Assembly: GCA_028716525.1 (NCBI GenBank)
Contig: JAQUPQ010000014.1
Location: 14,544 to 78,543, forward strand
Reading direction: 5' to 3'
DNA from: Terriglobia bacterium
Lineage (GTDB): Bacteria > Acidobacteriota > Terriglobia > JAIQFV01
Length of the DNA stretch: 64,000 nucleotides
Shown here: positions 1-64,000 of the stretch, piece by piece
How positions within the stretch are numbered: position 1 is the first letter of the stretch
How the letters are laid out: the number at the start of each line of letters is the position of its first letter
Notes under the pieces: generated by a model
Database searches by the model: none
Seen by the model: only the letters and a program-made list of their open reading frames with translations
What the model was told of the DNA's origin: nothing
Made by a program: the position numbers and the translations under genes

Positions 1-394
1 ACAAGTCCGCAGCATAACGCACAAGAAAATTGAATTTTGTCCCGCCGTATTCCACCAAGTAAATGGCTCCGAGAAATCCAATCGGAATGCCTATGGCGGC
101 GGCGATCAAGATAAGTGAGGCTGATCCAACAATGGCGTTGGCGATGCCGCCACCCGATTCACCCACCGGCTTCGGCAGTTGCGTGAAAAAAGCCCAATTT
201 AAGGCGGTGCCGCCGTGCCAAAGCAGATATCCGAGAATGAAGACCAACACCGAGACGGCCAGCAGGGCGCAAAGAACCGTGACCAGAAACACACAAGTGT
301 TTTTGATTCGGCGCCACACCATTCCGGAGTGCGGCTTCTGTCGTCGGGGCAGGGAAGAGCTAGCCAAGGTCGACGGGTCGTTCCGTGTGTTCAT
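1..394 (-). CDS. pstA: Phosphate ABC transporter permease PstA. Only the N-terminal part is in the window; the 3' end lies beyond the window edge.
   Basis: The reverse-complement translation from the ATG at 394 reads MNTRNDPSTL...VLVFILGYLLWHGGTALNWAFFTQLPKPVGESGGGIANAIVGS, which is PstA-like. It sits directly downstream of pstC in the pstSCA order. It is not in the supplied ORF track because it has no stop in the window. Confidence 0.75.
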   Translation of the reverse strand, partial: MNTRNDPSTLASSSLPRRQKPHSGMVWRRIKNTCVFLVTVLCALLAVSVLVFILGYLLWHGGTALNWAFFTQLPKPVGESGGGIANAIVGSASLILIAAAIGIPIGFLGAIYLVEYGGTKFNFLVRYAADL

Positions 395-419
395 AAGGCT
401 TCGTCTTTTAACCTGATCC

Positions 420-1541
420 TCAGACAACTGTGCTCTGCTTTCTGACCGTGGCCCAAATCATCAAGCGCGCCAGGGCGTTGATGATCATGGTGATCACAAA
501 CAGCAACAGGCCGATTTCGATCAACGCATTGAGATAAAGATCGCCAGTGGCTTCTGAAAACTCATTCGCGATGACCGCCGCCATGGAATAGCCTGGCGCA
601 AAAAGCGACGCAGAGATTTGCGGCGTGTTGCCGATGACCATGGTCACGGCCATGGTTTCCCCAAGGGCGCGCGCCAGCGCCAGGAAAATGGATCCAAAGA
701 TTCCCGAGCGCGCATAAACCATGGCCACGTGCCACGTCGTTTCCCATCGGGTGGCCCCCAGTGCCATGGACGCCTCACGTTGCTCGCGAGGCACCGCCAG
801 CAGAACCTCACGCGAAACTGAAATAATGAACGGCAAAACCATCATTGCTAACAGGACGCCGGCCGTCAGCACTCCGACTCCATAATTCGGGCCGGAAAAG
901 AGCGGCAAGAATCCGAGGGCGCCCTTCAACGCCGGCCCACCCACCTCGCGCATGAAAGGGACCAGAACAAAAACTCCGATGACTCCAATAATGACGCTGG
1001 GCACCGCCGCCAACAGTTCGATGATGAAAGTCAATATCGAAGAAAGGCCGCGTGGAGCCAGTTCCGCCAAACAAATGGCGGCCCCCAACCCGATGGGAAC
1101 AGCCAACAACAAGGCAATCGCCGAGGTCACCAGCGTGCCGAATATAAATGTGATGGCGCCGAAATCTTCCGCGACCGGATCCCAGGTGCTGCTGGTGATG
1201 AATTTGAACCCAAATTGACGAATCGAGAGCTGTGAGGCGCGGTAAAGTTCCCAAGCCAATGCCACCGTCAAGATCAAAATGGCTGCAGCCGATAGAAACG
1301 TGATCGATCGGGTCAGAAACTCTCCCCACCGTACCCGGCGGAACCGGGAGAAGGTGCTCCATGGGGTCGGTGCTGTCAGCCGTGGAAACTCATTGCGTTG
1401 GGTTGGGGCTAGGACTTGATTCATCGCAGCACTCTGTTCTTCTGATTCAACAGAAAAATCGGGGCCGAGGTGCGAGCTTCGACCCCAGAGGATGCTCGTA
1501 ATTCTCCTGGAGAGGTAGTTCGGCCACCGAGCATTTTGCAA
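420..1541 (-). CDS. pstC: Phosphate ABC transporter permease PstC.
   Basis: The 373-aa polytopic membrane protein carries the permease EAA-type motif (EASMALGATRWETTWHVAMVYARSGIF). It lies between pstS and pstA. Confidence 0.85.
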   Translation of the reverse strand: MQNARWPNYLSRRITSILWGRSSHLGPDFSVESEEQSAAMNQVLAPTQRNEFPRLTAPTPWSTFSRFRRVRWGEFLTRSITFLSAAAILILTVALAWELYRASQLSIRQFGFKFITSSTWDPVAEDFGAITFIFGTLVTSAIALLLAVPIGLGAAICLAELAPRGLSSILTFIIELLAAVPSVIIGVIGVFVLVPFMREVGGPALKGALGFLPLFSGPNYGVGVLTAGVLLAMMVLPFIISVSREVLLAVPREQREASMALGATRWETTWHVAMVYARSGIFGSIFLALARALGETMAVTMVIGNTPQISASLFAPGYSMAAVIANEFSEATGDLYLNALIEIGLLLFVITMIINALARLMIWATVRKQSTVV

Positions 1542-1561
1542 AACTCTTGAACTTCAACTTC

Positions 1562-2608
1562 TCAAAAGGTTATTTTCGAAACGGCTTTCATTTCCTTGGC
1601 GACCACCGGCTTGGGCAGCGGGGCGTAGGCGAGACTGGTGGTGTATTGCTGTCCCTCCACCATCATCCACTTGAGAAAGTCGACCACAATTCTTCCCTTT
1701 TGCGGGTTGTCGAAATGTTCCGGGATGAGCAGCCAAGTGAAACTGGAAATCGGGTATGCCCCTTTGCCGGGGGCGTTGGTGATAGAAACGCGAAAGTCGG
1801 CCGGCATGTTGGTGGCCGCGCCGGCGGCAGCTTCCGAAACCGATTTCAAATCCGCCTTCACGAAAATCCCCGTGGAGTTTTTGACTCGTCCATAGGGCAC
1901 GTGGTTTTGAATGGCGTAAATCAACTCCACATAACCCATGGCGCCGGGCGTTTGTTTAACCACGCCCATCACGCCCTCGTTGCCTTTGCCTCCGAGTCCC
2001 ACAGGCCAGTTCACGGAAGTCGAATGGCCGACGCGAGATTTCCACTCGGGGCTGACTTTGGAAAGAAAGTCGGTCCAGATGTATGTAGTGCCACTGCCGT
2101 CAGACCGATGGACCACGACAATGTCGGTCCCCGGCAATTTCACTCCGGGGTTGTCGCGAGTGATGGCCGCATCATTCCATTTCGTAATCTTCCCCAAGTA
2201 GATGTTGGCGAGCGTTTCCCCGCTGAAATTTAGCTCTGCGTTAACGCCCGGGATGTTGTAGCTGGGGACGGCGGCGCCGAGAACCGTCGGAAAATGAAGA
2301 ATCGGAATCTTGGATTTCTTTAATTGTTCGTCGGTCATCGGTCCATCACTGGCCCCAAAGTCCACCGTGCGCGAAAGCAGTTGCTGAATGCCGCCCCCGC
2401 TGCCGATAGATTGATAATTGATCTGAATATCGGGATGCTTCTTGTGATATTCGGAAAACCACTTGGAGTAAATCGGGTACGGAAACGTCGCGCCGGCAGC
2501 GTTCAATTGAGTTTGGCCAAATGCCGGAACTGACCCGACGATAAACCCAGCCAACCCCAAAAGAATTCCTGCGATTCTGAGTCTGCTCATTAAATCTCCT
2601 TTTCTCAA
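1562..2608 (-). CDS. pstS: Phosphate-binding periplasmic protein PstS.
   Basis: It has a signal peptide and the PstS-like core (ATFPYPIYSKWFSEY...SGTTYIWTDFLS). It heads the pstSCA operon. Confidence 0.9.
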   Translation of the reverse strand: MRKGDLMSRLRIAGILLGLAGFIVGSVPAFGQTQLNAAGATFPYPIYSKWFSEYHKKHPDIQINYQSIGSGGGIQQLLSRTVDFGASDGPMTDEQLKKSKIPILHFPTVLGAAVPSYNIPGVNAELNFSGETLANIYLGKITKWNDAAITRDNPGVKLPGTDIVVVHRSDGSGTTYIWTDFLSKVSPEWKSRVGHSTSVNWPVGLGGKGNEGVMGVVKQTPGAMGYVELIYAIQNHVPYGRVKNSTGIFVKADLKSVSEAAAGAATNMPADFRVSITNAPGKGAYPISSFTWLLIPEHFDNPQKGRIVVDFLKWMMVEGQQYTTSLAYAPLPKPVVAKEMKAVSKITF

Positions 2609-2631
2609 GGCAAACAGTGTAGCGTCTTCAT

Positions 2632-2670
2632 TGTTACAAGGAGGTTAAGACGCGGTTAAGGATTTGTTAA
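2632..2670 (-). promoter_or_regulatory. Putative Pho box: four hexamers (TGTTAC, GGTTAA, GGTTAA, TGTTAA on the plus strand; TTAACA, TTAACC, TTAACC, GTAACA on the gene strand) at exactly 11-bp spacing. It lies 24-62 bp upstream of the pstS ATG.
   Basis: The direct repeats at 2632, 2643, 2654 and 2665 are read directly from the sequence. The architecture resembles PhoB/PhoP binding arrays. Confidence 0.45.
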
Positions 2671-2699
2671 CTGCCCATTCTCTTTCTAAGACCCCGTGG

Positions 2700-4403
2700 C
2701 TAGTAGTTGAACTGTGTAACGATCATGATCGCGTTCGTGCCCTTCGGGACAACATTGACGATGCCCAGTGGATTTGCCGCCGCCAACGAGGAACTGAACG
2801 TCGCGATCTGACCGGGTGACATGGTGAATTGGTTGTGAACGTAATGCAGGTTCGAGTCGCCCACGGCAATGTCAAAGTGATTGTTGAAGTGATAGCTGAT
2901 GCCGGCAACGGTGCGCGTGAAATCCAGAGGGTTTGTGCCGCTGATATTCGTGTTTGGTTGGAAATAGTGGAACAAACCGAAAAGCCGGAAAGGCGAGCTT
3001 CCCAGCTTGACGTTCCCAAAGAAGGCGAACCCTTGCTGGCGAGTATGGTCTCCATTGAGGAGCCCCTTGGCGAGGGCATCAAAGGTGGCATTGGGGGTCG
3101 GACCAAGACCGAATTCATCCGCCGGCCCGGAACCCGAGAACAGGTTTCCGGTGCTGAAGGCATTCCGTCCTAAATCGTATTCTCCCACGATTTCGTAAGT
3201 CTTGGCGGGACTCTGGTAGTGCGCAAAAAGCGCCAGCCGGTTGAGCGCAATGCTTCTGGTATCGGGCGTCTGGGTGTTGTAGCCATAATCCTCGAACGCC
3301 GTCAGGCCAAAGCCGGTTCGGTCTATTTTTGTCCCAAACGGGTACCAGGTGACACGGGCCATGACTTGCTTCTTGTCGTTGGATTCGATGGCATGGAAGC
3401 TGGCTGTGTTGAAGACACCGATGTCGTAATCCAAGAACTCCTTGCCATTGATCATGACGGGGCCGTGCAGTTTGACGCCCGTGTAGGTGGAGCTGAGGCT
3501 CAGATAATTCCAAGGTACCAAATAGGCGAACCGGAAGCCGCTCAACGCTTCTTCCCAGTCCACCAGCGGGTTTTGTGTTTGCCCGGCCGTGAGTTTGTCT
3601 TTTCCAAACATGTCACTGCCGGAAAACAACGTGTTGAAGTCGACATACGCGTATTTAAGACGAAAACCAAGATTCCCGTTGGAACTGGTGTTGATGGCTG
3701 CACCATTCCCGAAAGCTTGGGCTTTGGATACGTCAACCTGGCGGTAGATGTTCGGGGTAAGGCGGAGTGTCACGGCCTCAGTCGGCGTGTACACGAAGTT
3801 AAGGTAGGTTCGAGTGACATCGAAGGAATTGAAGCCGTCGTTTCCGGGCCCCGGCTGATTGGCTTGGGTAATGAACTGGGGGCCGAATCCCGTCTGCGTG
3901 TAATACGACCAGTCTCCGAAGAAGGTGGCTCCGAGTTGAATTTTCCCATACGCCAGATCGGACAACTTGGGCTCTTTCTTTTGGGAGGGTGAATCTTGAG
4001 AAGCCTCCAAGGCGGATGCCGCCGACGTCCCGGCCAGGGGATTGGTCGCGCCGAAGGCCGGACTCAATGCCCCCGCGGGAGGAAGAACGGGCTTTAGGCT
4101 GGCGACTTGACCCGCGCTCTTCAATCGTAAGATCTCATCCTGCTGCAACTTCAGTTGGGCGCTCATCTGATCCATGGCGCGTTTCAGGTCCTCAATGGTC
4201 TGGGCTTGCTTTTGTAACGCTTCCTCCAGTTGCTGCGACTTTTCATCGGCGGCCGCGGGCGGAGCAGCATTTGACTTCGCCGATTTTCTTTTCATCGCTG
4301 TCTTCTGAGCAGGGGAGTTGTCCGCCGCGAAAGCAGGAAGACTAATCGCCAACACAGCCAGAATTACAATTGTTACTGCCGAGAGGGACAGAGTCTTTCT
4401 CAT
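2700..4403 (-). CDS. Putative phosphate-selective porin (Porin O/P-like outer-membrane beta-barrel) with an N-terminal coiled-coil extension.
   Basis: It has a signal peptide and a Q/E/K-rich coiled coil, followed by alternating beta-strand-like segments and a C-terminal aromatic end (TQFNY). It lies directly upstream of, and in the same orientation as, pstSCA. A Pho-box-like repeat array sits upstream. Confidence 0.5.
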   Translation of the reverse strand: MRKTLSLSAVTIVILAVLAISLPAFAADNSPAQKTAMKRKSAKSNAAPPAAADEKSQQLEEALQKQAQTIEDLKRAMDQMSAQLKLQQDEILRLKSAGQVASLKPVLPPAGALSPAFGATNPLAGTSAASALEASQDSPSQKKEPKLSDLAYGKIQLGATFFGDWSYYTQTGFGPQFITQANQPGPGNDGFNSFDVTRTYLNFVYTPTEAVTLRLTPNIYRQVDVSKAQAFGNGAAINTSSNGNLGFRLKYAYVDFNTLFSGSDMFGKDKLTAGQTQNPLVDWEEALSGFRFAYLVPWNYLSLSSTYTGVKLHGPVMINGKEFLDYDIGVFNTASFHAIESNDKKQVMARVTWYPFGTKIDRTGFGLTAFEDYGYNTQTPDTRSIALNRLALFAHYQSPAKTYEIVGEYDLGRNAFSTGNLFSGSGPADEFGLGPTPNATFDALAKGLLNGDHTRQQGFAFFGNVKLGSSPFRLFGLFHYFQPNTNISGTNPLDFTRTVAGISYHFNNHFDIAVGDSNLHYVHNQFTMSPGQIATFSSSLAAANPLGIVNVVPKGTNAIMIVTQFNY

Positions 4404-4493
4404 CGATTCTCCTTTTGGTCTTCATGAAATTTGTGGACCAGCGCCGTTGCCCGAGTATTTGAGGACGACCCTAATTCTGAAGGTCGGGGCGAT

Positions 4494-4534
4494 GTTAGAT
4501 CGTTCTGTGTTAAAAACGTGTGACAAACTGTTAA
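4494..4534 (-). promoter_or_regulatory. Second Pho-box-like array (TGTTAG, TGTTAA, TGTGAC, TGTTAA at 10-14 bp spacing) about 90-130 bp upstream of the porin gene.
   Basis: The motif family matches that of the pstS upstream array. The spacing is less regular. Confidence 0.3.
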
Positions 4535-4960
4535 AGATTCCATGAAACCCAGGACTGGGCTGAGGATTGTTCGGAGGGGGTCGGTACTGGGACTCGCCTT
4601 AGCAGCGTCAGTCCCGCGGCCTTTAGAGTGATCGGGGAATCGGTTGTGGGCCATCCACTGAAAGGGCAAGACACGCTGTCGTCAGGTGAGGGATGCTTTT
4701 TTCATCGAAGTACGATCCAGCATCGGTGATTCTGCCTTGCGTGGGCCTAGCGCTCGGCATCCCACCGAACCAAGAGGGGAGCAAGATGCTTCCTGCTGGC
4801 AGGAGCGCGATTCGAGTTGATTCCTAGCCAATTCATTCAAAAAAAGCGTGAGGTGAGGAATCCACATCTATCGTGAGAAGAAGCAGGGGCCATGAGGAAA
4901 GCGTCGCGAACTGAACGTGCGTACCCAACCCAACAAATGTCTTGACGAGGTAAATGAAAT

Positions 4961-4978
4961 CGGATATTCAGATATCCG
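4961..4978. promoter_or_regulatory. Putative ArsR operator: the inverted repeat CGGATAT-N4-ATATCCG, ending 2 nt before the arsR ATG. A TTGACG -35-like hexamer lies upstream.
   Basis: The palindrome is read directly. ArsR/SmtB repressors classically autoregulate through an imperfect 12-2-12 type palindrome that overlaps their own promoter. Confidence 0.45.
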
Positions 4979-4979
4979 G

Positions 4980-5384
4980 ATGCTTGAATTCTTTATGAAA
5001 GACATCGTCAAAGTTTTCAAGGCCCTCTCGGATACCACTCGTCTTCGCATTCTCCACCTGCTCGAGCAAACCGGGGAGCTGTGTGTGTGCGATCTCAAAA
5101 CCGTCCTCGAGTGTCCGCAGGCGCGCATCTCCAGGCACTTGGCGATTCTCAAGAATGCGGGCTTTATCGATGACCGGCGCGAGGGGACGTGGGTGCTTTA
5201 TTCCCTGACGAAAGCCAAGGGTCCCATTCAGCCCGTGGTTCGGAAAGCCTTCAAGCAGATCGTGGCTGTTTCTCCGGATTTTGGCGACGACAAGCAGCGC
5301 CTGCGACAGGCCCTGGCGCAAGGGCGATGCAAGACATTTCAAGTCGTCCATCCGCGTGGCCTGTCGAAACCAGCGCCACGATGA
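4980..5384 (+). CDS. arsR: ArsR/SmtB-family metalloregulatory repressor.
   Basis: It has a winged-HTH region and the ELCVCDL metal-binding motif (VFKALSDTTRLRILHLLEQTGELCVCDLKTVLECPQARISRHLAILKNAGFI). The start is taken at the internal ATG 4980 because the operator palindrome sits there. The track ORF begins at 4917. Confidence 0.85.
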   Translation: MLEFFMKDIVKVFKALSDTTRLRILHLLEQTGELCVCDLKTVLECPQARISRHLAILKNAGFIDDRREGTWVLYSLTKAKGPIQPVVRKAFKQIVAVSPDFGDDKQRLRQALAQGRCKTFQVVHPRGLSKPAPR

Positions 5385-5492
5385 CCGAGTGATCCGCAAA
5401 TCACCCGCGTGAATACTTTAAGAAGGGCGGATGGAAATCGCGGTTATGCACAGACAATGAAATCGGAATCAGACGATTTGTCGGAGGAATCC

Positions 5493-6128
5493 ATGCCTAA
5501 GCCCAGGTGGCGCTTGGTGATTGCCTTGGTAATACTGCTAGCGACTATATCCGCTAATTCTGCAGCTCCCGAACAAACGAAGGCTTTCAAAGGCTTCGAG
5601 GTGATTCCTCTGAGAAATGGCCCAAATGAAATTGATATCAATGGAGACGGCTTAAAAGATCTGATCTTTATCGCTTGGCGCGAGAACTACAATGCCCATG
5701 GATTTGACATTATTACTTTCTATCTTCAGGTTAAGAGTGATCATGATATCCAGCCGAAAGAAGAATGGTATCTTGTCCCGTTTTTTGATGAGGGAGGAGT
5801 TCCTGACAAAACCTCTCTCAAGACCGAGATGGGTGCTGATTGCATTCTCTCTGACATCCGCGTGATACGCCCAGTCTCACCCAAGAAGGGTCCTGTTACT
5901 ATTGTTGTTGGTATCCGTGATTTAGGAGAGTCGTATGCCGATGAAGCATCAATTAAATTTCTCGTTTATGAATTGAGGTACACCAAAGAGGGCATTCCAG
6001 GAAAACCGCCTTATTACTTTCAGCAGTCAAAGACCATACCTGGGCAAGAGAAGTACTGCGACATCAATAACGCATTTCAAAGAGAATTGGGACTCGGATG
6101 GTACCGCACCGACAGAAAAAAGGAATAG
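5493..6128 (+). CDS. Hypothetical secreted protein with a single D-x-N-G-D-G-x-x-D calcium-binding-like motif. The gene has a distinctly lower GC content than its neighbours.
   Basis: A GGAGGA ribosome-binding site precedes the ATG at 5493. The N-terminus (MPKPRWRLVIALVILLATISANSAAPEQ) is a signal peptide. Codon usage is AT-rich compared with the neighbours. The track ORF is 5409..6128. Confidence 0.5.
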   Translation: MPKPRWRLVIALVILLATISANSAAPEQTKAFKGFEVIPLRNGPNEIDINGDGLKDLIFIAWRENYNAHGFDIITFYLQVKSDHDIQPKEEWYLVPFFDEGGVPDKTSLKTEMGADCILSDIRVIRPVSPKKGPVTIVVGIRDLGESYADEASIKFLVYELRYTKEGIPGKPPYYFQQSKTIPGQEKYCDINNAFQRELGLGWYRTDRKKE

Positions 6129-6201
6129 GATGGTCTTACCAAACTCAGGGTGCCGCCCATAATCAGTGCTTGCAATCGATTGCAGATAATGTTGACTCCC
6201 G

Positions 6202-7314
6202 GTGACGCCTTCAAAAGATCGAACTCCAATGAATAAGAATTTCACAGGTCAACTGTCATTTCTCGACCGCTATTTGACCGTTTGGATTTTTGCGGCCATG
6301 GTGGCCGGCGTAGCTGGAGGATGGCTGGTTCCCGGGATTGTACCCCTCCTCAATCGATTCAACGTCGGCACCACCTCCATCCCCATCGCCGTGGGTTTGA
6401 TCCTGATGATGTATCCGCCTCTAGCCAAAGTGCGCTACGAAAAGCTGGGCCAAGTATTCCGCAACAAGAAAATTCTGTTGTTGTCGTTGATTCAAAATTG
6501 GATTGTTGGACCGGTGCTTATGTTCGCGCTCGCCATCCTTTTTCTTCACCATTATCCCGATTACATGGCGGGGCTCATCATGATGGGTTTGGCGCGTTGT
6601 ATCGCCATGGTGATTGTATGGAATGAGTTGGCCAAGGGAGATACCGAATACGCCGCCGGCCTGGTGGCCTTTAATTCGGTCTTCCAGGTACTGTTCTATT
6701 CCGTTTACGCGTGGATTTTTGTCACCAAGCTGCCGGAATGGTTCGGCATGCACGGGTCGGTGGTCAACGTCTCCATCCGTGACATTGCCCACAGCGTTTT
6801 TATCTACCTGGGCATACCTTTCGTGGCGGGCATGATCACACGGTTTGGTCTGCTGCGGGCGCGGGGCAAGGAGTGGTACGAGCGGAAATTCATTCCGCAC
6901 ATCAGCCCCGTCACGCTGATCGCGTTGTTGTTCACCATCGTGGTGATGTTTTCGCTGAAGGGCGAGTACATTGTTCGCCTGCCGCTCGACGTGGTGCGCA
7001 TCGCCATTCCGCTCCTCATCTACTTTGTGGTGATGTTTCTGGTCTCGTTTTACATGGGCCACAGGCTGGGCGCGGATTATTCCCAGACGGCCACGCTTTC
7101 GTTTACGGCTGCCAGCAATAACTTTGAGTTGGCAATTGCTGTCGCGGTTTCGGTCTTTGGCATCAATTCCGGCGCAGCTTTTGCAGCCGTCATCGGTCCG
7201 CTCGTCGAGGTGCCGGTTCTGATCAGCTTGGTCAATGTGTCTTTGTATTTTCAGCGGAGGTTCTATCCCGGCGTCGCAGTTCAGCCCGAAGCGGTTTTGG
7301 CAAGCCATACTTAA
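6202..7314 (+). CDS. acr3: Arsenite efflux permease of the ACR3 family.
   Basis: It is a ten-transmembrane-segment protein that begins ...[28 protein letters not shown], which is an ACR3 hallmark. An alternative start is at 6229. Confidence 0.9.
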
Positions 7315-7326
7315 GGAGTCCGATCC

Positions 7327-7737
7327 TTGAAGCAGCGGGTTTTATTTTTATGCACCGGCAACTCGGCGCGGAGCCAGTTGGCTGAAGGGCTGCTCAGACA
7401 CTTGGCGGGCGACCGCTTCGAAGTCTTCAGTGCGGGGACAGTTCCCGTGGGTGTGAATCCCGCTGCCGTTGAAGTCATGAATGAGATCGGGATCGACATC
7501 TCCTCTCAGTGGTCCAAATCGGTGGAGGAATACGCCGGGCAGGACTTTGATGTGGTTTTTACTTTGTGCGACTACGCTCGGGAGACCTGTCCGATTTATT
7601 CCGGTGGAACCAAACAGCTGCATCAGAACTTCGAGGATCCTACCTGGGCGTCTTCTGACGGTCGCCTGGAAGCTTTTCGCCGTGTGCGCGATAAAATTGC
7701 CGAGCGGTTGAAGCAGTTCATTGCTTCCGGACAGTGA
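7327..7737 (+). CDS. arsC: Arsenate reductase ArsC of the LMW-PTP, thioredoxin-coupled type.
   Basis: It carries the CTGNSARSQ P-loop motif (MKQRVLFLCTGNSARSQLAEG...) and is 136 aa long. Confidence 0.9.
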   Translation: MKQRVLFLCTGNSARSQLAEGLLRHLAGDRFEVFSAGTVPVGVNPAAVEVMNEIGIDISSQWSKSVEEYAGQDFDVVFTLCDYARETCPIYSGGTKQLHQNFEDPTWASSDGRLEAFRRVRDKIAERLKQFIASGQ

Positions 7738-7765
7738 GTTCCCGCTGCTCCGAAAATATTATTCT

Positions 7766-8046
7766 GTCGTCCCGCGAAGCGGGACTAGAATCCAATCTCA
7801 ATCTTTTCCCCAGGCTTACGCCTGGGGCTAAAGATCTGGCGTCCTCCTGGCGGAGGACTTGTTGAATGTGGTCCAGCAAAGTTCCTCGAAGACAGTCGAA
7901 AGTCCTTTATTCGAGACGTAAGTCCAGCGTCGGTGGGGTTAGAAATAGATTAGTCCCGCCTTCCGGGACGGTAGACCTTTAGCCCAGCACGTCAGTGCTG
8001 GAGACGGTACGAGGGGAGGGCACCGAGTCCCGCTCCGCGGGACGAC
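7766..8046. repeat. Cluster of GC-rich hairpin modules. These include GTCCCGC-N3-GCGGGAC at both ends, CCCCAGGCTTACGCCTGGGG, GTCCTCCTGGCGGAGGAC and CCAGCACGTCAGTGCTGG.
   Basis: The palindromes are read directly. The same modules recur at 12.6, 22.0, 46.2-46.5 and 49.2-49.4 kb. Confidence 0.6.
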
Positions 8047-8245
8047 AGATACCTTTCGGGAGCAGGTAAGATAATCGTGCGAACAGAAGATGCTTGGATT
8101 TCTTTCGCCACGTCCGGCATGATCCAAAATGAAAACTGCTTGAGGTGAAATCTCCGCAGGGCATAGAATTCACCTGTCGCCAGTCGCGCCTGTGTTGGCC
8201 CCTGATGTTTTATCGACCGGGTGGCACGTGAGGCTTTCAAGTAAA

Positions 8246-8483
8246 CGATCCCATTCCATGAACTGACCAGCGCTGAAAAGGAGCAGAAGGCAGAGATCAT
8301 TACGCGCGTGAGCGCTTGCGCATTGCATCATCGTCTCGCCACGCGCCTGCTCGAGGATGGCTCCGAGACTTGTGCGGTGCAAGAGCTTCTGGGTCACAGG
8401 GATGTGAAGACCACGATCCGGCGCGGCCCAACTCATGCTTTGGATCGGGGAGGCAAGGGCGTGAAGAGTCTCGTGGACACGCT
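8246..8483 (+). pseudogene. C-terminal remnant of a tyrosine recombinase (integrase-like, IntI/Xer type). It is about 78 codons long and has no N-terminal part.
   Basis: The translation ...RVSACALHHRLATRLLEDGSETCAVQELLGHRDVKTTIRRGPTHALDRGGKGVKSLVDTL* matches the conserved HxLRHxFAT...LLGH.DV.TT..YTHV...GG.GV.SPLD box II region. The catalytic Tyr region is degenerate. An in-frame stop sits just upstream at about 8243. Confidence 0.5.
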
Positions 8484-8736
8484 GTGAAGGAAAAGGCGGA
8501 GGGTGTTATGCGGAAACCAAATAAGATGCAGGATCGAAACAGAATTGCCCCTAATCCGTTGACGAAAAAGGGATGCGTCACGTTTTCGATGAGGGTATTA
8601 TCAGGACGGAAAACCGGATAATGGTTTTATCTGGAAACCATATATTTAGAAGTTAGGCCATTGGCGACTTTTCATGAGCGACCAAATCCACAATGCAAAG
8701 AAGTGACGGAATCAACAGTCACGAAAGGAATCCTCT

Positions 8737-9204
8737 ATGAGACTGCTCGTAGTCATCCTAAGTGGCTTGGTGTTGGCAGCTGCTCTTTGTACAGGCGAGG
8801 CTTCCAGCGCATCGAGCGCGGTAGTCAACCCTGTCGAAGAAACCCTTATCCAGATCGAGCACGACTGGGGAAACGCGCTGCTTAAGGCTGATGTAGCTGC
8901 GTGGAGCCGTTATCTGGGCGATGACTGGGTCCTTACGTATTCCGACGGCACGCTCGTAACTAAGCCAATGGCTCTGGCTGATCTTAAGAAGGGAGCGCTC
9001 AAGATCGAGTCTTTCCAGCTCGATGACGTGAAGGTGCGCGTGTACGGCGACGCCGCAGTCGTGACGGGTCAGATTACGGAGAAGAGCAAATTCCAGGACA
9101 AGGACACGAGCGGTGTGCGCCGCTTTACCGACGTGTTCGTGAAGCGCGCCGGCCGCTGGCAGGCTGTCGCCTCGCACGAGAGCGACGTTTCAGCAGCGAA
9201 GTAG
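8737..9204 (+). CDS. Secreted NTF2-like protein (DUF4440/SnoaL-like fold).
   Basis: It has a signal peptide and an NTF2-like pattern (IQIEHDWGNALLKADVAAWSRYLGDDWVLTYSDGTL...VYGDAAVVTGQ...RRFTDVFVKRAGRWQAVASHES). Confidence 0.6.
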   Translation: MRLLVVILSGLVLAAALCTGEASSASSAVVNPVEETLIQIEHDWGNALLKADVAAWSRYLGDDWVLTYSDGTLVTKPMALADLKKGALKIESFQLDDVKVRVYGDAAVVTGQITEKSKFQDKDTSGVRRFTDVFVKRAGRWQAVASHESDVSAAK

Positions 9205-9368
9205 TTGATTTATGTTCCTTGGAGCATGGCCCAACCATCCGGTGGAGCCAACCGTCGCCCCGCATGCACAGGTGACCGAGTCAGTGACCGGTTTGGGGAC
9301 GTCGGTGGCTCACCGGTTTCGTTAGCCCGCCAATAGAACTCGAGAAATCCCGATCAGGGGAAGCCCAT

Positions 9369-9868
9369 ATGAACACCGAACTGAAGAAGCGCGATCTCGT
9401 CGTTACCCGGGTCTTCAACGCTCCGGTCAAGCAGCTATGGAAGGCCTGGAGCGATCCCGAGCTCGTGAGGCGCTGGTGTATATGAATCGCTTCATCGGCA
9501 CGATCTTCTCGTAGGTCCAGGTGTTAAACATGTCTTGACCACCCAAGAATTCCTTTGGCGCGCGCATACAAACAAGAGATGTCCCGCCCTCGCGGAAATC
9601 CATCATGGCAATAGGGCAAGCAAAGCCCACTGGCTACATCCTTCGGTTCGCCGACAAGGACGGCAATCCAATGGACCCCGTCAAGCAGGGATTATCGGCG
9701 GATATCCCAAAGGAAATGCGTCATGAAGTCACTTTCAGGGAACTCGGCAACGATAAGTCGGAAGTTACAGTGACCAAATATGGCTGGACGGTTGGTCCAA
9801 TGATGGAGATGTCCAAAATGGGCTTGGAGCAGTGCCTGGATAAGATGGCTGCGCTCTTTGCCAAATAA
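9369..9868 (+). pseudogene. SRPBCC/AHSA1-family gene disrupted by an internal inversion. The N- and C-terminal thirds are on the plus strand and the middle third is encoded on the minus strand.
   Basis: The plus strand from 9369 reads MNTELKKRDLVVTRVFNAPVKQLWKAWSDPELVRRWC and then stops. The minus strand across about 9487-9630 encodes GFACPIAMMDFREGGTSLVCMRAPKEFLGGQDMFNTWTYEKIVPMKRFIY. The plus strand across 9605-9868 encodes ...YILRFADKDGNPMDPV...VTFRELGNDKSEVTVTKYGWTV...QCLDKMAALFAK. Together these read as one collinear SRPBCC protein if the middle segment is flipped. Confidence 0.65.
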
Positions 9869-10289
9869 TGAACGGTCGGGGACATAGGCAACAAAAGAGT
9901 CTTGGGAGATGGGTTACACTTGATTCTTTTTCTTATGACGCCAGAGGCTGCTGTAAGCATCCTCGCCGACGCCCTGCGCGATGGAGACTTTATCCGCTCC
10001 CACCTTTGAAGGGTGGCTGAAGAACAATCTTGTGGAGTGCGGTCCGCCGCGGCGGAACGCCGCTTTGGATTCTCGCATCGAAAGAGAGCATGGGAAGATG
10101 AGATGACCGAGGCATAGGGGGTGCAATCCTCTTCCAAAGCCCCGACAGGTCGGGGCACTCCAAATTTAAACATCGTTTTCCTAATCTCACCGGGAACGCG
10201 CAAGAGTTGATATATTTCAAGATCGAACTCCGATGAAATCGGAGCGGAGGAGTCAAGCCGCGTCCGATCTTGACGAGTCGGGGGAAGAG

Positions 10290-10570
10290 CAAGGTACGCA
10301 GCGGCGAAAGCACCCGTGCCCGCTCAAGCCCGGCGAATCACCATCAAAGTCATGTCGTCGGCGTCGAAATCCGCGCTGCGGAATTTTGTCCAATCGTCGA
10401 GAATCGTCCGAATCATCAGTGACGGCGCGGCGCTTGAATTCCGTCCAACCAGATCGATCTGCCGTTCCGTTCCGTAAGGACGGCCCGCATCATCTTCCAT
10501 CTCCGTCAGTAAAGAGAATCAGGCCGTCGCCGGGTTGCAGCCTGCCAGGACTTGGTGATGGTCCGAAGAG
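10290..10570 (-). pseudogene. Frameshifted 3' fragment of a PP2C/SpoIIE-type phosphatase gene. It is a paralog of the gene at 11429..12424.
   Basis: The DNA is clearly similar to 11440-11660. The minus-strand frames give ...RLQPGDGLILFTDG, then a frameshift, then LTEMEDDAGRPYGTERQIDLVGRNSSAAP...DDMTLMVIRRA. The N-terminal two-thirds are absent. Confidence 0.6.
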
Positions 10571-10625
10571 CTAAGTTGAGCATTGATGATTTGACGCCTG
10601 GTATGAAAAGTGTTATACTAAAAGT

Positions 10626-10862
10626 ATGAAAACAGCTATCTCCATACCGGACAAAGTTTTTCGTTCTGCGGATTCCCTGGCCAAGCGTCTCGGCGTATCC
10701 CGGAGTAAGTTGTACGCAACCGCCGTAGCCGATTTCTTGTCCAGGTACCAAGGTCGACAAGTAAAGGAACGCCTTGACGCAATATATGGCAAGGAGGAAT
10801 CCACACTCGATTCGGGGCTAGTCAAACTTCAGGTGAAATCTTTTCCGCATGAGGAGTGGTGA
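10626..10862 (+). CDS. Type II antitoxin, partner of the MazF/PemK toxin. It is a small DNA-binding protein.
   Basis: It is 78 aa long (MKTAISIPDKVFRSADSLAKRLGVSRSKLYATAVADFLS...). Its stop overlaps the toxin ATG, as in TGATGG. Confidence 0.6.
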   Translation: MKTAISIPDKVFRSADSLAKRLGVSRSKLYATAVADFLSRYQGRQVKERLDAIYGKEESTLDSGLVKLQVKSFPHEEW

Positions 10863-11200
10863 TGGAAAGAGGCACGGTGTGGTGGGCGGAGCTCCCCGAT
10901 CCCGTTGCATCGGAACCTGGTTTTCGACGTCCCGTTGTGATTGTTTCTTCCGATGTGTTCAATCGGAGTCGCATACGAACTATAGTCGCCGTTGTGATCA
11001 CTTCGAATCTCCGGCTCGCTGAAGCTCCTGGTAACGTGCAGATTGCCGCAGCCGACTCGGGTCTTCCCAAGGATTCTGTGGCAAACATATCGCAGGTTAT
11101 CACCATAGATAAGAGCTTCCTCACCAAACGTTGCGGTCGATTGCCGCCATCGCTTTTGAAGACGCTTGATCAGGGATTGCGGCTGGTTCTGTCTTTGTAA
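10862..11200 (+). CDS. MazF/PemK-family endoribonuclease toxin.
   Basis: The sequence reads MERGTVWWAELPDPVASEPGFRRPVVIVSSDVFNRSRIRTIVAVVITSNLRLAEAPGNVQI...GLPKDSVANISQVITIDKSFL, which is the canonical PemK/MazF pattern. Confidence 0.85.
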   Translation: MERGTVWWAELPDPVASEPGFRRPVVIVSSDVFNRSRIRTIVAVVITSNLRLAEAPGNVQIAAADSGLPKDSVANISQVITIDKSFLTKRCGRLPPSLLKTLDQGLRLVLSL

Positions 11201-11428
11201 AGTCCCAGCAGCCCAGCAACTGTTTGCAGCCGATCCGCCTCGGGGATCCCCCGCAGGGGACGCAAGCGCGCAAGCGCCCGCGCTTCAGCGGGCTGCCGGG
11301 TGGTGCGCCGCGGCTGGAGCGCAACCGATGGGTTTGTTAGTTCCACCACACGTGGCTGGTTCGTTCTTTTTGCCGCCTTCCTGGACTGACACCAAGACTA
11401 TTCCGACGAAGGACCGCCCGTGGGGCTT

Positions 11429-12424
11429 TTACTGGCGACTAGAGGAATCCCCTTTTCTCCGTATTGCCATGAGCGTCATGTCATCGACCTTGAAACCGGG
11501 GCCACGGAATTTTGTCCAATCGTCGAGAATCGTCCTGACCATCACTTGCGGAGCAGCACTGGAATTATTCCGAACCAATTCGATCAACCGTTCAGTTCCG
11601 TAAGGACGGCCCGATTCATCTTCCATTTCCGTAAGGCCGTCGGTGAAAAGGACCAGGCTGTTGCCGGGTTGTAAACGAACGGATTTCTCGAGAAATTTTT
11701 CATTGCAAAAAAGCCCGATCGGCAGACCGGTGGCTTCCAGGGGGATAATGGAATCCCCTTGCACGAGCAGCGCCGGGTGATGGCCGGCGTTACAAAGCTC
11801 AACGGTTCCGGAGCGATGCGCCCGGCCACACACCAGGGTGGCGAAGTGAGTGGGCAGCGTGCTTTCGCAAAAGCCGCGGCTGGCGCGTTCCACTGCCTGA
11901 GTCAGAGGCAAACCCAGCGCGGTGAGTGTGCGCAACATGGCATGAAGTTGGCCCATCAACATGGAAGCAGCCAAGCCCTTGCCTGAAACGTCGCCCAACA
12001 TGAAACTGACGGTATCTTCCGATGAAGTTAGGACGTCGCAATAGTCTCCGCTCACCAAACCGGCCGGGGCATAATGGTGGGCGATTACCCAACCGGCGTG
12101 CTCCACCAAAGGTTTCGGAAGCATTTCCTTTTGAATCTGGGCGGCTAACTGCAAATCTTCTTCCAGATCGTGTTGTTGACCGGGCGTCAAGTGTGCAAGA
12201 CATAACCGCGCCAAAGGATCGGCTAACAAGCGGTCTTTCTCGATGGGTTCGTGACATACATCGCACAGTCCATAATCGCCCTTGTCCATGTGTCCCAAGG
12301 CGTGATCGACGCTCGCCAATAGATCTTGAATTTGCGACATATCCATGGAATTTTTCTGAACGATCTCAAGGCGGCTGCGGCGATCCAGAAGTTCGTTTCG
12401 GAGCATGTCGTTGGGGGTGCTCAT
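11429..12424 (-). CDS. PP2C-type (SpoIIE/RsbU-like) serine phosphatase with an N-terminal Cys-rich zinc-ribbon-like segment.
   Basis: It carries the PP2C motifs (GDYCDVL, GDVSGKGLAASMLMGQL, ELCNAGHHPALL, LVLFTDGLTE). The N-terminus contains CDVCHEP...RLCLAH. Confidence 0.8.
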   Translation of the reverse strand: MSTPNDMLRNELLDRRSRLEIVQKNSMDMSQIQDLLASVDHALGHMDKGDYGLCDVCHEPIEKDRLLADPLARLCLAHLTPGQQHDLEEDLQLAAQIQKEMLPKPLVEHAGWVIAHHYAPAGLVSGDYCDVLTSSEDTVSFMLGDVSGKGLAASMLMGQLHAMLRTLTALGLPLTQAVERASRGFCESTLPTHFATLVCGRAHRSGTVELCNAGHHPALLVQGDSIIPLEATGLPIGLFCNEKFLEKSVRLQPGNSLVLFTDGLTEMEDESGRPYGTERLIELVRNNSSAAPQVMVRTILDDWTKFRGPGFKVDDMTLMAIRRKGDSSSRQ

Positions 12425-12594
12425 GTTTGGTAACTCCTGTCGAAAGCCTGTTTTATTCCTCGGCTGAGTAAAAGTAGAATGTTAAAGGCAATAGTAAAAC
12501 ACTCTCGTTATGCACAAGCTATCATATTGTCCCGGCGTTGTGTCTATCCGACTATTTTACTGAATTTTTTCAGATAAGGGTTCAAGTCTATGTC

Positions 12595-12906
12595 GCTCCC
12601 TGCGGGAGCTCGTTGTTGTAGGGTCGTCAGGGTCCTGAGGCTTACGCCTCAGGCTACGACTATTTCATCCCCCAATGGGGGATTTCATTTTCGTGAAAAT
12701 TTCTAATTGTGCTGAGAAAGAACGCACAGGGATATAAGAATGTTTTATCTTCCGGGGAGGAGATTCAACACAGAGGACATCGAAGTTACACAGTGAATTC
12801 CCCGGTTTTTTCCGAGGCAGTTGCTCATGCCCCGATGGATCGGGGCACCCAGGAGAATGAAAATCGTTCTGGAAGCCGGGATGCTCCGCTTTTTGGAGCA
12901 TCCCGG
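12595..12906. repeat. Cluster of GC-rich hairpin modules: GCTCCCTGCGGGAGC, CCTGAGGCTTACGCCTCAGG, CATCCCCCAATGGGGGAT(TTCAT), CCCCGATGGATCGGGG and CCGGGATGCTCCGCTTTTTGGAGCATCCCGG.
   Basis: The modules are shared nearly verbatim with 46.4-46.55 kb and 49.2-49.3 kb. Confidence 0.6.
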
Positions 12907-13114
12907 ATGTGCCATCGAATGCACGGTTGTAATCTTACAGCCCGCCTTGGCGGACGAAAGAAAACGATCGATGGGGTCATGGTTGTTTTTGGTCCAGCCC
13001 ACCCGGGCTTGAAGAAGGATCACACGCTCTGGCCTTCGTTGTCCGCTTCGTGGGATACTTCTAAAATATCTTGGCGGTCAAGGGCGCGCTCCTGCAATTG
13101 GAACGCGTGAATCC

Positions 13115-13693
13115 TTGTGTAGTGTGGTCTTCTCTGATGGAGACAGTTGGACCGTGCGGAAGGAGGGGACGTCTGTGGAACTCGTTTTGGATCGGTGCAT
13201 TATCCGCAGCTGGCAGTTGACGGATGCGGGATCGGTGGCCAAACAAGCCAATAGTCGCAAGATCTGGCGGAATGTCCGGGATGCGTTTCCATTTCCTTAC
13301 ACCATCGGCAATGCCAAGGAATGGATACGAATAGCACGGGCGGATGTGCCGGAGACCCACTTTGCCATTGAAGTGCATCGCGAAGCGGTGGGCGGTATCG
13401 GCGTCCGATTGAAGGAAGACGTGTATCGCTGCACCGCCGAGATCGGCTATTGGTTGGGAGAATCCTACTGGGGTCAGGGTATCGTCACAGAGGCAGTGCG
13501 CGCCCTCACCGATTTCGCGTTTGCCAACCTTGGCGTATGGCGGGTGTATGCCGACGTGTTTGAATGGAACCCGGCTTCCATGCGGGTGCTCGAAAAAGCC
13601 GGCTACATTTGTGAAGGCCGCCTGCGCAAAAATGTCATCAAAGATGGGCAGGTGATCGACGCCCTTTTGTACGCCAAGGTTCGGGAAAGCTAG
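13115..13693 (+). CDS. GNAT-family N-acetyltransferase (RimJ/RimL-like).
   Basis: It has the acetyl-CoA binding motif region (IGYWLGESYWGQGIVTEAVRALTDFAFANLGVWRVYADVFEWNPASMRVLEKAGYICEGRLR). Confidence 0.75.
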   Translation: MCSVVFSDGDSWTVRKEGTSVELVLDRCIIRSWQLTDAGSVAKQANSRKIWRNVRDAFPFPYTIGNAKEWIRIARADVPETHFAIEVHREAVGGIGVRLKEDVYRCTAEIGYWLGESYWGQGIVTEAVRALTDFAFANLGVWRVYADVFEWNPASMRVLEKAGYICEGRLRKNVIKDGQVIDALLYAKVRES

Positions 13694-14035
13694 GTGAAGA
13701 CCATGTCATTTGAAAAAATCGCAGAGCAGAAGATCCGCGAAGCCATGGAGAACGGGGAATTTGATAATCTTCCGGGGCGGGGCCAACCGTTGGATTTGGA
13801 ATCCTATTTCGCCCTGCCCGAAGATTTGAGGATGGCCTACTCCATTCTCAAGAACGCCAACGTGCTGCCGCCCGAGGTGGAATTGTTGAAGGAAATTAAT
13901 TCCCTGAGAGAAAAATCGGCGAAGTGCCCGGACAAAACCAAGCGTCATGACCTGGAGAAACAGCTGGCGGACCGTCAGTTGAAATTGGATTTGCTGGTCG
14001 AACATTATCGGCGCAAGCAGAGACCTGCCGGCTGA
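13694..14035 (+). CDS. DUF1992 (DnaJ-associated, DNAJC28-like) domain protein.
   Basis: It carries the DUF1992 signature (IAEQKIREAMENGEFDNLPGRGQPLDLESY...EDLRMAYSILKNANVLPPEVELLKEI). The GTG at 13694 abuts the GNAT stop, and an alternative ATG is at 13703. Confidence 0.65.
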   Translation: MKTMSFEKIAEQKIREAMENGEFDNLPGRGQPLDLESYFALPEDLRMAYSILKNANVLPPEVELLKEINSLREKSAKCPDKTKRHDLEKQLADRQLKLDLLVEHYRRKQRPAG

Positions 14036-14100
14036 CGGCGGTCGCGATCTTAAACATCGATACCTGTTTCAAGAAATCACTAAATCGGAGAATTGCATTT

Positions 14101-15069
14101 ATGAAGGCGATTCAAATTAAGAAAACCGGCGGTTCTGAGGTTCTGGAATATGGCGAAGTCAGCAATCCCTTGCCGGGGGCAGGCGAAGCCCTGGTGAAGA
14201 TTGAAGCCATTGGAGTGAATTTTATCGATGTGTACCACCGCACGGGGCTTTATCCGCTGCCCCTGCCTTTTACGCCCGGCTCGGAAGCGGCCGGTCGCGT
14301 GGCCGCCGTCGGACCGGGTGTGACCGAAGTAAAAGAAGGCGACCGCGTGGCTTACGCCATGGCCCGCGGCGCCTATGCGGAATATGCCTGTGTGCCGGTA
14401 AGGCAGCTGGTAACGGTTCCCAATGAAATTGATTCGCGGACCGCCGCGGCCACCATGCTTCAGGGCATGACGGCACATTACCTGTTGAAGTCGACGTATC
14501 CCGTGAAATCAGGCGAGACACTTTTGATTCATGCCGCAGCCGGAGGGGTGGGCTTGCTGGTGTGCCAAATAGGAAAAAAGTTGGGGGCGCGTGTTATTGG
14601 AACCACATCCACGGCGGAGAAAGCCGCCTTGGCGCGTCAAGCCGGCGCCGATGAGGTGATTCTTTACTCCACACAGGATTTTGAATCGGAAGTGAAGCGT
14701 CTTACCGATGGCAAAGGAGTTCAGGTGGTTTATGACTCCGTGGGTCGCGATACCTATCTCAAAAGTCTAAACTGTCTGGCGCCCCGGGGAATGCTGGTGA
14801 TGTTCGGTCAGTCCAGCGGCGCCGTGGGATCGTTCGATCCGCTGCTTCTCTCGCAACATGGTTCCCTGTTTCTGACACGGCCTTCGCTGGCTCATTACAC
14901 CGCCAATGCGGAAGAGTTGCGCTGGCGCGCCGGCGAGCTTTTTGAATGGATCAAATCAGGGGCTCTAAAAATCAGGATCGATCGCACTTATCCGCTGCGC
15001 GATGCCGCTCAGGCCCATCGCGATTTGGAGGCGCGAAAAACTGCGGGGAAGGTGTTGTTGATTCCGTAA
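14101..15069 (+). CDS. qor: NADPH:quinone oxidoreductase (zeta-crystallin/MDR family).
   Basis: The sequence reads MKAIQIKKTGGSEVLEYGEVSNPLPGAGEALVKIEAIGVNFIDVYHRTGLYPLP and includes the Rossmann motif AAAGGVGLLVCQIGK. Confidence 0.8.
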   Translation: MKAIQIKKTGGSEVLEYGEVSNPLPGAGEALVKIEAIGVNFIDVYHRTGLYPLPLPFTPGSEAAGRVAAVGPGVTEVKEGDRVAYAMARGAYAEYACVPVRQLVTVPNEIDSRTAAATMLQGMTAHYLLKSTYPVKSGETLLIHAAAGGVGLLVCQIGKKLGARVIGTTSTAEKAALARQAGADEVILYSTQDFESEVKRLTDGKGVQVVYDSVGRDTYLKSLNCLAPRGMLVMFGQSSGAVGSFDPLLLSQHGSLFLTRPSLAHYTANAEELRWRAGELFEWIKSGALKIRIDRTYPLRDAAQAHRDLEARKTAGKVLLIP

Positions 15070-15201
15070 GGAGTCACCCTCTCTCCATCGGAAGCAAGTG
15101 CCAACGCGAGTAATTCAGGACGATTTTTGATTTGCATTAAGGACGACATGTGAAGGAGCTCTGGTAGCCCCGGCCGTTCTCTAGTGCGGGAATCATAAAA
15201 A

Positions 15202-15261
15202 GGGGACAGACACCTCAAATTCTTCGACGCGCACTGTCGACAGCGGTTGGTGTCTGTCCCC
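15202..15261 (-). terminator. Hairpin with a 13-bp stem (GGGGACAGACACC ... GGTGTCTGTCCCC), immediately downstream of the outer-membrane gene stop and followed by a T-run on the minus strand.
   Basis: The inverted repeat is read directly. It lies between convergent genes (the qor end at 15069 and the outer-membrane gene stop at 15265). The stem sequence is shared with the repeat at 50601-50699. Confidence 0.5.
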
Positions 15262-15264
15262 TTC

Positions 15265-16116
15265 TTAAAAATCAAATCGGCGCCCCACGATCCATTTGAC
15301 CACCCAATGTTCGCTGCTGCCGGTCAGGCCGCGGCCCACTCCAAAATTCAATTCCCAGTCGGGCGAGACGTTGAGGTCCAAGGTCGGAAAAATCAGGTGA
15401 TGCTGATCGTGCAGCGTGTCGAAATGCGCGATGGGACCGGTTTCAGCATAGTATTCAAATCCGGGCGCAATTTTCTTGGTCAGGTTGTAGGAAAGTTTGA
15501 CGCCGGGTTCCATACCGAAGCCGTGATGCGCATCCACTCCGCGAAATGACTTCGTCAGATCGGGGTTCATGGAGAAATACCAGTTGCCGATTCCCTTTTC
15601 GATGATGGGGCGGATTTCCAAAGTAATGGTGTTGGGGTCGAATTGATGCTTATTGAATCCCACCTCCGTGCTGACGCTGAAACGAAAGGGAAGATGCCAT
15701 TCCTCGGGCGCTTTCCAGCGCGGACGCACGCGAGCCCCGGCAAACTTCGGCCCCACGTTCGGCACATAAGGCGCCGTCACCAGATACCCCGCCAGTTCCC
15801 AGTCTTTCGTCAACCCGTGCGTGACTTCCATGGTCGTGTGGAACTGATGGTTGTTGGGAAACAAACCACTCTCAGTGTTTTTTGTTCCCACGGGATAAAA
15901 ATTCATGTGAAGCTCGATCATGGTGTGATGCGGCTCCACGGTGTCGTAGGGATACACTTGAATTTCAAAAAGATCTTGAGCGCAAAGCCGGGAGGTGAAG
16001 GGCAAAAGCAGGAAGATCAATAGGCCTGCAAGGAAACCAAATCGCCTGCGAAATGCAGCAGGCCCCTGAGGGGAGTGAGCTGCGCGACCGGGGAAACCCG
16101 CGACAGTAGGCGCCAA
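15265..16116 (-). CDS. Putative outer-membrane beta-barrel protein (transporter/MetA-pathway-like family).
   Basis: It has a signal peptide and a periodic amphipathic strand pattern, and ends in ...VGRRFDF with an aromatic C-terminus. I recognise no catalytic motif. Confidence 0.45.
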   Translation of the reverse strand: MAPTVAGFPGRAAHSPQGPAAFRRRFGFLAGLLIFLLLPFTSRLCAQDLFEIQVYPYDTVEPHHTMIELHMNFYPVGTKNTESGLFPNNHQFHTTMEVTHGLTKDWELAGYLVTAPYVPNVGPKFAGARVRPRWKAPEEWHLPFRFSVSTEVGFNKHQFDPNTITLEIRPIIEKGIGNWYFSMNPDLTKSFRGVDAHHGFGMEPGVKLSYNLTKKIAPGFEYYAETGPIAHFDTLHDQHHLIFPTLDLNVSPDWELNFGVGRGLTGSSEHWVVKWIVGRRFDF

Positions 16117-16437
16117 AAGTTCCCCTCGATTTATCGTGTTCCGATACTTCAGCAGGAAATCCTCAGATGTGCAAGTGGCCGGGGACAGAAATTACAAGAT
16201 TTTGAAAAAGCGGGTCTGCCTTCTGCCTCGAAAAGAGCAGAGGTTTCTGTCGCCCCTGACGGGGCTGGGCGACAAAATCCTCCACCCACCCCACCCTTGC
16301 TCCACGAAAAGCGTGGAGCTTCGGGCGGGGCTAGATTCTGGTTGGCCCTCCGGGCCTCGAATGGAGCGACCCGGTGATTTTCATGTTCTTGGATGCGACA
16401 GTGGCATATGAGGAACTGCTCCGATAATAGGCGGTGC

Positions 16438-16475
16438 TTTGGTAGCCACCCCGATATATCGGGGTGGCTACCAAA
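16438..16475. repeat. Perfect 38-bp palindrome TTTGGTAGCCACCCCGATATATCGGGGTGGCTACCAAA in the divergent intergenic region between the outer-membrane gene and the first MacB-like gene.
   Basis: It is read directly; the two half-sites are exact reverse complements. It also explains the mirror-image peptide GSHPDISGWLP seen in both-strand ORFs of the track. Confidence 0.55.
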
Positions 16476-16836
16476 TCCTTCCTTTTTCACGATCCTGGGT
16501 GTGACCCGGGCCTACGCCACGCTGGCCTTGAGGAAATTTGTATACTCCGTGAACGATGAATACTCTTTTTCCGAATCTGAAACCCAGAGATTCCGCTAGT
16601 GGACACTTTCGAAAAATGCGCGGGATAGTTTCTTGATGGATCCTCTTTAATTTCAATAGATAACTTAATCTGGAAATGGCGATTCAGTTGCCAGGAAGTG
16701 TAATTGAAAATGTGGGCGGTGGTGTAAGTAAGGCTCGAGTTTGGAATCCAAAATATTTCAGGATCCGATCCCTCATTGCAGGTGAGGGTTGGAATGTTGG
16801 ACTGAAGCATTTCGCTGAGAAAGGTGGAATCAGTCG

Positions 16837-19305
16837 ATGGAGACCATCATTCAGGATGTTCGGCACGGTTTGCGACTCTTGCGGAAAAACCCCAGCTTCA
16901 CGTTGATTGCGATACTGACGCTGGCCTTGGGCATTGGCGCCAACACCGCCATTTTTACGGTGATCAATGCCGTTTTCTTACACCCTCTGGCCATCGAAGA
17001 TCCCTCTCGTGTGGTAGCGGTTTTCACCCACGACACGCACACCGTTCAGGCGGCCAATTTGAATCTCACTCCAAGTTCGCTTCCCAACTATGAGGATTTC
17101 CGCGATCAGAACACGGTTTTTTCGGGTCTCGCTGCTTTTTTCCCCACAGGAGTGCGATGGACGAACAACGGTGCCACAGTCGGTTTGCCCGCCATGATGA
17201 CCTCTGCCAATTATTTCGATGTTCTCGGCCTCAAACCGTTTCGTGGACGGTTTTTCTCAGCCGACGAGGACATCAAGAAAGCGGCCAATGTAGCCGTTCT
17301 CAGTTACAACTTGTGGATAAATAAATTCGGGGCTGATCCCAATCTCATCGGAAAGACCATCACACTAAACAATCTGCCCTTCACGGTGATAGGCGTGGCG
17401 CCGCAGGGATTCAAAAGCACGTTCTCGCTGGTGGGACCCGACTGGGTGTGGATGCCTCTCAGCATGCGCGATCAGCTGTTGACCGGTCCGCTGAAAACCG
17501 AGATGAACAATCGGCGCTTTCGATGGATCAACATTTTTGGCCGTTTGAAGCCCGGCGTCAGCTTGGCCCAGGCCCAGTCTTCCATGAAGATCATCGCGGC
17601 CTCTTTGGAAAAACAATTTCCCAGCTTCAATCAGGGCCGCACGGTGGAGCTCTCCGGCATTTCCGAGGCAGCCATGGGGATCAATCAACGCTCGCAATTT
17701 GTGCAGGCCGGTGTGGTGTTAATGGGAGTCGTGGGGCTGGTCTTGTTGACTGCTTGCGTCACCCTGGCCAATCTGCTGTTGGCGCAATCGGCTCAGCGTG
17801 AAAGAGAAATCAGTGTCCGGACCGCGATGGGCGCCAGCCGTGGCCGCCTTATCCGTCAGTTGCTGGTCGAAAGCATTACCCTGGCGGTATTGGGCGGGGG
17901 GGTCGGACTGTTGGTGGCATACTGGGGACGCAACGCGCTGTGGTCGTTCCGGCCGCCCTTTCTCCAGGCCGCTTCCATTGACTTGAGCTTTGATCCCAAG
18001 GTGCTGACCTTCACGGCGGTCATCTCGGTATTGACAGGAATTATCTTCGGATTGGCGCCGGCGTTAAAACTATCGCGTTCGAATTTGAATGAGATTTTGA
18101 AGCAGGGAGGGCGCAGCGGGTCGCTGGACCTCGGACACAACCGCATGCGGAGCTTGCTGGTGGTTTCCGAAATTGCGCTGGCCACGGTGGCGCTGGTCGG
18201 ATCGGGTCTTTTCATACGCAGCATGCAAGCTGCCCAGAACATGGATTTGGGATTTGACTCCAAGCACATCGGGTTCATGGGCTTGAATCCCGGAATCCAA
18301 AACTATGACCAGCCGCGAGGCGAACAGTTTTATCTCGATGCCATCGCCAAGGCACGGCTTGTTCCCGGAGTTCGAGCGGCCGCCGTTTCGCTGCTGGCCC
18401 CGCTGAATTTGAGTATCGAGTGGACCGTTTTTTCGGAAGGTGTACAACAGAACTCCGACTATCGAGGATCGTTGATTGCTTTCAATGATGTGACCCCTGG
18501 ATATTTCGATACCCTGCGCATTCCTTTCCGAAAGGGAAGAGACTTTACGGAGTTTGACCGGGATCCGGCCACGCCCATCGCCATCATTAACGAGGAAGTG
18601 GCCCGGCAGCTTTGGCCCGGCAAAGAAGCCTTGGGGAAACACTTCACGATTGTCAACCAAACGGCTCTCATCGAGGTGGTCGGCGTGGTCGCCGATTCCA
18701 CGATCGCAGCGATCGGCGAAGATCCGACGCCGATGATTTACCGTCCCATTCAGCAGGCTTACGTGCCGGGTGCCGCGTTGCTGGTGCGAACCGGAGGAGA
18801 TCCCGGAAAAGCATTGGGCGCAGTGCGCGAACAGGTCCAATCGCTCGACCGTCACATGCCGCTGCGAAATACAGGAACGGTGCAGGAAAATATTGAAGCC
18901 GGACTGTGGGCCCCTCGCATGGGTGCCGCGCTGCTCAGTATTTTTGGAGGCCTGGCAATGCTTTTGGCCCTGATTGGCGTGTACGGCGTGATGTCGTACT
19001 CGGTGGTACAGCGAACTCAAGAAATCGGCATCCGCATGGCGCTGGGCGCCAATGCCGCCGATTTGCTGCGGCTGGTCATCGGACAAGGAATGACTTTGGC
19101 AATGGTCGGATTAAGTGTGGGCGTTGTCGTGGCCTTTTCCGCGGCGCGATACATTTCCTCCCTGTTGTTCGGCATCAAGGCCAGTGATCCTGCGACCTAT
19201 GCCAGCGTGGCATTGTTATTTAGCTTGGTGGCTGTTATGGCGTGTTATGTCCCGGCGCGACGAGCGACGAAAGTCGATCCGCTGGTGGCGTTGCGGTATG
19301 AATGA
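16837..19305 (+). CDS. MacB-like ABC transporter permease: an FtsX-family, duplicated-permease protein with a MacB periplasmic core domain.
   Basis: It is 822 aa long. The N-terminal segment reads LRKNPSFTLIAILTLALGIGANTAIFTV. It has two FtsX modules and ends in the C-terminal motif CYVPARRATKVDPLVALRYE. Confidence 0.8.
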   Translation: METIIQDVRHGLRLLRKNPSFTLIAILTLALGIGANTAIFTVINAVFLHPLAIEDPSRVVAVFTHDTHTVQAANLNLTPSSLPNYEDFRDQNTVFSGLAAFFPTGVRWTNNGATVGLPAMMTSANYFDVLGLKPFRGRFFSADEDIKKAANVAVLSYNLWINKFGADPNLIGKTITLNNLPFTVIGVAPQGFKSTFSLVGPDWVWMPLSMRDQLLTGPLKTEMNNRRFRWINIFGRLKPGVSLAQAQSSMKIIAASLEKQFPSFNQGRTVELSGISEAAMGINQRSQFVQAGVVLMGVVGLVLLTACVTLANLLLAQSAQREREISVRTAMGASRGRLIRQLLVESITLAVLGGGVGLLVAYWGRNALWSFRPPFLQAASIDLSFDPKVLTFTAVISVLTGIIFGLAPALKLSRSNLNEILKQGGRSGSLDLGHNRMRSLLVVSEIALATVALVGSGLFIRSMQAAQNMDLGFDSKHIGFMGLNPGIQNYDQPRGEQFYLDAIAKARLVPGVRAAAVSLLAPLNLSIEWTVFSEGVQQNSDYRGSLIAFNDVTPGYFDTLRIPFRKGRDFTEFDRDPATPIAIINEEVARQLWPGKEALGKHFTIVNQTALIEVVGVVADSTIAAIGEDPTPMIYRPIQQAYVPGAALLVRTGGDPGKALGAVREQVQSLDRHMPLRNTGTVQENIEAGLWAPRMGAALLSIFGGLAMLLALIGVYGVMSYSVVQRTQEIGIRMALGANAADLLRLVIGQGMTLAMVGLSVGVVVAFSAARYISSLLFGIKASDPATYASVALLFSLVAVMACYVPARRATKVDPLVALRYE

Positions 19306-19306
19306 A

Positions 19307-19345
19307 AAGTGACAAGTGGCGAGTGACAAGTGGTTAGAAGTGGCC
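19307..19345. repeat. Short array of the motif (A)GTGACAAGTGG, followed by an imperfect hairpin, immediately after the first permease gene.
   Basis: The sequence AAAGTGACAAGTGGCGAGTGACAAGTGGTTAGAAGTGGCC is read directly. The same motif family occurs at 21829-21955 and 22298-22336. Confidence 0.4.
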
Positions 19346-19428
19346 TGCTGGATCTTGGATCCAGATTCTAGCCACTAACCTCTGACTTCTCAAAATCGAT
19401 CACTTCGGTCCAGTCCCCGGAGCAACTC

Positions 19429-21819
19429 ATGAACCCACTTTGGCAAGATTTTCGTTACGGAATTCGGATTCTAATCAAGTCGCCGGGCTTCCTGGCCATT
19501 GCAGTGTTTACGTTGGCCTTGGGCATTGGCGCCAACACCGCCTTATTTAGTGTCCTCAACACCTATTTGTTCCACTCGTTGCCTTATCCACGGTCTGACA
19601 GGTTGGTCCAAGTGTACCGGACCTCTCCGTTTTCACAAAGTTGGCCGCATTCGGCGGCGAACTTCTTGGATTTGAGCACAAAAAATAGTGTGCTTGAGGA
19701 AATGGCGGCGCTTCATTGGACGCAGCCTACACTGATCGAAAAAGGGGAATATGCGGAAAGCCTGAAAGGCTTAGAAGTCTCGGCTGGTTTTTTTCCGACC
19801 TTCGGTGTTCAGCCGGAGTTGGGACGCGTATTCACTCCCGAAGAAGATCGCCCCGGCCCGAACCTGGTGGCCGTTCTGAGTCATCGGTTCTGGCAACACC
19901 GATTCGGAGGCGATCCCAACATATTGGGAAGGATGCTTAAGCTGGATGGGGGGAGTGTGAAGGTGATCGGAGTGATGCCGCCGCAATTCGAGCAACCCCT
20001 TCTGTTTGGCAATGTGGATGTGTGGCGGCCGATTGATTTCAGCGCTGAGCGTCGGCAGAATCGCCACAATAATTATTTGAGTGCCATTGGACGATTGAAG
20101 CCGGGCGTGACGGTGGAGCAGGCCCAGGATTCCATGGTCAGGCTGTTCGCCGGGATTGCCAGCGCCAATTCCTCCAATCAAGGTGAGAGTCTCCGGCTCC
20201 AACCGTTGCAGCGATCCATGTCGGATGATCTCGGGCGCACCGTCATGTGGTACAGCTTCGGCCTCTCCGGATTCTTGCTGCTGATTGCTTGCGCCAATCT
20301 GGCCAATCTTCAGCTCGTGCGTTTGTCGGCGCGAACTCGTGAATATGGCGTGCGGGCGGCCTTGGGAGCGGGAAGGTTCCGTCTGGTGCGTCAATGTCTT
20401 ATCGAAAACCTGATTGTCGCGACTCTCGGCGGCGGGCTCAGTCTGTTAATTGCGGAATGGGGTGTTTCGTTTATCAGCCTGCGTCTATTCAGCGAGCTTC
20501 CGGGTGCTCAGATCGTGCTCGATTATCGCGTCTTTGGTTTCGCGATGCTGTGTTCGATGGTGACCGGCTTGATGTTCGGGACTGTACCCGCCTGGTTGTC
20601 GACCCGTCTCGACCTGAATCAGGTGTTAAAAGAGAATCTGCGCGGAGCGATCTCGGTTTCACACCATCGTTTGCGTCACGCGCTCATCATTGGCGAAGTG
20701 GCTTTGGCGTTGATCCTACTGGCGGGTGGGGGCTTGTTTCTGCGAGGTTTGCAACAATTTACCCAACACGATGCCGGCTGGCAAGTGGATGGCTTGTTGA
20801 CGGCACAAATCGGAATGCCCAAGGACACGAGTTTTTATCGGCAGCTCGAAGATCGGCTCCGCGCGATTCCGGGTGTCAAGCACGTGGCCCTTTCTGTTTC
20901 CTTGCCGGTTTGGGGATTCAACAGCAGCGGTGGGGGCAGGGCCGATGGACAACCGGAACCGAGACCCGGGCAATGGCCGGAGATTTTTTACGAGCCGGTA
21001 AGCCCAAGCTACTTTGAAACACTGGGAGTTCGCCTGATCGCCGGCCGTACCTTTAATGAATCGGATACCGCCAATAACGTGCCTGTTCTCATAGTCAACG
21101 AAAGGCTGGCGCGCCTTTTCTGGCCGCACGAAAGCGCCATCGGCAAACGTATCATGCCCCAGGGGGATACGAATTGGTGGGAAATCATCGGGGTCGTGAA
21201 CGACATGAGATTTCCAAGCCACATAGAAAAATCCTACACCGATCTTGAAGCCTTCCTACTCCTGGCGCAAGCTCCATTACATCAAGTCAACATCTTTCTG
21301 CGAACGTCTGTTCCTCCTGAGACCCTGGCCAATCAATTGCGTGGCGCAGTAGCGGCCCTCGACCCCAACCAGCCAGTTCAGCAAATTCGCACCGTGCGGA
21401 GTTGGGTTGATTTGGGACTCGGCAACATAACGCTTCTCGGCGCATTGCTCGGAGCCTTTGCGGTCCTCGGATTAGTGTTGGCTGCGGTGGGAATTTACGG
21501 GGTGATTTCCTATGCGGTGGCCCAACGGACCAATGAAATTGGGATTCGGATGGCACTGGGTGCGCCGCCAGGCATCTTGTTATGGCTGATTCTTAGCAAG
21601 GGGGCCCGCTTGGTCTTGTGGGGAACAGCGCTCGGTTATGGAGGCGCGTACGTTGTGGCGCGCTTGTTAATGGCAACTATTCCTACATTGCCGACACGAG
21701 ATCCACTGGCGCTGGCGGGAATCACCTTCGCCCTATTTGCCGTGGCCCTACTCGCTTGCTATCTCCCGGCGCGACGCGCCACCAAGGTTGATCCGATGGT
21801 GGCGCTGAGATATGAGTAG
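19429..21819 (+). CDS. MacB-like ABC transporter permease (FtsX-family duplicated permease), a tandem paralog of the upstream gene.
   Basis: It is 796 aa long. It starts MNPLWQDFRYGIRILIKSPGFLAIAVFTLALGIGANTALFSV and ends CYLPARRATKVDPMVALRYE. Confidence 0.8.
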   Translation: MNPLWQDFRYGIRILIKSPGFLAIAVFTLALGIGANTALFSVLNTYLFHSLPYPRSDRLVQVYRTSPFSQSWPHSAANFLDLSTKNSVLEEMAALHWTQPTLIEKGEYAESLKGLEVSAGFFPTFGVQPELGRVFTPEEDRPGPNLVAVLSHRFWQHRFGGDPNILGRMLKLDGGSVKVIGVMPPQFEQPLLFGNVDVWRPIDFSAERRQNRHNNYLSAIGRLKPGVTVEQAQDSMVRLFAGIASANSSNQGESLRLQPLQRSMSDDLGRTVMWYSFGLSGFLLLIACANLANLQLVRLSARTREYGVRAALGAGRFRLVRQCLIENLIVATLGGGLSLLIAEWGVSFISLRLFSELPGAQIVLDYRVFGFAMLCSMVTGLMFGTVPAWLSTRLDLNQVLKENLRGAISVSHHRLRHALIIGEVALALILLAGGGLFLRGLQQFTQHDAGWQVDGLLTAQIGMPKDTSFYRQLEDRLRAIPGVKHVALSVSLPVWGFNSSGGGRADGQPEPRPGQWPEIFYEPVSPSYFETLGVRLIAGRTFNESDTANNVPVLIVNERLARLFWPHESAIGKRIMPQGDTNWWEIIGVVNDMRFPSHIEKSYTDLEAFLLLAQAPLHQVNIFLRTSVPPETLANQLRGAVAALDPNQPVQQIRTVRSWVDLGLGNITLLGALLGAFAVLGLVLAAVGIYGVISYAVAQRTNEIGIRMALGAPPGILLWLILSKGARLVLWGTALGYGGAYVVARLLMATIPTLPTRDPLALAGITFALFAVALLACYLPARRATKVDPMVALRYE

Positions 21820-21828
21820 CAGGGGGCA

Positions 21829-22336
21829 GTGACAAGTGGTGAGTGAAGAGGAACCAGTGACGAGTGTGGAGTGACAAGTGACGAGAGAATAGTGATTAGT
21901 GGTTAGTGACCAGTGACAAGAGAACAGTGATCAGTGGTTAGTGACAAGTGGTTAGAGGCAGTTCTTCATGCGCCGATGGCTCGGGGACCCGAGAGCATGA
22001 AAATGATGAGGACCGATTCGGTTAGGCCCGGAGGGCCGGTTTGAGGGTAGCCCGCCCGCAGGGCGGGGCATTTCCCATCGCGAGGCGGAAATCATGCTGT
22101 GCAGGACGAATTTTGAATTTCGGTTTGCAAACACCGCAGCCGAGTCCCGATACGTCGGGACGAAGGCTGCGCTACCCAAACGACCACGGTTCCCCATTTT
22201 CGGAGCAGTGGTAATCGAACTTGGGCCAGAATGTTTTCATGCATCTGACGGATTTTTTCTTCTTCGCCCCGCAGCTCCATTCAGGTGGTTGAATTCTCTC
22301 GTCACTGGTCACTAACCACTGGTCACTAATCACTGC
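21829..22336. repeat. Composite MITE-like element. A left array of about 127 bp of GTGACAAGTG/TTAGTGACCAGTG motifs faces an inverted right array (GTCACTGGTCACTAACCACTGGTCACTAA). Between them lie about 340 bp containing hairpin modules of the dispersed repeat family.
   Basis: The arrays at 21829-21955 and 22298-22336 are read directly in opposite orientation. The internal hairpins (e.g. GCCCGCCCGCAGGGCGGGGC, and TTCTTCATGC...GCATGAAAA) are shared with 46.46-46.5 kb. The right end abuts the ROK gene stop. Confidence 0.4.
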
Positions 22337-23295
22337 ATGCTAAGAGCGGCAGCGCCGGCAATGCCGGCATCGGTTCCATATTTTGCTTTCACCAAAGGAA
22401 TCTCAGTGCACCGCGGATTGATGGACCACTGCGGCAATTGTTCTTGAATGCGTTTGAAGAATTCGCTCATTAACTCGCCTACGCCGCCTCCAACAACGAT
22501 GACATCCGGTTCCAGGATATCAATAACATTGCCGAGCCAAACGGTAAGCAGATCGGCACTTTCCTCCAAAACCTCTTTGGCCAAATCGTCCCCGCGGTGA
22601 AATGCGGCGCCGACATGTTCGGTGGTGATTTGGTCAACGCGCCCGGAAGCGAGCTCGATCAGCGTCTTTGCCCTGGGGTCCGATATTGCAATCTTGGATC
22701 GGGCTCTTGCCGCAATGGCGGGGCCGGAAGCCAGCGCTTCGATGCATCCTCGCTTTCCACAACCGCATTGGGGCCCGCGAAAGTCGATCGAAAGATGCCC
22801 GGCTTCTACGGCATTTCCGGTTCGCCCGCGATAAATTCGTTTTCCAAGAACAAGGCCCGTCCCGATGCCGGTTCCGATCGTGGCATAAAAGATATTTTGA
22901 TAATTTTGTCCTGCCCCCCAAATAGCCTCGGCCAGCGCCGCCGCATTGGCATCGTTATCGATCTTAGCCGTGATTCCAAAGGAACGTTGAATCTCCGCGG
23001 CCAAGGGAAAATTTCTCCAGCAAGGAAGGTTGGGCGGATTCACCACGACCCCTGTGTTTTGATCCAAAGGACCCGGAGAGCACACTCCAATCCCGTGGAG
23101 TTGGTCCCGGGCCGCAGGGTGGGCTTTGAAGACGGCCTCGATAGCTTCCCTGACGGAGGAAAAACCCTGAGCTGCAGTTCCAGTCACATTCATCAATGCT
23201 GCGGTTCGGAACAGGATTTTTCCGTTGGGGTCTATCAACCCCGCAGCCACTTTCGTGCCGCCAATGTCCACACCCAAAAATGCTTTTTCCGACAT
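22330..23295 (-). CDS. ROK-family sugar kinase (glucokinase/N-acetylhexosamine kinase-like).
   Basis: It has the N-terminal ATP-binding motif LGVDIGGTKVAAGL and the ROK zinc motif CGCGKRGCIEALASG. Confidence 0.8.
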   Translation of the reverse strand: MSEKAFLGVDIGGTKVAAGLIDPNGKILFRTAALMNVTGTAAQGFSSVREAIEAVFKAHPAARDQLHGIGVCSPGPLDQNTGVVVNPPNLPCWRNFPLAAEIQRSFGITAKIDNDANAAALAEAIWGAGQNYQNIFYATIGTGIGTGLVLGKRIYRGRTGNAVEAGHLSIDFRGPQCGCGKRGCIEALASGPAIAARARSKIAISDPRAKTLIELASGRVDQITTEHVGAAFHRGDDLAKEVLEESADLLTVWLGNVIDILEPDVIVVGGGVGELMSEFFKRIQEQLPQWSINPRCTEIPLVKAKYGTDAGIAGAAALSMQ

Positions 23296-23362
23296 GAAAT
23301 TAATTGGGAATTGAGGTCAAATAACTTCGCCAAGAAGAAAACCGAGTCATTCGACGACTAGA

Positions 23363-24691
23363 TCAACTGATTTTCATTCGCCGTTGCATTTCCTCCAGCG
23401 ACACGCCCTTCGTTTCCGGAAAGACAAACAAAACGACGAAGAATTGAACCACCATCATGAACGAGAAGAACATAAACGGATAAGCGCCCGACGAAGCCGC
23501 CATTGCCGGAAACGTCCAGGAGATGATGGCGTTCATAATCCAATGGGAAAAACTTCCGAGGCTTTGCCCCCGGGCTCGCACTCGATTGGGAAAGACTTCG
23601 CTCAGATATACCCAAATCACGGCGCCCTGAGAGAACGCAAAGGAGGCAATGAAACCCACCAACAACCACACCAGAAGATTTTCGTGTTGTTTCGTAAAAA
23701 AAATCGCCGAGACACCCGCCAGGCTGACTGCCATGCCGACGGAGCCGATGAGCAAAAGTGTTTTTCGTCCAATCTTGTCAATGACGGCCATGGCCAGGAT
23801 CGTGAACAGGAGATTGGTGGCTCCAATGGCCACCGCCTGGAGATCGCCCGACATCTTGCTGAACCCGGCGTGCTCAAAAATGTCATTCAAATAGTAAAGG
23901 ATGGCATTGATGCCCGAGAGTTGATTGAGAAGCGCCAGAGAAACCGCCAACAGGATCGGGAAAGCATACTTCCGGGAAAGCAAAGCTTCCTGCCCGTGAC
24001 CATGTTCCAGATCGATCGATTCCACGATGGCTTGAAGCTCCCGTTCAGAGCTTTCGGGTAAAGTGCGATTCAAAACCTCCCGCGCCTCTTCGATTCTCCC
24101 TCTGCCCACCAGCCAACGCGGACTTCGAGGTATGGCAAAGAGCCAGACTAAAAACAGGGCGGCCGGGACGGCCGAAATTCCGAGTTTCCAGCGCCATTCC
24201 AAGGATCCGAGCCCCATTAAACCGATGACATAATTCGAAAAGTAAGCCAGCAGAATTCCAGCTACGATGTTGAATTGAAAGAACCCCACCAACCGACCAC
24301 GCCACTTGGCCGGAGCGATTTCAGCAATGTACATCGGCCCAAGCACGGAGGAGCCGCCGATTCCGAGTCCTCCGATGAAGCGGAAGAAAACCACGGCCGG
24401 CCAATTCCACGCGAAGGCGCAACCCAACGCCGAGGCCAGATAAAGGACAGCCATCACCCGCAAACTGTCGCGCCGACCAAAACGATCTCCCGGGATGCCC
24501 GCAAAAAGAGACCCTATCACTGTGCCCCAGAGTGCGGCTGCGACCGTCAAACCCAACATGCCGGGCGAAAGGTCGTATATGAACGTGAGAGCGTGCGTGG
24601 TTCCGGAGATCACCGCCGTATCGAACCCAAACAACAATCCGCCCAATCCTGCCACCACCGTGCTTTTAATCAGAAAAGCGTTGGGTTTCAC
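23363..24691 (-). CDS. MFS sugar porter (sugar:H+ symporter family).
   Basis: It has twelve transmembrane segments, GRR motifs (PGDRFGRRDSLRV) and the sugar-porter motif PETKGVSLEEMQ. Confidence 0.8.
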   Translation of the reverse strand: MKPNAFLIKSTVVAGLGGLLFGFDTAVISGTTHALTFIYDLSPGMLGLTVAAALWGTVIGSLFAGIPGDRFGRRDSLRVMAVLYLASALGCAFAWNWPAVVFFRFIGGLGIGGSSVLGPMYIAEIAPAKWRGRLVGFFQFNIVAGILLAYFSNYVIGLMGLGSLEWRWKLGISAVPAALFLVWLFAIPRSPRWLVGRGRIEEAREVLNRTLPESSERELQAIVESIDLEHGHGQEALLSRKYAFPILLAVSLALLNQLSGINAILYYLNDIFEHAGFSKMSGDLQAVAIGATNLLFTILAMAVIDKIGRKTLLLIGSVGMAVSLAGVSAIFFTKQHENLLVWLLVGFIASFAFSQGAVIWVYLSEVFPNRVRARGQSLGSFSHWIMNAIISWTFPAMAASSGAYPFMFFSFMMVVQFFVVLFVFPETKGVSLEEMQRRMKIS

Positions 24692-24757
24692 TCGGGAGTC
24701 CTTTCGTGATTCCGATTGTGAAAGTACTGTGCAGAAATTTGGCTCGACGTGAAATCT

Positions 24758-27700
24758 CTATTTTGCAGTTCGGGTCAAGGTGTCAAACAAGGGTTGAACG
24801 GGATGCACTTCGTCGCCCTCATTGGAAACGGTCATGGCCAGGATTCGGATCTTGTCATTATAGGGCAAGGTCACTGTCTTGGCATTCGCGGGAACAGCGA
24901 GATCGTATGCAAAAAGATAAACATACGCGTACGGCTCGTTGGCGCCGTCGGCGGTGTGATGGTGAGTGGCAAACCAAGCGACCGGCGCAGGCTTGACGAA
25001 CCCGGGCGTCAGCCCGGCAAATTCTTGTGTGGTGCGGGGACGCTCCAAGCGATCTCGGAGGTCTTCGAGTTGTGCGACGCGATGAGTGTCTCCTCGAGCG
25101 GTGGCTTGCTTCAAAGCCTCCTCCACTTGGGCTTCGCGCTGTTTGAGCCGGGACGCTTGCTCTTCGGTCAAGGGCGGCGCTGGAATGGTTTTCCAAATCC
25201 GGTTGTCCCACTGTCCTATGAAACCTTGCCAATCTTGAATCGTGACGCCCACCTGTTTTTGGCCGAAAAGGAAAGAAGCTTCTTGATCTCCTTCCGCGGA
25301 AGCGGCCAGAATAAATAAATGGGTGGTCTTTCCAGCGGGAAATGGAATTGTTTGGCCTTTTGCGATCAAAGCGTCGGGGACGGATGTGGCGGGAGCGGCG
25401 AGTTGAAAGTGGATGTCGCCGTAAGCAATATCCGTAGGCAACTGTTCAGCCGGCAAAGCGCGGCCGACGGAATCGAAGCCCGGCGCGGATTTTGAGCCGT
25501 CGGCGCTGGCCGCGGCCAGATCATAAGTCAGTTTAATCGAGTGCCACTCGGGCGCAGCCGTCATGGTGCGAGGAGACTCCAGCTTCAAGGCAAACGTCCG
25601 CGGCTGATAAGGTCCAAACGGAGTCACCAGTGCGCCGTTTGAAACGGTAGCCGGCCCTACGGCCTCTTCAGCACCATTCACTTCGCGGGCTGAGATGATC
25701 GGAGCGGAAAAAGCAACGCGGACATCGGGCTGCGGCTCGCCTCCCATTTCCACCATTCGAACGATGATTTCCTTGCCGGCTTCCGCTCTCTTCAATGCGA
25801 GGACGCGAATGCGTTCATTGTTCACCTTGATCAGCGAAAACTCCTTGCCCAAAAATCCGGTGTGCTTGGGACTTTCAAAAGCAATCAAAGGTTGATTCAG
25901 ACGGTAGGCCTCCCAATCGGTTTGGGCGGCCCGGTAATCACCGCCATGTGAAGCCAGGCCGTAAGTCATTTCATGATGACCCCAATCTTGAGTCGCTTGA
26001 TCACTGTAATATTGGCCGTTCCCGGTTCCGATTCCGGGCGTGCGGAGCAAGGTCAACTGCAGTGTGTTGTCGGAGGGTTTGTCGGATCCATTCTTGCAAT
26101 CGGAAAGAATCGTTACGCCGAACGAACCGGATCGATCGGTGAGATCGAACCATTGATGAGAAGGGAATTCGAACATCTTCTCATCGTCGTTGTGGCGCCG
26201 GATAGTTCCAATATCCCAGTTGTAGGTCGCCAAAGCATTCGTTGCCACCAGGGGAAACACGGCTTTCAAATTGCTGGCGCCGGTTTTCCAGTCGATGGTG
26301 TTTACAAACTCCAAACGATTGCCGGCGTCGCCCTCGGACAGACGAATGATTTGAATAAATTTCGACCCCTCCGCTTCGCGCTCCACGCGGATGGCGATAC
26401 GGGCGGCGCCGTTCTCAACAATCTGAGTTCTTGCCGGTCCACCGACGTAAGCGCGGGGCGGCTTCTGCTGGTCTGCCCAATCCATATTCCAGGCCGGCCA
26501 GTCCACGGGTCTGTCGAGCTTGAAGGCCAGGCGGATCGGCGCCGATAGAATCTCTCTCTTGAGATTCTTATCGAAAATGCTCGAGACATCGCCCTGGCCA
26601 TCCAATTTCACCAGATAACGGGCATTCTCGAGTGAAGATTCAGTGACCCGGAGGTGCGAAGGTGCAGGCGATTCGGCGCTCTGAACGTCGAAAACAGAAA
26701 AACCTACGGAAGGAACTTTCGCAAGAAACAGAACTTTCCCGGCCGACACCTGCGACGGAACCTCTTTTCCATCCGGTCCCACCACTCGAACGGCTTTGGG
26801 CATTCCTTGAGGGAAAGAGATGTGCGCTTCGACAACATCCTGTCTTTCAATGTTCAACGGATTGAGAACCACGATGGCGATTCCGGGCCCTTCCGTGTTG
26901 AGAGAAGACGCCGCAGAATTCACGCCGCTCCTCAATACGGTGGCGAACTGATTCATCGCCAGGACTTGATCGTTCCATGAGTATTCATAGGCTTTGGGGA
27001 TACTGGTGCCGGGAATGATGTCGTGAAACTGGCCGCCCATCACCAAGGTCCAGGCATGATTGAGCCGCTCCAACGGATACGCCCGACCCGTCAGCCAGGA
27101 AGCTGCCACAGACGCTTCCTCGGCGGCATCCGCAAGCAATTCATTCTTGCGATTCCAGCGTTTCATATAGGCTTCCGAGGTCAGCGAACCCGCGGAGTGT
27201 TCCGTTAATTCGAGATCGCCCTTGTAACGCGGCATTCGAGTTGTTTGGTCCGGACGGATGTCGAGAAACATTTGTTCGGCAGTCGACTGGATGATATGGA
27301 GTGGGCCGTCTCCCACCAGGACGGGCGAGCCCGGTGGTGGGGGTTCTTCGAGCAGCCGTGAAAAGTCCAGGCGCTGACGCGGTGGAGGCAGCACCGTTTT
27401 GCTTTTGGTGAGAATCGCTTCCATCATTTTCACCGACGATTCCCGGGGCGCGCCGCCGATGTCGCCCGTGCCGTAATATCGATAATCCACAAACAGGCCG
27501 CTGGCTTCGCCATCCTTCTGAACCCGCTTGGGCCAGTCGATGGGATTATTTCGAGCGTTGGAATCGGTTGGCGGCGGAGGGCTCTTACTGATATCTTCCG
27601 TGATGTCGCCCGAGTAATCGGTGGCATTCAACGCCGCGATCACGCCCCGACCATCCGGTCCGTCCCAAATTCCTACATTGAAAGGAATTCCAACAGGAGT

Positions 27701-28303
27701 GTCTTCCGGCGAGTCCGGTCCTCCCACCCGTGTTCCCGAATGCCAGCTCAGTTTTTGGGTTGAGAAACCTTTGATTCCGGCGTGCGCCAAAATGCTGGGC
27801 AGAGACGCTGGAAATCCGAAGCAATCCGGCAGCATGTATTCCGCGCTGGTCTTGCCGAAGTCATGACGAAAGTATTCCTTGCCGTAAAGAATTTGCCGGA
27901 TGATGGATTCTGCCGAGGGATTGTTGACGTCGTTTTCTTCCATGGAAGAACCGGAAGGGAACCAGCGTCCTGCGGCGACATAATGCTGCAGCCGGGCGTA
28001 GTCGGCGGGGTAATATTCCTTCATCAGGCGATAACGGTTGGCGCCGCTGAAATTGAAAATGTAGTGAGGATATTTTTCGAACAGCGCAAAGTTGTCGTGC
28101 AGGGTCTTCGGTAGAAACTCACGAATGACCTGGGGATAATCCCATCGCCATTGAGTGTCCAGGTGCGCGTAGGGGACAACATAGAGCGTGGGCTGTCGCC
28201 TGAAATCGGGTGTGCGGGACGCCGCTGTTTGGCCCCACACAATTTGCGAAGAGAGCCCCAATAGGAAGAGCCAAATCGTGATTAGCCTGAATGATCGAAG
28301 CAT
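24758..28303 (-). CDS. Glycoside hydrolase family 38 alpha-mannosidase-like enzyme. It is secreted and carries a long C-terminal extension.
   Basis: It has the GH38 N-terminal catalytic pattern (YVVPYAHLDTQWRWDY, GRWFPSGSSMEENDVN, IIRQILYGKEYFRHDFG, YMLPDCFGFPASLPSILAHAGIKGFSTQKLSWH). The start is set at the ATG 28303, which has a GGAGTG ribosome-binding site and a signal peptide. The track ORF extends to 28519. Confidence 0.8.
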   Translation of the reverse strand: MLRSFRLITIWLFLLGLSSQIVWGQTAASRTPDFRRQPTLYVVPYAHLDTQWRWDYPQVIREFLPKTLHDNFALFEKYPHYIFNFSGANRYRLMKEYYPADYARLQHYVAAGRWFPSGSSMEENDVNNPSAESIIRQILYGKEYFRHDFGKTSAEYMLPDCFGFPASLPSILAHAGIKGFSTQKLSWHSGTRVGGPDSPEDTPVGIPFNVGIWDGPDGRGVIAALNATDYSGDITEDISKSPPPPTDSNARNNPIDWPKRVQKDGEASGLFVDYRYYGTGDIGGAPRESSVKMMEAILTKSKTVLPPPRQRLDFSRLLEEPPPPGSPVLVGDGPLHIIQSTAEQMFLDIRPDQTTRMPRYKGDLELTEHSAGSLTSEAYMKRWNRKNELLADAAEEASVAASWLTGRAYPLERLNHAWTLVMGGQFHDIIPGTSIPKAYEYSWNDQVLAMNQFATVLRSGVNSAASSLNTEGPGIAIVVLNPLNIERQDVVEAHISFPQGMPKAVRVVGPDGKEVPSQVSAGKVLFLAKVPSVGFSVFDVQSAESPAPSHLRVTESSLENARYLVKLDGQGDVSSIFDKNLKREILSAPIRLAFKLDRPVDWPAWNMDWADQQKPPRAYVGGPARTQIVENGAARIAIRVEREAEGSKFIQIIRLSEGDAGNRLEFVNTIDWKTGASNLKAVFPLVATNALATYNWDIGTIRRHNDDEKMFEFPSHQWFDLTDRSGSFGVTILSDCKNGSDKPSDNTLQLTLLRTPGIGTGNGQYYSDQATQDWGHHEMTYGLASHGGDYRAAQTDWEAYRLNQPLIAFESPKHTGFLGKEFSLIKVNNERIRVLALKRAEAGKEIIVRMVEMGGEPQPDVRVAFSAPIISAREVNGAEEAVGPATVSNGALVTPFGPYQPRTFALKLESPRTMTAAPEWHSIKLTYDLAAASADGSKSAPGFDSVGRALPAEQLPTDIAYGDIHFQLAAPATSVPDALIAKGQTIPFPAGKTTHLFILAASAEGDQEASFLFGQKQVGVTIQDWQGFIGQWDNRIWKTIPAPPLTEEQASRLKQREAQVEEALKQATARGDTHRVAQLEDLRDRLERPRTTQEFAGLTPGFVKPAPVAWFATHHHTADGANEPYAYVYLFAYDLAVPANAKTVTLPYNDKIRILAMTVSNEGDEVHPVQPLFDTLTRTAK

Positions 28304-28574
28304 GATCGTCACTCCATGGAAGAAGCCGGGAATGGAACTGCGGGTCAGAATTTCAAAGGATGCCGGCAAATACGAAGGGAAAATTACCGCGGCCGAATTG
28401 CAACGTTTCGCCGGATCTCGAACAGAGAATTTCGCTCGCGACATTGAAGCATAGTTCATCGGCCTACGCCAAGGACATCCTAATAATGATTCCATCTTCT
28501 TGACGGGAAGGAGGGCCACCTTGAATCATACGTGGTGACACTGAACTCTCCACGATCCTCCCTCCTCGATCAGC

Positions 28575-30338
28575 TCAGTGTTCTGCTACCGGCAGGGTGA
28601 AGGAAAATCGCGAGCCTTCCCCAAGGTGGCTCTCGATGTTCAATTTTCCCTCGTGGGCTTCGACGATGTGTTTGACGATGGCGAGACCGAGGCCGGTGCC
28701 CCCCAGTTCCCGGGAGCGGGCCTTGTCAACCCGGTAAAAGCGTTCCCCCAACCGGGGCAGGTCGGTGGAGGGGATGCCAATTCCATGATCGACCACCGCG
28801 ACCTGAACCGCACGGTCGATCTTTCTTAATTCTATTTCAATGCGGCCCCCGGGGCGAGAGAACTTGACGGCGTTGTCGAGCAGATTCAAGAGGACCTGAT
28901 GGATGGCGTCGGGATCGCATTCCACCGGGAGTGATGAAACCGTGGGTTGATAACGCACTGTGACGGCACTGGGTCGCGCCACACCGTCCACGGCGATGAC
29001 GGCATCCGTGATGATGCGGTTCAAATCCTGCAGCGATTTCTTGAACGGATACTTTCCGGCTTCGATGGTGGACAGGGTCAACAAATCCCCCGTCAGTTTT
29101 CCCAGGCGCTCGGCCTGCAGGCGAATCCGCTCCAGGAAGTCTCCGCGCCGTTCCAAATCGTTCACGGCGCCTTCCGCCAGGGTCTCCGCATAACCTTGAA
29201 TGGTGGCCAGCGGCGTGCGCATTTCATGGGAGACATTGGCGATAAAATCTTTTCGCACCCGTTCGAGGCGTTCGAGCTCCGTGGTATCGTAAAACACGGC
29301 GATCCATAGAGCGGAGCGTCCCTCCTTCTTTCCCACGGGCACCAGCGTGACTTGAAAAAATCTTTCAGGAGTGTCGTGGAGCGCCAGGCTGGTCGTGGCC
29401 GAGGATTGAGACTCAAAAGTCTTGTCAATGAAGGCTTGCAATTCCGCGTGACGAATCACCTCAAACCAGGGTTTTCCGACGGCAGTGGGAAAGCGACGGT
29501 TGAAGAGTGCATTGAAGATCCGGTTGGTGAGGACGATGTTTTTGTCTCGATCAAGGACCAGTACACCTTCGGAGGTGTTGTCCAGAATTGTTGAAAGCTT
29601 GGCGCGCTCGGCATCCAGGGATTGAAACAAGGTATAAAGTTGATCGGCCGTGGAGTTCAAAGACTGAGCCAGCACATTCAGTTCATCATGACCGCGGAGG
29701 GTGATGTGTTGCTGGAAATTTCCCGAAGCAATCGATTCCGAGAACTTCCGAAGAGCGTCAATTCGGGAGGCCAGGGATCGTGAGAGCAGATATCCGATGA
29801 GGGCTGCCAGGAGGAACGCCAGCAGCGAAGAAATCCAAATGCGCCGCCGGATGACCTGAATCTGTTGTTGCAGGTCGGAGAGTGGATACGCCAGTCGCAG
29901 GGCGCCGAAGATCCGGCCGTCGGATTCCAGCGGGATGGCCACATACAGAAAGTTGATGTGAAGCGTGTGGCTGAAGCGAATCGAACGGCCCACGCGCCCC
30001 TGCAGCGCCTCGATAAATTCCGGTCGCGCGGCATGGTTTTCCATCTCTGCAGGATTGGCGTTGGTGTCTTCCAGAACCACGCCATGCGGCTCGATCCAGG
30101 TAATCCGGGCGTTCGCGGGAACGTGGGCCGCGAGCACTTTGCGTTGTGTTTCCCCCAAAGGGACATCGGGTTGGATATCGAGGGCCAGCAACTCGGCCCG
30201 CTCTTCCAGTCCCTTGGCGATTTGGTCGGTCTGCCGTTTTTCCACATCCCGCGTGAGATAAAAATCCAGTACACCCAGCAGGACAAAAATCAGCGCCAGG
30301 TAGGTGAGCAGGATTTTTATGAAGAGTCGGTTTTTCAT
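28575..30338 (-). CDS. Sensor histidine kinase (PhoR-like: transmembrane segment, HAMP, PAS, HisKA, HATPase).
   Basis: It has the H-box [16 protein letters not shown], the N-box LLDNAVKFS and the G-boxes DHGIGIP...[14 protein letters not shown]. Confidence 0.85.
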
Positions 30339-30434
30339 CGATCGATCTGTGGGGATGCGATGAATTGTCGCCGGCCGGGAGATCGGCTCTGTGCGAACAA
30401 AAGTAAAATGGTGGTTCGAAATCGGCTCAAATTT

Positions 30435-31133
30435 TCAATCGGATGTGAGAGGGGATTCGAATTTGTATCCAAATCCTCGCACGGTTTTCAAAAAGGCCGG
30501 TTTTTCCGAGTCCCGTTCAATTTTCTCTCGAAGCCGCCGGATATGAACATCGACAGTGCGCGGCGTGACAAACGCTTCCGTGCCCCAGACCGAATCCAGC
30601 AACTGATTGCGGCTGAACACGCGGTTAGGATGCGAGAGAAAATACTCGAGCAACTTGAACTCGGTGGCGCTCAGTTTGACCTCGCGGTTCTCCACCCGCA
30701 CGGAACATTCGTCGCGATTCAATAGGATCGGCCCATGACTGACAATGGAGGCCGGTTCGGCTTCGGTGCGTCTGACATGTGCGCGCACACGGGCCACCAG
30801 CTCGCGGGGTGAGAACGGTTTGGTCATGTAGTCGTCCGCTCCCAGTTCCAGGCCCAAGACTTTGTCCACTTCCTCCCCTTTGGCGGTCAGAAAAAGGATG
30901 GGGAGCGACTGGAATTCTTTTTCCTTCCGTATGTCCCGGCACAATTCGAATCCGTCTTGGTCGGGAAGCATGACGTCGAGAATGAGAAGCGCGGGCTTCA
31001 GTTGTCGGAGGAGCATAAGAAGGTGATGGCCGCGATCGCGCGTGTGAACTTCAAATCCGCTCTTTTGAAGATTGTATTCCACCAGGTCCGCAATGTTGCG
31101 GTCATCTTCAATCACCAGGATACGTCTCGGCAT
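30435..31133 (-). CDS. OmpR/PhoB-family response regulator.
   Basis: It has a REC domain (MPRRILVIEDDRNIADL...LDVMLPDQDGFELCRDIR...LTAKGEEVDKV) and a winged-helix Trans_reg_C region (FKLLEYFLSHPNRVFSRNQLLDSVWG...VDVHIRRLREKIE). The start is set at ATG 31133. The 336-aa track ORF to 31445 would overlap the divergent GH57 gene. Confidence 0.85.
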   Translation of the reverse strand: MPRRILVIEDDRNIADLVEYNLQKSGFEVHTRDRGHHLLMLLRQLKPALLILDVMLPDQDGFELCRDIRKEKEFQSLPILFLTAKGEEVDKVLGLELGADDYMTKPFSPRELVARVRAHVRRTEAEPASIVSHGPILLNRDECSVRVENREVKLSATEFKLLEYFLSHPNRVFSRNQLLDSVWGTEAFVTPRTVDVHIRRLREKIERDSEKPAFLKTVRGFGYKFESPLTSD

Positions 31134-31367
31134 GGCGCGAATTATATCAGAAGCGGTCACCGGGGAAAGGTTTGGGGACGGAGGGCTATGCCGCGGTTCC
31201 CCGGCGTTTTTGTGGGGCCCACCCCTCGAAACCGCGCCGGAGAAGGCAGGGCGGAATGGGCGCGGCGCCACAATCCGTTGATGCCGTCCTGAAAGCCGGT
31301 TAAATTTACTTTTGAGAATTGGACGAATTCCGGTGTAAGCTTTCGACATCGAAACTCCCAATGAGTT

Positions 31368-33077
31368 TTGGGTCAACCCATGAGTGACTTTTTCGGATCG
31401 TTTGTTCTGGTATTGCATTCCCATCTGCCGTACGTGTTGCATCATGACCGCATGGATGAGGACTGGTTGATGGAAGCGGCGGCAGAAACCTATATTCCCC
31501 TTTTGAACGCCCTCTACAACCTGGTGGGCGAGGGCATTTCGCCGAAGATTACGATCGGGCTTTCCCCGATATTGGCCGAACAGCTACGCCATCCGCATTT
31601 CAGGAACGAGTTCAAGAAATACTGCGACATGAAGATTGAATACGCCGAGCACGACCGATCCGGTTTTGCACATCAGGATCCTCACATGGAATGGCTGGCT
31701 GAGATGTGGGCGGATTTCTATCGCGGAGTGAAGAAGGAATTTCAAGAGAAATTCTTCGAGGATCTGGTGGGATCGTTTCGATGGCTTCAAGACCAAGGTC
31801 ATGTGGAGATCATCACCTGCGGGGCGACGCACGGATACTTCCCGATGCTGGGAAACGACGTCTCGATTCAAGCGCAAGTCAAGATGGCCACCCGCAGTTA
31901 TGGGGAAATGTTCGGCCATGGTCCGCGCGGTATCTGGCTGCCGGAGTGCGGCTATCGGCCCGCCGGAAGATGGCCGAATCCCTTGCCCCACCGTTCCTGG
32001 GAAACTCCCCAGAATCGCAAAGGGGTGGACGAGTTTCTCAGTGAGAACGATCTGGAGTTCTTTATCGTCGATCATCATCAGACCATGAAGGCGGCGCCGG
32101 CGAATTTGAACAAATCGCCCATGGAAACCTATTTTTTGAGCGCCGCTCAGATTCCCAAGAAACCGGTGACGGTCTTTTCGCGCGACATCGAGCTGTCGCG
32201 GCAGGTCTGGGAGCACGATGTGGGATACCCGGGCGATTCGGTGTACTTGGATTTTCATAAACGTCATGCCGAAGGAAAACATCGTTATTGGAAAATCACC
32301 CACGCCAAGCTCGATATGCAATATAAACACAAGTACTATCCCGACGACGCCTTCCGTCAACGCGTCCAGGAACACGCCGGCAATTACAAGTGGCGCATCA
32401 AAGAGGCTCTCAAAAATCATTATGATCAAACCGGGAAGCCCACCTTGATCATGACGGCCTTTGATGCCGAACTGTTCGGTCATTGGTGGTTCGAGGGTCC
32501 GACCTTTTTATACTATCTGTTGAAATGGATTTCTTTCGATCCGGAGATCCGGACTGAAACCTGCAGCCAATACCTTGACCGCCAGCCGGCGTACGATTAC
32601 ATTCATTTGCCGGAATCTTCGTGGGGGAGCCATTACGACAGCAGCACCTGGAATAATCCCCAGGTGTACTGGGCCTGGGATCGGATCTATTCCGCGGAAC
32701 ATGAAATTCAGGATTTGGCGCGGCGTTATGCCCATTTGATGTGGGATGAACCCTTCCGGAGGATTGTTCGACAAACGATTCGCGAATTGATGATGCTGGA
32801 GGCTTCGGATTGGGAATTCATGATCACCAACTGCTCGACACGGGATCACGCCGAGCGCCGCGTTGTCGAACATCACGAAGACTTCAAGCGGTTGCTCTCG
32901 ATGGCTTGGCGTTGGGCCGCGGGCCAGGGCGGGAATATCAGCCAGGAGGAGTGGCAATTTCTATCCGCCGCGGAGTGGCGCAACGGCGGCGTGTTTCATG
33001 AGCCGGAGTTGTGGTGGTATGAAAAGCTGGAAGTTCCATCCCCTCGTAATGGACACGGCACCGGAATTTCAGACTGA
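31368..33077 (+). CDS. GH57-family 1,4-alpha-glucan branching-enzyme-like protein (GH57 N-terminal domain plus DUF1957).
   Basis: The N-terminus reads FVLVLHSHLPYVLHHDRMDEDWLMEAAAETYIPLLNAL, which is a GH57 His-Ser-His pattern. Confidence 0.7.
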   Translation: MGQPMSDFFGSFVLVLHSHLPYVLHHDRMDEDWLMEAAAETYIPLLNALYNLVGEGISPKITIGLSPILAEQLRHPHFRNEFKKYCDMKIEYAEHDRSGFAHQDPHMEWLAEMWADFYRGVKKEFQEKFFEDLVGSFRWLQDQGHVEIITCGATHGYFPMLGNDVSIQAQVKMATRSYGEMFGHGPRGIWLPECGYRPAGRWPNPLPHRSWETPQNRKGVDEFLSENDLEFFIVDHHQTMKAAPANLNKSPMETYFLSAAQIPKKPVTVFSRDIELSRQVWEHDVGYPGDSVYLDFHKRHAEGKHRYWKITHAKLDMQYKHKYYPDDAFRQRVQEHAGNYKWRIKEALKNHYDQTGKPTLIMTAFDAELFGHWWFEGPTFLYYLLKWISFDPEIRTETCSQYLDRQPAYDYIHLPESSWGSHYDSSTWNNPQVYWAWDRIYSAEHEIQDLARRYAHLMWDEPFRRIVRQTIRELMMLEASDWEFMITNCSTRDHAERRVVEHHEDFKRLLSMAWRWAAGQGGNISQEEWQFLSAAEWRNGGVFHEPELWWYEKLEVPSPRNGHGTGISD

Positions 33078-33079
33078 GC

Positions 33080-33883
33080 GTGGAATCAAAACGGACCCGG
33101 GCATTTCCGTCCAACAGAATGACACAGCAAACCCGAGAAGCGGAAACATCGATCTCCGAGCCGCCAGGTGCGGCGAAGAAGAACCTTCAATTTGAAGACA
33201 CGCCGCGGTCCTGGTCGCGGTGGCAACGTTTCCAAATCCAGCTGGCGGCCCACCTGGGTTACTGGCTGGTTTACTGCATTGGGCGGACACTGCGGTTTGA
33301 ATCACGTGGTGACGAGAATCTGGAAGGAATTTACAAAAGCGGTCATCGCGCCATTTTCACGTTCTGGCACAATCGCATTTTTGGGGCCACGTGGTACTGG
33401 CGGCGGCGCGGTATTGTCGTCATGACTTCTCAGAATTTTGACGGCGAGTATATTGCCCGTTTTATCGAGATGCATGGGTACGGGGCCGCACGGGGATCCA
33501 GCTCTCGCGGCGGAATGAAGGCTTTGATCGAAATGGCCAAATGTTTGAAGAAGGGAATTGATGTGGCCTTCACCATCGATGGCCCGCGAGGCCCTCGGTA
33601 TCAAGCCAAGGTGGGCCCCGTGCTGTTGGCGCGCAAGACCGGCGATGCCATTTTCTGCTTTCATATCTCCTACCAGAATAAATGGGTGCTGCGCAACAGC
33701 TGGGATCAATTTCAAATTCCCAAACCGTTCTCGAGGGCCCTCGTCATTAAAGCCCCCGCCATCTACGTGGATGCGGATGCCGATGAGGCCACGGTTCAGG
33801 CCAAACATGTAGAAATGCAGCGTCTTCTGGATCGCATTCGCGAGGAAGGCGATTCCTATTGGAAACAGAAAGCGGGCTCATGA
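33080..33883 (+). CDS. DUF374 / lysophospholipid-acyltransferase-superfamily protein.
   Basis: It carries FTFWHNRIFGATWYW...GAARGSSSRGG...VAFTIDGPRGPRYQAKVGPVLLARKTG. The start lies 3 nt after the GH57 stop. Confidence 0.65.
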   Translation: MESKRTRAFPSNRMTQQTREAETSISEPPGAAKKNLQFEDTPRSWSRWQRFQIQLAAHLGYWLVYCIGRTLRFESRGDENLEGIYKSGHRAIFTFWHNRIFGATWYWRRRGIVVMTSQNFDGEYIARFIEMHGYGAARGSSSRGGMKALIEMAKCLKKGIDVAFTIDGPRGPRYQAKVGPVLLARKTGDAIFCFHISYQNKWVLRNSWDQFQIPKPFSRALVIKAPAIYVDADADEATVQAKHVEMQRLLDRIREEGDSYWKQKAGS

Positions 33884-36100
33884 AGGCGGGGTTTGAGCAT
33901 GCGGTTTGTTTTCGAAGAGCCGGCTGACTCGGAGTGTGACCTTGGATTGAAACGGCTCGCTCGAGGAACAGATCCAGTGGGGGAGGATGGATGAGCCTTG
34001 ATAAACGGCTTCGAAGCCTTCCTCGGATTGTGTGACCGTCTGGAGCGGCGTGATCCACCAGGTACATGGAGAAGCTGCTCGGATCTCGATTCTCACCTCC
34101 TGATATTCATCCACAAGAACCAGTGAGTCGCAGGGCCCTAGACTTCCTTGCCAATCCAGCGGATAGCGTGTTCCTTGCGCCTCCAGGTAGCGATCCGGTT
34201 CATCCGGAGCCATCAAGTTGAAAACCATTTCCACTCCCACGGCGGCTGTTTCAGCGGTCTTGTCACCGCGGGACAACTTGAAATCACAAGCAATCTCGGG
34301 GACTTCAGGCTGCGGCAACCCTATGTGAAAATCCTTTTGCACCGACCACTGCGGGGTCTCGAGCCCGAATTTCAATTCCGAAGAAGTAAGCCAACGAGGC
34401 CGAATGTCGCCGGAACCCGCCGTCTGGTTTTTCGCGGCCCGTGAGCTTGCATTCCATCGATATTCACCGGCCGCGATCTCCGGATCCGCTTGGAGTTCAT
34501 TGCGCCTGAAATCTTCGAAGGCCTTTGCCGGATGAAAAACCAGGAGGCGAAAAGAATGGCGCAAGAAAGAATCGTAGACCAGCCATTGACGAAGATGAGC
34601 TTCTTTCGCCGCGGTTCGCTCATGGATGGTTTGAACGGATGCGGCGGGCGCCGTGTCAGGCGATAGTTCCTCCGGCACGCGGTCGTGATAGCTTTCGGGA
34701 CGGCGGGCTATGGAGTTGATGACATCCAAGGCGCATGGCTTGAAATCCAGGTAAGCAAGCGTGGCGCCATCCTGGGGAGCCAGCAGGGCAGAAAACGGGG
34801 GCGTGGAAATATGGATTTGAGTGGTGGAATTGCATTCGAAATCGGTGCACTCCATCCCCTGCGATGTCTGGCCCGAAAGACTCAGCTCCATTTCATCTGC
34901 GAACGAATCCGCCAAACTTAGGTTGCGTTGGGCTGAATGGCGGAGATGCGGGGCATACAGGCCTCCAAAGACACCATGCCAGTATGCATCGTTGGCTTGA
35001 GCGCGGAGGAGGTGGTCGTGCGCCAAATTCCACAAAACCCGGGATTCATTTCCGGCCCGAGAAGCACGCCGCTCGAGATCTAAAAGACGATCGGAAGTTC
35101 GGAGCATTCGCTTGTGCAACAGATTGGCCTCGGGATACCGGGCCAGAAAATTTCTGAAGAAACCCCCGCGAAGAAAAGCCCGGACAACCGCCCCCTGAGG
35201 GGAACGCTGCGCTATTTCCTTTGCCTGTTCAAAATCTTTTTGTCGTTCTGACGGGAGCACCCATTCCATCATCTCGTCATAGGATGTGGTGGGTAAATAC
35301 ACGCGGTCCAGAGGGCGATGTGTACTGAGATATTCCGCCGCGGGCAGCACTTCAATCCAGTCGTGATTTTGTTCCAGTGTTTTGAAGAATCGTTCGAGCC
35401 AGCGATTTTGATACACATGCTCGAAGGTGTGCGGCCACAAGCCGAATTTTTCCAGATCGTCGGCCATGGCGATCAAACGGTTCGGCCCTTGGGAGGCAAC
35501 GGCACGGAGATAATCAATCGTTTCGGCCGGCTCACGAAATGGAATGATGTAGCGCAGCCGTTTGCTGCCGGGAATGACAGCGATTGAATCGCCCAGATTT
35601 TCCGTGAGGTAGTATCCGTGCAGGTCGTCCGGCGACAGACCGGCTGCCAGGAAATGGGAATCGTCGACACAGACATATTGAAAACCGCCTTTCGCCAACG
35701 TGGTGGGCAGTTGAGGTTCCCACACGCGCTCCGCCAGCCAAAATCCTCGAGGGGCGACGCCGAACCGGTTTTTCAAATAGTCCTTCATCCTCGCCATCTG
35801 CGCCTGGGCGTCATGTTGAGAGATCATGGGAAGGATCGGCTCAAAAAATCCGCCCCCCAAAAGCTCCATCTGATTTCTTTGGATCAGTGTGTTCAATCTC
35901 TGGAAATACTCGGGTTGATGATGATCCAACCACTCAAGCAAGCCGCCCGAGAAATGCATGGACAGCCGGATCTGGGGATGCTGTTCCAAGCATTGCAGGA
36001 AGGGTAAATAGGATTTTCGATAAGCTCGTTCGAAAACCGAATTGAAGTTCCCAACGGGTTGATGAGCGTGGATGATGAGCGCCAGATAAATCTTATTCAT
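33878..36100 (-). CDS. GH57-family alpha-glucan hydrolase/4-alpha-glucanotransferase-like enzyme.
   Basis: The sequence reads MNKIYLALIIHAHQPVGNFNSVFERAYRKSYLPFLQ...WLAERVWEP, which carries the GH57 HQP and E...WEP signatures. Confidence 0.75.
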   Translation of the reverse strand: MNKIYLALIIHAHQPVGNFNSVFERAYRKSYLPFLQCLEQHPQIRLSMHFSGGLLEWLDHHQPEYFQRLNTLIQRNQMELLGGGFFEPILPMISQHDAQAQMARMKDYLKNRFGVAPRGFWLAERVWEPQLPTTLAKGGFQYVCVDDSHFLAAGLSPDDLHGYYLTENLGDSIAVIPGSKRLRYIIPFREPAETIDYLRAVASQGPNRLIAMADDLEKFGLWPHTFEHVYQNRWLERFFKTLEQNHDWIEVLPAAEYLSTHRPLDRVYLPTTSYDEMMEWVLPSERQKDFEQAKEIAQRSPQGAVVRAFLRGGFFRNFLARYPEANLLHKRMLRTSDRLLDLERRASRAGNESRVLWNLAHDHLLRAQANDAYWHGVFGGLYAPHLRHSAQRNLSLADSFADEMELSLSGQTSQGMECTDFECNSTTQIHISTPPFSALLAPQDGATLAYLDFKPCALDVINSIARRPESYHDRVPEELSPDTAPAASVQTIHERTAAKEAHLRQWLVYDSFLRHSFRLLVFHPAKAFEDFRRNELQADPEIAAGEYRWNASSRAAKNQTAGSGDIRPRWLTSSELKFGLETPQWSVQKDFHIGLPQPEVPEIACDFKLSRGDKTAETAAVGVEMVFNLMAPDEPDRYLEAQGTRYPLDWQGSLGPCDSLVLVDEYQEVRIEIRAASPCTWWITPLQTVTQSEEGFEAVYQGSSILPHWICSSSEPFQSKVTLRVSRLFENKPHAQTPPS

Positions 36101-37272
36101 ACTTGCGAAACCACCTCAAACGTCGGAGACCACACCCCAAGCGTGCCCTATGGAGGCCGCTTAGCCGGTCAGATACCGCGCGTGTCATCCGTGCGTCCGA
36201 TGCATTCCAACTCATGCTGCTTTCCGAGGACAAATTATCATCCCGGAAGGGAAATGACCAGTCCGAGCCTTTTGTATCCCGCCAGTGATTAGCGGGCTTC
36301 GATCATTCGTGAAAAAATCTGCGGAGAAAGATGCTCCCGCAAAAAAAAGAGGGAGAACAGGGGCGCCATTTCCTTTTGAACTCGTGCTGTTTTGTGATGC
36401 CACTTTGAAATAAAAAATCTTTGAGGCGTTTACGTAAGGTTCTGGATTGAAGCCCATTTCCAATTGAAAATCTAATGAGGAGTAAGCAGCCGTGCAATGT
36501 ATTCCAATTTTTGTACATCTGCATACAAGATTCAATATGCACATCCGGGTCTTTCAATCAACCACGATGGTATCGATTTTTCAACACGATGCGAGTGAGA
36601 CGGCGAAATTTTGCAGAATGAACTCGAGGCGTCTTAGGGGACTTGATATGAGAATGTGGTGAGAAAGATCCTTCGAGGATTACGCGCATGAATGGAAATC
36701 GCACATTTCCAAGGCCTTCATTAGGAATCCTTGATCGGAATGGAAATTGCTACGTTCTTTCTCAGAGACATTCTCAACTGGGGATTTGTACTGTTTGTCT
36801 GGGTTAGAGCTAGCGACGGTGTTTTGAGTCAAATAAAGTAGTTCATTTGTGTCCGAATGATTCCCGTATGGGGAGAGCCAAATTCTGAGGCTCAGCATTG
36901 GCCTTTTGATTTTGGTCGAAGAAGAGGGTTTGACCCCGCGGGATTGAAGTTCTCCTTTGAGCGGGAGGAGGCGCCGCACCGCCGATCCAACATCCTCGAT
37001 TTCATTCCTAGATTTTCATTTTGATTTGAAACGAGGCGCGGTTCCTTTCTCTCATTCTGTTTCACTGAGACTTAATTTCAGATGTTCAGGCCTGCAAATT
37101 GTAATTCCTTCACGGGCAGAGAGGAGGCCAAGGCAATCCTGTTGTGTTTCAAAGACAGGCAACTGAGACACTTTATTAGAAGCGGAAAGTAGGCGAGCAG
37201 CAAATTGAAGGTGATTCAAGCTGCCTTGGCCTAAATCCAAGAACTGAAACTTCTGACAGGGAGGTTCTAAAA

Positions 37273-40200
37273 ATGAAATTATCTAGGTTCCCGAGGAACA
37301 TGATTTATCTCGGATTGTTTCTAGTCCTTATCTTCGGGCTATCCACCAGCACTCTCTGGGCACAAGGAGCCGGAACCGGTGAACTCTCGGGTGTGGTATT
37401 CGACCCGAGTGGAGCCGTTGTACCCGGCGCCAAATTGCAACTGACGAACAGTGCAACCGGAGCCGTGCGTACGACAGAATCAACGGTGGCTGGCACTTAT
37501 CATTTTGTTGCGTTGCCGGTTGTGGGAACTTACAGCTTGAAAGTCGAAATGGCGGGATTCAAGACCGCGGTTTTCGGAGACATCGTCATCACAGTCGGTA
37601 GTGCCTTCACAAAAGACGTACATTTGGAAGTGGGAGCCACGACCCAGGTTGTGGAGGTGACGGCCGGGTCGGAGCTTATCCAACCGACCGAGTCTTCGCT
37701 TTCCACATTAGTGGATCGGCGCATTTGGGAGAACATGCCTCTGGAAGTTCGCAACCAGAATGTGTTCATCAACCTGGCGCCGGGGGTCGTGCCGGATGAG
37801 CAGGCGGGCAGCACGCGCGGCGCGGCGGTAAACGGCGCCCGCGGCGGCACCGGTAATTACCTGGTGGAAGGCACCGATAACTATGAGCAAGGCCAGGGGG
37901 GTCGCGGCCAACTGGGTGATGGTCCCGGGGGTGCATCCACCAGCATCTCGCCGGATGCCATTGGAGAGTACCGCATCATCACGAACAGCTTTGATGCCCA
38001 ATATGGCAAGGCGGGTGGATTCGTTACCGACACGGTACTGCGATCCGGCACGAATCAGTGGCATGGTTCGCTGTTTGAGTACAATCGCATTCAAGCCTTG
38101 GCGGCCAACGACTTCTTTTCCAATGCCAACGGAATCCAAGACCGGCTGGTCCGCAATCAATTTGGCGGGTCCATCGGCGGACCCATTTGGAAGGACAAAA
38201 CCTTCTTCTTTTATTCCATGGAGTATCACCGGTTGCGTCAGGGCTCGACGATTCACGCCGTCAATACCACTCAGCAATACCTGGACTGGGTAAAAAGCGG
38301 CGGATTGAAGACCTGGGCAGAAACCAGCCCGAATGGGATTTGCATGCAGTATATCGGGAGTACCTGCCCCGGCGCCTTCGCGCAATCGGCGACGCTTGGA
38401 CCCATTTTCTCCAAACTGATGGCATCTCAGAACTTTCCTTTGGCGACCACCGGGTTCAGCAATGAAGGCCAGGGATTTTACACCGGTGGCTTGATCTACC
38501 CCGTGCCGGTGTACGGTGATGTTTTTCTTTCGGATCCCTTCCATATGAATGAGTATAGGATTTCTGCGAAGGTCGATCACCGGTTCAGTGATAAAGATCA
38601 GATCTCGGCGTTTTACCTGAACCAAGCCGCTCAATCGGGCGATCCGTATGGCGGTGGTGGAGCGACGATCGGTCCGTCCTACTTGAACGATGGCCGCGGG
38701 GTCAACCTGGGATTGACCTGGACCCACACCTTTAGTCCTGCCTTGCTTAATAATTTTAAGGTGGCCTACCTGAGGCACCGCTCCGATTTTCCGCAGGCGC
38801 CTGGAACCGCGGGTCTGCCGCAGATTGTCACCTGGTATGACCCCATCTCCGTTGGATTCGGAATGTATGCCGGGTTGCCTCAGTTTTTCACGGAGAACCA
38901 ATTCCAGTACCAGGAAAGCCTTTCGTTTATTCGCGGCAAGCACAGCTTCAAGGTGGGCGGCGAGTTTCGGCGGATCCGCAATGGCTCCAGCTTCTACAAC
39001 GACACCTTTGGGTCGTTTTATCCCTACGGCGTAGAGGATCTGGTGACCGACTTGGCGTTTACGGACAATGCCGATAAAGCCATTCTTGGAAAATTTGCCA
39101 ACGGTTCGGTGTATTACAGCAGTGCGGCCGTGAATTCTGCGACCGGCACGCTCCCGGATCCCTACCGTGGGTTCCGCGCCAATGAATTGGCGGCTTATTT
39201 CCAGGATGATTGGCGCGTCACGCCGCGGTTGACGATCAATTGGGGTATGCGTTGGGAGTACTTTGGACCTCCGCATAACTTCCGCCCCAACATTGATTCC
39301 AATTTTTATTTTGGGAATCCCGTGACACCCGTTGCCACCACCTCCCAGAATCCCTTCTTCCCGAGGAACAACCCGTTTTATGCCACAGTAGCCACGGGGA
39401 CGTTCCAGGTGCGGAACAATGAAATCTGGAACAAAGACACCAACAACTTCGGGCCGCGCTTTGGATTCGCCTTTGATGTATTCGGCGATCAGAAAGTCAT
39501 CTTGCGCGCCGGGTCGGGGATCATGTACGACCGCATTTACAACAACGTGTTCGAAAATATTCGTTTTAATCCGCCCTACTTTTCGGACAACCAGATTGGC
39601 GCTGCTGTGAACGGCATTCCGGTGGGGGCGCTGTCCGCTCCCGGCCTGTACACCGTTCCCTTCACGTCCACGGGCGCGTTCTTTAGTGGCGGCCTGGCGC
39701 CGGTTCCCAACCCACGGCATATGGACCAGAATACGGTCACACCCTATTATGAACAGTTCCACTTGGGCATTCAGTGGGAGTTCATGAAGGGCTTCATGTT
39801 GGAGACCGGTTATGTGGGCACCATGGGCCACAAGCTGGTCGGCCTGGTCGACATCAACACATTCGATGGCCGAACGGCGTCGGGATATCCGGGAACCCGG
39901 AGCACCGCACGCATCAACACCAAAGTCGGCGCAGACAATTATCGCGCCAACCTCTTCAACTCCAATTACCACAGCTGGCAGACCACGGTGCGGAAGAACT
40001 ACTCCAGTGGGTTGGGCTTCAACATGAACTACACCTGGTCCAAGGCGTTGGATCAAATGAGCGATCTCTTTAACAATCGCAGTGCGGCTCATCCCACCGA
40101 CAACATGAACATGAGGGTGGACTACGGCCCGGCAGACTTCAACATGAAACACCGGTTTGTCGGAACCGTGGGTTACGACATCCCCTTGTTCAAGAACAAC

Positions 40201-40692
40201 CGGTTTGCCGGAGGGTGGGGGATCAACACCATTGTCTCGCTGCAAAGTGGCGTTCCCTTTTCGCCTTATAGCAGCTCCAGCAGTTACGATGTGAATAAAG
40301 ACGGATATGCCACGGACCGCATCGTGTTCGCCGGCACAGGTTCGGGGATGGATTCCCGGACCGGCGGCAACCCGGCTGACCATTATTTCAGCGGGACGAA
40401 CTGGAAGCGCTACGTTTGCCCGGCTTCCGTCAATGGAGGACTTTGGTGCAATGCCCCCATTGGACGCAATTCCATGACCGGCCCCGGCTTCAAGAACATT
40501 GACTTCAATGTCACGAAGAAGTTCAAAATTACGGAGCGTGTGGCGGTGTCGGTGCAAGGGAACTTTTTCAATCTCTTCAACCACCCGAACTTCCGACTGC
40601 CCAACGGCAATCAGACTTCCGCTGATTTTGGACGATCTACGAGTGATTACGGCCCGAGGGTTACGCAACTCGCAATTCGCCTGGATTTTTAA
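37273..40692 (+). CDS. TonB-dependent-receptor-like outer-membrane protein with an N-terminal carboxypeptidase-regulatory-like (CarbopepD_reg) domain.
   Basis: It is 1139 aa long. It has a signal peptide and a CarbopepD_reg-like segment (GVVFDPSGAVVPGAKLQLTN...GTYSLKVEMAGFKT), followed by plug and barrel regions, and it ends in ...LAIRLDF. Confidence 0.7.
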   Translation: MKLSRFPRNMIYLGLFLVLIFGLSTSTLWAQGAGTGELSGVVFDPSGAVVPGAKLQLTNSATGAVRTTESTVAGTYHFVALPVVGTYSLKVEMAGFKTAVFGDIVITVGSAFTKDVHLEVGATTQVVEVTAGSELIQPTESSLSTLVDRRIWENMPLEVRNQNVFINLAPGVVPDEQAGSTRGAAVNGARGGTGNYLVEGTDNYEQGQGGRGQLGDGPGGASTSISPDAIGEYRIITNSFDAQYGKAGGFVTDTVLRSGTNQWHGSLFEYNRIQALAANDFFSNANGIQDRLVRNQFGGSIGGPIWKDKTFFFYSMEYHRLRQGSTIHAVNTTQQYLDWVKSGGLKTWAETSPNGICMQYIGSTCPGAFAQSATLGPIFSKLMASQNFPLATTGFSNEGQGFYTGGLIYPVPVYGDVFLSDPFHMNEYRISAKVDHRFSDKDQISAFYLNQAAQSGDPYGGGGATIGPSYLNDGRGVNLGLTWTHTFSPALLNNFKVAYLRHRSDFPQAPGTAGLPQIVTWYDPISVGFGMYAGLPQFFTENQFQYQESLSFIRGKHSFKVGGEFRRIRNGSSFYNDTFGSFYPYGVEDLVTDLAFTDNADKAILGKFANGSVYYSSAAVNSATGTLPDPYRGFRANELAAYFQDDWRVTPRLTINWGMRWEYFGPPHNFRPNIDSNFYFGNPVTPVATTSQNPFFPRNNPFYATVATGTFQVRNNEIWNKDTNNFGPRFGFAFDVFGDQKVILRAGSGIMYDRIYNNVFENIRFNPPYFSDNQIGAAVNGIPVGALSAPGLYTVPFTSTGAFFSGGLAPVPNPRHMDQNTVTPYYEQFHLGIQWEFMKGFMLETGYVGTMGHKLVGLVDINTFDGRTASGYPGTRSTARINTKVGADNYRANLFNSNYHSWQTTVRKNYSSGLGFNMNYTWSKALDQMSDLFNNRSAAHPTDNMNMRVDYGPADFNMKHRFVGTVGYDIPLFKNNRFAGGWGINTIVSLQSGVPFSPYSSSSSYDVNKDGYATDRIVFAGTGSGMDSRTGGNPADHYFSGTNWKRYVCPASVNGGLWCNAPIGRNSMTGPGFKNIDFNVTKKFKITERVAVSVQGNFFNLFNHPNFRLPNGNQTSADFGRSTSDYGPRVTQLAIRLDF

Positions 40693-40712
40693 GAGTTGAT
40701 CGGGTTCTTTCG

Positions 40713-40748
40713 AATCCCGCTCTGCTTCGGCAGGGCGGGATTTTTTTT
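40713..40748 (+). terminator. Rho-independent terminator: a 12-bp stem with a CTTCGG loop followed by T8.
   Basis: The sequence AATCCCGCTCTG-CTTCGG-CAGGGCGGGATT followed by TTTTTTTT is read directly, 20 nt after the receptor gene stop. Confidence 0.75.
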
Positions 40749-41648
40749 GAGGTTTGCTGCGTCGGCAAAACGCCGTCAAGCGGGTCTGGCCAGTCTGCGC
40801 TTGCGTCCGCCGGGGTTCGCTTGCGTCCCCCAGGTCTTTGGGGGATTGGCGGATTCGCTCTATTCAGCCGTTGTGCAATTCCAGTGAGCGTGTATCTTTT
40901 GGCGTTTTTTTGGATGCTGGCCAGTCTTCTGCCTGCCGCTTGACTCTTGTGGGTCCTTTTCGCGGATATTGAAAGTGAATATTCAGCCAAAACCAGGATT
41001 TCCAAAAGTAATATTTTGTCTCTGAATGGATACAAGTTTTCATATATTCGCACCCTTGGGAATAGGTCTCATTATCGTGAATGTTTTTCCCACAGAAGGA
41101 AGCATGAATAATAGAAACGCAAAAATCGCCCTAAGCAGTTGATAAAAAAATACTTAATTTGTCATAAATTTTGAGAGTTGGCGGCCACAGATAAACTCAT
41201 TCTCCATTCCATTAAAGGACACCTTTGGCATTCGAAGTGCCACTCCCTTATCGAACATTTTGGTTGCAGCGACCTGGATCGACCCTTGCCAGTTAGTGCG
41301 AATTGATTTGAACGCGATAGGTTGCAGATGGGGGCGTTTGAGGCTGTGTCGTGCGGGGGCGAAATTTTTCAGGAAGGCAGGCTGAATCTCTCATTCCGGG
41401 TTTAAGGCTGATCCCGCTCTCAGGAAATCAGGACAGATAGAACCACTCAGAAGTCGACACGCAGTGAAAAATCCAGTTCGGAATCAGAAATTCTGTCGAT
41501 TGCACGGACTTCCAAGATTCTCTTCAAATGCGGCTTCATTCCAAAACTTTTCTCGGTTTTTTGAGTGCGACTTGCGGGTCTGTCCACAGGATGCACTCAT
41601 TTCAGTTGACACGTACCAACCATTACATAAATCGATAGGAGGAAACAT

Positions 41649-44600
41649 ATGAATTATCGGAGGTACCAATCACACTGGTTGGCTTGGGGTTTCGCCCTGG
41701 CGCTCCTGATCGTGGTGTTGGCGAGCATCGGATTTGCTCAAGACATCATGACCAAGGGAAACATCAGTGGCACGGTGGTGGACGCAAGCGGTGCAGTTGT
41801 TCCCAAAGCTTCAGTGACCGCGACAGGTGACATCGACAAGCGGACTGCGACCACCGACGAATACGGACGATTCGATTTTACGAGTCTGTTGCCGGGCAGC
41901 TACACGGTGAAAGCCGAAATGACCGGCTTCAAAACCGTATCCGCCTTGAATGTAACCGTCTTTGTCGGAAAAACTTCCACCTTAAAACTCACGCTTGAAG
42001 TCGGCAACGTTTCCCAAGTGGTCGAGGTTCAAGCGGGGGCCGAGACGGTGGATCTTTCCAGCACGGCAGTGTCCTCGAACTTGAACGACCAATTGTATGA
42101 GAACCTGCCGTTGCAGCGGACCGTCAGCAGCTTGTTTTATCTGGCTCCCGGTGTGACCGACGGTTTGGGCGGCGGCCGGGCCAACCCCTCAGTGTCGGGT
42201 GCCTCGGCGCTCGATAACCTCTACGTGGCCGACGGTGTGAATATCACCGACTCCGCTTTTGGCGGATTCGGAGTGTTCTCACGTTCCTACGGCTCCTTGG
42301 GTGTTGGAATCACGACGTCCTACGTCCAGGAAGTTCAAGTCAAGACCGGCGGGTTTGAGCCGCAATATGGACAATCCGAAGGCGGCATTGTCAACATCAT
42401 CACCAAGTCCGGAACCGATCAGTATCATGGAGAGGTATTCGGATTCTTCCAACCGAAATCATTCGAAGCCACTCGCTTCCAGCGTGATGATTTCGCTGTG
42501 AACAAGGTTGGGGAATTCCTCCATCCGGAAAACTATGACATGGGTGTGGATGCAGGTGGACCGGTGCCGGGAACAGGCAAGCGCGTATTCTTCTTTGGAT
42601 CATTCAATCCTTCCCTTCAGCGGAGTATTGTCCAGGGAGCGGCAGGATCGGGAATTTTGACCCTCCTCGGGCAGACTGCCCAAGTCGCCTATTCCAAGAA
42701 TTACGCGGCAAAAATCGATGCCAATATTGCCACCGGACATCAGGTGAACTTCTCGATATTCGGCGATCCCACTTCAACCAACCTGGCGCCGTGGAGGTCA
42801 TTGAATATTGACAACCTGACAGCCGACAGCGTTCTGAATTACGGCACCCGCAATATGGCATGGCGCTATACCGGGACTCTCTCATCGACTTGGACGGTCA
42901 GCAGCTCTTTTAGCTGGGGACATAACACATTCGATGAGAGTGGATTCGCCAACTTCAACCAGATTGTCGACCGCACGCAAGCAGCGCGGGGTAACTTCAC
43001 GGCCATCGGTTTGGGATTTATTGAACCGACCCAAGGGGATACCTATCGACTGACGGGCGACACCCAGAAGATATTTAATTTCCTGGGGACGCATACCATT
43101 GCGCTGGGCTACAACTATCAGCGTGCCTACTACTCCGGACTTCGTGATCGTAGCGGGCCGCATTACACGGTGCCGGCCGGCAATGCTGATGGAAGCTACA
43201 AGATTCCGTCCTTCGCGGCGGGACAACCCCTGAATGCCTCATGGTCGCTTCGTCTGGCCAGTTCATCTTGCACCCTGTGCCCGTTGCTGAACGTGCCAGG
43301 TGTGGGTGTGACTCCTGTCTACCTGCGGCAAGACCGTGGGGAATTTGGAACCCCTGTGTTTAACACCCGGTCGAATTACCACACCATGTATTGGCAAGAT
43401 ACGTGGCGGGTAAATCGATTTGTGTCAGTTCTGGCCGGCTATCGGTGGGAACAGGAGGAACTGGTTGGGTCTCCGTTCACTTCGGGTGGATTCAACCACT
43501 ATACATTTACAGACAACTGGTCTCCTCGCTTTGGAGTGACCATCGATCCGTTGGGCCACGGGAAGACGAAAATATTTTACAACTTCGGTCGATTCACCGA
43601 ATATTTCCCGTTGGATGCGGCGGAACGATCTCTTTCCACAGAGCTTGATTTCATCGGGGGACGTTTTGCTCCGGCCTATACGGTTATCGGAGGGCAACGC
43701 GTCGCTACTCTGAACCAGTTTGGAACAGTAACTCCGGTCGTCGATGCTGCGCATTTGTTGAATTTCGCGGCGGGTGGCACTGGATCCGGCATTGGAATTT
43801 CTGCACAGTCGGTTTCCAATCCAATCAATCCCGGCACCAAGTTGGGATTCGCACAGGAGCATATGATTGGATTTGAGCAACAGTTGCCGCACGGCTTTGT
43901 TCTGTCGGCGCGTTACATTGACCGGCGGTTGAAGCGCATCATCGAAGACGCCTCCCTTGATCCCATTGAAGACTATGTGTACCTGGGAGCTTTTGGCCAG
44001 ACCTACTTTATCGGAAACGTCAACTCCAAGCTCGACGTGGGAACCAACCCCATCGAGTTTACTTTCCCGGTGGGCGGTACGGTGCCCAAACAGTGCACCG
44101 ATCCTTCCTTGGTGGGCCAGGCCTTTGACCGGAACAATAATTCACTCGGCATGTTCTGTTTTGCTCCGCTGGGTGTGAATGGAAAGCCGGCGGGTTCTCA
44201 GATCCCGGATGGTGTCCCGGATGGATATGTAGATCCGGTGCATCTCTACAAAGCGGTTGAAATTGAAATGAACAAGCGGTTCTCAAACAACTGGCAGTTG
44301 TTGGCGAATTGGAGAATTGCTACCCTCCGTGGCAACTACGAGGGGCACCTCCGCAACGACAACGGCCAAACCGACCCGGGCATCAGCTCCTTGTTCGATT
44401 TCACACCGGGCGATTTCGGCCTGCTGGGTGATCAATTCGCCGTAGGCCCGCTCAACACGGACCGCCGCCATGTCGTGAATATCTATGCCAATTATGGCCT
44501 GACGGACAACGTGTTGTCGGATCGATGGAAGTTCTTCAACGGGCTGAACCTCGGTGTCGGGTTCCACATCGAGTCCGGTTTGCCGATGAGCAACTTGGCT

Positions 44601-44894
44601 GCGCATCCGGGTTACCTGAATGCCGGCGAAGTTCCCTTGGGCGGCCGTGGCTCGTTAGGTCGAACTCCCACCGATTTCCGACTGGATTTGCATGCGGATT
44701 ATCCGTTTAAGATTTCCGAACGTCTCAAGGCGACCATCATTGGAGACGTTTTCAATGTCACCAACTCGCAGACTTTGAGACTGATCAACCAGTTCAGTGA
44801 AAGCACCTTCCAGCAACCCAATCCGGATTTCAAGCAACCGACATCTTGGTACAATCCGATTTCGTTCCGCTTAGGTGTAAAACTGAGCTTCTAA
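41649..44894 (+). CDS. TonB-dependent-receptor-like outer-membrane protein with an N-terminal CarbopepD_reg domain, a paralog of 37273..40692.
   Basis: It is 1081 aa long. It has a signal peptide and the segment GTVVDASGAVVPKASVTATG...GSYTVKAEMTGFKT, and it ends in ...FRLGVKLSF. Confidence 0.7.
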   Translation: MNYRRYQSHWLAWGFALALLIVVLASIGFAQDIMTKGNISGTVVDASGAVVPKASVTATGDIDKRTATTDEYGRFDFTSLLPGSYTVKAEMTGFKTVSALNVTVFVGKTSTLKLTLEVGNVSQVVEVQAGAETVDLSSTAVSSNLNDQLYENLPLQRTVSSLFYLAPGVTDGLGGGRANPSVSGASALDNLYVADGVNITDSAFGGFGVFSRSYGSLGVGITTSYVQEVQVKTGGFEPQYGQSEGGIVNIITKSGTDQYHGEVFGFFQPKSFEATRFQRDDFAVNKVGEFLHPENYDMGVDAGGPVPGTGKRVFFFGSFNPSLQRSIVQGAAGSGILTLLGQTAQVAYSKNYAAKIDANIATGHQVNFSIFGDPTSTNLAPWRSLNIDNLTADSVLNYGTRNMAWRYTGTLSSTWTVSSSFSWGHNTFDESGFANFNQIVDRTQAARGNFTAIGLGFIEPTQGDTYRLTGDTQKIFNFLGTHTIALGYNYQRAYYSGLRDRSGPHYTVPAGNADGSYKIPSFAAGQPLNASWSLRLASSSCTLCPLLNVPGVGVTPVYLRQDRGEFGTPVFNTRSNYHTMYWQDTWRVNRFVSVLAGYRWEQEELVGSPFTSGGFNHYTFTDNWSPRFGVTIDPLGHGKTKIFYNFGRFTEYFPLDAAERSLSTELDFIGGRFAPAYTVIGGQRVATLNQFGTVTPVVDAAHLLNFAAGGTGSGIGISAQSVSNPINPGTKLGFAQEHMIGFEQQLPHGFVLSARYIDRRLKRIIEDASLDPIEDYVYLGAFGQTYFIGNVNSKLDVGTNPIEFTFPVGGTVPKQCTDPSLVGQAFDRNNNSLGMFCFAPLGVNGKPAGSQIPDGVPDGYVDPVHLYKAVEIEMNKRFSNNWQLLANWRIATLRGNYEGHLRNDNGQTDPGISSLFDFTPGDFGLLGDQFAVGPLNTDRRHVVNIYANYGLTDNVLSDRWKFFNGLNLGVGFHIESGLPMSNLAAHPGYLNAGEVPLGGRGSLGRTPTDFRLDLHADYPFKISERLKATIIGDVFNVTNSQTLRLINQFSESTFQQPNPDFKQPTSWYNPISFRLGVKLSF

Positions 44895-44917
44895 TTCGGT
44901 ATTGCAGACTTGAATTG

Positions 44918-44960
44918 AAGAGGGAGGAGACGGTTTCCTCCCTCTTATTTTTTTATTTTT
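44918..44960 (+). terminator. Rho-independent terminator (an 11-bp stem, AAGAGGGAGGA/TCCTCCCTCTT, plus a T-run).
   Basis: It is read directly, 24 nt after the stop of the second receptor gene. Confidence 0.75.
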
Positions 44961-45043
44961 GCCGATGATTAAGATGAGGCATAATGACGGCTGAGGTTGC
45001 ATGCAGCCCGCCGAAAAGAAAGATTGAATCCTTGGAGGTTGGA

Positions 45044-46054
45044 ATGAAATCCGGTGTTTCAAAGGTAATTTTTATCGCCATCTATATTTTAGGTTTTGGG
45101 TTAACACGGCTTTATGCCATTCAGGATCAAGCACGTCCCCCTATGATGCCCACGTCCATTCATGGACAAGTGCGCTTTTCCGAAGGTCAAATTCGGGCGG
45201 AGTATGTTTTGGTCCGTCTGGAACCCGTATCCGGTGGCATGACCGAAGAAACACGAACAGACCGTACGGGAAAATTTGATTTTTCAAACATTGGACAAGC
45301 CATCTATCGCGTTACAGCAACTTATCCGGGTTATATCCCTGCCACCCAGGAAGTAAATCTCGTGACGACTTTTACGGAGTACGTCCAGTTGACTCTCTTT
45401 CCGGAGAAGAAAGTAACGAAGCCGGTGAATAAGGCCGGCACTGAACTGTTGCTGGATGCAAAAGTCTCCAAAGAAGCGCGTGACGAATATGACAAAGGTC
45501 GCGAGGAATTGTCCAAAGGCTCCGAGCCCGGGAAAGGAATCGCTCATTTGGAAAAGGCCGTACAAATTGATCCCAATTTCCTGGAAGCGCAAGTTTTCCT
45601 GGGAACTTCTTATATTGACGCGCATGAGCTCGACAAAGCTCAAAAAGCCTTGCAAAAGGCATTGACCATCAATCCCAAAACCCCCTTGGCGTTGCTGGCA
45701 CTGGGAGAAGTGTATCGGGAAAAGAAGAATTTTCAGGAAGCGGAGAAGAATCTGACGGAGGGATTGAAACTTGACGATAACTCCTGGCAGGGACACTTTA
45801 CTTTGGGGAAGTTGTACTGGGATACGGGCAATACTCCCAAAGCCGGAGCGGAGATCGGCCGGACTCTGCAACTGAAACCGGATTACCCCGATGCTTATTT
45901 GATCGCCGGGAATATCTTTCTGAAAGCCAATCGCGCGCCTGAAGCCCTTCGAATGTTCAATGAATATTTGCGACTGGATCCCAAAGGAAAATTTGCCGAA
46001 CCCACGCGCCAATCCGTCGAGAAACTCAAGAAGGTCATGGCCGCACAAAAGTAG
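45044..46054 (+). CDS. Secreted or membrane-anchored protein with a CarbopepD_reg-like N-domain and TPR repeats.
   Basis: The N-terminal hydrophobic segment is followed by IHGQVRFSEGQIRAEYVLVRLEP...YRVTATYPGYIP. TPR-like helices then follow (AHLEKAVQIDPNFLEAQVFLGTSY..., ALLALGEVYREKKNFQEAEKNL...). Confidence 0.6.
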   Translation: MKSGVSKVIFIAIYILGFGLTRLYAIQDQARPPMMPTSIHGQVRFSEGQIRAEYVLVRLEPVSGGMTEETRTDRTGKFDFSNIGQAIYRVTATYPGYIPATQEVNLVTTFTEYVQLTLFPEKKVTKPVNKAGTELLLDAKVSKEARDEYDKGREELSKGSEPGKGIAHLEKAVQIDPNFLEAQVFLGTSYIDAHELDKAQKALQKALTINPKTPLALLALGEVYREKKNFQEAEKNLTEGLKLDDNSWQGHFTLGKLYWDTGNTPKAGAEIGRTLQLKPDYPDAYLIAGNIFLKANRAPEALRMFNEYLRLDPKGKFAEPTRQSVEKLKKVMAAQK

Positions 46055-46172
46055 TCTTGCCGTTGGGAGTGCGCTGAGGAAAAAATCAAATCAGCCCTGA
46101 TTCATGGGGCGACAAAAACCTCACAATCTCTGATTCGGCTGATCATCCTGTGTTTTTGGAAGTGCATCTGCC

Positions 46173-46548
46173 GTCCCGCAGTGCGGGACTCATCCCACCC
46201 CCTTCCGTTCTTTCCCGGCACTCACGTGCCGGGCTAAAGATCTAACGTCCGTCTTCGACGGACTATGTGAAGCTGATTTCTTGTTTTGTTTTTCCCCGCG
46301 AAGGACTAGCCCACGGATTCATTGACCCGCCGGGATTTCATGAAGGAAGTCCCGATGTACCTCATCGGGACGATAGATTTTTAGCCCCAGGCGTGAGCCT
46401 GGGGTATTGGAAGGAACGCGGTTTCAGTCCCGCTCTGCGGGACGGCAGACCGGCATTTTCGGAGCAGTTCTTCATGCAGCGTGGTCGCACCCAGTAGCAT
46501 GAAAATCGTTCTGGTAGCCGGGATGCTCCGCTTTTTGGAACATCCCGG
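46173..46548. repeat. Cluster of GC-rich hairpin modules from the same dispersed family: GTCCCGCAGTGCGGGAC, CCCGGCACTCACGTGCCGGG, GGCTAAAGATCTAACGTCC, CCCGATGTACCTCATCGGG, CCCCAGGCGTGAGCCTGGGG, GTCCCGCTCTGCGGGAC and CCGGGATGCTCCGCTTTTTGGAACATCCCGG.
   Basis: Modules are shared with 7.77-8.05 kb, 12.6-12.9 kb, 22.0 kb and 49.2-49.4 kb. This one contains a near-verbatim 65-bp match to 12848-12915. Confidence 0.6.
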
Positions 46549-46687
46549 ATGTGCGATCGACTCGGATTACCGCGAGGTCCGGCCCCGATGAATCGGGCGA
46601 TGCAAAAGTGAGGAAGTCATTTGCCGTTGAGCAGGGACGGCGAGGGGAGATCCAGACTAGCGATATGATAATGGACGGCCGGTAAAA

Positions 46688-46869
46688 AATTCCAAAGTCC
46701 AAAGGCCAAAATCCAAATAAAATCCAAATTCCAAAATTCAAACGGCCGAGTTCCGGAGGATCGCTTCGTCGGAGTCGCTTTTCTTGGAATTTGAAATTTA
46801 GGACCTGGAACTTACCTGAAATTTGGGTGTTGGAGCTTGGATTTTATTTGGATTTTGGACTTTGGAATT
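46688..46869. repeat. Long imperfect inverted repeat built from TCCAAA-rich arms of about 55 bp each, with a 60-bp centre. It begins 33 bp downstream of the GGDEF gene stop.
   Basis: The left arm is AATTCCAAAGTCCAAAGGCCAAAATCCAAATAAAATCCAAATTCCAAAATTCAAA. The right arm ...TTGGATTTTATTTGGATTTTGGACTTTGGAATT is its reverse complement apart from a 7-bp indel. Confidence 0.55.
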
Positions 46870-46901
46870 TACTCGCTGTCCGTCCCAAAATTTCGCCCAT
46901 T

Positions 46902-48497
46902 CTATTTCACTGCCAGAGTCGGAAAGACTCGGTTTCTTCCCGCCTGTTTGGCTGCATACAGGGCTTCGTCGGCGACACGAATTAGATCCACAGGGGACCG
47001 CGCGTCGTCGGGGTATGTTGAGACTCCCAGGCTGACGGTGGTGTGCAACGTGCCCTGTTTGTTGTAGTCCGAATAGTCGCGGTCCTGGATTCGACGCCGC
47101 AGTTTCTCGCCCACCGCCAAGGCATCGGGTTTTGAAACGTTCAAGAGAATCACGCTGAATTCCTCGCCCCCGTAGCGGGCCACAATGTCGATAGCCCGCA
47201 ACGATTCGGTCAACAGTTGGGACGTCTGCTTGAGAATCTCGTCGCCGTTCTGGTGTCCATGCAGATCGTTGACGGACTTGAAATGATCCAGGTCGATCAT
47301 GATAAACGAGCAGACATAGCCCAAACGTCCGGCCCGATGCAGTTCAATTTCAAGCTGCTCCATCAAAAAGCGATGGTTGTAGAGTCCTGTGAGGCCGTCA
47401 CGGTTGGCGCGGTCATGGATCTCGTCGACCCAGCGGGCATTGGCCAGCGCAATCGAGGCGTAATCCGCGACCGCCATCAGGACGCGTTCATCATTTTCAC
47501 TAAAGGCCTGCGGCCGATCACTCTGCACATCCAGGACGCCGAACACTTCCCCTTGCCGCCTCAAGGGAAGCGCCAGTTCCGACGCGATGGGATGCTCTGA
47601 AATCAGTTCTCCTGTCACATAGCGGGAATCCTTTTCCACGTCTGCCACATTGGCAATTTTGCCGTGAGTAGCGGTCCACACGGAAATGCCGGGACCGGTC
47701 AAGGAGAGCCGTATGGAGGGAGTCGCCTCGCGCGGACCGAATCCTTTTTGGGCCCGCATCACCAGCTCCTGGGAGGCCGGTTCCACCGTCCACAAAGAAC
47801 AATTGAGATAGCCAAATTTTTCCTGAATGATGGAGAGGATTTGATCCACTAATTTATCCACCACCAGAGTGGAGACCAGGGTCTTACCCATCTCCTGCAA
47901 AGCCGACACCTCTTTCATGGTGCTGATATGCCGTTCGCGCTGACGCTTGGTGCGTTCCATGACCAGACATGAGAAAACCATGACGAGGAAAAAGACCGTG
48001 ACGCGCACACCCTCGGCTTGAGTGTCGATTGGTTCCGTACCGTGTTGAGCTTCGTGGAGCAGGAGAGTCAAGTAAGAGATTACGAATAGAGAACTCATGA
48101 CGAGTCCGTCGCGCAGACCGACGAGGCTGACCATGAAAACAAAGGGCAGAAAAATGACGGTAAAGAGCAGACCTTGAGCCTGGTTGCCTGAAATGTGCAA
48201 GAAGTACGTCAACCACAGGATCGAGGTGAACACCGGTGTGTAGATGAAATGCGGGTCAAATGTCAGCTTCTCATCCCAGCGGAGCTGGAGCAGAAGAAGG
48301 AGGAAGAAAGTGTTGGCCAGGAAATAAATGGTGCATGAGATGATTTGGTTGGTGCGGACGGTGCTCAGATCCAGTCTTTGACACAGCCACAGCAACCCGA
48401 TCGCCAGCAGGTATCCCACAGCCGCCAACAGCACGCCGCGGCGCTTGGTTCGGCGACGGGTTTCAGATTGCAATTCGGTTTGTGAAGAAGGTGTCAT
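46902..48497 (-). CDS. Membrane-anchored GAF-GGDEF diguanylate cyclase.
   Basis: It has N-terminal transmembrane helices and a GAF-like segment, followed by a GGDEF domain with an intact RYGGEEF active site and an RxxD I-site-like motif. Confidence 0.85.
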   Translation of the reverse strand: MTPSSQTELQSETRRRTKRRGVLLAAVGYLLAIGLLWLCQRLDLSTVRTNQIISCTIYFLANTFFLLLLLQLRWDEKLTFDPHFIYTPVFTSILWLTYFLHISGNQAQGLLFTVIFLPFVFMVSLVGLRDGLVMSSLFVISYLTLLLHEAQHGTEPIDTQAEGVRVTVFFLVMVFSCLVMERTKRQRERHISTMKEVSALQEMGKTLVSTLVVDKLVDQILSIIQEKFGYLNCSLWTVEPASQELVMRAQKGFGPREATPSIRLSLTGPGISVWTATHGKIANVADVEKDSRYVTGELISEHPIASELALPLRRQGEVFGVLDVQSDRPQAFSENDERVLMAVADYASIALANARWVDEIHDRANRDGLTGLYNHRFLMEQLEIELHRAGRLGYVCSFIMIDLDHFKSVNDLHGHQNGDEILKQTSQLLTESLRAIDIVARYGGEEFSVILLNVSKPDALAVGEKLRRRIQDRDYSDYNKQGTLHTTVSLGVSTYPDDARSPVDLIRVADEALYAAKQAGRNRVFPTLAVK

Positions 48498-49218
48498 CGC
48501 GGATCAGCGAGAACCGCAGGGCCGGAAGCGCCCCAGATTTGACAATAAAGCCGCAGAGGCCGCCAGTCTACCATGTTTAAAGTTGGACGTGAACGGTTTT
48601 ACCTGAAATGGGGGATTCCCATGGTCCGTGAACCACACGACGGATCGGGACAGCCCCGCCATGATCTTGATCCCGTATAAGAATCTCCGCTGGGCATGTT
48701 CGACGGTATTCTTCAAATGCCCGAAAAAATAAAGCCCGCCGGAGTCTATCCGGCGGGCCGGGGAATTTATGTGTCTATCTCAATCGGATGGATTGGACAG
48801 GCTGTCGCTTCCCTTTGCGAGACAGCCTTGATCTAACGGCGGCCACCACAGCGCCGGAAGATACAAGACCTGCGATTACCCAAAAAAATGTCATTGAAAC
48901 AACCTCTTGTCTTTCTCAAATGTGGTCGGAGTTTGTACTGGTAGGGGGAACCGTCCGAGACCCGCCCGCGCGAACTCATAACCCAATAAAATGCTATCAC
49001 TTCTTCGGGGTTTCTCAAAAAAGATTTTTTGAGGAAGGTCCTTATTCCGTTTGCCCGGATGCGGGCCCGTCGCCGAAATTACGCAGAGAACGACGTGTCT
49101 AATTTCGGGGCATTATGTGGCGCGGGGATTTTCAATCTGCTCCGTCGAAGCGTATCCATGTTGGGATCCAGGTTTATGCCGCTCCCGTTGGGAGCTGGTC
49201 GTTCGCGCGGATCAGTGA

Positions 49219-49446
49219 CCTGAGGCTTGCGCCTCAGGCTACTGGTATGCCATCCCCCCATGGGGGATTTCATCTTCGTGAAAATTGTTCATACCGCAAC
49301 CCGGGACCCCGCAAAGCTGCGGCATGAAAATTCGAAAATGCAACGGAAGCCCATCCAACGTCCCTGAAGGGGACGAATTCAACAGCCCAGTCTCCCGCGG
49401 GGGACTGGGTATGGAATCGGCACCACGTTCTAACCCTGAAGGGGTT
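49219..49446. repeat. Cluster of GC-rich hairpin modules: CCTGAGGCTTGCGCCTCAGG, CATCCCCCCATGGGGGATTTCAT-CTTCGTGAAAAT, CGTCCCTGAAGGGGACG, CCCAGTCTCCCGCGGGGGACTGGG and AACCCTGAAGGGGTT.
   Basis: The first about 70 bp are about 90% identical to 12634-12705. Confidence 0.6.
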
Positions 49447-49654
49447 GTGTAAGAGGTCTTCCATTGGCTCACGCCCGATCTTATCCGCCGAAGGGCAGCA
49501 GACCCCTTGGGGCTGTTTTCAGGGAAAGGGCCTACAATCCCCCGCGGCGGATCGTGGCTACCAAAGCACCACGTTTATCTTCGGGAAGGGCGGACAATGT
49601 GGCTTCGACCCCCAGCCCCACCCTTGCAATCCGCCCTTTCCTGTGAAACCATAA

Positions 49655-50590
49655 TTGCAGTATTGCTCGCAAGCGGTGATAACTTTTGAGATGGCGCTGG
49701 ATGAGGTGAAGATCACGAAGAAGAAAGGTTCATTCCTGCAAACTCTATGGCGGAGTTCCGACTCCGGGACTGAGAACGCTTCGTCGGACGCGCCGGCGGC
49801 AAGCAGCAGTGTTTCTCTTTCAGAAGCGGAGTTGTTCAGCCAGTTGCCCCAGGCCGTGCCGGCTTCGTTATTCTTGAATCGTTGGACTCCGGAAGAGCTG
49901 CGAAAAGAACTTGAAAGTTCCGGCCTGTTGTCATCCATTCGAAAGAAGGGATTTCATCATCTGCGGATCGACACTCAGCATGTGGATCCGGACGAACATC
50001 GGCTGCTGGTTTTTGAAGACGACGCGGGCGGATCTTTGAAGCTTTCGGAATTTCGTTTTGAGTTGACACGAAGAGAAATGCCCAAGATGGAAGGCTTCAA
50101 TCCCACCCGCAGTTTCTTCAACGTGCTGAACATCAATTGGGTGTTGTTGCAAAACCCGCGACAGAACTTCACGGCGGATCGCCCTCAATTGCCCGGACAG
50201 GAGCATCCCGGCTTGGGATTGGGTTGGAAAAGCCAACAGTTTCTGGAACGATTAGGCGCCGGTCTGGGCTGTGACGGATTGGAAAATCACCCCCAGTATT
50301 TTCATAACGCCGTGTTTTATTGCAACCGTTACTTCTTTGTGGATCCGGTTCGGCAGGGTGTTTTGTTGGCGATGATGCGTGATTTGGAAGAGACCCCAAT
50401 GAACGTGGCGTCCCGGGCCATTACGGAAGGCAAACTGATGGACAAGATCAGAAACGCGCCCGTCATGTGGGAGGCCGGGTCCATGCTGTGCCCCCTGACT
50501 CGAAGCCTCAAGAAGTTTTTTGATACGCGGGCCTATAAGAAGTTGCGGCAGGAAGCCATCGAGTCTCATCATTTTGGTCTTTCGCTTTAG
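49655..50590 (+). CDS. Hypothetical protein with no domain I can recognise.
   Basis: It is a 311-aa ORF in GC-typical coding sequence, in the same orientation as the downstream TPR-ABC genes. An alternative start is at 49691 (MALDEVKITKKKG...). Confidence 0.4.
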   Translation: MQYCSQAVITFEMALDEVKITKKKGSFLQTLWRSSDSGTENASSDAPAASSSVSLSEAELFSQLPQAVPASLFLNRWTPEELRKELESSGLLSSIRKKGFHHLRIDTQHVDPDEHRLLVFEDDAGGSLKLSEFRFELTRREMPKMEGFNPTRSFFNVLNINWVLLQNPRQNFTADRPQLPGQEHPGLGLGWKSQQFLERLGAGLGCDGLENHPQYFHNAVFYCNRYFFVDPVRQGVLLAMMRDLEETPMNVASRAITEGKLMDKIRNAPVMWEAGSMLCPLTRSLKKFFDTRAYKKLRQEAIESHHFGLSL

Positions 50591-50600
50591 CAGTTGTTGT

Positions 50601-50699
50601 GGGGACAGACACCTCACGCTCAGGATGCTTTGGGACTGGGGACAGACACCTCATGCTCAGGATGCTTGGAAATTGTCGTGCCGTTGATGTCTGTCCCCA
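50601..50699. repeat. Tandem direct repeat: two copies of GGGGACAGACACCTCA(C/T)GCTCAGGATGCTT at a 37-bp period, plus an inverted copy of the core (GATGTCTGTCCCC).
   Basis: It is read directly. The core GGGGACAGACACC is identical to the stem of the hairpin at 15202-15261. Confidence 0.5.
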
Positions 50700-50804
50700 G
50701 TCTCGGAATAGGCGCCTTGATTTTTGGTTTTCATCGGTTCAAAATCCATCGCACGGCCCGGAAGATTTTCGCGAATTGATCTTCACCCACAGGAGGCATT
50801 GATC

Positions 50805-51941
50805 ATGTTTTCGAAAAAGCATGCTGTGGTGATGCTTTGGCTTTTGATTTCGAGCATCGTGGTGTGGTGTCAAACTCCTCCCTCCACTCCACCCATGATT
50901 ATGGCAAACTCGCCCGAGGACAAAGCCCTGCGAGTGATTGAATCGGAGACCGACGCGGCCAAACGCGTGACGCTCCTGGATCAGTTTGTGAAAGACTTTC
51001 CGGCCATGGCATACGCCGTGGAGGTGAACGAGCTCTATACATTTGCTTATCAGTCCCTGAAGGATAATGCCAAGGTGGTGGACCACGCCGAGCGGGCTGT
51101 GGCCATGAAATCCAACGATATCGATGTCTATCCCGTGCTCATCAACACCTTGTTGGACATGCGCAACCAGCCGGAAAAGGCCTATGACTATGCCCAACGG
51201 TATCAAAAATTAGTGCAGGGATCCGATTGGAGTCCCGCGGGTCGCACGATCAGCGCAGACGAGCGGGCGCGCATCCAGGGCGACGCCAAAAGTCTTTTGG
51301 ACGCAGCTCACCTGCAGAAGGAATACAACGATCTGCAAAAAGCATATGCTGAAACCGATCCCGATCAAAAAATCTCTCTTTTGGAAGCGTTTGTGAAAAC
51401 CTTTCCGGATTCCAAACAGGTGTGCAGCGCCTTCACCATGTTGGCCGTAGGCTATCTTCAAAAGCGCGATGTGTCGAAAGCTGCTTCCAACGCTCAAGAC
51501 TGTTTGAAGGCGGAACCCGACAACATCGAGATGGTGGTATTGCTGGCCGATCTTCAGGTGGAGGACAAAACCAAGGCGGCTGAGACGGCGGGATTGGTGA
51601 AGAAGGCGGTGGAGTTGTCCGACGCCTTGGATTCCCAACCTGTTCCCGACGGGCAGACCGAAGCAGATTGGACCAAACGTAAGAATTACATGCGCGGCAC
51701 AGCCCACGGTTTGCGTGGTTACATCGATTTGAAGGTCGGTCTTTATTCCAAGGGACTGCCCGATTTGCAACTGGCTTACAAACTGCTCGGAAACGACTCA
51801 GCAACCTTGTATCGGCTGGGTTTTTGCCTGGCGAAACTGCATCGCAACAAGGAAGCGGAAACGTATCTGACTCAGGCCGCCGGCATGCCGGGCGCATACC
51901 AATTGGCGGCCAAACGCGCGCTGACTCAGTTGGAACGATGA
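50805..51941 (+). CDS. Secreted TPR-like (alpha-helical repeat) protein.
   Basis: An AGGAGG ribosome-binding site lies 8 nt upstream of the ATG at 50805. It has a signal peptide (MFSKKHAVVMLWLLISSIVVWCQ). The body is helical-repeat-rich. The track ORF starts at 50724. Confidence 0.5.
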   Translation: MFSKKHAVVMLWLLISSIVVWCQTPPSTPPMIMANSPEDKALRVIESETDAAKRVTLLDQFVKDFPAMAYAVEVNELYTFAYQSLKDNAKVVDHAERAVAMKSNDIDVYPVLINTLLDMRNQPEKAYDYAQRYQKLVQGSDWSPAGRTISADERARIQGDAKSLLDAAHLQKEYNDLQKAYAETDPDQKISLLEAFVKTFPDSKQVCSAFTMLAVGYLQKRDVSKAASNAQDCLKAEPDNIEMVVLLADLQVEDKTKAAETAGLVKKAVELSDALDSQPVPDGQTEADWTKRKNYMRGTAHGLRGYIDLKVGLYSKGLPDLQLAYKLLGNDSATLYRLGFCLAKLHRNKEAETYLTQAAGMPGAYQLAAKRALTQLER

Positions 51942-52112
51942 GTGGGGCGCGTCTCTCGGTATCTTCCCCAAGAGAATGTCTTGACATCACGGTGATAAGC
52001 CCTATTATTCGGAGCGATTTTCTTATCACGGCCTGCCGCCCCCGGGCGGTTTTTCTTTGTGCGCCTGCGGAAGGCAAAAGCAAAGGGGTTCTTCTTAATA
52101 TCGGATGAACAC

Positions 52113-53093
52113 ATGCCAGCCATTCTGGAAGTCAAGAATCTAAGAAAGATCTTTTCCATCAATGCCGGCCGTTGGAGGGGTAAATCCGCCGGACCCAAGA
52201 CGGTAACGGCCGTCGACGGATTGAGTTTTGCCGTTGAGGAGGGGTCCATTTTCGGTTTACTGGGACCCAACGGGGCGGGGAAGACCACCACTATCGGGAT
52301 TGTAACCACGCGCATTATTCCGACGGAGGGAACCGCCCTGGTCAATTCCATTGATGTGGTGCGCGATCCCATCCGCGCCAAGCAAATCATCGCGGTGGTT
52401 CCTCAAAAGATGAATTTGGATCGCAGCCTCAAGGTCCGCGAGAATCTGACTTTTCATGCCGCCTATTTCGGGGTTCCGCGAAAGATCCGCGAGGAACGAG
52501 CCGATGAACTTTTGGAATGGCTGCAGCTCAAAGACCGCGGCAACGATCGCGTCGACCGCCTTTCCGGAGGCATGACCCAGCGCATCATGATCGCCCGTGC
52601 CTTGATGCATGATCCCAAGATTTTGTTTTTGGATGAAGCCACGGTGGGCCTGGACCCGCAGTCGCGTCTCCTGATTTGGGAAAAAATCAAAGAGCTCAAC
52701 AAGAAGGGGCTGACCATTATTTTGACCACGCACTACATGGAAGAGGCCGACGAACTGTGCCAAACCCTCGCCGTCATCGATCACGGCAAGATCATTGCCA
52801 TGGATACGCCTGAAAATCTGAAGAAACTCATTCCGGGCGGCGAGGTGATCGAAATGCACATGGCTTCGAACACCCGGCAATTGCTGGAAACTTTGAACGG
52901 CATCCCGGAGATTCAGCGGGTCGAGCCGCTGGAGGGTATGATCCGGCTGTACATAACTCCCGGCTCGAAACTGCTGACCCGATTGGTGTCGATCGTCGAG
53001 GATCATGGCTGCGAGTTGCTGGATGTCAAGATTTCTCATCCCACGCTTGAAAACGTATTTATTTTTCTTACGGGCAAAGGACTGCGCGAATGA
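52113..53093 (+). CDS. ABC transporter ATP-binding protein (ABC-2/DrrA-like).
   Basis: It has Walker A (GPNGAGKTT), signature (LSGGMTQR), Walker B (ILFLDEAT) and the H-loop. Confidence 0.85.
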   Translation: MPAILEVKNLRKIFSINAGRWRGKSAGPKTVTAVDGLSFAVEEGSIFGLLGPNGAGKTTTIGIVTTRIIPTEGTALVNSIDVVRDPIRAKQIIAVVPQKMNLDRSLKVRENLTFHAAYFGVPRKIREERADELLEWLQLKDRGNDRVDRLSGGMTQRIMIARALMHDPKILFLDEATVGLDPQSRLLIWEKIKELNKKGLTIILTTHYMEEADELCQTLAVIDHGKIIAMDTPENLKKLIPGGEVIEMHMASNTRQLLETLNGIPEIQRVEPLEGMIRLYITPGSKLLTRLVSIVEDHGCELLDVKISHPTLENVFIFLTGKGLRE

Positions 53094-53860
53094 ATCTGAA
53101 AACCTTTCTGGCGCTGATGCAGCGCGACACGGTGGTGGCGATTCGTGACTTGATCTCGTTCCTGGTCCGGACGCTGGTCCAACCCATGTTTCTACTGTTT
53201 ATTTTCGGCAACGTCATGATGCGCATGAGCCTGGTGACCGGGGGATTCAAAGAGATTCTGGTGCCGGGTGTCACGGCGCTCACCATGTTGTTTGCCGGCA
53301 TGCAGGCGGTCACGCTGCCGTTGGTGTTGGACCTCGGCTACACCAAAGAGATTGAAGACCGCTTGCTTTCGCCCATCGGGGTCCGTTACCTGGCCCTGGA
53401 AAAAATTGTGATGGGCACTCTGCATTCTATTTTCTCAGGTCTGCTGGTGATTCCGTTGGCCAAGGTGATGCTGCACGGCGGGGTCAGCCTGAGCTGGCAT
53501 CAATGGGAATTCACGCTCTTTTTGGCGCTTCTGATCGGTTTGGTGTCTTCGGCGCTGGGACTGACGCTGGGGACCTATATCAAACCGGAGAAAATCGGTT
53601 TGATGTTTTCACTCATCATCGCGCCGCTCATATTTTTTGGATGCACTTATTATCCTTGGGAAGCCCTTTACCGTATTCCCTGGATGCAACGTCTGGTGCT
53701 GATTAATCCCCTGGTGTACATGGCCGAAGCGTTGCGTTCGGCGATCACACCCTCAGTTCCCCACATGTCTCTTCGCTGGATTCTCTCAGGCTTGGTGGTC
53801 AGCTTGATTCTCTTCACCTGGCTGGGAATGAAAGGCTTTCGCAGTCGTGTGATCGATTGA
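53090..53860 (+). CDS. ABC-2-type transporter permease.
   Basis: It is a six-transmembrane-segment protein. Its start overlaps the ATPase stop, as in ATGA. Confidence 0.75.
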   Translation: MNLKTFLALMQRDTVVAIRDLISFLVRTLVQPMFLLFIFGNVMMRMSLVTGGFKEILVPGVTALTMLFAGMQAVTLPLVLDLGYTKEIEDRLLSPIGVRYLALEKIVMGTLHSIFSGLLVIPLAKVMLHGGVSLSWHQWEFTLFLALLIGLVSSALGLTLGTYIKPEKIGLMFSLIIAPLIFFGCTYYPWEALYRIPWMQRLVLINPLVYMAEALRSAITPSVPHMSLRWILSGLVVSLILFTWLGMKGFRSRVID

Positions 53861-53957
53861 TTGTCTGCGGAAGATGCATGGGAAATGTAAACGGATAATG
53901 CCGGTCGAACTGAAGGCTGCCGGCCGAGGAATTCAAGCTCACCACAGGTAATTCACC

Positions 53958-54359
53958 ATGTCGACCTTCAAAAATTTCCGCACCCTCGCCTTGAAAATGA
54001 CCGGTGCGATTGAGAGCGCCCATATGGGGCATCCTGACTTTCGAGTGGGCGGGAGGATTTTTGCCACCCTTCATGCAGACCTAAAATGGGGCATGGTCAA
54101 GCTGACTCCCGACCAACAACAGACCTTTGTTCGTGAAAATGCTAAGGCTTTTTCGCCGGAAAAAGGAGCATGGGGACGGTCGGGGTGCACCCGCGTGCGG
54201 CTGGAGTCCGTTGACGAAGACACTCTCGGGGAAGCCATGACGCTGGCCTGGCAGAACATAGTCAAGAAAGCGGTCGTTCACCGACCCGATTCTTCACGCC
54301 AGCCGCCATCGATCCCATCTTCTCGCCAGCGTCGGACTGGACTGAAGAAGCCTCGTTAA
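53958..54359 (+). CDS. MmcQ/YjbR-family protein (predicted DNA-binding).
   Basis: The sequence MSTFKNFRTLALKMTGAIESAHMGHPDFRVGGRIFATLHAD...GWVRL-type pattern matches the YjbR family. Confidence 0.55.
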   Translation: MSTFKNFRTLALKMTGAIESAHMGHPDFRVGGRIFATLHADLKWGMVKLTPDQQQTFVRENAKAFSPEKGAWGRSGCTRVRLESVDEDTLGEAMTLAWQNIVKKAVVHRPDSSRQPPSIPSSRQRRTGLKKPR

Positions 54360-54388
54360 CACCATCCCCTCAAAGTGTCAGTCACACA

Positions 54389-54558
54389 TCAAACAAGGGT
54401 AGTGACTCATTTTGAATGGGGTGGCGCACACATGCGCTCCAGGCATGTGTGCGGAGTCCCCCTTGTTGATGTACGCACGCATCGTCCGCCACGGCGGCCG
54501 ATGTATGCGCCACCCAGAGGTGAAAAAGAATTCAAAATGAGTCACTACCCAAACAAGC
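54389..54558. mobile_element. Miniature inverted-repeat element (about 150 bp) with 19-20 bp terminal inverted repeats, flanked by an 8-bp direct repeat CAAACAAG (a putative target-site duplication).
   Basis: The left end is CAAACAAG|GGTAGTGACTCATTTTGAA and the right end is TTCAAAATGAGTCACTACC|CAAACAAG. The interior carries nested palindromes (GCGCACACATGCGC...GCATGTGTGCG) and has no coding capacity. Confidence 0.55.
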
Positions 54559-54981
54559 AATCGATTTTCAGGTACACTCTTTTAATCTGTCATGTCGTTA
54601 CACGGGTGAGGTCATTGACCGGTTATTTTTACTGTGCTAGCATGCGGGTGTTCTTCTATCTTACACACAACGAGATGGTTGGCGAAGGGAATGCCGGTTT
54701 CAGGGTGATCATCCCCTAGCGTCGTGGCAGCAGCACGAACAGCAATTCGATAGTGCCACGGGGATGATTTTTCAAGTGGCTTTGAAGATTATTACCGCCA
54801 AGCATCTCTGCAGGCGCAACGCAGGGCGCGATATTGCCTCGAGGCGCCAATTCTGGTGCTTCACGTTTACTACAACGTCCCCGCGGTCTACAACCTGGAA
54901 TCAATAAGAAAATTCACCACAGAAGAACGGGCGTCGGAGCCGGCTGCGGATCTGCCGTGAGCGAAGGTGAGGAATCATGCT

Positions 54982-55110
54982 TAACATCGGCACGAAGCTG
55001 GGACCGTACGTGATTGAGCTGTTTTGGCGGCGTCCGAGCCGCCAGGCGAAATTCCCCGTGAGGAGATCAGGTGGTGGCTCGGCGAAGGTGAGGAATTATG
55101 CTTAACATCG
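54982..55110 (+). other. Decoy upstream ORF of 42 codons. It is created by a 58-bp duplication of the kinase ribosome-binding site, ATG and first 16 codons. Its TAA stop overlaps the authentic kinase start (ATGCTTAA).
   Basis: Copy 1 (54962-55019) and copy 2 (55082-55139) differ at 4 of 58 positions. The upstream ORF encodes [42 protein letters not shown]. Confidence 0.4.
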
Positions 55111-57827
55111 GCACAAAACTCGGACCGTACGTGATTGAGTCATCTCTGGGCGCCGGCGGGATGGGGGAAGTCTATCGCGCCCGCGATACGCGACTGGATC
55201 GTACCGTCGCCATAAAGGTTCTGCCCGACCACCTGGCGGCGACCCCGGAATTGCGCCAGCGCTTTGAGCGCGAAGCCCGGTCCATCTCGGCACTCAATCA
55301 TGCCCACATCTGCGTTCTACACGATGTGGGCTCTCAAGACGGCATGGATTTCCTGGTCATGGAGTACCTCGAAGGAGAAACACTGGCCACACGACTGGCT
55401 AAGGGAGCCTTGCCCCTCGAACAGGCGTTAAAGATTGGCATCGATATTGCCGACGCACTGGACAAAGCCCATCGCGCCGGCATCACCCATCGCGATTTGA
55501 AGCCGGGTAACATCATGCTCACCAAGAGCGGAGCAAAACTTTTGGATTTTGGCTTGGCCAAATCTGCCGTCATGAGGACAGGGACATCGGGGACAGCACC
55601 GCTGCTGAGCGCTGCCCTGACGATGACTTCGCCGAGCCCGCAGGTCTCTCCTTTGACTACGGCCGGAACGATTGTGGGCACTATTCAGTACATGTCGCCG
55701 GAGCAAATCGAAGGCAAAGAGGCGGATGGCCGCAGCGATATTTTTGCCTTGGGAGTTGTGCTTTACGAGATGGCCACCGGCAAGCGCGCCTTTGAGGGAA
55801 AGTCACAGATCTCGGTGGCCTCTGCCATTTTAGAAAAAGATCCGGAGCCGATCAGCAGTTCTCAGCCTTCGGCGCCGCCGGCTTTGGATCGCGTCGTACA
55901 AACCTGTTTGGCCAAAGATCCCGATGAGCGCTTTCAAACAGCCCACGATCTGAAATTGCAATTGAGTTGGATTACGGAAGGAGGTCCGGCTTCCGGTGCT
56001 GCACAACCGGTGAGGCTCGACTGGCCGGTGCGGCGTAAGGCTCTTTGGGCTGGAGGCGCCTTGGTGGTTGTTCTATTGGCTGCATTCGGCGGGACCTTTC
56101 TCGTGCCCAAACCGAATGCCCCCACGGTCCGGGCGATCATTGAGCCGCCCGAAAATCTGACCATCGACTCCACGGGTGATTACAGCGGCCCGCCGGTTCT
56201 TTCGCCTCAGGGCGACAAAATCGTCTTCTGTGCCCACGGACGTAACAGTCCCAAGGAGTTGTGGGTGAGGTCTATGAACAGCTTCTCCAGCCAGCGACTG
56301 GAGGGTACGGAGGGCGCCTACGACCCGTTTTGGTCACCCGACGGAAGTTCCATCGGGTTCTTCAACAACGGCAAACTCGATCGCATTCCGGTGAACGGCG
56401 GCCCCGTAACGGTGGTGACCGACGCGCCCAACGCCCGAGGCGGGACCTGGGGCCCCGGCGATGTTATTTTGATGGCACCGGACATCCAAGGGCCCATCTT
56501 CCGAGTGGGTGCGGATGGCGGCAAACCGACCGCCGTGACGCAATTGGATGTCAGCAAGCATACGACACATCGATGGCCGACTCTCTTGCCGGACGGCAAG
56601 CATTTCCTTTATCTGGCCACAAATCATAATGGAGGCAAGCTGGAAGAGAACGGCATCTATTTTGCTTCGCTGGATGGAAAAGAAAACCGCTTGCTTGTGG
56701 CTACCGATGGAGACGGGGAATATGCTTCCGGCTACCTGCTGTTTCATTCCGGAACAGAGTTGATGGCCCAGCCATTCGACCCCGGCTCCGGCAAACTCTC
56801 CGGCGAACCCTCGCCATTGGTCGGAAGGATTCGCCAGGATTCCGGCGTGTGGCGTACGTTATTTACAGTTTCGCAGAACGGCCTGCTTATTTACGAACCC
56901 GGCGCCGCTGAAACAGCGGGATCACAATTGGTCTGGTTTGACCGCAACGGTAAGCAGTTGGGTCAAGTCGGGGAACGGGGATCGTACATGGATCCTCGTC
57001 TTTCACCCGACGGCAAGCGTTTGGCCGTGAGCTTCGGCGATCCGCAACGCGAGATATGGATTTTCGGCCTGGATCGCGGAACAAAAACTCGTCTGACGTT
57101 CAGTCAAGCGGCGAGCGGGACCAAGGTGGAGCCGGCCTGGTCGCCCGACGGCAGGACCGTTGCTTATTCAACCTCTCTCTCATCGCCCGGGGGCAACAAT
57201 ACGGCGATTGTCAGCAAGGCTGCCAGCGGCAACGGTGGTGAAGAAATTCTGGAAGAACGGCGGGGGAACTCCTTGAGCGGATATCGCTACCCGTCCTGGT
57301 CGCCGAATGGACAATACTTCGTCTACGTGGTCTCGAACGGACCCAGCGGAGCCGCGATTTACGCGAAGCCGACCAGCGGGAACGGCCAACCCATTGAGGT
57401 CGTGCGGCCCACTGCGCCCCAAGCCAACATTGGTTTTTATCGCATCTCACCGAACAACCGCTGGGTCGCCTACACCTCCGATGAATCGGGACGCACCGAA
57501 GTGTATATCGCACCCTTCCCGCATGGTGACGGCAAGTGGCAGGTCTCGACGACAGGCGCGGACTTTGCGGCTTGGCGCGGGGATGGTAAGGAAATCTACT
57601 TCAATACCAATGCGGACGAATATACAGCATGCTCCATCACGGAGCAAGGAAGCGATCTCGAAATCGGGACACCCCAGGTGCTTTTCGCAGCCAACACCTC
57701 GGCTTTGGGCGTCGGATATGACGTGACGTCCGACGGCAAGCGCTTTCTCGTCAATCTTGCCGGCGATGAGACTTCTCCACCGCTGCATCTGGTCGTGAAT
57801 TGGCCCGGCGATTTGAAAAGGAAGTAG
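55098..57827 (+). CDS. Ser/Thr protein kinase with a C-terminal TolB-like (PD40/WD40-like) beta-propeller sensor domain.
   Basis: It has Hanks kinase motifs ([34 protein letters not shown]) and a transmembrane segment, followed by repeated SPDG/WSPDG PD40 motifs. Confidence 0.85.
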
Positions 57828-57935
57828 GTCTCATTGGAGGAGAAGGGCACAGCCGCAGAAAATTGAAATCTTTTTTGTATTTCGGGATCCATTTGATGCC
57901 GTTTGATTCTGAAGAATCCATTTAAGGAGATTTTT

Positions 57936-59891
57936 ATGATCCGGAGACGATATCCCCTTTCTTTGTTTTTAGTGGTCCTGTTCCTCCTGGCGACCGCGAC
58001 ATCATTGATTCTGGCTTCACCCACCATCCAGCTCACGGTAGACACGACTCAAGCCCCGGAACGAATTATCCGCACCCACGAGATCATTCCCGTGAAGTCC
58101 GGCCCGCTGACGTTGTTTTACCCCAAGTGGATTCCCGGTGAGCATGAGCCTTCCGGCCCGATCGCCAATGTGGCCGGGTTGAAATTCACTGCCCATGGAA
58201 AGAACATTCCCTGGAATCGGGATTTGCTGGATGTCTTTACCTTCCACGTGGAGGTTCCGGAGGGAGTCAGTACTCTCGACATCGAGTTTCAATATCTTGA
58301 GCCCGGCGGTCGGGGCGGGCAATACACGTCCGGAACGTCGGCAACCCACAACCTGGTGGATTTGAGTTGGAATCAGAATCTGCTCTATCTCGCCGGGGTA
58401 CCCGCGCAAGATCAAATGTTTCATGCCACGTTGGTGCTGCCGGCCGGATGGAAATTTGGAACCGCCCTGCCCGTCGAAAATCAAACCGGGAGCCGCATCA
58501 CATTCCAATCGGTGGAGCTGAATCGCCTGGTGGATTCACCGGTCATCGCCGGGAAGTTTTATCGCGCCATTGACATAACGCCTCCAGGCGAATCGATTCA
58601 CCACGAGATTGATCTGGTAGCCGACAGCGCCGAGGCCCTCGAGATGACTCCGCAGGTCGAAGATGGGTTGAAAAACCTGGTGGCGGAAACAGGCAAGCTG
58701 TTCGGTGCCCGGCATTATCGCGATTATCACTTTCTCCTGACCCTAAGCGACTTCGTGGCTCATTTTGGTCTGGAGCATCACGAATCAAATGACAGCCGCG
58801 TGGGCGAACGCACATTGATCGGCCCGAATGCCTCGCGCCAGGTGGGACCGCTGCTGGCGCATGAGTTCACACATTCTTGGAATGGCAAGTTTCGACGCCC
58901 CGCAGACTTGAGCACGCCGTATTACGAAGTTCCCGAGAAGACCGACATGCTCTGGGTGTACGAAGGATTCACGGATTTCTTTGGAAATGTCCTGGCCGCG
59001 CGGAGCGGGCTGTGGACCGAAGAAGATTATCATCGATACATCGCTGGAGTGGCGGCGTCACTAGGACCGGGCCGTCCCGGACGCACTTGGCGAGCCTTGC
59101 AGGACACCGATGTGGCTGTTCCCGGAATGTTTGGTCAGGGCGGATGGATGAATTGGCGCCGCGGGACCGACTACTATCCGGAAGGTGATCTGATCTGGCT
59201 GCAGGCGGCCACCATCATCGATCGTGTAACTCACGGCCAGAAGTCCATTGACGATTTTTGCAAGCTGTTTTACGGCGGGCCGAATGAGGGGCCGCAATTG
59301 AAGCCCTATACCTTTGAACAGTTGGTGGAAACTTTGAACCAGGTCGCGCCGTACGACTGGGCCAAGCTCCTTCACGAACGTCTCGACTCGACCGCCCCGG
59401 AAGCACCCATCGAAGGTTTGGAAGCCAGCGGATGGAAAGTGATCTACAACGATAAGCCCACCGAGGAACCCCGGCCGCGTATTACCGGCGGTGTAATCGA
59501 ACCCTATTCCATTGGCCTGACCGTTTCGCCGGCAGGTGACGTGATCGATTCCACTTGGGACGGACCGGCTTTCAATGGGGGTGTGACTCCCGGCATGAAA
59601 ATCCTGGGAGTAAACGGACGTCTTTATAACCCGGATCGTCTGAAACTCGCCATCAAGGAAAGCGCCAAGAGCGCCAAGCCCATTGAACTGCTGGTGGGGG
59701 ACAACAGTGACTACAAGATCTGCACCGTGAATTACCACGGCGGGGAGCGCTATCCTCATCTTGAACGCATCGAAGGCACTCCGGAATATCTTGACTCCAA
59801 TGTGCTGAAAGCCCGGGTCCCCCATATCGAGGCGAAACCATCTCCCGGGGACAAAGAAAAACGTTCACGCGTGACAGGGACAGAGAAATGA
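57936..59891 (+). CDS. Secreted M61-family glycyl aminopeptidase with a C-terminal PDZ domain.
   Basis: An AAGGAGA ribosome-binding site precedes the ATG at 57936. It has a signal peptide, the HEFTHSWNGKFRRP zinc motif and a PDZ-like segment (GLTVSPAGDVID...VTPGMKILGVNGRLY). The track ORF starts at 57903. Confidence 0.7.
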   Translation: MIRRRYPLSLFLVVLFLLATATSLILASPTIQLTVDTTQAPERIIRTHEIIPVKSGPLTLFYPKWIPGEHEPSGPIANVAGLKFTAHGKNIPWNRDLLDVFTFHVEVPEGVSTLDIEFQYLEPGGRGGQYTSGTSATHNLVDLSWNQNLLYLAGVPAQDQMFHATLVLPAGWKFGTALPVENQTGSRITFQSVELNRLVDSPVIAGKFYRAIDITPPGESIHHEIDLVADSAEALEMTPQVEDGLKNLVAETGKLFGARHYRDYHFLLTLSDFVAHFGLEHHESNDSRVGERTLIGPNASRQVGPLLAHEFTHSWNGKFRRPADLSTPYYEVPEKTDMLWVYEGFTDFFGNVLAARSGLWTEEDYHRYIAGVAASLGPGRPGRTWRALQDTDVAVPGMFGQGGWMNWRRGTDYYPEGDLIWLQAATIIDRVTHGQKSIDDFCKLFYGGPNEGPQLKPYTFEQLVETLNQVAPYDWAKLLHERLDSTAPEAPIEGLEASGWKVIYNDKPTEEPRPRITGGVIEPYSIGLTVSPAGDVIDSTWDGPAFNGGVTPGMKILGVNGRLYNPDRLKLAIKESAKSAKPIELLVGDNSDYKICTVNYHGGERYPHLERIEGTPEYLDSNVLKARVPHIEAKPSPGDKEKRSRVTGTEK

Positions 59892-59956
59892 GCCGGTAGC
59901 ACCGCCCATTTTGGAGGCTGGCGCCACACCCGAACCGCAGGCGCAGGAGAAAAATT

Positions 59957-62650
59957 GTGCTGAACATTGGAACCCGATTCGGACCCTATGAGATTGAATC
60001 TGCATTGGGCGCGGGCGGCATGGGGGAGGTCTATCGTGCGCGCGACACACGGTTGGACCGTACCGTAGCGATCAAGGTCCTGCCGTCACATCTGTCGCTT
60101 AATGCCGAATTGAAACAGCGGTTCGAGCGTGAAGCCAAGGTTATTTCCCAACTCAACCACCCCAACATCTGCACTCTGTATGACGTTGGGCACGATTCGG
60201 CCAGCGACACCGATTATCTGGTGATGGAATTCCTCGATGGCGAGACGCTTGCCGAGCGTCTCCGCACAGGCTTGATTCCGCCCGATCAGGTGGTGAAGAT
60301 CGGCTGCGAAATTGCCGACGCGCTGGAGAAAGCGCATCGCGCAGGAATTGTTCATCGCGACCTCAAGCCCGGCAATGTGATCCTAACCAAGACCGGCGCC
60401 AAGTTGCTTGATTTCGGTTTGGCCAAACCGGCATCGATGAGCGCCGTTTCAACGAGTGGTTCAGCGCCTCTGCTCTCGGCCGCCATGACGGTGACGTCGC
60501 CCAATCCGCAGGCGTCGCCCCTCACGTCGGCCGGCGTGCTCGTGGGGACCATCCAATACATGTCCCCGGAGCAGTTGCAGGGAATCGAAGCGGACGCACG
60601 CAGCGACATTTTCAGCTTCGGCTCCGTGCTTTACGAAATGACAACAGGGAAGAGGGCGTTTGAAGGCAAGAGCGCAATCTCGGTGGCCAGTTCAATCCTG
60701 GAGAGAGAGCCGGAGCCCATCACCGCACGGGCGCCCCTGACCCCGCCGGCGCTGGCGCACGTGATTAATACCTGTCTAGCCAAGGACCCGGAGGAACGCT
60801 TTCAAACGGCGCACGATGTCAAGGTGCAACTGAAGTGGATCGCGGAGGTAGGATCGGCGGCGGTGGGATTGCCGACGGTGAAGTCGGTACAGCGGCGACG
60901 CCGGGAATGGCTGGCCTGGGGAATGGCAGCTCTGCTGGCAATCGTGGGTGTCGCCGTTGGCTGGTGGTTGCATGCTCCCATCCCTCCGGAAGTGCTGCGG
61001 TCGAACTTGGAGCTGCCGGCCAACGAGCAGGTGGCGGGGGTTGACAGCTCATTGGCATTTTCTCCGGACGGCCGTAAGCTGGCGCTGACCCTCACGGGAT
61101 CGGACGGCAACTCCAAAATCTGGATCCGCTCGTTGGATAGTCTGACGACCAACGCGCTGACCGGCACGGAAGGCGGAACTTACCCCACCTGGTCACCCGA
61201 TGGGCGTTTCCTTGCGTTCTTCGCCGATCACAAATTGAAAAAGATTGACGTGGCTGGAAGCACGGTCCAGACCCTCTGCGATGCAGACGACGGGAGGGGT
61301 ATCGCGTGGGGCCGGAACGGGACCCTTGTGTTTGCGCCGGGACCGTTCACCGGACTGTTCACAGTTTCATCTGCCGGAGGAAGTCCGAGTGAGCTCACCC
61401 ATCCTGCGGCCAGCGGAGAAACGCATCGCCTGCCGCAACTCTTGCCGGACGACGAACATGTCTTGTTCTTCAGTGGATCGCTCAGCGGAAAAGCCAACGC
61501 CATTTTGGTCTTATCGCTGAAGACTCGACAGACCACTGAAGTTCTCAAGCCGGCGGAGAGCGGGCCGCGCTATGTTGCGCCTGGGTATCTGGTGTTTTTG
61601 AAAGAGCAGAATCTTATGGCTCAACCTTTCGACGTCAAGCGGTTAAAGCTGACAGGCGAGGCCGTCCCCATCGCCGAACAGGTTCAGTATACAAACTTCC
61701 GCTGGACCGGAGGTTACACCATTTCCGATACCGGTCTGTTGGCATACAGAAGGCAGGGAACCGCAGGAGTGTATCAGCTGACTTGGATGGACATGGACGG
61801 CAAAGAGTTGGGCAAGGTAGGAGAACCCATTTCCGTTGCCGGAATAACTCTTTCGCCCGACGCCAAACATGCCATCTTGATGCGACCGGAAACCGGCGGG
61901 CATGGCTCTATAAAACTGTGGATATATGATTTGCAGAATGGCGTAATGAGTCGGTTCACGTTCAGTAACGGAGACGATCAAAGCCCCGTGTGGTCGCCGG
62001 ACGGAAAGCAGGTGGTCTATTCCGCGAATCGCGGGCAAGGATTCGGCATTTATGTTAAGGCGGCCAGTGGCAGTTCTTCAGAGCAATTGCTGTATCGAGC
62101 CGACGACCTGATCCTTCCGACGAGCTGGTCACCGGACGGCAAGCTATTGGCGTTCGACAGCGTGGGAGGTCAAAACAAAAATGGTGCGCTCTGGATCCTT
62201 CCCATGACGGGAGAGCAAAAGCCTTACCGCTTGCATCCGACGACAGAGAATAACGAGCGGACCGGTTTCTTTTCCCACGACGGTAAATGGTTTTGCTACG
62301 AGTCGGATGAATCGGGGCGAAACGAGGTTTATGTTGTCCCTTTCCCGGGGCCGGGAGGCAAGTGGCAGATCACTCAGGGTGGCGGCACAGGGAGATGGCT
62401 GGGGAGCGACCAAATCTTGTGGGTGACAGCGGAGCAGCGGGCGATGGCAACTAGTGTGAAGGCCAAAGGCGCAGACTTGGAGATTGGTTCGGCGCGGCCT
62501 TTGTTCGGGGGCAAGCCATTACCCCAAACGGCGGGCGCCGATTTCACACAGGATGGCAAGCGCATTTTGACTGGGTTGCAGGTGGTAGAACATGCCGCTA
62601 ACCCATCGCTGATTTTGGTGGACCACTGGACTGCGGAATTAAGAAAGTAG
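59957..62650 (+). CDS. Ser/Thr protein kinase with a C-terminal TolB-like beta-propeller, a paralog of 55098..57827. It uses a GTG start.
   Basis: It starts [43 protein letters not shown]... and has [11 protein letters not shown]. The C-terminal region carries PD40 repeats (WSPDGRFLAF, WSPDGKQVVYS, WSPDGKLLAF). Confidence 0.85.
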   Translation: MLNIGTRFGPYEIESALGAGGMGEVYRARDTRLDRTVAIKVLPSHLSLNAELKQRFEREAKVISQLNHPNICTLYDVGHDSASDTDYLVMEFLDGETLAERLRTGLIPPDQVVKIGCEIADALEKAHRAGIVHRDLKPGNVILTKTGAKLLDFGLAKPASMSAVSTSGSAPLLSAAMTVTSPNPQASPLTSAGVLVGTIQYMSPEQLQGIEADARSDIFSFGSVLYEMTTGKRAFEGKSAISVASSILEREPEPITARAPLTPPALAHVINTCLAKDPEERFQTAHDVKVQLKWIAEVGSAAVGLPTVKSVQRRRREWLAWGMAALLAIVGVAVGWWLHAPIPPEVLRSNLELPANEQVAGVDSSLAFSPDGRKLALTLTGSDGNSKIWIRSLDSLTTNALTGTEGGTYPTWSPDGRFLAFFADHKLKKIDVAGSTVQTLCDADDGRGIAWGRNGTLVFAPGPFTGLFTVSSAGGSPSELTHPAASGETHRLPQLLPDDEHVLFFSGSLSGKANAILVLSLKTRQTTEVLKPAESGPRYVAPGYLVFLKEQNLMAQPFDVKRLKLTGEAVPIAEQVQYTNFRWTGGYTISDTGLLAYRRQGTAGVYQLTWMDMDGKELGKVGEPISVAGITLSPDAKHAILMRPETGGHGSIKLWIYDLQNGVMSRFTFSNGDDQSPVWSPDGKQVVYSANRGQGFGIYVKAASGSSSEQLLYRADDLILPTSWSPDGKLLAFDSVGGQNKNGALWILPMTGEQKPYRLHPTTENNERTGFFSHDGKWFCYESDESGRNEVYVVPFPGPGGKWQITQGGGTGRWLGSDQILWVTAEQRAMATSVKAKGADLEIGSARPLFGGKPLPQTAGADFTQDGKRILTGLQVVEHAANPSLILVDHWTAELRK

Positions 62651-62721
62651 ATTCGCTGGCGTTCGCCTTGAGGGATTGGGGCAGGGCCATTCTGAAGCCG
62701 GCGACCGATCGACGATAGACA

Positions 62722-64000
62722 ATGGTTAACATCGGGACAAACCTTGGTTCTTACGAAATCCTCGGACCGATTGGGTCAGGCGGGATGGGCGAAGTGTATC
62801 GTGCGCGCGACTCGAAGCTCAATCGCGACGTGGCGCTGAAATTTCTTCCCGAAACTTTTGTCGCTGACGCCGAACGATTGGGACGTTTTGAACGCGAAGC
62901 GCGAGTTCTGGCCTCACTGAACCATGCCAACATCGCCTCAATTTATGGAGTTGAAGACTCCACTCGCAATAAGGCACTGGTGATGGAGCTCGTGGAAGGG
63001 CCAACGCTCGCAGATCGCATCGCCAAAGGACCGATTCCTATCGACGAAGTGCTGCCAATCGCCAAACAGATTTGCGAAGGTTTGGAATATGCGCATGAGC
63101 GCGGGGTGGTGCATCGCGATTTGAAACCCGCCAATATCAAAATCAGCATCGACGGCGTAGTGAAAATTCTGGACTTTGGATTGGCCAAGGCCTTGGAAGA
63201 AAACGTTGCTTCCAGTGATCCCTCCACTTCGCCGACGCTGAGTCACTTGGCGACGCAGGCTGGAATCATTTTGGGAACCGCCGCGTATATGGCGCCGGAG
63301 CAAGCGAAAGGAAGGCCGGTCGATCGACGGTCCGACATTTGGGCTTTCGGTTGTGTGTTGTACGAAATGCTCACAGGCAAGCCGATGTTCACCGGCGAGA
63401 CCGTTACCGATGTTCTTGCGGCTGTCGTTCGCGCCGAGCCGGAATGGCCGCTGCTTCCCCCAAACACACCGGATGGGATTCATCGTCTTTTGAGGCGTTG
63501 CTTGCAGAAAGAGGCGAAGCAGCGATTACAGGCTATCGGTGACGCCCGTTTAGTCCTCGAAGAAGCTGCTTCTGGTGCGCCTGAGGACCGTTTCCAGGTC
63601 GTCCCTGGCCCTACCGGTGCGTCCTCTGCACGGTCGTGGGTGGTTGCCGGCGCCTTACTTCTCGCTTTTGCGGGGATGGCAGGAGGTGCGCTCTTGTGGT
63701 GGCGTTCACCGCAACCCCTTAATCTGGAAGTCAGTATCCTGCCTCCCGAGAAAACCCGCTTTACTTTGATGAGCGACGATGCGTCAGGTCCGGTCGCGCT
63801 TTCGCCAGACGGAAAACAAATCGCGTTCGTTGCCTCAGACGACAAGAGCAACGGCCGGATCTACATACGCTCTCTTGATCACAAAGAGGCCAACCCCGTG
63901 CCGGGAACGGAAGGAGCGACCTATCCGTTCTGGTCAGCGGATGGGAAATCACTCGGCTTTTTCAGCGGAGGCAAACTGCGGCGTGTCGCTGTGAGTGGTG
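62722..64000 (+). CDS. Ser/Thr protein kinase, third paralog. It is partial and continues past the window end.
   Basis: It starts [43 protein letters not shown] and has HRDLKPANIKI and DFGLAK. The reading frame is open to position 64000. It is not in the track because it has no stop in the window. Confidence 0.8.
   Translation, partial: MVNIGTNLGSYEILGPIGSGGMGEVYRARDSKLNRDVALKFLPETFVADAERLGRFEREARVLASLNHANIASIYGVEDSTRNKALVMELVEGPTLADRIAKGPIPIDEVLPIAKQICEGLEYAHERGVVHRDLKPANIKISIDGVVKILDFGLAKALEENVASSDPSTSPTLSHLATQAGIILGTAAYMAPEQAKGRPVDRRSDIWAFGCVLYEMLTGKPMFTGETVTDVLAAVVRAEPEWPLLPPNTPDGIHRLLRRCLQKEAKQRLQAIGDARLVLEEAASGAPEDRFQVVPGPTGASSARSWVVAGALLLAFAGMAGGALLWWRSPQPLNLEVSILPPEKTRFTLMSDDASGPVALSPDGKQIAFVASDDKSNGRIYIRSLDHKEANPVPGTEGATYPFWSADGKSLGFFSGGKLRRVAVSG

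Follow-up and report, generated by a model that had tools for sequence, protein, structure and literature searches.

A probable remnant of a chromosomal integron beside a separate toxin-antitoxin module in a Terriglobia genome

A 64,000-nucleotide stretch of a Terriglobia bacterium contig (the window) contains two clusters of hairpin repeats, between which lie a tyrosine recombinase fragment, an NTF2-like gene, an SRPBCC pseudogene, a fragment of a PP2C phosphatase gene and a toxin-antitoxin (TA) pair next to an intact PP2C gene. The first-pass annotation took this segment for a decaying integrated element bounded by the two clusters. The locus thus raises the question of what kind of element left these pieces behind, and whether they belong together at all. 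Profile and homology searches recovered every component where it had been placed (Table 1). Integrons are bacterial gene-capture platforms that are stationary in the chromosome. We consider it probable that the left half (about 8245-9868) is what decay has left of a chromosomal integron of the “inverted integrase” type, that the right half with the TA and PP2C genes is separate, and that the hairpin clusters are not the ends of an element. What survives of the integron would be a dead C-terminal integrase stub, an attI docking site, a first cassette with its attC and a second one without. No part of it should still be able to recombine unaided; the attI and the single attC would need an integrase encoded at another genomic locus in order to act as substrates. 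Such an integron wreck with an adjoining unrelated TA pair is an ordinary sort of genomic relic.

Table 1. Features of the locus in window coordinates
Feature	Position	Strand	Basis or remark
Left hairpin-repeat cluster	7763-8049		Two inverted three-hairpin modules; outside the integron
Non-coding stretch upstream of intI stub	8113-8244	+	Conserved with the stub in metagenome contig L101
Integron-integrase (intI) pseudogene remnant	8245-8487	+	Last ~76 of ~320 codons
attI-like site	8488-8658	+	Three GRAAACCNNATAA repeats and core GTTAGGC
Gene cassette 1 (intact DUF4440/NTF2-like gene and attC)	8653-9321	+	Pfam, nucleotide matches
DUF4440/NTF2-like gene	8737-9204	+	Pfam DUF4440, E 5.9e-21
attC of cassette 1	9229-9327	+	99 nt; covariance model
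Gene cassette 2 (SRPBCC/AHSA1 pseudogene, own attC missing)	9322-9868	+	Homology to L098-L100
SRPBCC/AHSA1 gene	9369-9868	+	Internal segment inverted
Inverted segment inside SRPBCC gene	9477-9634	-	158 bp; 94.3% vs L098
Non-coding stretch	9869-10323		One family-type hairpin at 10139-10156
3' fragment of diverged PP2C/SpoIIE paralog	10324-10543	-	Residues 250-323 of intact neighbour
Promoter-like site, TA operon	10591-10619	+	TTGACG, 17 nt, TATACT
Antitoxin, MazE6-like, predicted ribbon-helix-helix fold	10626-10862	+	PDB MazE6 7wj0, E 3.5e-4
MazF/PemK-family toxin (predicted)	10862-11200	+	PF02452, E 3.1e-25; PDB MazF6 5hk0, E 1.5e-30
Intact PP2C/SpoIIE phosphatase, N-terminal DksA/TraR zinc finger	11429-12424	-	PF07228, PF01258
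Right hairpin-repeat cluster	12588-12918		Dispersed families

Integrase remnant and attI-like site

The recombinase fragment, which is degenerate and C-terminal as first described, keeps about 24% of intI and matches Pfam PF00589 (E 5.7e-6). Its best family is the integron integrase profile TIGR02249 (E 2.9e-13), which it matches from position 250 to position 315, the last of the profile, and its best PDB match is VchIntIA (2a3v). TIGR02249 was also the best match of all ten of the stub's longest close relatives, three of which (P0255, P0344 and P0376, with 324.8, 300.4 and 299.6 bits) score above the profile's cutoff of 265 bits. By these matches the recombinase belongs with the integron integrases and not with those of phages or ICEs. 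When the stub is aligned with residues 248-323 of the full-length IntI P0255, which is only about 50% identical across it, LRH is replaced by LHH and IYTH by IRRGPTH. These changes remove the catalytic Arg and Tyr and, going by this alignment, the integrase is dead. Neither an N-terminal intI remnant nor an IntI-specific extra domain was detectable by alignment with P0255 or by tblastn. The non-coding stretch directly upstream showed no IntI similarity by tblastn and may be further decayed intI: window positions 8113-8418 align without gaps to positions 351-656 of L101 at 78% (blastn), with unrelated flanks.

Downstream of the stub, the GRAAACCNNATAA repeats at 8512-8524, 8609-8621 and 8633-8645 have no other motif matches in the 64 kb and are putative integrase-binding repeats. 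The core occupies 8652-8658, and crossover would take place at G|TT (8652/8653). The spacer is colinear with that between intI and the first cassette in L102, the contig that encodes P0255, and the spacing from GGAAACC to GTT is 19 nt in both. These features suggest that the site functioned as attI, an assignment that has L102 as its single comparator, whose own attC scores just 10.6 bits.

In this arrangement intI would be transcribed toward its own cassettes. The same orientation is seen in L102, where intI, an ORF and an attC-like site all lie on one strand, and in the “inverted integron-integrase” integrons of Treponema denticola and its relatives (PMC3607928), a same-direction layout also described by Cury et al. 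2016 (PMC4889954). Unlike in T. denticola, the integrase in the window is non-functional. The order of intI remnant, attI and cassettes with attC points to a stationary gene-capture platform rather than to an integrated element.

Two cassettes and a single attC

The NTF2-like gene of cassette 1 belongs to the DUF4440 family. Window positions 8808-9252 are 91-94% identical at the nucleotide level to copies in six metagenome contigs with differing contexts (L092-L097); at least four different contexts are occupied. Where the contig is long enough, the DUF4440 copy is followed by an attC of the same family (L096 is without it), and L092 and L093 part ways directly past GTTAGATGCT.

In the attC of the window the R'' box is GCCCAAC and the R' box GTTAGCC, the spacer measures 5 nt, and positions 16 and 23 are extrahelical. 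This geometry agrees with the published rules, namely RYYYAAC and GTTRRRY boxes, a spacer of 5-6 nt, a length of 57-141 nt and a 6-bp stem that separates the extrahelical bases 16 and 23, with the exception that extrahelical position 16 would be C on the bottom strand, where G is usual (PMC5027507). Ten sites of L097, L092 and L095, but nothing from the window, went into a covariance model, R1. Its sole match in the 64 kb was 9229-9327, with 33.1 bits (E 4.9e-6; runner-up 11.7 bits), a score owed in part to descent and to that extent not to independent structure, since the model is narrow and includes the attCs of homologous DUF4440 cassettes. Applied to other loci totalling 1.33 Mb, the model produced no false positives. 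In the alignment of the attC family, 92% of cells are paired, compared with at most 46% in slid controls, and 7 pairs carry compensatory changes; this covariation supports the predicted attC hairpin. The site is the only detectable attC, and the conventions of IntegronFinder would discard an attC that stands alone and has no functional intI (PMC4889954). The cassettes of the soil arrays (L097, L092-L095) share an attC family that is homogeneous and about 96 nt long, much like the soil and Acidobacteria attC families of Ghaly et al. 2021, in which Acidobacteria are among the taxa with an attC model of their own (PMC8352920).

The G|TTAGCC crossover point is precisely where cassette 2 begins. 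Its homology to L098, L099 and L100 extends from 9320, in the GTTAGCC core, to the stop codon at 9868, and its DNA is 91-94% identical to copies in unrelated metagenome contigs. Both small genes are demonstrably mobile, judging by the 91-94% identical copies that they have in unrelated contexts. The reconstructed SRPBCC protein is 84% identical, with 100% coverage, to intact 166-aa proteins. The gene had been called an inverted pseudogene, and correctly so: window positions 9477-9634 match L098 8271-8114 in reverse orientation, with forward matches on either side. The junctions lack 3 nt, carry 2-4 duplicated nt and show TGTA/TACA microhomology, and no version obtained by re-inverting the segment restores the reading frame. 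This illegitimate internal inversion, with its junction indels, leaves cassette 2 inactive. The intact copy in L098 runs on into an attC at 8508-8582; in the window, this attC and everything downstream of it are lost. The order of these events is one that we infer.

Decayed integrases and frozen cassettes of mostly unknown function are also found in the chromosomal integrons downstream of ilvD in Xanthomonas, in which intI is inactivated (bioRxiv 10.1101/2025.06.18.660453), and in CALIN elements, 15 of 279 of which adjoin intI pseudogenes (Cury et al. 2016, PMC4889954). A further likeness is an intI pseudogene known only through its C-terminal IntI signature. However, the remnant in the window is far more eroded: it keeps one attC and two cassettes, too little to count as a CALIN, for which at least two attC sites are required. 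Its host is an Acidobacteriia metagenome-assembled genome (MAG), whereas the host in that comparison is a proteobacterium.

Toxin-antitoxin module and PP2C genes

The stretch that follows cassette 2 (9869-10323) yielded no Pfam match for any ORF, no attC and no similarity to any locus that we fetched. Beyond it lies the frameshifted 3' fragment of a PP2C gene, the frameshift being due to an 8-nt deletion; it is 75-79% identical to the intact copy in amino acids (tblastn) and 76-82% in nucleotides (blastn). The mazEF/pemIK-type pair was identified as such by profile and structure matches. The toxin ATG overlaps the stop codon of the antitoxin upstream (TGATG), the antitoxin matches RHH_1 weakly (E 0.019), and the promoter-like site, which is extended by TG, agrees with the consensus at 10 of 12 positions. 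Compared with MazEF6 of Mycobacterium tuberculosis (5hk0, 7wj0), the toxin can be aligned from end to end and the antitoxin N-terminus matches MazE6, and the antitoxin-then-toxin order with overlapping stop and start codons is the same. These similarities suggest a distant kinship; the setting differs in that part of a PP2C paralog is replaced. This MazEF6-like type II operon with its own promoter sits where the 5' three-quarters of the paralog would be expected. Of the earlier proposal that the module inserted into or alongside a duplicated PP2C gene, it holds that the module abuts a truncated, diverged paralog; however, it took the place of most of that paralog and is not a simple insertion into it.

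The suspected shift in codon usage was found for the cassette and TA genes, whose CAI of 0.62-0.68 lies below the host range of 0.70-0.81, a measure that is noisy for genes this short. PP2C, arsC and GNAT are inside the host range, and no accompanying GC shift was seen across the region. The intact PP2C gene (PF07228, E 7.9e-47; PF01258, E 1.3e-8), with a CAI of 0.722 within 0.702-0.812, is probably a host gene outside any islet.

Could the whole of 8245-11428 be one former cassette array, with the MazEF6-like operon as a stabilising cassette of the kind that large chromosomal integrons have, and with the PP2C fragment and 455-nt spacer left over from rearrangements within it? Chromosomal integrons are well known to carry TA cassettes (PMC13108822), and the TA genes here share the strand of the cassettes, have their own promoter as TA cassettes do and are atypical in codon usage. 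However, attC is absent after mazF and throughout 9869-11428, where no model match reached 9.5 bits, the opposite-strand PP2C fragment stands between the module and cassette 2, and a homologous TA cassette was not found in the fetched arrays. We therefore regard a single array as unlikely, and any link between module and integron would be conjectural.

Hairpin repeats and assembly

The reading of 8246-12906 as one integrated mobile element (a prophage, ICE or islet remnant) has in its favour that a recombinase remnant lies at one end, that pseudogenes and the TA module lie inside and that repeats occur on both sides. However, the proposed boundaries belong to a dispersed repeat family that appears to fill intergenic DNA throughout the genome. 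The hairpin family is also present at 22051-22161, 46167-46560 and 49180-49290, so the flanking position of the two clusters is not special. In the right cluster, 12634-12701 is 88% identical to 49219-49286 and 12845-12918 is 93% identical to 46487-46560. A search for att-like direct repeats found that the only one common to both boundaries is a family hairpin, which also occurs at 46385 and 49219. No tRNA or tmRNA was found, which likewise argues against integration, as do the integron-type recombinase, the cassette boundaries at GTTRRRY cores within the region, the host-like codon usage of PP2C and the absence of a GC shift. This reading is thus largely refuted and can be given very little credence. 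“Decaying” and “accessory” remain apt for the left half, with its dead stub, broken gene and mobile genes; “integrated element” does not. The closest relatives found reached at most 71% amino acid identity for QOR and 53% for PP2C and had no neighbours in common with the window.

A chimera of the MAG, joined at repeats, is just as improbable an origin of the juxtaposition. In its favour, the source does look like a MAG, Logan contigs of the same sample stop within repeats (the PP2C repeat at 10408, a dispersed repeat at 12889), and 10408-12889 has no independent assembly support. Against it, the independently assembled Logan contig L082 (SRR22315506), whose sample may be that of the window, matches 6794-10408 at 100% identity, from arsC through the intI stub and the two cassettes with the inversion up to and including the start of the PP2C fragment; the PP2C copies, at 76-82% identity, are too dissimilar for mis-joining; and attI, attC and the shared GTTAGCC core are internally consistent.

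As to the repeats themselves, 41 perfect hairpins were observed against 17 expected in shuffles, and the inverted arms of the left cluster (7763-7786 and 8026-8049) are 96% complementary. Rfam gave no match to them, and the three-hairpin module matched no described family. Six modules, taken from four places in the window, can be aligned as a single family. Like REP/BIME-like repeats, they are short, GC-rich, clustered and intergenic hairpins, often in inverted modules, and their stems are kept by compensatory changes.

Integrase stub and attI-like site

Between arsC and a GNAT gene lies a decayed chromosomal integron, a relic and no longer a functioning example of its kind. All components listed by the first-pass annotation were recovered where it had placed them (ORF list, sequence and family scans; see the table). 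A Pfam search of all leftover ORFs within 7992-13110 yielded nothing credible, and the window contains no tRNA or Rfam match. The assembly is supported by two Logan contigs, L082 (SRR22315506), which equals window 6794-10408 at 100% identity, and L001, which equals 12889-16373 at 99.9%.

Features of the region, alignment of cassette 2 to metagenome contig L098, and dispersed repeat modules (window positions)
Feature	Position	Strand	Remarks
arsC	7327-7737		left neighbour of region
Tyrosine-recombinase C-terminal fragment	8245-8487	+	family scans
Putative attI	8488-8658
DUF4440/NTF2-like gene	8737-9204		family scans
attC of cassette 1	9229-9327	+ (array orientation)	covariance model R1, 33.1 bits, E 4.9e-6
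AHSA1/SRPBCC gene	9369-9868	split between strands	family scans
Cassette 2, first piece	9320-9478	forward	L098 7952-8110, 93.7%
Cassette 2, second piece	9477-9634	inverted	L098 8271-8114, 94.3%
Cassette 2, third piece	9635-9868	forward	L098 8268-8501, 84.2%
SpoIIE/PP2C 3' fragment	10324-10543	-	family scans
Antitoxin gene, small	10626-10862		overlaps toxin gene
PemK/MazF toxin gene	10862-11200
PP2C gene, intact	11429-12424	-	331 aa, with DksA-type zinc finger
GNAT gene	13115-13693		right neighbour of region
Three-hairpin modules	7763-8049, 12588-12700, 22051-22161, 46167-46455, 49180-49290		dispersed family

The top NCBIfam match of the recombinase stub is the integron integrase profile TIGR02249 (E 2.9e-13, reaching the very end of the profile), compared with 4e-9 or weaker for the XerC and XerD profiles (XerC 4e-9), and its closest solved structure in the PDB is the Vibrio IntI 2a3v. 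A word-based search for homologues of the 80-aa stub yielded fragments only, and an exhaustive HMMER search was used instead. This also returned fragments for the most part; TIGR02249 was the best profile for all ten of the longest top matches, three of which exceeded its 265-bit cutoff. On this sequence evidence, the recombinase is assigned to the IntI clade and not to the Xer or phage integrases.

The stub is dead. It aligns with residues 248-323 of P0255, a 323-aa full-length IntI encoded in locus L102, and the rest of intI is missing. Relative to P0255, the catalytic Arg has become His (HTLRHSFATHLL to CALHHRLATRLL) and the catalytic Tyr is lost (TTMVYTHVLNRGGKGVRSPLD to TTIRRGPTHALDRGGKGVKSLVD). 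No further intI pieces, N-terminal remnants included, were found in the window. The IntI-specific additional domain comprises about 16 residues near patch III; tblastn detects no IntI similarity upstream of 8245, and the part bearing this domain is deleted or unrecognisable. The region therefore does not possess the functional intI gene of a complete integron.

P0255 is the closest full-length IntI. Downstream of its gene, with no change of strand, come an ORF and then an attC-like hairpin with the canonical C at top-strand position 16. Such a succession on one strand has been described for Treponema as the “inverted integrase” arrangement (PMC3607928), and Cury et al. also note it (PMC4889954). 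Beyond the stub, the window DNA is colinear with the spacer between intI and cassette in L102. Both contain three GRAAACCNNATAA repeats, and in both the last repeat lies 19 nt from the core, which reads GTTCGGC in L102 and GTTAGGC at 8652 in the window. The only matches to the GRAAACCNNATAA motif in the 64 kb are the three repeats at 8512, 8609 and 8633. By homology to this one comparator, we infer a putative attI with crossover at G|TT, 8652/8653. The candidate attI architecture thus gained, three GRAAACCNNATAA repeats and a GTTRGGC core, is common to the region and a locus with full-length IntI. A consensus scan for a Pc promoter gave only a weak site upstream of the stub (8140-8169, 9/12 positions), and the number of sites equals chance expectation. 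The ACR3 gene of the window is no homologue of the SBF-family gene found beside intI in L102.

Cassette 1 with its attC and a broken cassette 2

Cassette 1 is bounded exactly by GTTAGGC at 8652 and GTTAGCC at 9321. Homologues of its DUF4440 protein with 78-88% amino acid identity are numerous in soil metagenomes. The host genes flanking the region have best relatives at no more than 71% (QOR) and 53% (PP2C), and shared neighbours were found neither in the QOR scan of genome contigs (best matches 61-71% aa, many phyla) nor in the PP2C scan of metagenome contigs (at most 53% aa). Window 8808-9252 is 91-94% identical in nucleotide sequence to the close copies in contigs L092-L097, and the contexts of the close homologues are all different. 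In L092, L093, L095 and L097 an element of ~96 nt comes after the gene, starting with xCCTAAC and ending with GTTAGRY; L094 carries the same attC family after the gene, but the contig ends inside the element. Directly after GTTAGATGCT, just past the core, L092 and L093 diverge. Cassette 1 thus has what defines a gene cassette, namely an ORF with attC, G|TTRRRY cores and occurrence as a unit in different arrays, and it is mobile.

Ten attC sites were aligned without the window (alignment A1), their consensus was derived by RNAalifold, and the covariance model R1 was built from them. The A1 consensus is a hairpin of R-box, spacer and L-box in which positions 16 and 23 are unpaired. With filters off, the sole match of R1 in the whole window was the attC of cassette 1 (runner-up 11.7 bits), and in 1.33 Mb of other loci nothing except true arrays was found at E 0.1 or lower. 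In an alignment of 13 sites, 92% of the cells are paired versus at most 46% in slid controls, with double changes at seven pairs. The window site, GCCCAAC-CATCC-GGT-G-GAGCCA-A-CCG ... CGG-TGGCTC-ACC-GGTTTC-GTTAGCC, is a canonical attC. It fits the published rules (PMC5027507), which call for RYYYAAC/GTTRRRY boxes, a spacer of 5-6 nt, a length of 57-141 nt, and two extrahelical bases, at positions 16 and 23, on either side of a 6-bp stem. It deviates at position 16, where the bottom strand would carry C in place of G, as in the whole attC family. R1 was preferred to two home-made scans: one needing 6/7 R-box complementarity missed the real site, because the neighbouring cassette contributes its R' half, and a fixed-geometry pairing score was non-discriminating. 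Folding of 9860-10000 and 11195-11340 gave no attC-like structure. CALINs hold at least two attC sites within 4 kb; the region is not one, because R1, a narrow model that a divergent second attC could escape, finds a single site in the window.

Contig L097 carries a cassette array at 1574-10130, with at least eight homogeneous elements of the attC family between small same-strand genes and no IntI. Its 407-aa “integrase”, which lies with a REP_ORF2-G2P gene at the upstream end of the array, is a generic phage-type integrase, not an IntI. Short sites at 4933-4964 and 8200-8231 (hairpin plus TCTCGTTAG) look like truncated or minimal attC. In L096, a DUF4440 copy at 1237-1734 is 93.7% identical to the window coding region in nucleotide sequence, has no attC, and its homology ends at the stop codon; here the same cassette gene is fixed outside an array.

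The SRPBCC protein of cassette 2 was reconstructed from its N-terminal part, the reverse-complemented middle and the C-terminal part. It is colinear with solved SRPBCC proteins and 84% identical, at 100% coverage, to intact proteins of 165-166 aa. This cassette is mobile as well: contigs L098, L099 and L100 hold the intact gene among small same-strand genes with attC matches on either side. Homology to L098 runs from the GTTAGCC core, the cassette boundary, to the stop codon. L098 then continues into an attC (8508-8582) and the window does not, which shows that the array is cut off at 9868. The C-terminal third (9635-9868) is 84% identical to L098 versus 94% for the pieces of 9320-9634, a hint that the cassette may be mosaic or recombinant.

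The inverted middle is an illegitimate rearrangement and not a switch. A programmed intragenic inverton is incompatible with its junctions, where 3 nt are lost, 2-4 nt are duplicated and the only microhomology is TGTA/TACA (4 nt). There are no sizeable inverted repeats, and re-inversion of the segment restores the reading frame in no orientation.

State and age of the relic

A stub homologous to that of the window, P0252, is encoded in metagenome contig L101, which represents another lineage. Window 8113-8418 aligns with L101 without gaps at 78% nucleotide identity, and both flanks are unrelated. The truncation and the loss of catalytic residues are common to both, and dN/dS between them is about 0.57 across 57 codons, which implies relaxed constraint. 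Given this relaxed constraint and the 78% identity, we consider the stub an old relic whose surroundings turn over. The idea of cassettes younger than the intI decay was dropped, as divergence in non-coding cassette DNA (~15-20%, by eye) resembles the 22% of the relic.

Downstream of its relic, L101 has large and quite different genes in place of the cassettes of the window. Those at 880-10683 lie on the same strand and encode 1378 aa, 828 aa (weak AAA_16 match), 359 aa and more than 774 aa; this content looks unlike ordinary cassettes. L101 also has a 60-nt attC-like hairpin at 7614-7673 (19.9 bits).

The putative attI, orphaned beside a long-dead intI, could still act as a docking site if another locus of the genome supplied an integrase in trans. 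The stub is old, and both cassettes are still 91-94% identical to ones circulating in other soil genomes, and the DNA after the L101 relic has been replaced by the quite different large genes. We regard this as improbable; if true, relic and attI together would be a lasting hot spot of cargo turnover that outlives its own integrase.

We favour a plain relic: the element is now unable to recombine by itself. The platform would once have worked as a unit of intI, attI and cassettes, the distal array and the greater part of intI would have been deleted, and the toxin-antitoxin (TA) module probably arrived independently. Integrons in decay and pseudogenised intI are familiar to integron specialists, whom the region will not surprise. 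The same decayed state is well documented for chromosomal integrons of Xanthomonas (bioRxiv 10.1101/2025.06.18.660453) and for CALINs with nearby intI pseudogenes (PMC4889954), and integrons have already been found in Acidobacteria (PMC8352920). An unexplained patch of pseudogenes nevertheless becomes a readable history, in which an integron platform of an uncultured member of the Acidobacteriia lost its integrase and, probably, the bulk of its array, still has one captured gene that works, and now lies in a rearrangement-prone stretch beside a TA module. It adds a documented “inverted integrase” example outside the spirochaetes, and it illustrates that a lone attC, ordinarily dismissed as noise, can be a true relic.

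PP2C, toxin-antitoxin genes and hairpin repeats

The truncated PP2C fragment corresponds to residues 250-323 of its intact neighbour (75% amino acid and 76-82% nucleotide identity) and has an 8-nt deletion. Similarity between the copies stops at 10543 and extends beyond neither stop codon. The fragment is what is left of the 3' end of a diverged paralog and does not stem from a recent duplication. The intact gene encodes a DksA/TraR C4 zinc finger at the N-terminus together with a SpoIIE/PP2C domain, an architecture that also occurs, at 45-53% identity and without conserved neighbours, in metagenome contigs L083-L088. Exact-protein look-ups for PP2C, MazF (GTG start) and protein P0001 gave no match.

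The TA block begins at 10544. The toxin matches PF02452 (E 3.1e-25) and MazF6 (E 1.5e-30), the antitoxin matches MazE6 (E 3.5e-4), the antitoxin stop and toxin start overlap as TGATG (10860-10864), and a promoter-like site matches 10/12 positions. Its toxin fold, overlapping antitoxin and promoter-like site assign the pair to the type II modules of the MazEF/PemIK kind. R1 finds no attC after the block.

The GC shift sought across the segment is lacking, GC content being steady throughout. A shift in codon usage is present for some of the genes only: the TA genes have a codon adaptation index (CAI) of 0.62-0.63 and the cassette sequences one of 0.67-0.68, versus 0.70-0.81 for 23 long reference genes, and the values of PP2C (0.72), arsC (0.74) and GNAT (0.78) resemble those of the host. 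The TA module and the cassettes thus look foreign and PP2C native. Upstream of ACR3-arsC, a 239-aa ORF (5409-6128) without a family match stands out from the rest of the window by its markedly low GC (0.449) and CAI (0.651). This gene may be foreign too, and the ars cluster region itself may be accessory.

The first-pass annotation had read the segment as a decaying integrated element bounded by two hairpin clusters. These clusters are dispersed intergenic repeats, and their flanking position has no att-site meaning. The hairpin scan found 41 perfect hairpins in the window versus about 17 in shuffles, concentrated at 7769-8043, 12634-12906, 22051-22161, 46173-46443 and 49219-49268. In blastn, 12634-12701 matches 49219-49286 (88%), 12845-12918 matches 46487-46560 (93%) and 7808-7837 matches 46404-46375. 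Six modules at four sites form one alignable family of three hairpins: hairpin A is GTCCCGC-NNN-GCGGGAC or GCTCCC-NNN-GGGAGC, hairpin B is CCYNRGSC-TYRC-GSCYNRGG, and hairpin C is variable. Compensatory changes keep the stems, which suggests selection on structure. The modules often form head-to-head pairs and are MITE-like, with terminal inverted repeats TCTGYCGTCCCGC; the family has no Rfam match. The sole direct repeat shared by both boundaries, D7, is the middle hairpin of this family. With boundary repeats of this kind, no tRNA and an IntI-type integrase, the region has none of the element-specific att repeats, tRNA and phage or ICE integrase that mark a prophage, ICE or genomic island.

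The 74-nt repeat at 12845-12918 and 46487-46560 directly follows a three-hairpin cluster in both places and holds a hairpin with a 12-bp stem (CCGGGATGCTCC...GGAGCATCCCGG); the Logan contig breaks within it, at 12889. The longest hairpin of the window is a perfect palindrome with a 17-bp stem at 16438-16475 (TTTGGTAGCCACCCCGATATATCGGGGTGGCTACCAAA), and short tandem-like direct repeats (GGTCACTAACCACTGGTCACTAATCACTG) occupy 22285-22337, just upstream of a gene ending at 22330.

Follow-up and report, generated by a model that had tools for sequence, protein, structure and literature searches.

A gene whose middle third lies on the opposite strand raises the questions of what event turned it round, and of whether it could be turned back. 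Such a gene is found in the metagenome-assembled genome (MAG) of an Acidobacteriia/Terriglobia bacterium deposited at NCBI, on a contig of 83,087 nt, of which one stretch of 64,000 nt, here called the window, was analyzed. An earlier note on this DNA had described the locus as an SRPBCC (AHSA1-like) gene inactivated by an internal inversion, and had offered as possible causes a site-specific or micro-homology-mediated event, a phase-variable switch, or an assembly artefact. In the following sections the anatomy of the broken gene and of its joins is described, the setting of the gene is analyzed, and the possible origins of the inversion are weighed.

The broken gene and its reconstructed ancestor

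The AHSA1/SRPBCC gene at 9369-9868 is split into three pieces that alternate in strand (pieces A, B and C, Table 1). The ORFs of these pieces covered successive parts of the Pfam AHSA1 profile (PF08327), so that the plus-strand N-terminal ORF matched positions 1-20, the minus-strand ORF positions 23-69 and the plus-strand C-terminal ORF positions 73-124. The ORF of piece A continues into the inverted block and meets a stop at 9483-9485, giving a 38-aa ORF (9369-9485); the open frame of piece B is a 67-aa minus-strand ORF (9427-9630), and that of piece C an 87-aa plus-strand ORF (9605-9868). These are the longest open pieces, and no intact ORF of the size typical of the family (165-166 aa in close homologs) is present. 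The annotation of the MAG lists for this gene only a 65-aa C-terminal remnant (9671-9868, MDD5543026.1), under the name 'SRPBCC domain-containing protein'. The broken locus is a pseudogene of the AHSA1/SRPBCC family (PF08327).

Table 1. Coordinates, in the numbering of the window, of the pieces of the broken gene, of the joins between them and of the features upstream
Feature	Position	Strand	Description	Basis
Truncated tyrosine-recombinase remnant	8245-8487	+	C-terminal ~80 codons only	six-frame translation, NCBIfam, Pfam
DUF4440/SnoaL-like gene	8737-9204	+	neighbouring cassette-like module upstream	Pfam, blastn
attC-like imperfect palindrome	9229-9327	+	directly upstream of the gene	hairpin scan, DNA folds
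Piece A	9369-9478	+	5′ part of the SRPBCC/AHSA1 gene, 110 nt (codons 1-36 plus 2 nt), ...ELVRRW-W[tg]	ORF list, Pfam, blastn
Left join	9477-9480		9478|9479, GCGCTGGTG|TATATGAATCGC; 3 nt lost, GGG of TGGTG-GGG-GCCAGTG	alignment to L001/L003
Piece B	9479-9634	-	inverted block, 156 nt; minus strand encodes P-V-GFACPIAMMDFREGGTSLVCMRAPKEFLGGQDMFNTWTYEKIVPMKRFIY, ortholog codons 39-89	ORF, Pfam, blastn, tblastn
Right join	9633-9638		9634|9635, GCCCACTGGC|TACATCCTTCGG; blunt, microhomology 0	alignment, reconstruction
Piece C	9635-9868	+	final 234 nt, codons 90-166 plus stop, Y-ILRFADKDGNP...MAALFAK*	ORF, Pfam, blastn

Over 2,000 homologs were returned by a search with the reconstructed protein. Nearest among them were intact proteins of 165-166 aa, at most 86% identical and annotated as 'YndB with AHSA1/START domain'. 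The two best orthologs, L001 (NCBI MAG GCA_041490505.1) and L003 (JGI metagenome), served as references for the DNA alignment. With blastn, L001 aligned in three pieces: nt 9952-10110 with window 9320-9478 on the plus strand (93.7%, E = 1e-64), nt 10114-10271 with window 9634-9477 on the minus strand (94.3%, E = 3e-65), and nt 10268-10501 with window 9635-9868 on the plus strand (84.2%, E = 2e-68). Of the ortholog, just 3 nt are left uncovered between the pieces and 4 nt are covered twice, and such a fit is far beyond chance. The Pfam pieces in +/-/+ order and the blastn tiling thus bear out what the earlier note had read from the ORFs, i.e., that an in-place inversion of the middle third inactivated the gene.

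By tblastn, the gene is a single collinear segment in 81 of 84 related loci, which were drawn from genomes and metagenomes across many phyla; two of the others are clipped by contig ends, and the third (L095) carries a plain frameshift. The +/-/+ pattern was seen in none of the 84, and the window alone has such a layout. An intact allele of the same lineage was not found either, since the hypothetical intact proteins (166 aa with the Gly at the left join, 165 aa without it) were absent from a collection of 15 billion proteins. Exact look-ups of the 87-aa ORF, of the 67-aa ORF and of a 370-aa neighbour gave no match, and an exact-pattern scan gave nothing in genome contigs and only two collinear orthologs in metagenomes.

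The breakpoints (Table 1) enclose a block of 156 nt, and not the block of about 135 bp at 9487-9624 that had first been reported, which falls short by about 10 nt at each end. Nor is the inversion precise or clean, as it had been called. When the flipped sequence was compared with L001 and L003, exactly two indels were observed, both at the joins: a loss of 3 nt (GGG), which encode the Gly in the near-invariant motif RWWGP, and a gain of 2 nt (TA). The TA dinucleotide is doubled, so that 9479-9480 is an inverted copy of the TA at 9635-9636. At the left join, the TG at 9477-9478 represents a possible 2-nt microhomology, and TGTA is an inverted match of the TACA at 9635-9638.

The earlier note had also expected that a flip of the block would yield one continuous ORF of 160-170 aa. 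We flipped the block at 30 x 35 breakpoint pairs (±15 nt), and none gave a full ORF; the longest open run was 134 aa, with an out-of-frame end. This formal failure is due to the scars at the junctions and not to want of an inversion, because the scars leave the two joins in need of different frame phases, and restoration of the ORF requires the reuse of 1 nt or the removal of 2 nt at one join. With GGG added and one TA taken out, the inferred ancestor is a 501-nt gene that encodes an uninterrupted 166-aa protein, codon-for-codon collinear with L001. This ancestor was derived from the window and from an ortholog with a DNA identity of about 90%, and the Ile codon beside the TA was assumed to be ATA (ATT in L001). 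The reconstructed protein matched PF08327 over positions 1-124 of 125 (E = 1.4e-22, 80.6 bits, with a cut-off of 22.1). Short self-complementary motifs are found at both breakpoints of the inferred ancestor, CTGG-N6-CCAG and ATAT, which as a clue to the mechanism may be taken as suggestive only. With a net change of -1 nt, a re-inversion could not restore the gene.

Apart from the joins, the gene shows little sign of wear. The reconstructed protein has one private change (E to K) at columns that are at least 95% conserved, which equals the median of 93 intact homologs, and no further stops or frameshifts were found within any of the three pieces. This absence of later decay indicates that the inversion is evolutionarily recent.

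An integron-like setting

The surroundings of the gene look like those of a decayed integron-like array, an assignment that the sequence features described here support in part. An attC site was sought by its architecture, R″(RYYYAAC)-L″...L′-R′(GTTRRRY) in an imperfect hairpin, and the hairpin scan found the strongest site of the window directly upstream of the gene. Its boxes are R″ GCCCAAC (9229-9235) and L″ TGGAGCC (9243-9249), with a 7-nt spacer between them, and L′ GGCTCAC (9307-9313) and R′ GTTAGCC (9321-9327), again with a 7-nt spacer. The site, a candidate attC by this architecture, pairs at its termini, and its fold z-scores are modest (-2.5 and -2.7). The same scan gave no second convincing attC-like site anywhere in the window, the DNA past the broken gene included.

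The boundaries of homology were then compared with the boxes. The window is homologous to L001 and L003 from 9320/9321 on, where the G|TT of R′ (GTTAGCC) lies, as far as the stop codon. Past the gene, L001 has GGCTAAC...GTTAGAC, which forms a strong hairpin (z-scores of -4.7 and -5.7), and the GGCTAAC of this hairpin complements exactly the GTTAGCC found upstream. The orthologs L005 and L006 have a site of the same layout upstream of the gene, and their own sequences part at a G|TT some 120 nt past it. A count of attC boxes after the stops of the orthologs gave 0 of 82 vs 0 of 1680, with a pattern that was too strict, as it rejected even the clear site of L001.

The truncated tyrosine recombinase upstream (Table 1) matched best the integron integrase model TIGR02249 (E = 2.9e-13, model positions 250-315 of 315), ahead of XerC/XerD (about 1e-9) and of Pfam Phage_integrase (E = 2.7e-7), although it lies far below the 265-bit cut-off of TIGR02249, with only 66 of the 315 positions left. 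The catalytic Tyr would presumably be expected where the remnant reads KTTIRRGPTHA. In the MAG the remnant is annotated as a 74-aa protein (8263-8487). A search for its full-length relatives gave short fragments only, and with the remnant as the probe no integrase was detected within 6-10 kb of the other ortholog loci.

The neighbours of the broken gene are small accessory genes on the same strand, with the DUF4440 gene upstream and a MazF toxin gene downstream, the latter overlapped on its upstream side by an ORF whose weak matches are antitoxin-like. The block of DNA homology of the DUF4440 gene (8807-9237, 93-94%) recurs elsewhere in unrelated contexts (blastn, L007, L009 and L010). The DUF4440 relatives (L007-L017) are not syntenic with the window and carry an IS110-family transposase, of which no remnant was found in the window. 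When these relatives were compared for an interruption of the same hairpin site by the IS110 elements, the homology was seen to end at 9237, with no recognisable remainder.

Truncated intI genes and clusters of attC sites that lack an integrase (CALINs) have been described, and IntegronFinder applies to CALINs a threshold of at least 2 attC sites (10.1101/2025.06.18.660453). The integron-like context of the broken gene fits relaxed selection, under which the loss of a cassette gene would be tolerated.

Origin of the inversion

We are confident that the inversion is a genuine, one-off illegitimate event, whichever of the two sub-mechanisms considered below produced it. The most likely of them, to which we give about an even chance, is an inter-strand template switch during replication, and we infer that the event was replicative rather than a break-and-rejoin. 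Inversion-type events between strands have been formalized in a four-point template-switch model (Loytynoja & Goldman 2017, PMC5453318). If the broken gene arose in this way, copying would have proceeded to nt 108-110 of the gene (...CTGGTG), would have switched, with the 2-nt TG match as primer, to a point about 160 nt further on in the opposite strand, would have run backwards from nt 269-271 to nt 114, and would have resumed on the original template at nt 268. As the outcome, nt 111-113 (GGG) would be skipped and nt 268-269 (TA) would be copied twice, in opposite orientations. The consequence of the inversion is a 38-aa N-terminal stub, with the remaining protein unexpressed or truncated.

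When the four-point model was applied to the inferred ancestor, the observed 500 nt were reproduced exactly (point 1 = 108-110, 2 = 271-269, 3 = 114, 4 = 268). The 2-nt microhomology leaves a choice of three solutions that are equivalent, and the ancestor to which they apply had itself been derived from the window together with the ortholog. [quoted passage not shown] In real data, point 1 precedes point 4 in all the event types found, and the events were short and local and were detected as clusters of mutations (PMC5453318). For an event of this class, a copied tract of 156 nt is perhaps long.

Alternatively, two double-strand breaks about 157 bp apart may have freed a fragment that was then re-ligated in the reverse orientation by end-joining (Ku/LigD-type NHEJ or an alternative pathway), with a 2-nt 5′ TA overhang filled in at both ends and 3 nt resected at the other break. 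We consider this a serious but less probable origin. The outcome that it predicts is the same as the observed sequence: a gain of 2 nt as an inverted duplication of the self-complementary TA, together with a loss of 3 nt, is what is expected of fill-in and resection at staggered breaks, and the blunt join of zero microhomology suits ligation at least as well as re-priming by a polymerase. However, end-joining requires that two breaks occur simultaneously within 157 bp and that a very short fragment is recaptured, and a template switch requires just one event; furthermore, Ku/LigD were not found among the window ORFs scanned, and no feature positively sets end-joining apart from template switching. 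The scars do not separate the two, because a 2-nt match has a chance expectation of about 1 in 16 and the second switch has no match at all. We favour the single-event template switch over two-break end-joining, but the sequence does not tell the two apart.

A further explanation, which the earlier note had raised, is that the inversion is absent from the organism and was made by the assembly or by chimeric library molecules. The source is indeed a metagenome-assembled genome, only one sample is known to carry the inversion, and the intact allele of the lineage has never been seen. On the other side stands the Logan contig SRR22315506_2029757 (3,615 nt), which was reached through look-ups of the 38-aa stub and of the DUF4440 neighbour, and which is 100% identical to window 6794-10408 and runs unbroken and unbranched through both joins. 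Logan contigs are a separate k-mer assembly of the raw SRA reads, in this case possibly of the same library as the MAG. A de Bruijn graph assembler is not expected to make such joins without reads that contain them, so that the contig lends the joins indirect support at the level of reads. A misassembly is unlikely because this separate assembly reproduces both joins. In addition, the joins have just 2-4 nt in common with the alternative path, and random library chimeras are rare single-junction events, not two coordinated junctions that dominate a consensus. An artefact is therefore improbable in our view, and the pseudogene is genuine, of recent origin and irreversible.

The locus could also be thought of as a programmed and reversible intragenic inverton of the 'premature stop' type, as in gut Bacteroides, in which a recombinase flips the segment between inverted repeats. 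Site-specific recombination is as a rule conservative, whereas here 3 nt were lost and 2 gained at the joins, and a flip back leaves a frameshift (net -1 nt). Intragenic invertons that introduce premature stops do exist; by definition an inverton has two inverted repeats that a recombinase recognises, and it is reversible (10.1101/2023.03.11.532203). A tyrosine-recombinase remnant does lie about 1 kb upstream of the gene, but it is a dead remnant of about 80 codons, and a scan of 40 window ORFs brought up no integrase, invertase or transposase. Short inverted repeats, which the earlier note had proposed to look for at the junctions, were not detected at 9479/9634 by a repeat search with a 6-nt seed, the sole inverted match being TGTA/TACA (4 nt). 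The k-mer contig is, moreover, unbranched across the joins. We consider an inverton very improbable, and a phase-variable switch is effectively excluded. Among the causes that the earlier note had offered, the micro-homology or illegitimate event is thus the one supported, while the phase-variable switch falls for want of repeats and, among the window ORFs scanned, of an invertase, and by the net loss of 1 nt.

Recombination by an integron integrase (IntI) at secondary sites within the cassette is to our mind no more credible than an inverton. In its favour, an attC-like site and an intI remnant accompany the gene, which does look like an integron-type cassette. As a rule, however, the sites that IntI cuts are of the G|TT type and its recombination is conservative, but GTT is missing from both breakpoints (CTGGTG|GGG|GCCAGTG and TTCATA|TA|CATCC), and the joins are non-conservative. 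Finally, the reading of the pieces as three unrelated partial SRPBCC copies side by side, with no inversion at all, draws on the number and mobility of SRPBCC genes, and it is the least probable of all, being refuted by the exact tiling of a single ortholog (3-nt gap and 4-nt overlap), by the similar identity of pieces A and B to that ortholog (95.5% and 94.2% with L001) and by the sum of the pieces, a 501-nt gene of exactly the ortholog length.

Implications and comparison with known systems

Mutations of the kind seen in this inversion are known, though uncommon; this one is well resolved, and it is no regulatory switch. Its biological weight is minor, i.e., one dead accessory gene in one uncultured acidobacterium. 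A wider reading, which we put forward only tentatively and hold to be rather unlikely, is that a fresh, natural 156-bp inversion made by a single template switch has been caught in a wild soil bacterium inside an integron-type cassette. If template switching recurrently kills cassette genes in decaying integrons, it would be an under-recognised route of pseudogene formation in bacteria, and array DNA, which is prone to hairpins and processed in single-stranded form, would perhaps favour template switching. The decayed integron-like setting agrees with the view that arrays erode after the loss of the integrase.

Standard alignment and annotation would miss such a route, as seen from the 65-aa entry in the MAG, and small inversions with scars give rise to pseudogenes that are reported as short 'domain-containing proteins'. 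Because pipelines misreport such scarred inversions, a strand-aware comparison with orthologs is needed. Junction scars can also distinguish a programmed inverton from an illegitimate event without read data, which is useful as intragenic invertons get catalogued.

Compared with the AHSA1-like SRPBCC proteins ('YndB with AHSA1/START domain'), the reconstructed 166-aa protein fits PF08327 end to end, whereas the gene in the window is not expressible as such, with open fragments of only 38, 67 and 87 aa. Like integrons and CALINs, the locus combines a truncated integrase remnant with short same-strand accessory genes (DUF4440, SRPBCC and MazEF), an attC-like palindrome and blocks of homology that end at G|TT; it differs from them in that the window has only one convincing attC-like site, with none past the broken gene, and in that no integrase was detected in the 6-10 kb around the other ortholog loci. 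With the intragenic invertons (Chanin et al., 10.1101/2023.03.11.532203) it shares an inverted segment that lies wholly within a coding sequence and leads to a premature stop and smaller ORFs. Invertons, in contrast, are flanked by repeats, flipped by an invertase, reversible and heterogeneous within populations, whereas this locus has neither repeats nor, among the ORFs of the window, a live recombinase, its joins are non-conservative and a reverse flip does not restore the gene. The template-switch mutations (Ripley's quasi-palindrome; four-point model, PMC5453318) described in that paper are short and local, unlike the 156 nt that would have been copied here, where a pre-existing flanking inverted repeat is missing and the microhomology is just 2 nt. 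[quoted passage not shown]

attC-like sites around the SRPBCC gene

In the window as well as in orthologous loci the SRPBCC gene is adjoined by attC-like imperfect palindromes with R''/L''/L'/R' boxes and 7-nt spacers (Table), and the homology blocks around the gene have a boundary at the G|TT within the R' box. Because palindromes adjoin the gene and homology breaks at this point, the sequences suggest that the gene would be a mobile integron-type cassette. No attC-like site was found 3' of the broken copy in the window.

The neighboring DUF4440 gene block (8807-9237) was found again, with 93-94% nucleotide identity, in unrelated contexts (loci L007 and L009-L017), and in several of these loci an IS110-family transposase lies directly 3' of the DUF4440 gene. 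The homology ends at position 9237, right after an R''-like GCCCAAC box, and an IS targeting this hairpin site may explain the end.

Among the family matches of the tyrosine recombinase remnant, integron integrase TIGR02249 was the best (E 2.9e-13, model positions 250-315 of 315). Stops close the reading frame upstream, and KTTIRRGPTHA is read where the catalytic Tyr would be expected; the MAG annotation gives a 74-aa 'tyrosine-type recombinase/integrase' with a CTG start (8263-8487). The recombinase remnant is dead.

Features of the window and of related loci (L001, intact ortholog; L005, another ortholog)
Feature	Position	Strand	Remark
ArsR-family regulator	4917-5384	+	
CarG-like protein	5409-6128	+	
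ACR3/SBF-family transporter	6202-7314	+	
LMW-phosphatase-type ArsC	7327-7737	+	
GTCCCGC hairpin copies	7769-7785, 7953-7969, 8027-8043, 22144-22161, 46173-46189, 46427-46443		
Tyrosine recombinase C-terminal remnant	8245-8487	+	~80 codons; best family, integron integrase TIGR02249
attC-like imperfect palindrome	9229-9327		R''/L''/L'/R' boxes, 7-nt spacers
attC-like imperfect palindrome	L001 10508-10582		
attC-like imperfect palindromes (two)	L005 ~1545-1665 and ~2216-2322		
78-aa ORF 5' of the MazF/PemK gene	10626-10862	+	ribbon-helix-helix/antitoxin-like matches, weak
MazF/PemK toxin gene	10856-11200	+	Pfam E 3e-25

Allele mosaicism and a second disrupted ortholog

In the gene (9369-9868), DNA identity to L001 (10001-10501) is 94-95% through two thirds of the length and only 84% over the last third, where the protein is closer to other homologs, of the P0003/P0005 type ('...NPMDPVKQGLSAEIPKEMRHEV...'), than to L001. 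The allele is a mosaic, in which identity drops at the right breakpoint of the inversion; this pattern suggests that cassette alleles recombined with one another in the past. Besides the window gene, the sole disrupted copy among the 84 loci is L095 (6001-6487, from a Dehalococcoidia MAG), which is split into two overlapping HSPs on the same strand; it is apparently either a pseudogene with a simple frameshift or the product of a sequencing error.

Flanking genes and repeats

An arsenic-resistance-type cluster (4917-7737, +) lies directly 5' of the integrase remnant. Between arsC and the remnant there are three copies of a short hairpin, GTCCCGC-N3-GCGGGAC, which is repeated at no fewer than six places in the window (at least six, one being the variant GTCCCG-N6-CGGGAC) and may represent a REP-like element family. 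In the same stretch the Acido-Lenti-1 RNA motif of Rfam is matched twice, at 7808-7859 (+) and 7952-8002 (-), with 33.3 and 31.7 bits, both of which fall below the gathering score of 37. Further away, two MacB_PCD/FtsX permease genes of ~800 aa each stand in tandem (16837-21819, +); because such paralogs are abundant in Acidobacteriota, the pair would fit the taxonomic assignment.

The ~750 nt 3' of the broken gene (9869-10625) have no recognizable coding content: ORFs 9721-10203 (-) and 10233-10574 (+) gave no Pfam or NCBIfam matches, and neither a clear attC nor a significant hairpin was found in 9869-10625, which may be further decayed cassette material. Beyond it, the 78-aa ORF and the MazF/PemK gene overlap by 7 nt and are likely to form a toxin-antitoxin pair; such pairs are typical cargo in chromosomal cassette arrays.

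Follow-up and report, generated by a model that had tools for sequence, protein, structure and literature searches.

Heptanucleotides are the most abundant class of long simple sequence repeats (SSRs) in most prokaryotes, and polymerase slippage is their proposed cause (Mrazek 2007, as relayed in PMC4679880). In the accounts of that work given in PMC4679880 and PMC4692102, prokaryotic long SSRs (Mrazek et al. 2007) have a 7-nt period and an intergenic location, change by indels of unit multiples between close strains, and are distributed sporadically across the phylogeny. The quasi-palindrome described here, from a 64-kb stretch of acidobacterial DNA (the window, whose numbering is used throughout), resembles them in period, location, and sporadic distribution, and indels of unit multiples are seen in other arrays of its clade. 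However, long SSRs are described in those accounts mostly as single direct arrays, whereas inverted pairing and a 190-nt hairpin define this feature.

A close parallel is provided by the GGGAATC-type repeats of Xanthomonas (Rehm et al. 2015, PMC4692102). These too are intergenic, degenerate 7-nt arrays of a few to about 20 units, often with two arrays on opposite strands close enough to form a potential stem-loop, and their length varies between related genomes, as it does for other arrays of the acidobacterial clade. Each Xanthomonas genome carries 70–75 inverted pairs of heptamer repeat sites against 183–186 repeat patterns, and the pairs were flagged as potential stem-loops without an established function (PMC4692102). 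The unit is different, however: the palindrome is built from A/T-rich TTTGGAN, no unit of which has a G-tract of three or more (a single GGG occurs at 46825–46827), so that it lacks the G-quadruplex potential of the GGGAATC type. Moreover, many units coexist in the acidobacterial clade, some of them chained into a composite, whereas the Xanthomonas study followed one GGGAATC-type family. The TAACTGA repeats of Beggiatoaceae and cyanobacteria (PMC4679880) are also abundant intergenic heptamer arrays in distant phyla, and like the heptamer arrays here they sometimes overlap stop codons. On the other hand, nearly all of them are direct and face a downstream start codon, only 1 of 170 sets being inverted, and their unit is a different one.

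As in a rho-independent terminator, the hairpin lies shortly past a stop codon and is followed by a T-run on the sense strand; such terminators have a short GC-rich stem and a small loop, whereas the stem here is AU-rich, exceeds 50 bp, and takes in part of the T-run. REPs are short imperfect palindromes linked to the RAYT transposase. In REP doublets, two inverted copies of a short dispersed intergenic repeat surround a short spacer and form a hairpin, and REP hairpins stabilize the upstream mRNA. The palindrome likewise appears to consist of two inverted copies of a dispersed intergenic repeat, but unlike REPs these copies are tandem arrays. The terms REPIN and REP doublet follow Bertels and Rainey (2011, PMC3116915).

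The palindrome lies in the 3′ untranslated region of a GAF-GGDEF diguanylate cyclase gene (46902–48497, minus strand; Pfam GAF and GGDEF). This gene converges on one for a CarboxypepD_reg/TPR protein (44984–46054, plus strand) across an 850-bp spacer. With the GTAAA/TTTAC at its foot included, the quasi-palindrome spans 46682–46872. A repeat finder gives ungapped arms of 49 nt at 46694–46742 and 46822–46870, 86% complementary and 79 nt apart; with one 7-nt bulge, the pairing grows to 46687–46742 against 46822–46870 (arms of 56 and 49 nt). The original prediction had described two reverse-complementary arms with a single 7-bp indel, 33 bp from the diguanylate cyclase stop codon, and both statements stand (the measured gap is 32–33 nt). 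What this otherwise sound structural description did not recognize is the class of repeat. Both arms have a period of 7 (8.4 copies on the left and 7.4 on the right by TRF), with the degenerate heptamer TTTGGAN/NTCCAAA as unit. Both are thus heptanucleotide tandem arrays, and the 7-bp indel corresponds to precisely one heptamer.

The left arm (46682–46742) consists of GTAAA, an A3 bulge, and eight degenerate heptamers, which are NNCCAAA on the plus strand and TTTGGAN on the minus strand. By units it reads TT CCAAA, GT CCAAA, GG CCAAA, AT CCAAA, TAAAAT CCAAA, TT CCAAA, and AT TCAAA, with an irregular 11-nt unit, AAATAAAATCC, within it. Its extra heptamer, GGCCAAA at 46704–46710, forms the 7-nt bulge in the fold, as placed by MFE structures and unit decomposition. 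The right arm (46822–46872), seven TTTGGAN heptamers followed by TTTAC, is the complement of the left arm less one unit. The 79-nt interior between the well-matched arms (46743–46821) begins with a non-repeat, GC-richer part that holds a small local hairpin (46743–46783) and continues with about five decayed heptamers (TTGGAAT, TTGAAAT, TTAGGAC, CTGGAAC, TT..) that run into the right arm (46784–46821). Outside the foot, GGACGG at 46673–46678 pairs with CCGTCC at 46880–46885 as an outer 6-bp helix in the MFE structure of the GGDEF 3′ region.

A search of the whole 64-kb window for inverted repeats of 22 nt or more within 400 nt gave just 8, and the palindrome is the longest among them; an arm 21-mer is confined to the two arms, with a chance expectation of 0.00. 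GC content at the palindrome is 39–43%, against 54% for the window. ORFs overlapping the arms had no Pfam match, and the interior matched nothing else across 1.43 Mb of loci. The sole second copy of the palindrome locus found is a 2.7-kb Logan contig (L001) identical to the window; exact matching with the TPR protein next door turned up no contig. Two candidate identities were discarded. An Rfam E-value match of the palindrome to MIR8562, a plant miRNA-precursor family, is spurious (33 bits against a cut-off of 211), and SARP-type heptamer sites spaced at 11 bp, as well as A-tract bending, were set aside, since units of 11 nt number just two and repeats every 7 nt do not stay in phase with the DNA helix.

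Around the palindrome, the spacer is pieced together from several further repeat families. The stretch 46167–46449 contains GC-rich elements that match Acido-Lenti-1 below threshold, and a 74-nt repeat at 46487–46560 is 93% identical to 12845–12918. No family reached the Rfam gathering threshold anywhere in the window. The Acido-Lenti-1 covariance model (RF01687) found no match on 46682–46872, and its sub-threshold matches (28–33 bits, cut-off 37) fall only at 46214, 46348, 7808, 7952, 12634, and 49219. The arms had been regarded as distinct from the GC-rich hairpin family seen elsewhere in the window, and the two are indeed unrelated, the sub-threshold Acido-Lenti-1 matches belonging to that family.

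Similar arrangements occur elsewhere in the window. About 20 NAGTGRN units at 21820–21957 begin directly where a MacB/FtsX-type permease gene (19429–21819) ends, and their inverted partner at 22294–22334 ends on the stop codon of a ROK gene (22330–23295, minus strand); the best-matching arms of this pair are 369 nt apart. A hairpin of AGTG-type heptamers (19307–19400; z −3.2 and −3.3) lies right behind the stop codon of a second permease gene, 16837–19305, which is paralogous to the first. Together with the palindrome, paired inverted heptamer arrays occur in three intergenic regions of the window, with two unrelated unit sequences in total. The palindrome itself has 7-nt arrays of at least four units, two of them close by on opposite strands, at an intergenic site. 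It is real and belongs to the intergenic heptanucleotide SSRs in their paired inverted form, a kind already known, as the Xanthomonas repeats attest.

A scan of a genome collection for (CCAAANN)x4 returned at least 119 loci, and the matches listed come from Cyanobacteria, Acidobacteriota, Bacteroidota, Verrucomicrobiota, Chloroflexota, and others. Loci of Nostoc, Dolichospermum, and Nodularia are among the matches listed; the STRR of Calothrix and Nostoc are cyanobacterial heptamer repeats. The listed loci, at least 119 in number, hold 274 period-7 arrays, compared with 2 in shuffled sequence. An inverted partner within 400 nt, beyond the 99th percentile of shuffled flanks, accompanies 82 of the 274 arrays among the matches listed; these 82 arrays make up 59 distinct hairpins, whose units vary from locus to locus. 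Among the matches listed, the acidobacterial arrays stand directly behind stop codons and often occupy the entire spacer. With crude ORF calls, comparison of convergent, tandem, and divergent gene contexts gave a weak 3′-end preference alone.

Paired inverted heptamer arrays are unusually dense in the Acidobacteriia clade of the source. Per 21.6 kb, three relatives of the source carry 7 (L204), 13 (L208), and 6 (L211) arrays, whereas a control set of mixed metagenome contigs totalling 478 kb, for which the scoring threshold was somewhat stricter, carries 11. One targeted literature search found no description of paired inverted heptamer repeats for Acidobacteria.

Orthologs of the GGDEF gene were found at 66–79% identity in loci L202–L214; a scan of metagenomes with the GGDEF protein returned paralogs of at most 49% identity alone and no orthologous locus. 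Upstream of GGDEF the orthologous loci preserve the gene order, with a ~310-aa gene followed by TPR and ABC transporter genes, and directly after GGDEF they have a gene of 457–472 aa or an amino-acid permease gene. Synteny with the window is thus kept upstream and lost downstream, exactly at the palindrome. The palindrome is absent downstream of the GGDEF orthologs in the sampled relatives (identities 66–72%), which indicates that it is lineage-specific.

Heptamer arrays in these relatives change quickly. Over 21.6 kb, L204 matches L205 at 99.88% identity, with a sole gap of 21 nt, or three units, inside an array; similarly, L211 and L212 are 100% and 99.99% identical, and the sole difference is a 63-nt (3 × 21) indel in an array. 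Between species, arrays at orthologous positions differ strongly or are missing. For example, the spacer between the TPR and ABC genes is 3 nt in L208 and holds ~300 nt of arrays in L204 and L211. These comparisons demonstrate whole-unit slippage and rapid turnover for the clade.

One of these relatives, a single genome represented by L208, L209, and L210 (GGDEF ortholog 66% identical to that of the window), has a possible counterpart of the arms. Within 21.6 kb it contains four or more copies of a composite repeat built from several arrays. The first end of the composite is formed by (CAGTTKY)n or (GGTGTCA)n arrays, and long (GAAGTCR)n arrays rich in purines come next; after them lies a core of ~26 nt that is not repetitive, then (CTTTGAA)n arrays, and at the far end a terminal (TTTGGAN)n array. 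Four copies in L208 can be aligned over ~370 columns. The right arm of the palindrome is identical to the terminal array of copy c3 (L208 16734–16782) at 44 of 49 positions, or ~90%, in a homology of ~50 nt of low-complexity sequence, for which a composite profile scores unrelated TTTGGAC arrays equally well. The match takes in the irregular TTTA unit and the variable bases in the same order, features common to copies c3 and c4 of L208. The next-best match of the right arm, among the at least 119 loci selected for the TTTGGAN/CCAAANN unit, reaches 38 of 49. In an nhmmer search, the left arm matches the composite profile at 46753–46687 on the minus strand (E 2.6e-6), and a profile alignment also covers 46784–46870, from the decayed heptamers through the right arm.

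A 15-nt signature, TTGGAnTTTATTTGG, is restricted, among 214 loci, to the two arms of the palindrome and the c3 and c4 copies of L208/L209. Viral contigs scanned for the arm signature gave no match. Given its ~90% identity to the terminal array of the composite, the right arm suggests that the palindrome is a head-to-head doublet of a dispersed module. Furthermore, the window arms agree with each other at 42 of 49 positions, fewer than the 44 of 49 at which the right arm agrees with c3, which favors two opposed copies of a conserved module over recent hairpin-templated homogenization. Further copies of the arm module, or other modules of the composite, were not found in the 64-kb window.

The feature is probably an inverted pair of degenerate TTTGGAN arrays from a dispersed module, altered by slippage, with an incidental effect on RNA. 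Both arms would be copies of one module, the terminal array of the composite repeat in the related genome, and their complementarity would follow from the presence of the same module twice in opposite orientation. Whole-unit slippage may later have shifted the copy number, leaving the arms one unit apart, and the element, specific to this lineage, lies at a site of rearranged gene order. In the GGDEF mRNA the arms would fold into an AU-rich hairpin of ~190 nt, beginning ~30 nt past the stop codon and followed by U6. The most likely effect of this hairpin would be to set or shield the 3′ end of the mRNA, by weak intrinsic termination or by blocking 3′ exonucleases, and it may limit collision with convergent transcription. 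A new 3′ end may have been required once the rearrangement took away the gene that follows GGDEF in relatives. Even so, the RNA effect would be incidental to a repeat that is selfish or driven by mutation, and would not be why that repeat exists.

Alternatively, the palindrome may be a selected factor-independent terminator, possibly bidirectional, between the convergent GGDEF and TPR/CarboxypepD_reg units. We consider this unlikely, although the hairpin is strong. Carrying out the folding-energy check suggested in the original prediction gives −77.0 kcal/mol for plus-strand RNA (z −6.6), −65.8 kcal/mol for minus-strand RNA (z −5.7), and −42.3 kcal/mol for single-stranded DNA (z −5.9), and none of 200 shuffles was as good in any of the three folds. 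Any transcript across the palindrome would therefore be expected to form a very stable hairpin, and for the GGDEF gene this is the first structure past the stop codon. The only terminator-like tail is a T6 run at 46684–46689 on the minus strand (the GGDEF sense strand), at or just past the 3′ arm, and a simple scan of the minus strand across 45900–47000 found no other terminator-like site.

Several features argue against such a terminator. The stem is AU-rich down to its base, longer than 50 bp, and bulged, and it encloses a 79-nt interior, unlike the short GC-rich stem and small loop of canonical terminators; a consensus terminator scan did not call the palindrome. Three bases of the T6 are able to pair with an AAA in the opposite arm, and folding 250 nt places the T6 in an internal loop that separates the main stem from the outer GGACGG/CCGUCC helix. 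As for the plus strand, only UUU follows the hairpin, and the gene on that strand stops at 46054, 630 nt before the palindrome, with other hairpins in between, first a terminator-like GC hairpin at 46349–46371. The strong bidirectional terminator that had been proposed is accordingly not supported in that form. In the orthologous loci, GGDEF genes do without the hairpin and have the next gene directly behind them.

The class as a whole points the same way. Among the 59 hairpins in the matches listed, none of 35 tails within 150 nt past gene ends has a U-tract (mean 1.9 U in 8, none with five or more), and the canonical-terminator reading finds no support in the class on this count. Moreover, G·U and A·C mismatches on the sense strand number 22 and 29 across the class (p = 0.40), which is no bias, and the lack of both U-tracts and a wobble bias leaves no sign of selection as RNA structures. 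In Escherichia coli, hairpins without strong U-tracts are interpreted as stabilizers of processed 3′ ends (PMC12642595). A terminator or 3′-stabilizer role for the GGDEF transcript is plausible from the predicted fold, but any part that the palindrome plays in ending or protecting this mRNA is probably a minor one.

A purely local origin without relation to other repeats, in which slippage expanded a heptamer in one arm and intrastrand template switching (quasi-palindrome correction) copied it into the other, has a similarly small chance of being correct. Template switching creates and maintains hairpins (PMC8794818, PMC7202029), the arms differ by one unit, near-identical genomes of the clade differ by whole-unit indels, and most class hairpins among the matches listed have a unit of their own. 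However, the closer agreement of the right arm with the L208 copy than with its own partner, the TTTA unit and variable-base order in common with c3 and c4, and the presence in a related genome of a dispersed family that includes a non-repetitive core are better accommodated by copies of a shared module. A local origin is possible if the L208 match is convergent.

A bolder version of the doublet reading is that composite heptamer-array repeats, of which the palindrome would be a doublet, are spreading through Acidobacteriia genomes as an undescribed kind of dispersed element. Composites would then fill spacers from the stop codon to the next gene and be ~90% identical across genera, conserved through active mobilization or through transcription of their GGA-rich arrays as a binding platform or post-transcriptional hairpin. 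As a whole, this proposal is decidedly unlikely.

The favored reading, a doublet of a dispersed module, also bears on the suggestion of a foldback MITE mobilized in trans by a transposase. The palindrome has long terminal inverted arms, lies in a repeat-crowded intergenic region at a synteny break, and has arms that look like copies of a module dispersed in a related genome, and to this extent the earlier suggestion was apt. But the flanks, CCGGTAAA.. and ..ACTCGCTG, have no direct repeat in common and hence no target-site duplication, neither the spacer nor the whole element recurs in the window or in 1.43 Mb of loci (~1.5 Mb together), and the arms are arrays of low complexity that slippage lengthens or shortens. 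Nor is there a link to a transposase, the sole recombinase trace in the window being a tyrosine-recombinase fragment 38 kb from the palindrome. The composite repeat itself has no terminal inverted repeats and folds no better than shuffles (z −0.9 and +2.8); in a search for target-site duplications by comparing filled and empty sites between L208 and L207, the spacers were too diverged to place boundaries. Mobilization as a MITE is therefore improbable.

It is more doubtful still that the palindrome acts at the DNA level, forming a hairpin or cruciform at which replication pauses or recombination is favored, and that it caused the local rearrangement. The single-stranded DNA fold is stable, and the sole sign of recombination is that gene order relative to all sampled relatives switches exactly downstream of GGDEF. 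Cruciform extrusion, however, requires near-perfect arms and a very short spacer, whereas these arms are 86% complementary around 79 nt, and any of the several repeat families in the 850-bp spacer could mark the breakpoint. Least probable of all is a protein-binding array or small RNA, such as CsrA-like titration by GGA or one heptamer per OB-fold protein: the TTTGGAN arrays, like the purine-rich ones of the composite, have a GGA with each 7-nt period, and binding of heptamer repeats by cold-shock proteins is discussed in PMC4679880, but the GGA motifs are base-paired within the palindrome, no Rfam family fits apart from the spurious plant match, and the position is not conserved. A protein-binding role is speculation.

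Heptanucleotides are the commonest long simple repeats in bacteria. For the questions of why the unit has seven bases and what purpose the arrays serve, the palindrome and its related loci make a tractable case, with many unit types in one clade, frequent inverted pairing, unit polymorphism at 99.9% identity, and a module that appears to be conserved between genera. What makes the palindrome most interesting is its probable link to a composite repeat dispersed in a relative. For the GGDEF gene itself the effect is limited: it would probably have gained a 3′ end defined by the hairpin after a rearrangement removed the following gene. If such arrays are mobile or shape mRNA 3′ ends, this would bear on the annotation of Acidobacteria, where terminators are poorly known, and would explain why metagenome assemblies break at such sites.

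Gene order around the GGDEF gene changes abruptly at its 3' end. When window positions 46054-46902 are compared with the GGDEF-ortholog loci of other genomes (L202-L214), order is kept upstream of the gene and lost right after its stop codon. In these relatives the gene is followed by a gene of 457-472 aa or by an amino-acid permease, and in the window by a spacer filled with repeats and then TonB-receptor/TPR genes. Four metagenomic contigs carrying GGDEF orthologs (L201, L202, L206, and L214) end within 10-170 nt of that gene's 3' end, possibly because assembly broke off at repeats.

Heptamer arrays differ in length between near-identical assemblies, as evidenced by two pairs of loci with 99.9-100% identity over 21.6 kb. 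The sole difference between L204 and L205, and likewise between L211 and L212, is an indel of 21 nt or 63 nt inside a heptamer array in the spacer between the TPR and ABC transporter genes (6798-6894 and 6962-7072, respectively). The same spacer is 3 nt in L208, a locus from the genome whose GGDEF ortholog is 66% identical to that of the window.

L208 contains four copies of a composite dispersed repeat within 21.6 kb (4793-5128, 9534-9888, 16491-16816, and 19267-19627), and further examples occur in L209, L210, L211, and L204 (9726-9888). Each is built of several heptamer arrays chained about one unique ∼26-nt core. Three of the four L208 copies start at the stop codon of the upstream gene and occupy most or all of the spacer; the remaining copy sits after a terminator-like hairpin. 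Orientation is that of transcription in both unambiguous cases, and the composite repeat folds no better than shuffled sequence. A Pyrinomonadaceae locus (L055, 4150-4370) displays a nested hairpin of two unit types, with TGAATNG arrays outside and TTTGGTC/GACCAAA arrays inside; its arms are 77 nt, and it occupies the entire spacer separating two genes.

Other repeats are also present in the window. Two GC-rich elements of ∼285 bp (7763-8049 and 46167-46449) carry 24-nt terminal inverted hairpins (TCTGYCGTCCCGC..GCGGGACT) and an internal inverted motif pair that matches Rfam Acido-Lenti-1 (RF01687) below threshold (28-33 bits against a cut-off of 37). On our reading of the sequences, their internal hairpins differ in sequence with pairing kept. 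Single Acido-Lenti-1-like motifs lie at 12634-12684 and 49219-49269. The first element neighbors a C-terminal tyrosine recombinase fragment (8250-8490, + strand; Pfam Phage_integrase, 31 bits; residues ..ELLGHRDVKTT..GGKGV..) that has no intact ORF. A separate repeat family (46455-46560, 12810-12918, 21955-22003, and 22197-22245) runs from GCAGTTCTTCATGC through a variable hairpin and GCATGAAAATCGTTCTGG to the hairpin CCGGGATGCTCCGCTTTTTGGARCATCCCGG, with 93% identity between 46487-46560 and 12845-12918.

AGTG-type heptamer arrays follow two paralogous permease genes. A hairpin at 19307-19400, directly 3' of the stop of 16837..19305, has a fold z of about -3.2 on both strands. Directly abutting the stop of 19429..21819 is a (NAGTGRN) array of ∼20 units (21820-21957), whose inverted partner (22294-22334) terminates on the stop codon of the ROK gene 22330..23295. 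The 369-nt interior contains GC-rich hairpins and GCAGTTCTTCATGC...GCATGAAAAT motif copies, and the loop of this heptamer hairpin (21820-22334) looks as if it had been invaded by other repeats.

Follow-up and report, generated by a model that had tools for sequence, protein, structure and literature searches.

A 152-bp non-autonomous element with IS1-type ends between a YjbR/MmcQ gene and a kinase gene of a Terriglobia bacterium

The spacer between a gene for a YjbR/MmcQ protein and a gene for a Ser/Thr kinase in a Terriglobia bacterium, an uncultured acidobacterium of soil, holds a short palindromic segment framed by a direct repeat. The question raised by this locus is whether the segment arrived by transposition as a miniature, is what remains of a larger insertion sequence (IS), or is a palindrome of the host and not a transposon at all. 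A first-pass annotation, made from the letters of the DNA, had called it a non-autonomous MITE. We addressed the question by analysis of the window (the whole 64-kb stretch of DNA, 64,000 nt) and by comparison with other genomes, metagenome contigs and protein collections.

Boundaries, interior and setting of the element

A repeat finder returned two arms of 21 nt (54397-54417 and 54530-54550) that are 100% complementary and lie 112 nt apart. The ends had been described as perfect inverted repeats, and this was borne out by terminal inverted repeats (TIRs) of 20 nt, GGTAGTGACTCATTTTGAAT at the left and ATTCAAAATGAGTCACTACC at the right, that are complementary at every position and directly adjoined on either side by the 8-bp direct repeat CAAACAAG that had been noted in the flanks. 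To place the boundaries, 174 such ends taken from other genomes were aligned; conservation begins exactly at the first G of GGTAGTG and spans 19-20 nt, with no conservation outside those 19-20 nt or deeper inside. The element therefore extends from 54398 to 54549 and measures 152 bp (the earlier estimate was about 150 bp), with 20-nt TIRs and an 8-bp target-site duplication (TSD). The extra G/C that brings the complementarity to 21 bases thus belongs to the TSD, not to the TIR.

Perfect 20-nt inverted pairs within 300 nt should occur ∼2e-5 times in 64 kb. The 19-mer GGTAGTGACTCATTTTGAA has exactly two occurrences in the 64-kb window, one on each strand, where dinucleotide-preserving shuffles predict 0.00, even with 3 mismatches allowed. 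Because CAAACAAG itself occurs five times in the 64-kb window, the octamer is not rare, and the information lies in the identity of the two flanks; the chance of two identical 8-nt flanks is 1.5e-5.

The interior is built of nested palindromes, as the annotation had stated, namely an 11-bp stem and a sub-terminal pair of inverted copies of a 15-nt motif (Table 1), and the fold computed for the full 170-nt stretch has an energy of −90.5 kcal/mol (z = −10.6). The statement that the element has no ORF held in substance but not to the letter: the element is traversed by mechanical ORFs of 42-114 aa and can be read without a stop in two frames, but the two stop-free translations had no relative among 5.8 billion proteins. 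In an Rfam scan of 53800-55300 (E up to 1), the sole match was a chance snoRNA-like one outside the element, and a search for promoter and terminator consensus sequences found none inside it, nor a terminator-like T-run.

The insertion site is indeed in the MmcQ-to-kinase intergenic region, 31 bp past the YjbR/MmcQ stop codon, and we found no interrupted coding sequence or recognisable signal there. A sigma-70-like promoter consensus (TTGACC, a 17-nt spacer and TAGCAT with an extended TG) lies downstream of the element, ∼450 bp before the kinase start, and is conserved in the relative L110 described below. We infer that the neighbouring genes are unaffected by the insertion; the stable hairpin may influence how stable the YjbR transcript is at its 3′ end, and we regard this as a candidate role.

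Two further features of the locus were observed. A ∼60-bp direct repeat, its copies 121 bp apart, duplicates the kinase ribosome-binding site and first 14 codons and gives rise to a 42-aa decoy ORF; in L110 the repeat unit is present once. The kinase also has a paralogue of similar length (∼900 aa) 2 kb away, both with Tricorn/PD40 beta-propeller C-terminal parts, and L110 is 69% identical in nucleotide sequence to this second kinase gene.

Table 1. Coordinates of the element, of its surroundings in the window and of selected elements in other genomes
Feature	Position	Strand	Basis or remark
YjbR/MmcQ protein	53958-54359		upstream of element; Pfam PF04237
Left TSD copy, CAAACAAG	54390..54397		sequence; single copy in empty-site allele L110
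Left TIR, GGTAGTGACTCATTTTGAAT	54398..54417	+	repeat finder; first 19 nt same as ends in at least 108 loci; conservation from base 1
Non-coding interior, 112 bp, G+C-rich, nested hairpins	54418..54529		repeat finder, folding
Sub-terminal inverted copies of GGGTGGCGCAyACAT	54419-54433 / 54501-54515		repeat finder
11-bp stem	54425-54435 / 54443-54453		repeat finder
Right TIR, ATTCAAAATGAGTCACTACC on + strand	54530..54549	-	repeat finder, pattern count
Right TSD copy, CAAACAAG	54550..54557		sequence; single copy in L110
Sigma-70-like promoter consensus	54615-54643	+	conserved in L110
∼60-bp direct repeat	54958-55019 / 55079-55140
42-aa decoy ORF	54977-55105
Ser/Thr kinase, 909 aa	55098-57827		downstream of element; ORF list
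Second Ser/Thr kinase, ∼900 aa	59957-62650
MITE copies in OY970371.1	L013 4490-4676; L020 6501-6686; L022 2905-3090 and 6767-6951
Small basic ORF (and 13 further elements)	L058 3376-3624	-
Small basic ORF	L029 about 4173-4406	-
Small basic ORF	L035 3329-3562	+
Full-length plasmid member, M. loti	L111 296-3665		CP050295.1
Full-length plasmid member, A. multivorum	L112 767-3400		NZ_CP041717.1

The empty site in a relative

The YjbR/MmcQ protein is identical to the database entry P0001 of an 'Acidobacteriia bacterium' MAG and has one closer relative, P0002, which is encoded on L110, a Logan contig of run SRR15058747. L110 is colinear with the window, with nucleotide identities of 89% in the YjbR gene, 90% in the spacer and 94% in the kinase gene. 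In BLAST, L110 88-521 corresponds to window 53963-54397 and L110 514-983 to window 54550-55017; the two alignments overlap on L110 by exactly 8 nt, CAAACAAG, and the element is absent. Consistent with this, the window from which 54398-54557 has been removed aligns gap-free with L110 across the junction ...CATCAAACAAGCAATC... in a pairwise alignment. The site was placed from the BLAST coordinates and the pairwise alignment; MAFFT, applied to the filled and the empty allele, put the gap in the wrong place.

L110 is thus an exact empty site in a relative at ∼90% nucleotide identity, with the single CAAACAAG that the first-pass annotation had proposed to look for. From this it follows that 160 bp (the element plus one octamer) were gained in the window lineage after the split from the L110 relative, and that the insertion postdates this split. 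Since both the ends and the duplication are perfect, the insertion is probably recent.

The filled allele is supported by Logan contigs of run SRR22315506, which match the window exactly and independently confirm both junctions, flank to TIR at the left and TIR to flank at the right. These contigs, L109 and L114, end at 54424 and 54521, 27 nt and 29 nt inside the element ends, respectively; the interior from 54425 to 54520 is unassembled in them, and the sequence there comes from the window assembly alone. We considered the contig breaks as evidence for multiple copies of the element and rejected this reading: the stretch that the element ends have in common with each other or with other family members is no longer than 25 nt, below k−1 = 30, and therefore repeats do not explain the breaks. 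Lower coverage of the hairpin or a heterogeneous interior is a possible cause.

A widespread family with the same terminal repeat

The annotation had proposed to count copies of the TIR in other genomes and to look for full-length insertion sequences that end in it, and both were found. The 19-mer end was scanned in 185,579 species-representative genomes and recovered at no fewer than 108 loci, mostly with 8-bp duplications, in about ten phyla (MAGs, with taxonomy taken from the record titles). The listed loci include Acidobacteriota/Terriglobia, Bacteroidota, Nitrospirota (Manganitrophaceae), Chloroflexota, Verrucomicrobiota, Actinomycetota, Ignavibacteriota, deltaproteobacterial groups and others. 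Three contigs of the viral collection IMG/VR (L115, L116 and L117) also carry the end, one of them in two copies.

When each exact end was paired with an inverted partner having up to 5 mismatches, the listed loci gave 67 candidate elements. The 8-bp TSD was perfect in 36 of these and matched at 7 of 8 positions in 7 more, and the perfect-TSD pairs comprise 19 elements of 101-1100 bp and 17 elements of 1.8-3.9 kb. Among the short ones, the Manganitrophaceae chromosome OY970371.1 has four copies of a 185-187-bp element that are 97-98.6% identical and are each flanked by their own perfect 8-bp TSD, different from copy to copy; the TIR is the same as that of the window element, with the right TIR deviating at 3-4 positions. 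This multi-copy miniature indicates that the TIR family does mobilise miniatures. The interiors of 26 short elements fell into 16 clusters, of which 11 are singletons, the window element among them, and the interiors of short elements are otherwise lineage-specific.

The long elements show the type of transposase that goes with these ends. A single-ORF protein of ∼275-295 aa is encoded by 14 of the 17 long perfect-TSD elements (L029 and L058 included), with 41-80% mutual identity, and the other three are cargo-only. The protein scored 29.2 and 29.7 bits against the Pfam model DDE_Tnp_IS1 (PF03400; cutoff 24.1), and it is 24% identical to E. coli InsAB′ (E = 1e-8), with an HTH and the D, D and E motifs (DE..W, TDG and ER.NL). 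It has relatives at E < 1e-20 in at least 8000 protein clusters, which JGI and NCBI name 'IS1 family transposase', and PGAP likewise annotates the relatives as 'IS1 family transposase'. The best NCBIfam model was the IS1 equivalog at 54.5 bits, below its cutoff of 100, and the relatives are therefore not classical IS1. The same follows from their gene layout: the insA plus insB′ arrangement with a programmed −1 frameshift is absent from the relatives, and one uninterrupted ORF of ∼275-295 aa takes its place, which puts them in a single-ORF branch of the IS1 family.

A second, unannotated ORF is also conserved in long elements. This basic ORF of ∼77-96 aa, with the motif ...IGRKGGLKGGKARA..LS..KR..IA.KAAKARW, is present in 16 of the 21 long elements that have this TIR. 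It lies 65-335 nt from one end, in every case upstream of the transposase and on its strand; the 16 include L024 and L035, which have no transposase. It had no match in Pfam or NCBIfam, and its position recalls that of insA of IS1, although it is not homologous to InsA. In full-length members, variable cargo lies between the basic ORF and the transposase, for example an HTH_3 plus Peptidase_M78 (ImmA/IrrE-like) protein in the Mesorhizobium loti element. Elements of 1.9-2.3 kb (L014, L024, L040 and L035) consist of TIRs and cargo with no transposase; the 8-bp TSD is perfect in L014, L024 and L040, and L035 has none.

We tentatively suggest, with somewhat less than even confidence, that the end GGTAGTGACTCATTTTGAA may mark an uncharacterised clade of single-ORF IS1-family 'transporter' elements in many phyla, always with a promoter-proximal basic ORF of ∼80 aa, with variable cargo and with repeatedly formed lineage-specific MITEs, including the window element. 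If this clade is real, the basic ORF could be a regulator or a DNA-binding cofactor of transposition.

Origin of the element and comparison with known systems

The element is certainly a non-autonomous, TIR-bounded insertion, and the interpretation as a non-autonomous MITE is supported by the empty site, by a TIR family with 8-bp TSDs and by IS1-type transposases in that family. MITEs are about 50-600 bp long and have no transposase gene, a range that includes 152 bp; the element also has TIRs, a TSD of the length seen in the parent-type IS, TIRs in common with transposase-encoding IS and an empty site in a relative. It is thus a MITE in the structural sense, although the term commonly connotes a multi-copy family, and an ordinary member of a very widespread IS1-type family, and we conclude that 54398-54549 is very probably a 152-bp non-autonomous derivative of a single-ORF IS1-family insertion sequence.

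Some results count against this reading. Within the 64-kb window there is no gene for an IS1-type transposase, the interior resembles none of the collected loci and has no recognisable remnant of a parental IS, and, as set out below, no second copy of it was found in the collections searched. By analogy with the family, a full-length element located elsewhere in the cell would have supplied an IS1-type DDE transposase that bound the two 20-bp TIRs and joined the element to a target opened with an 8-bp stagger, 31 bp past the YjbR/MmcQ stop codon; gap repair would then have duplicated CAAACAAG. Both the mobilisation in trans and a cognate transposase in this genome are presumed here, and the element would still be mobilisable if such a transposase is present.

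One other explanation is that a 2-3-kb IS1-family element inserted at this site, made the 8-bp TSD and then lost its inside, leaving a single-copy remnant that never moved as a miniature. We regard this as unlikely, although the interior has no second copy in any collection searched: blastn found none in the 64-kb window or in the 108 listed loci, two exact patterns found none in the JGI metagenome contigs, one scan found none in viral contigs, and a protein search with the two stop-free translations also found none. Singletons are moreover common among short elements, as the clustering of their interiors showed. However, the absence of copies is weak evidence, as the searches covered the JGI contigs and 108 loci rather than the source genome, and other observations speak against a collapse in place. 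In no frame did the element retain a trace of the basic ORF or of the 3′ end of the transposase gene. In addition, GGGTGGCGCAyACAT is inverted beyond the TIR, and such an extended palindrome is also present in the short members L011 and L028, whereas full-length L029 lacks it and its ends agree over ∼23 nt only. The extended palindrome and the absent coding remnants fit a mobilised miniature better than an in-situ collapse.

That the segment is no transposon but a host palindrome (a YjbR 3′ stem-loop or terminator, a small RNA or a REP-like sequence) with a coincidental 8-bp repeat, as its very stable fold and its location 38 nt past the stop codon might suggest, is highly improbable, given the identical ends of over 100 other loci that look like transposons and have 8-bp duplications, a precise empty site in a relative, and the lack of an Rfam family and of any terminator-like T-run or promoter consensus inside. 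In addition, REP/RAYT-type elements are not known to make target duplications.

For this genome, the element is a marker of recent transposition and implies that a cognate IS1-type transposase is active, now or recently, in this lineage. The filled/empty polymorphism could be used for strain tracking in Acidobacteriia populations, and the 19-nt end is a cheap probe for full-length, cargo-only and miniature elements of one IS1-type clade in many uncultured phyla. The element itself implies no unexpected biology.

Comparison with E. coli IS1 places the family near, but outside, the classical elements. The IS1 left inverted repeat GGTAATGACTCC was recovered in 4965 of 5426 E. coli genomes, and it agrees with the window TIR at 10 of its first 12 bases; the ends of both the window element and IS1A start GGTA(A/G)TGACTC, with GGTAGTG in the element and GGTAATG and GGTGATG in IS1. 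The TSD was 9 bp at the IS1A copy examined, compared with 8 bp for the window element. The terminal repeat contains the stop codon of the transposase gene in IS1 and likewise in full-length L029, L018, L053 and L063. In contrast, the transposase of the relatives has ∼60 extra residues between the second D and the E when compared with InsAB′, and whereas classical IS1 is a 768-bp element that uses an InsA/InsAB′ frameshift, the relatives have a single ORF and extra genes in 1.8-3.9 kb. The window element, unlike IS1, itself encodes nothing.

Closer full-length counterparts from cultured bacteria are carried on plasmids of Mesorhizobium loti (CP050295.1) and Acidiphilium multivorum (NZ_CP041717.1). 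Their transposases, QND69621.1 and WP_241419932.1, are 56-59% identical to the L029 protein, their ends, GGTAGTGGGTCAGTTTGAAA and GGTAGTGTCTCAGTTTGAAA, have 2-3 mismatches to the window TIR, and they are flanked by the 8-bp duplications CGCTGGTG and AAGCCGAG. In the classification of ISfinder, these two elements, and with them the single-ORF branch, probably correspond to the ISMhu11-type branch of the IS1 family. They are autonomous, 2.6-3.4 kb long and carry cargo, whereas the window element is a 152-bp shell that has only the ends in common with them.

Among described MITEs, MITEAba12 of Acinetobacter has TIRs and a TSD length in common with a resident IS, ISAba12, which makes 9-bp TSDs (PMC6382973), and so do SM3A and SMN1 of Sulfolobus with the insertion sequences on which they depend, ISC1058 and ISC1733 (PMC3718332). 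These MITEs belong to parent families other than that of the window element, and they are documented in multiple copies, some with observed mobilisation or outward promoters, whereas one copy of the window element was found in the collections searched. Like MITEAba12, SM3A and SMN1, however, the window element is small and non-coding, and its TSD has the length made by the insertion sequences that share its TIRs.
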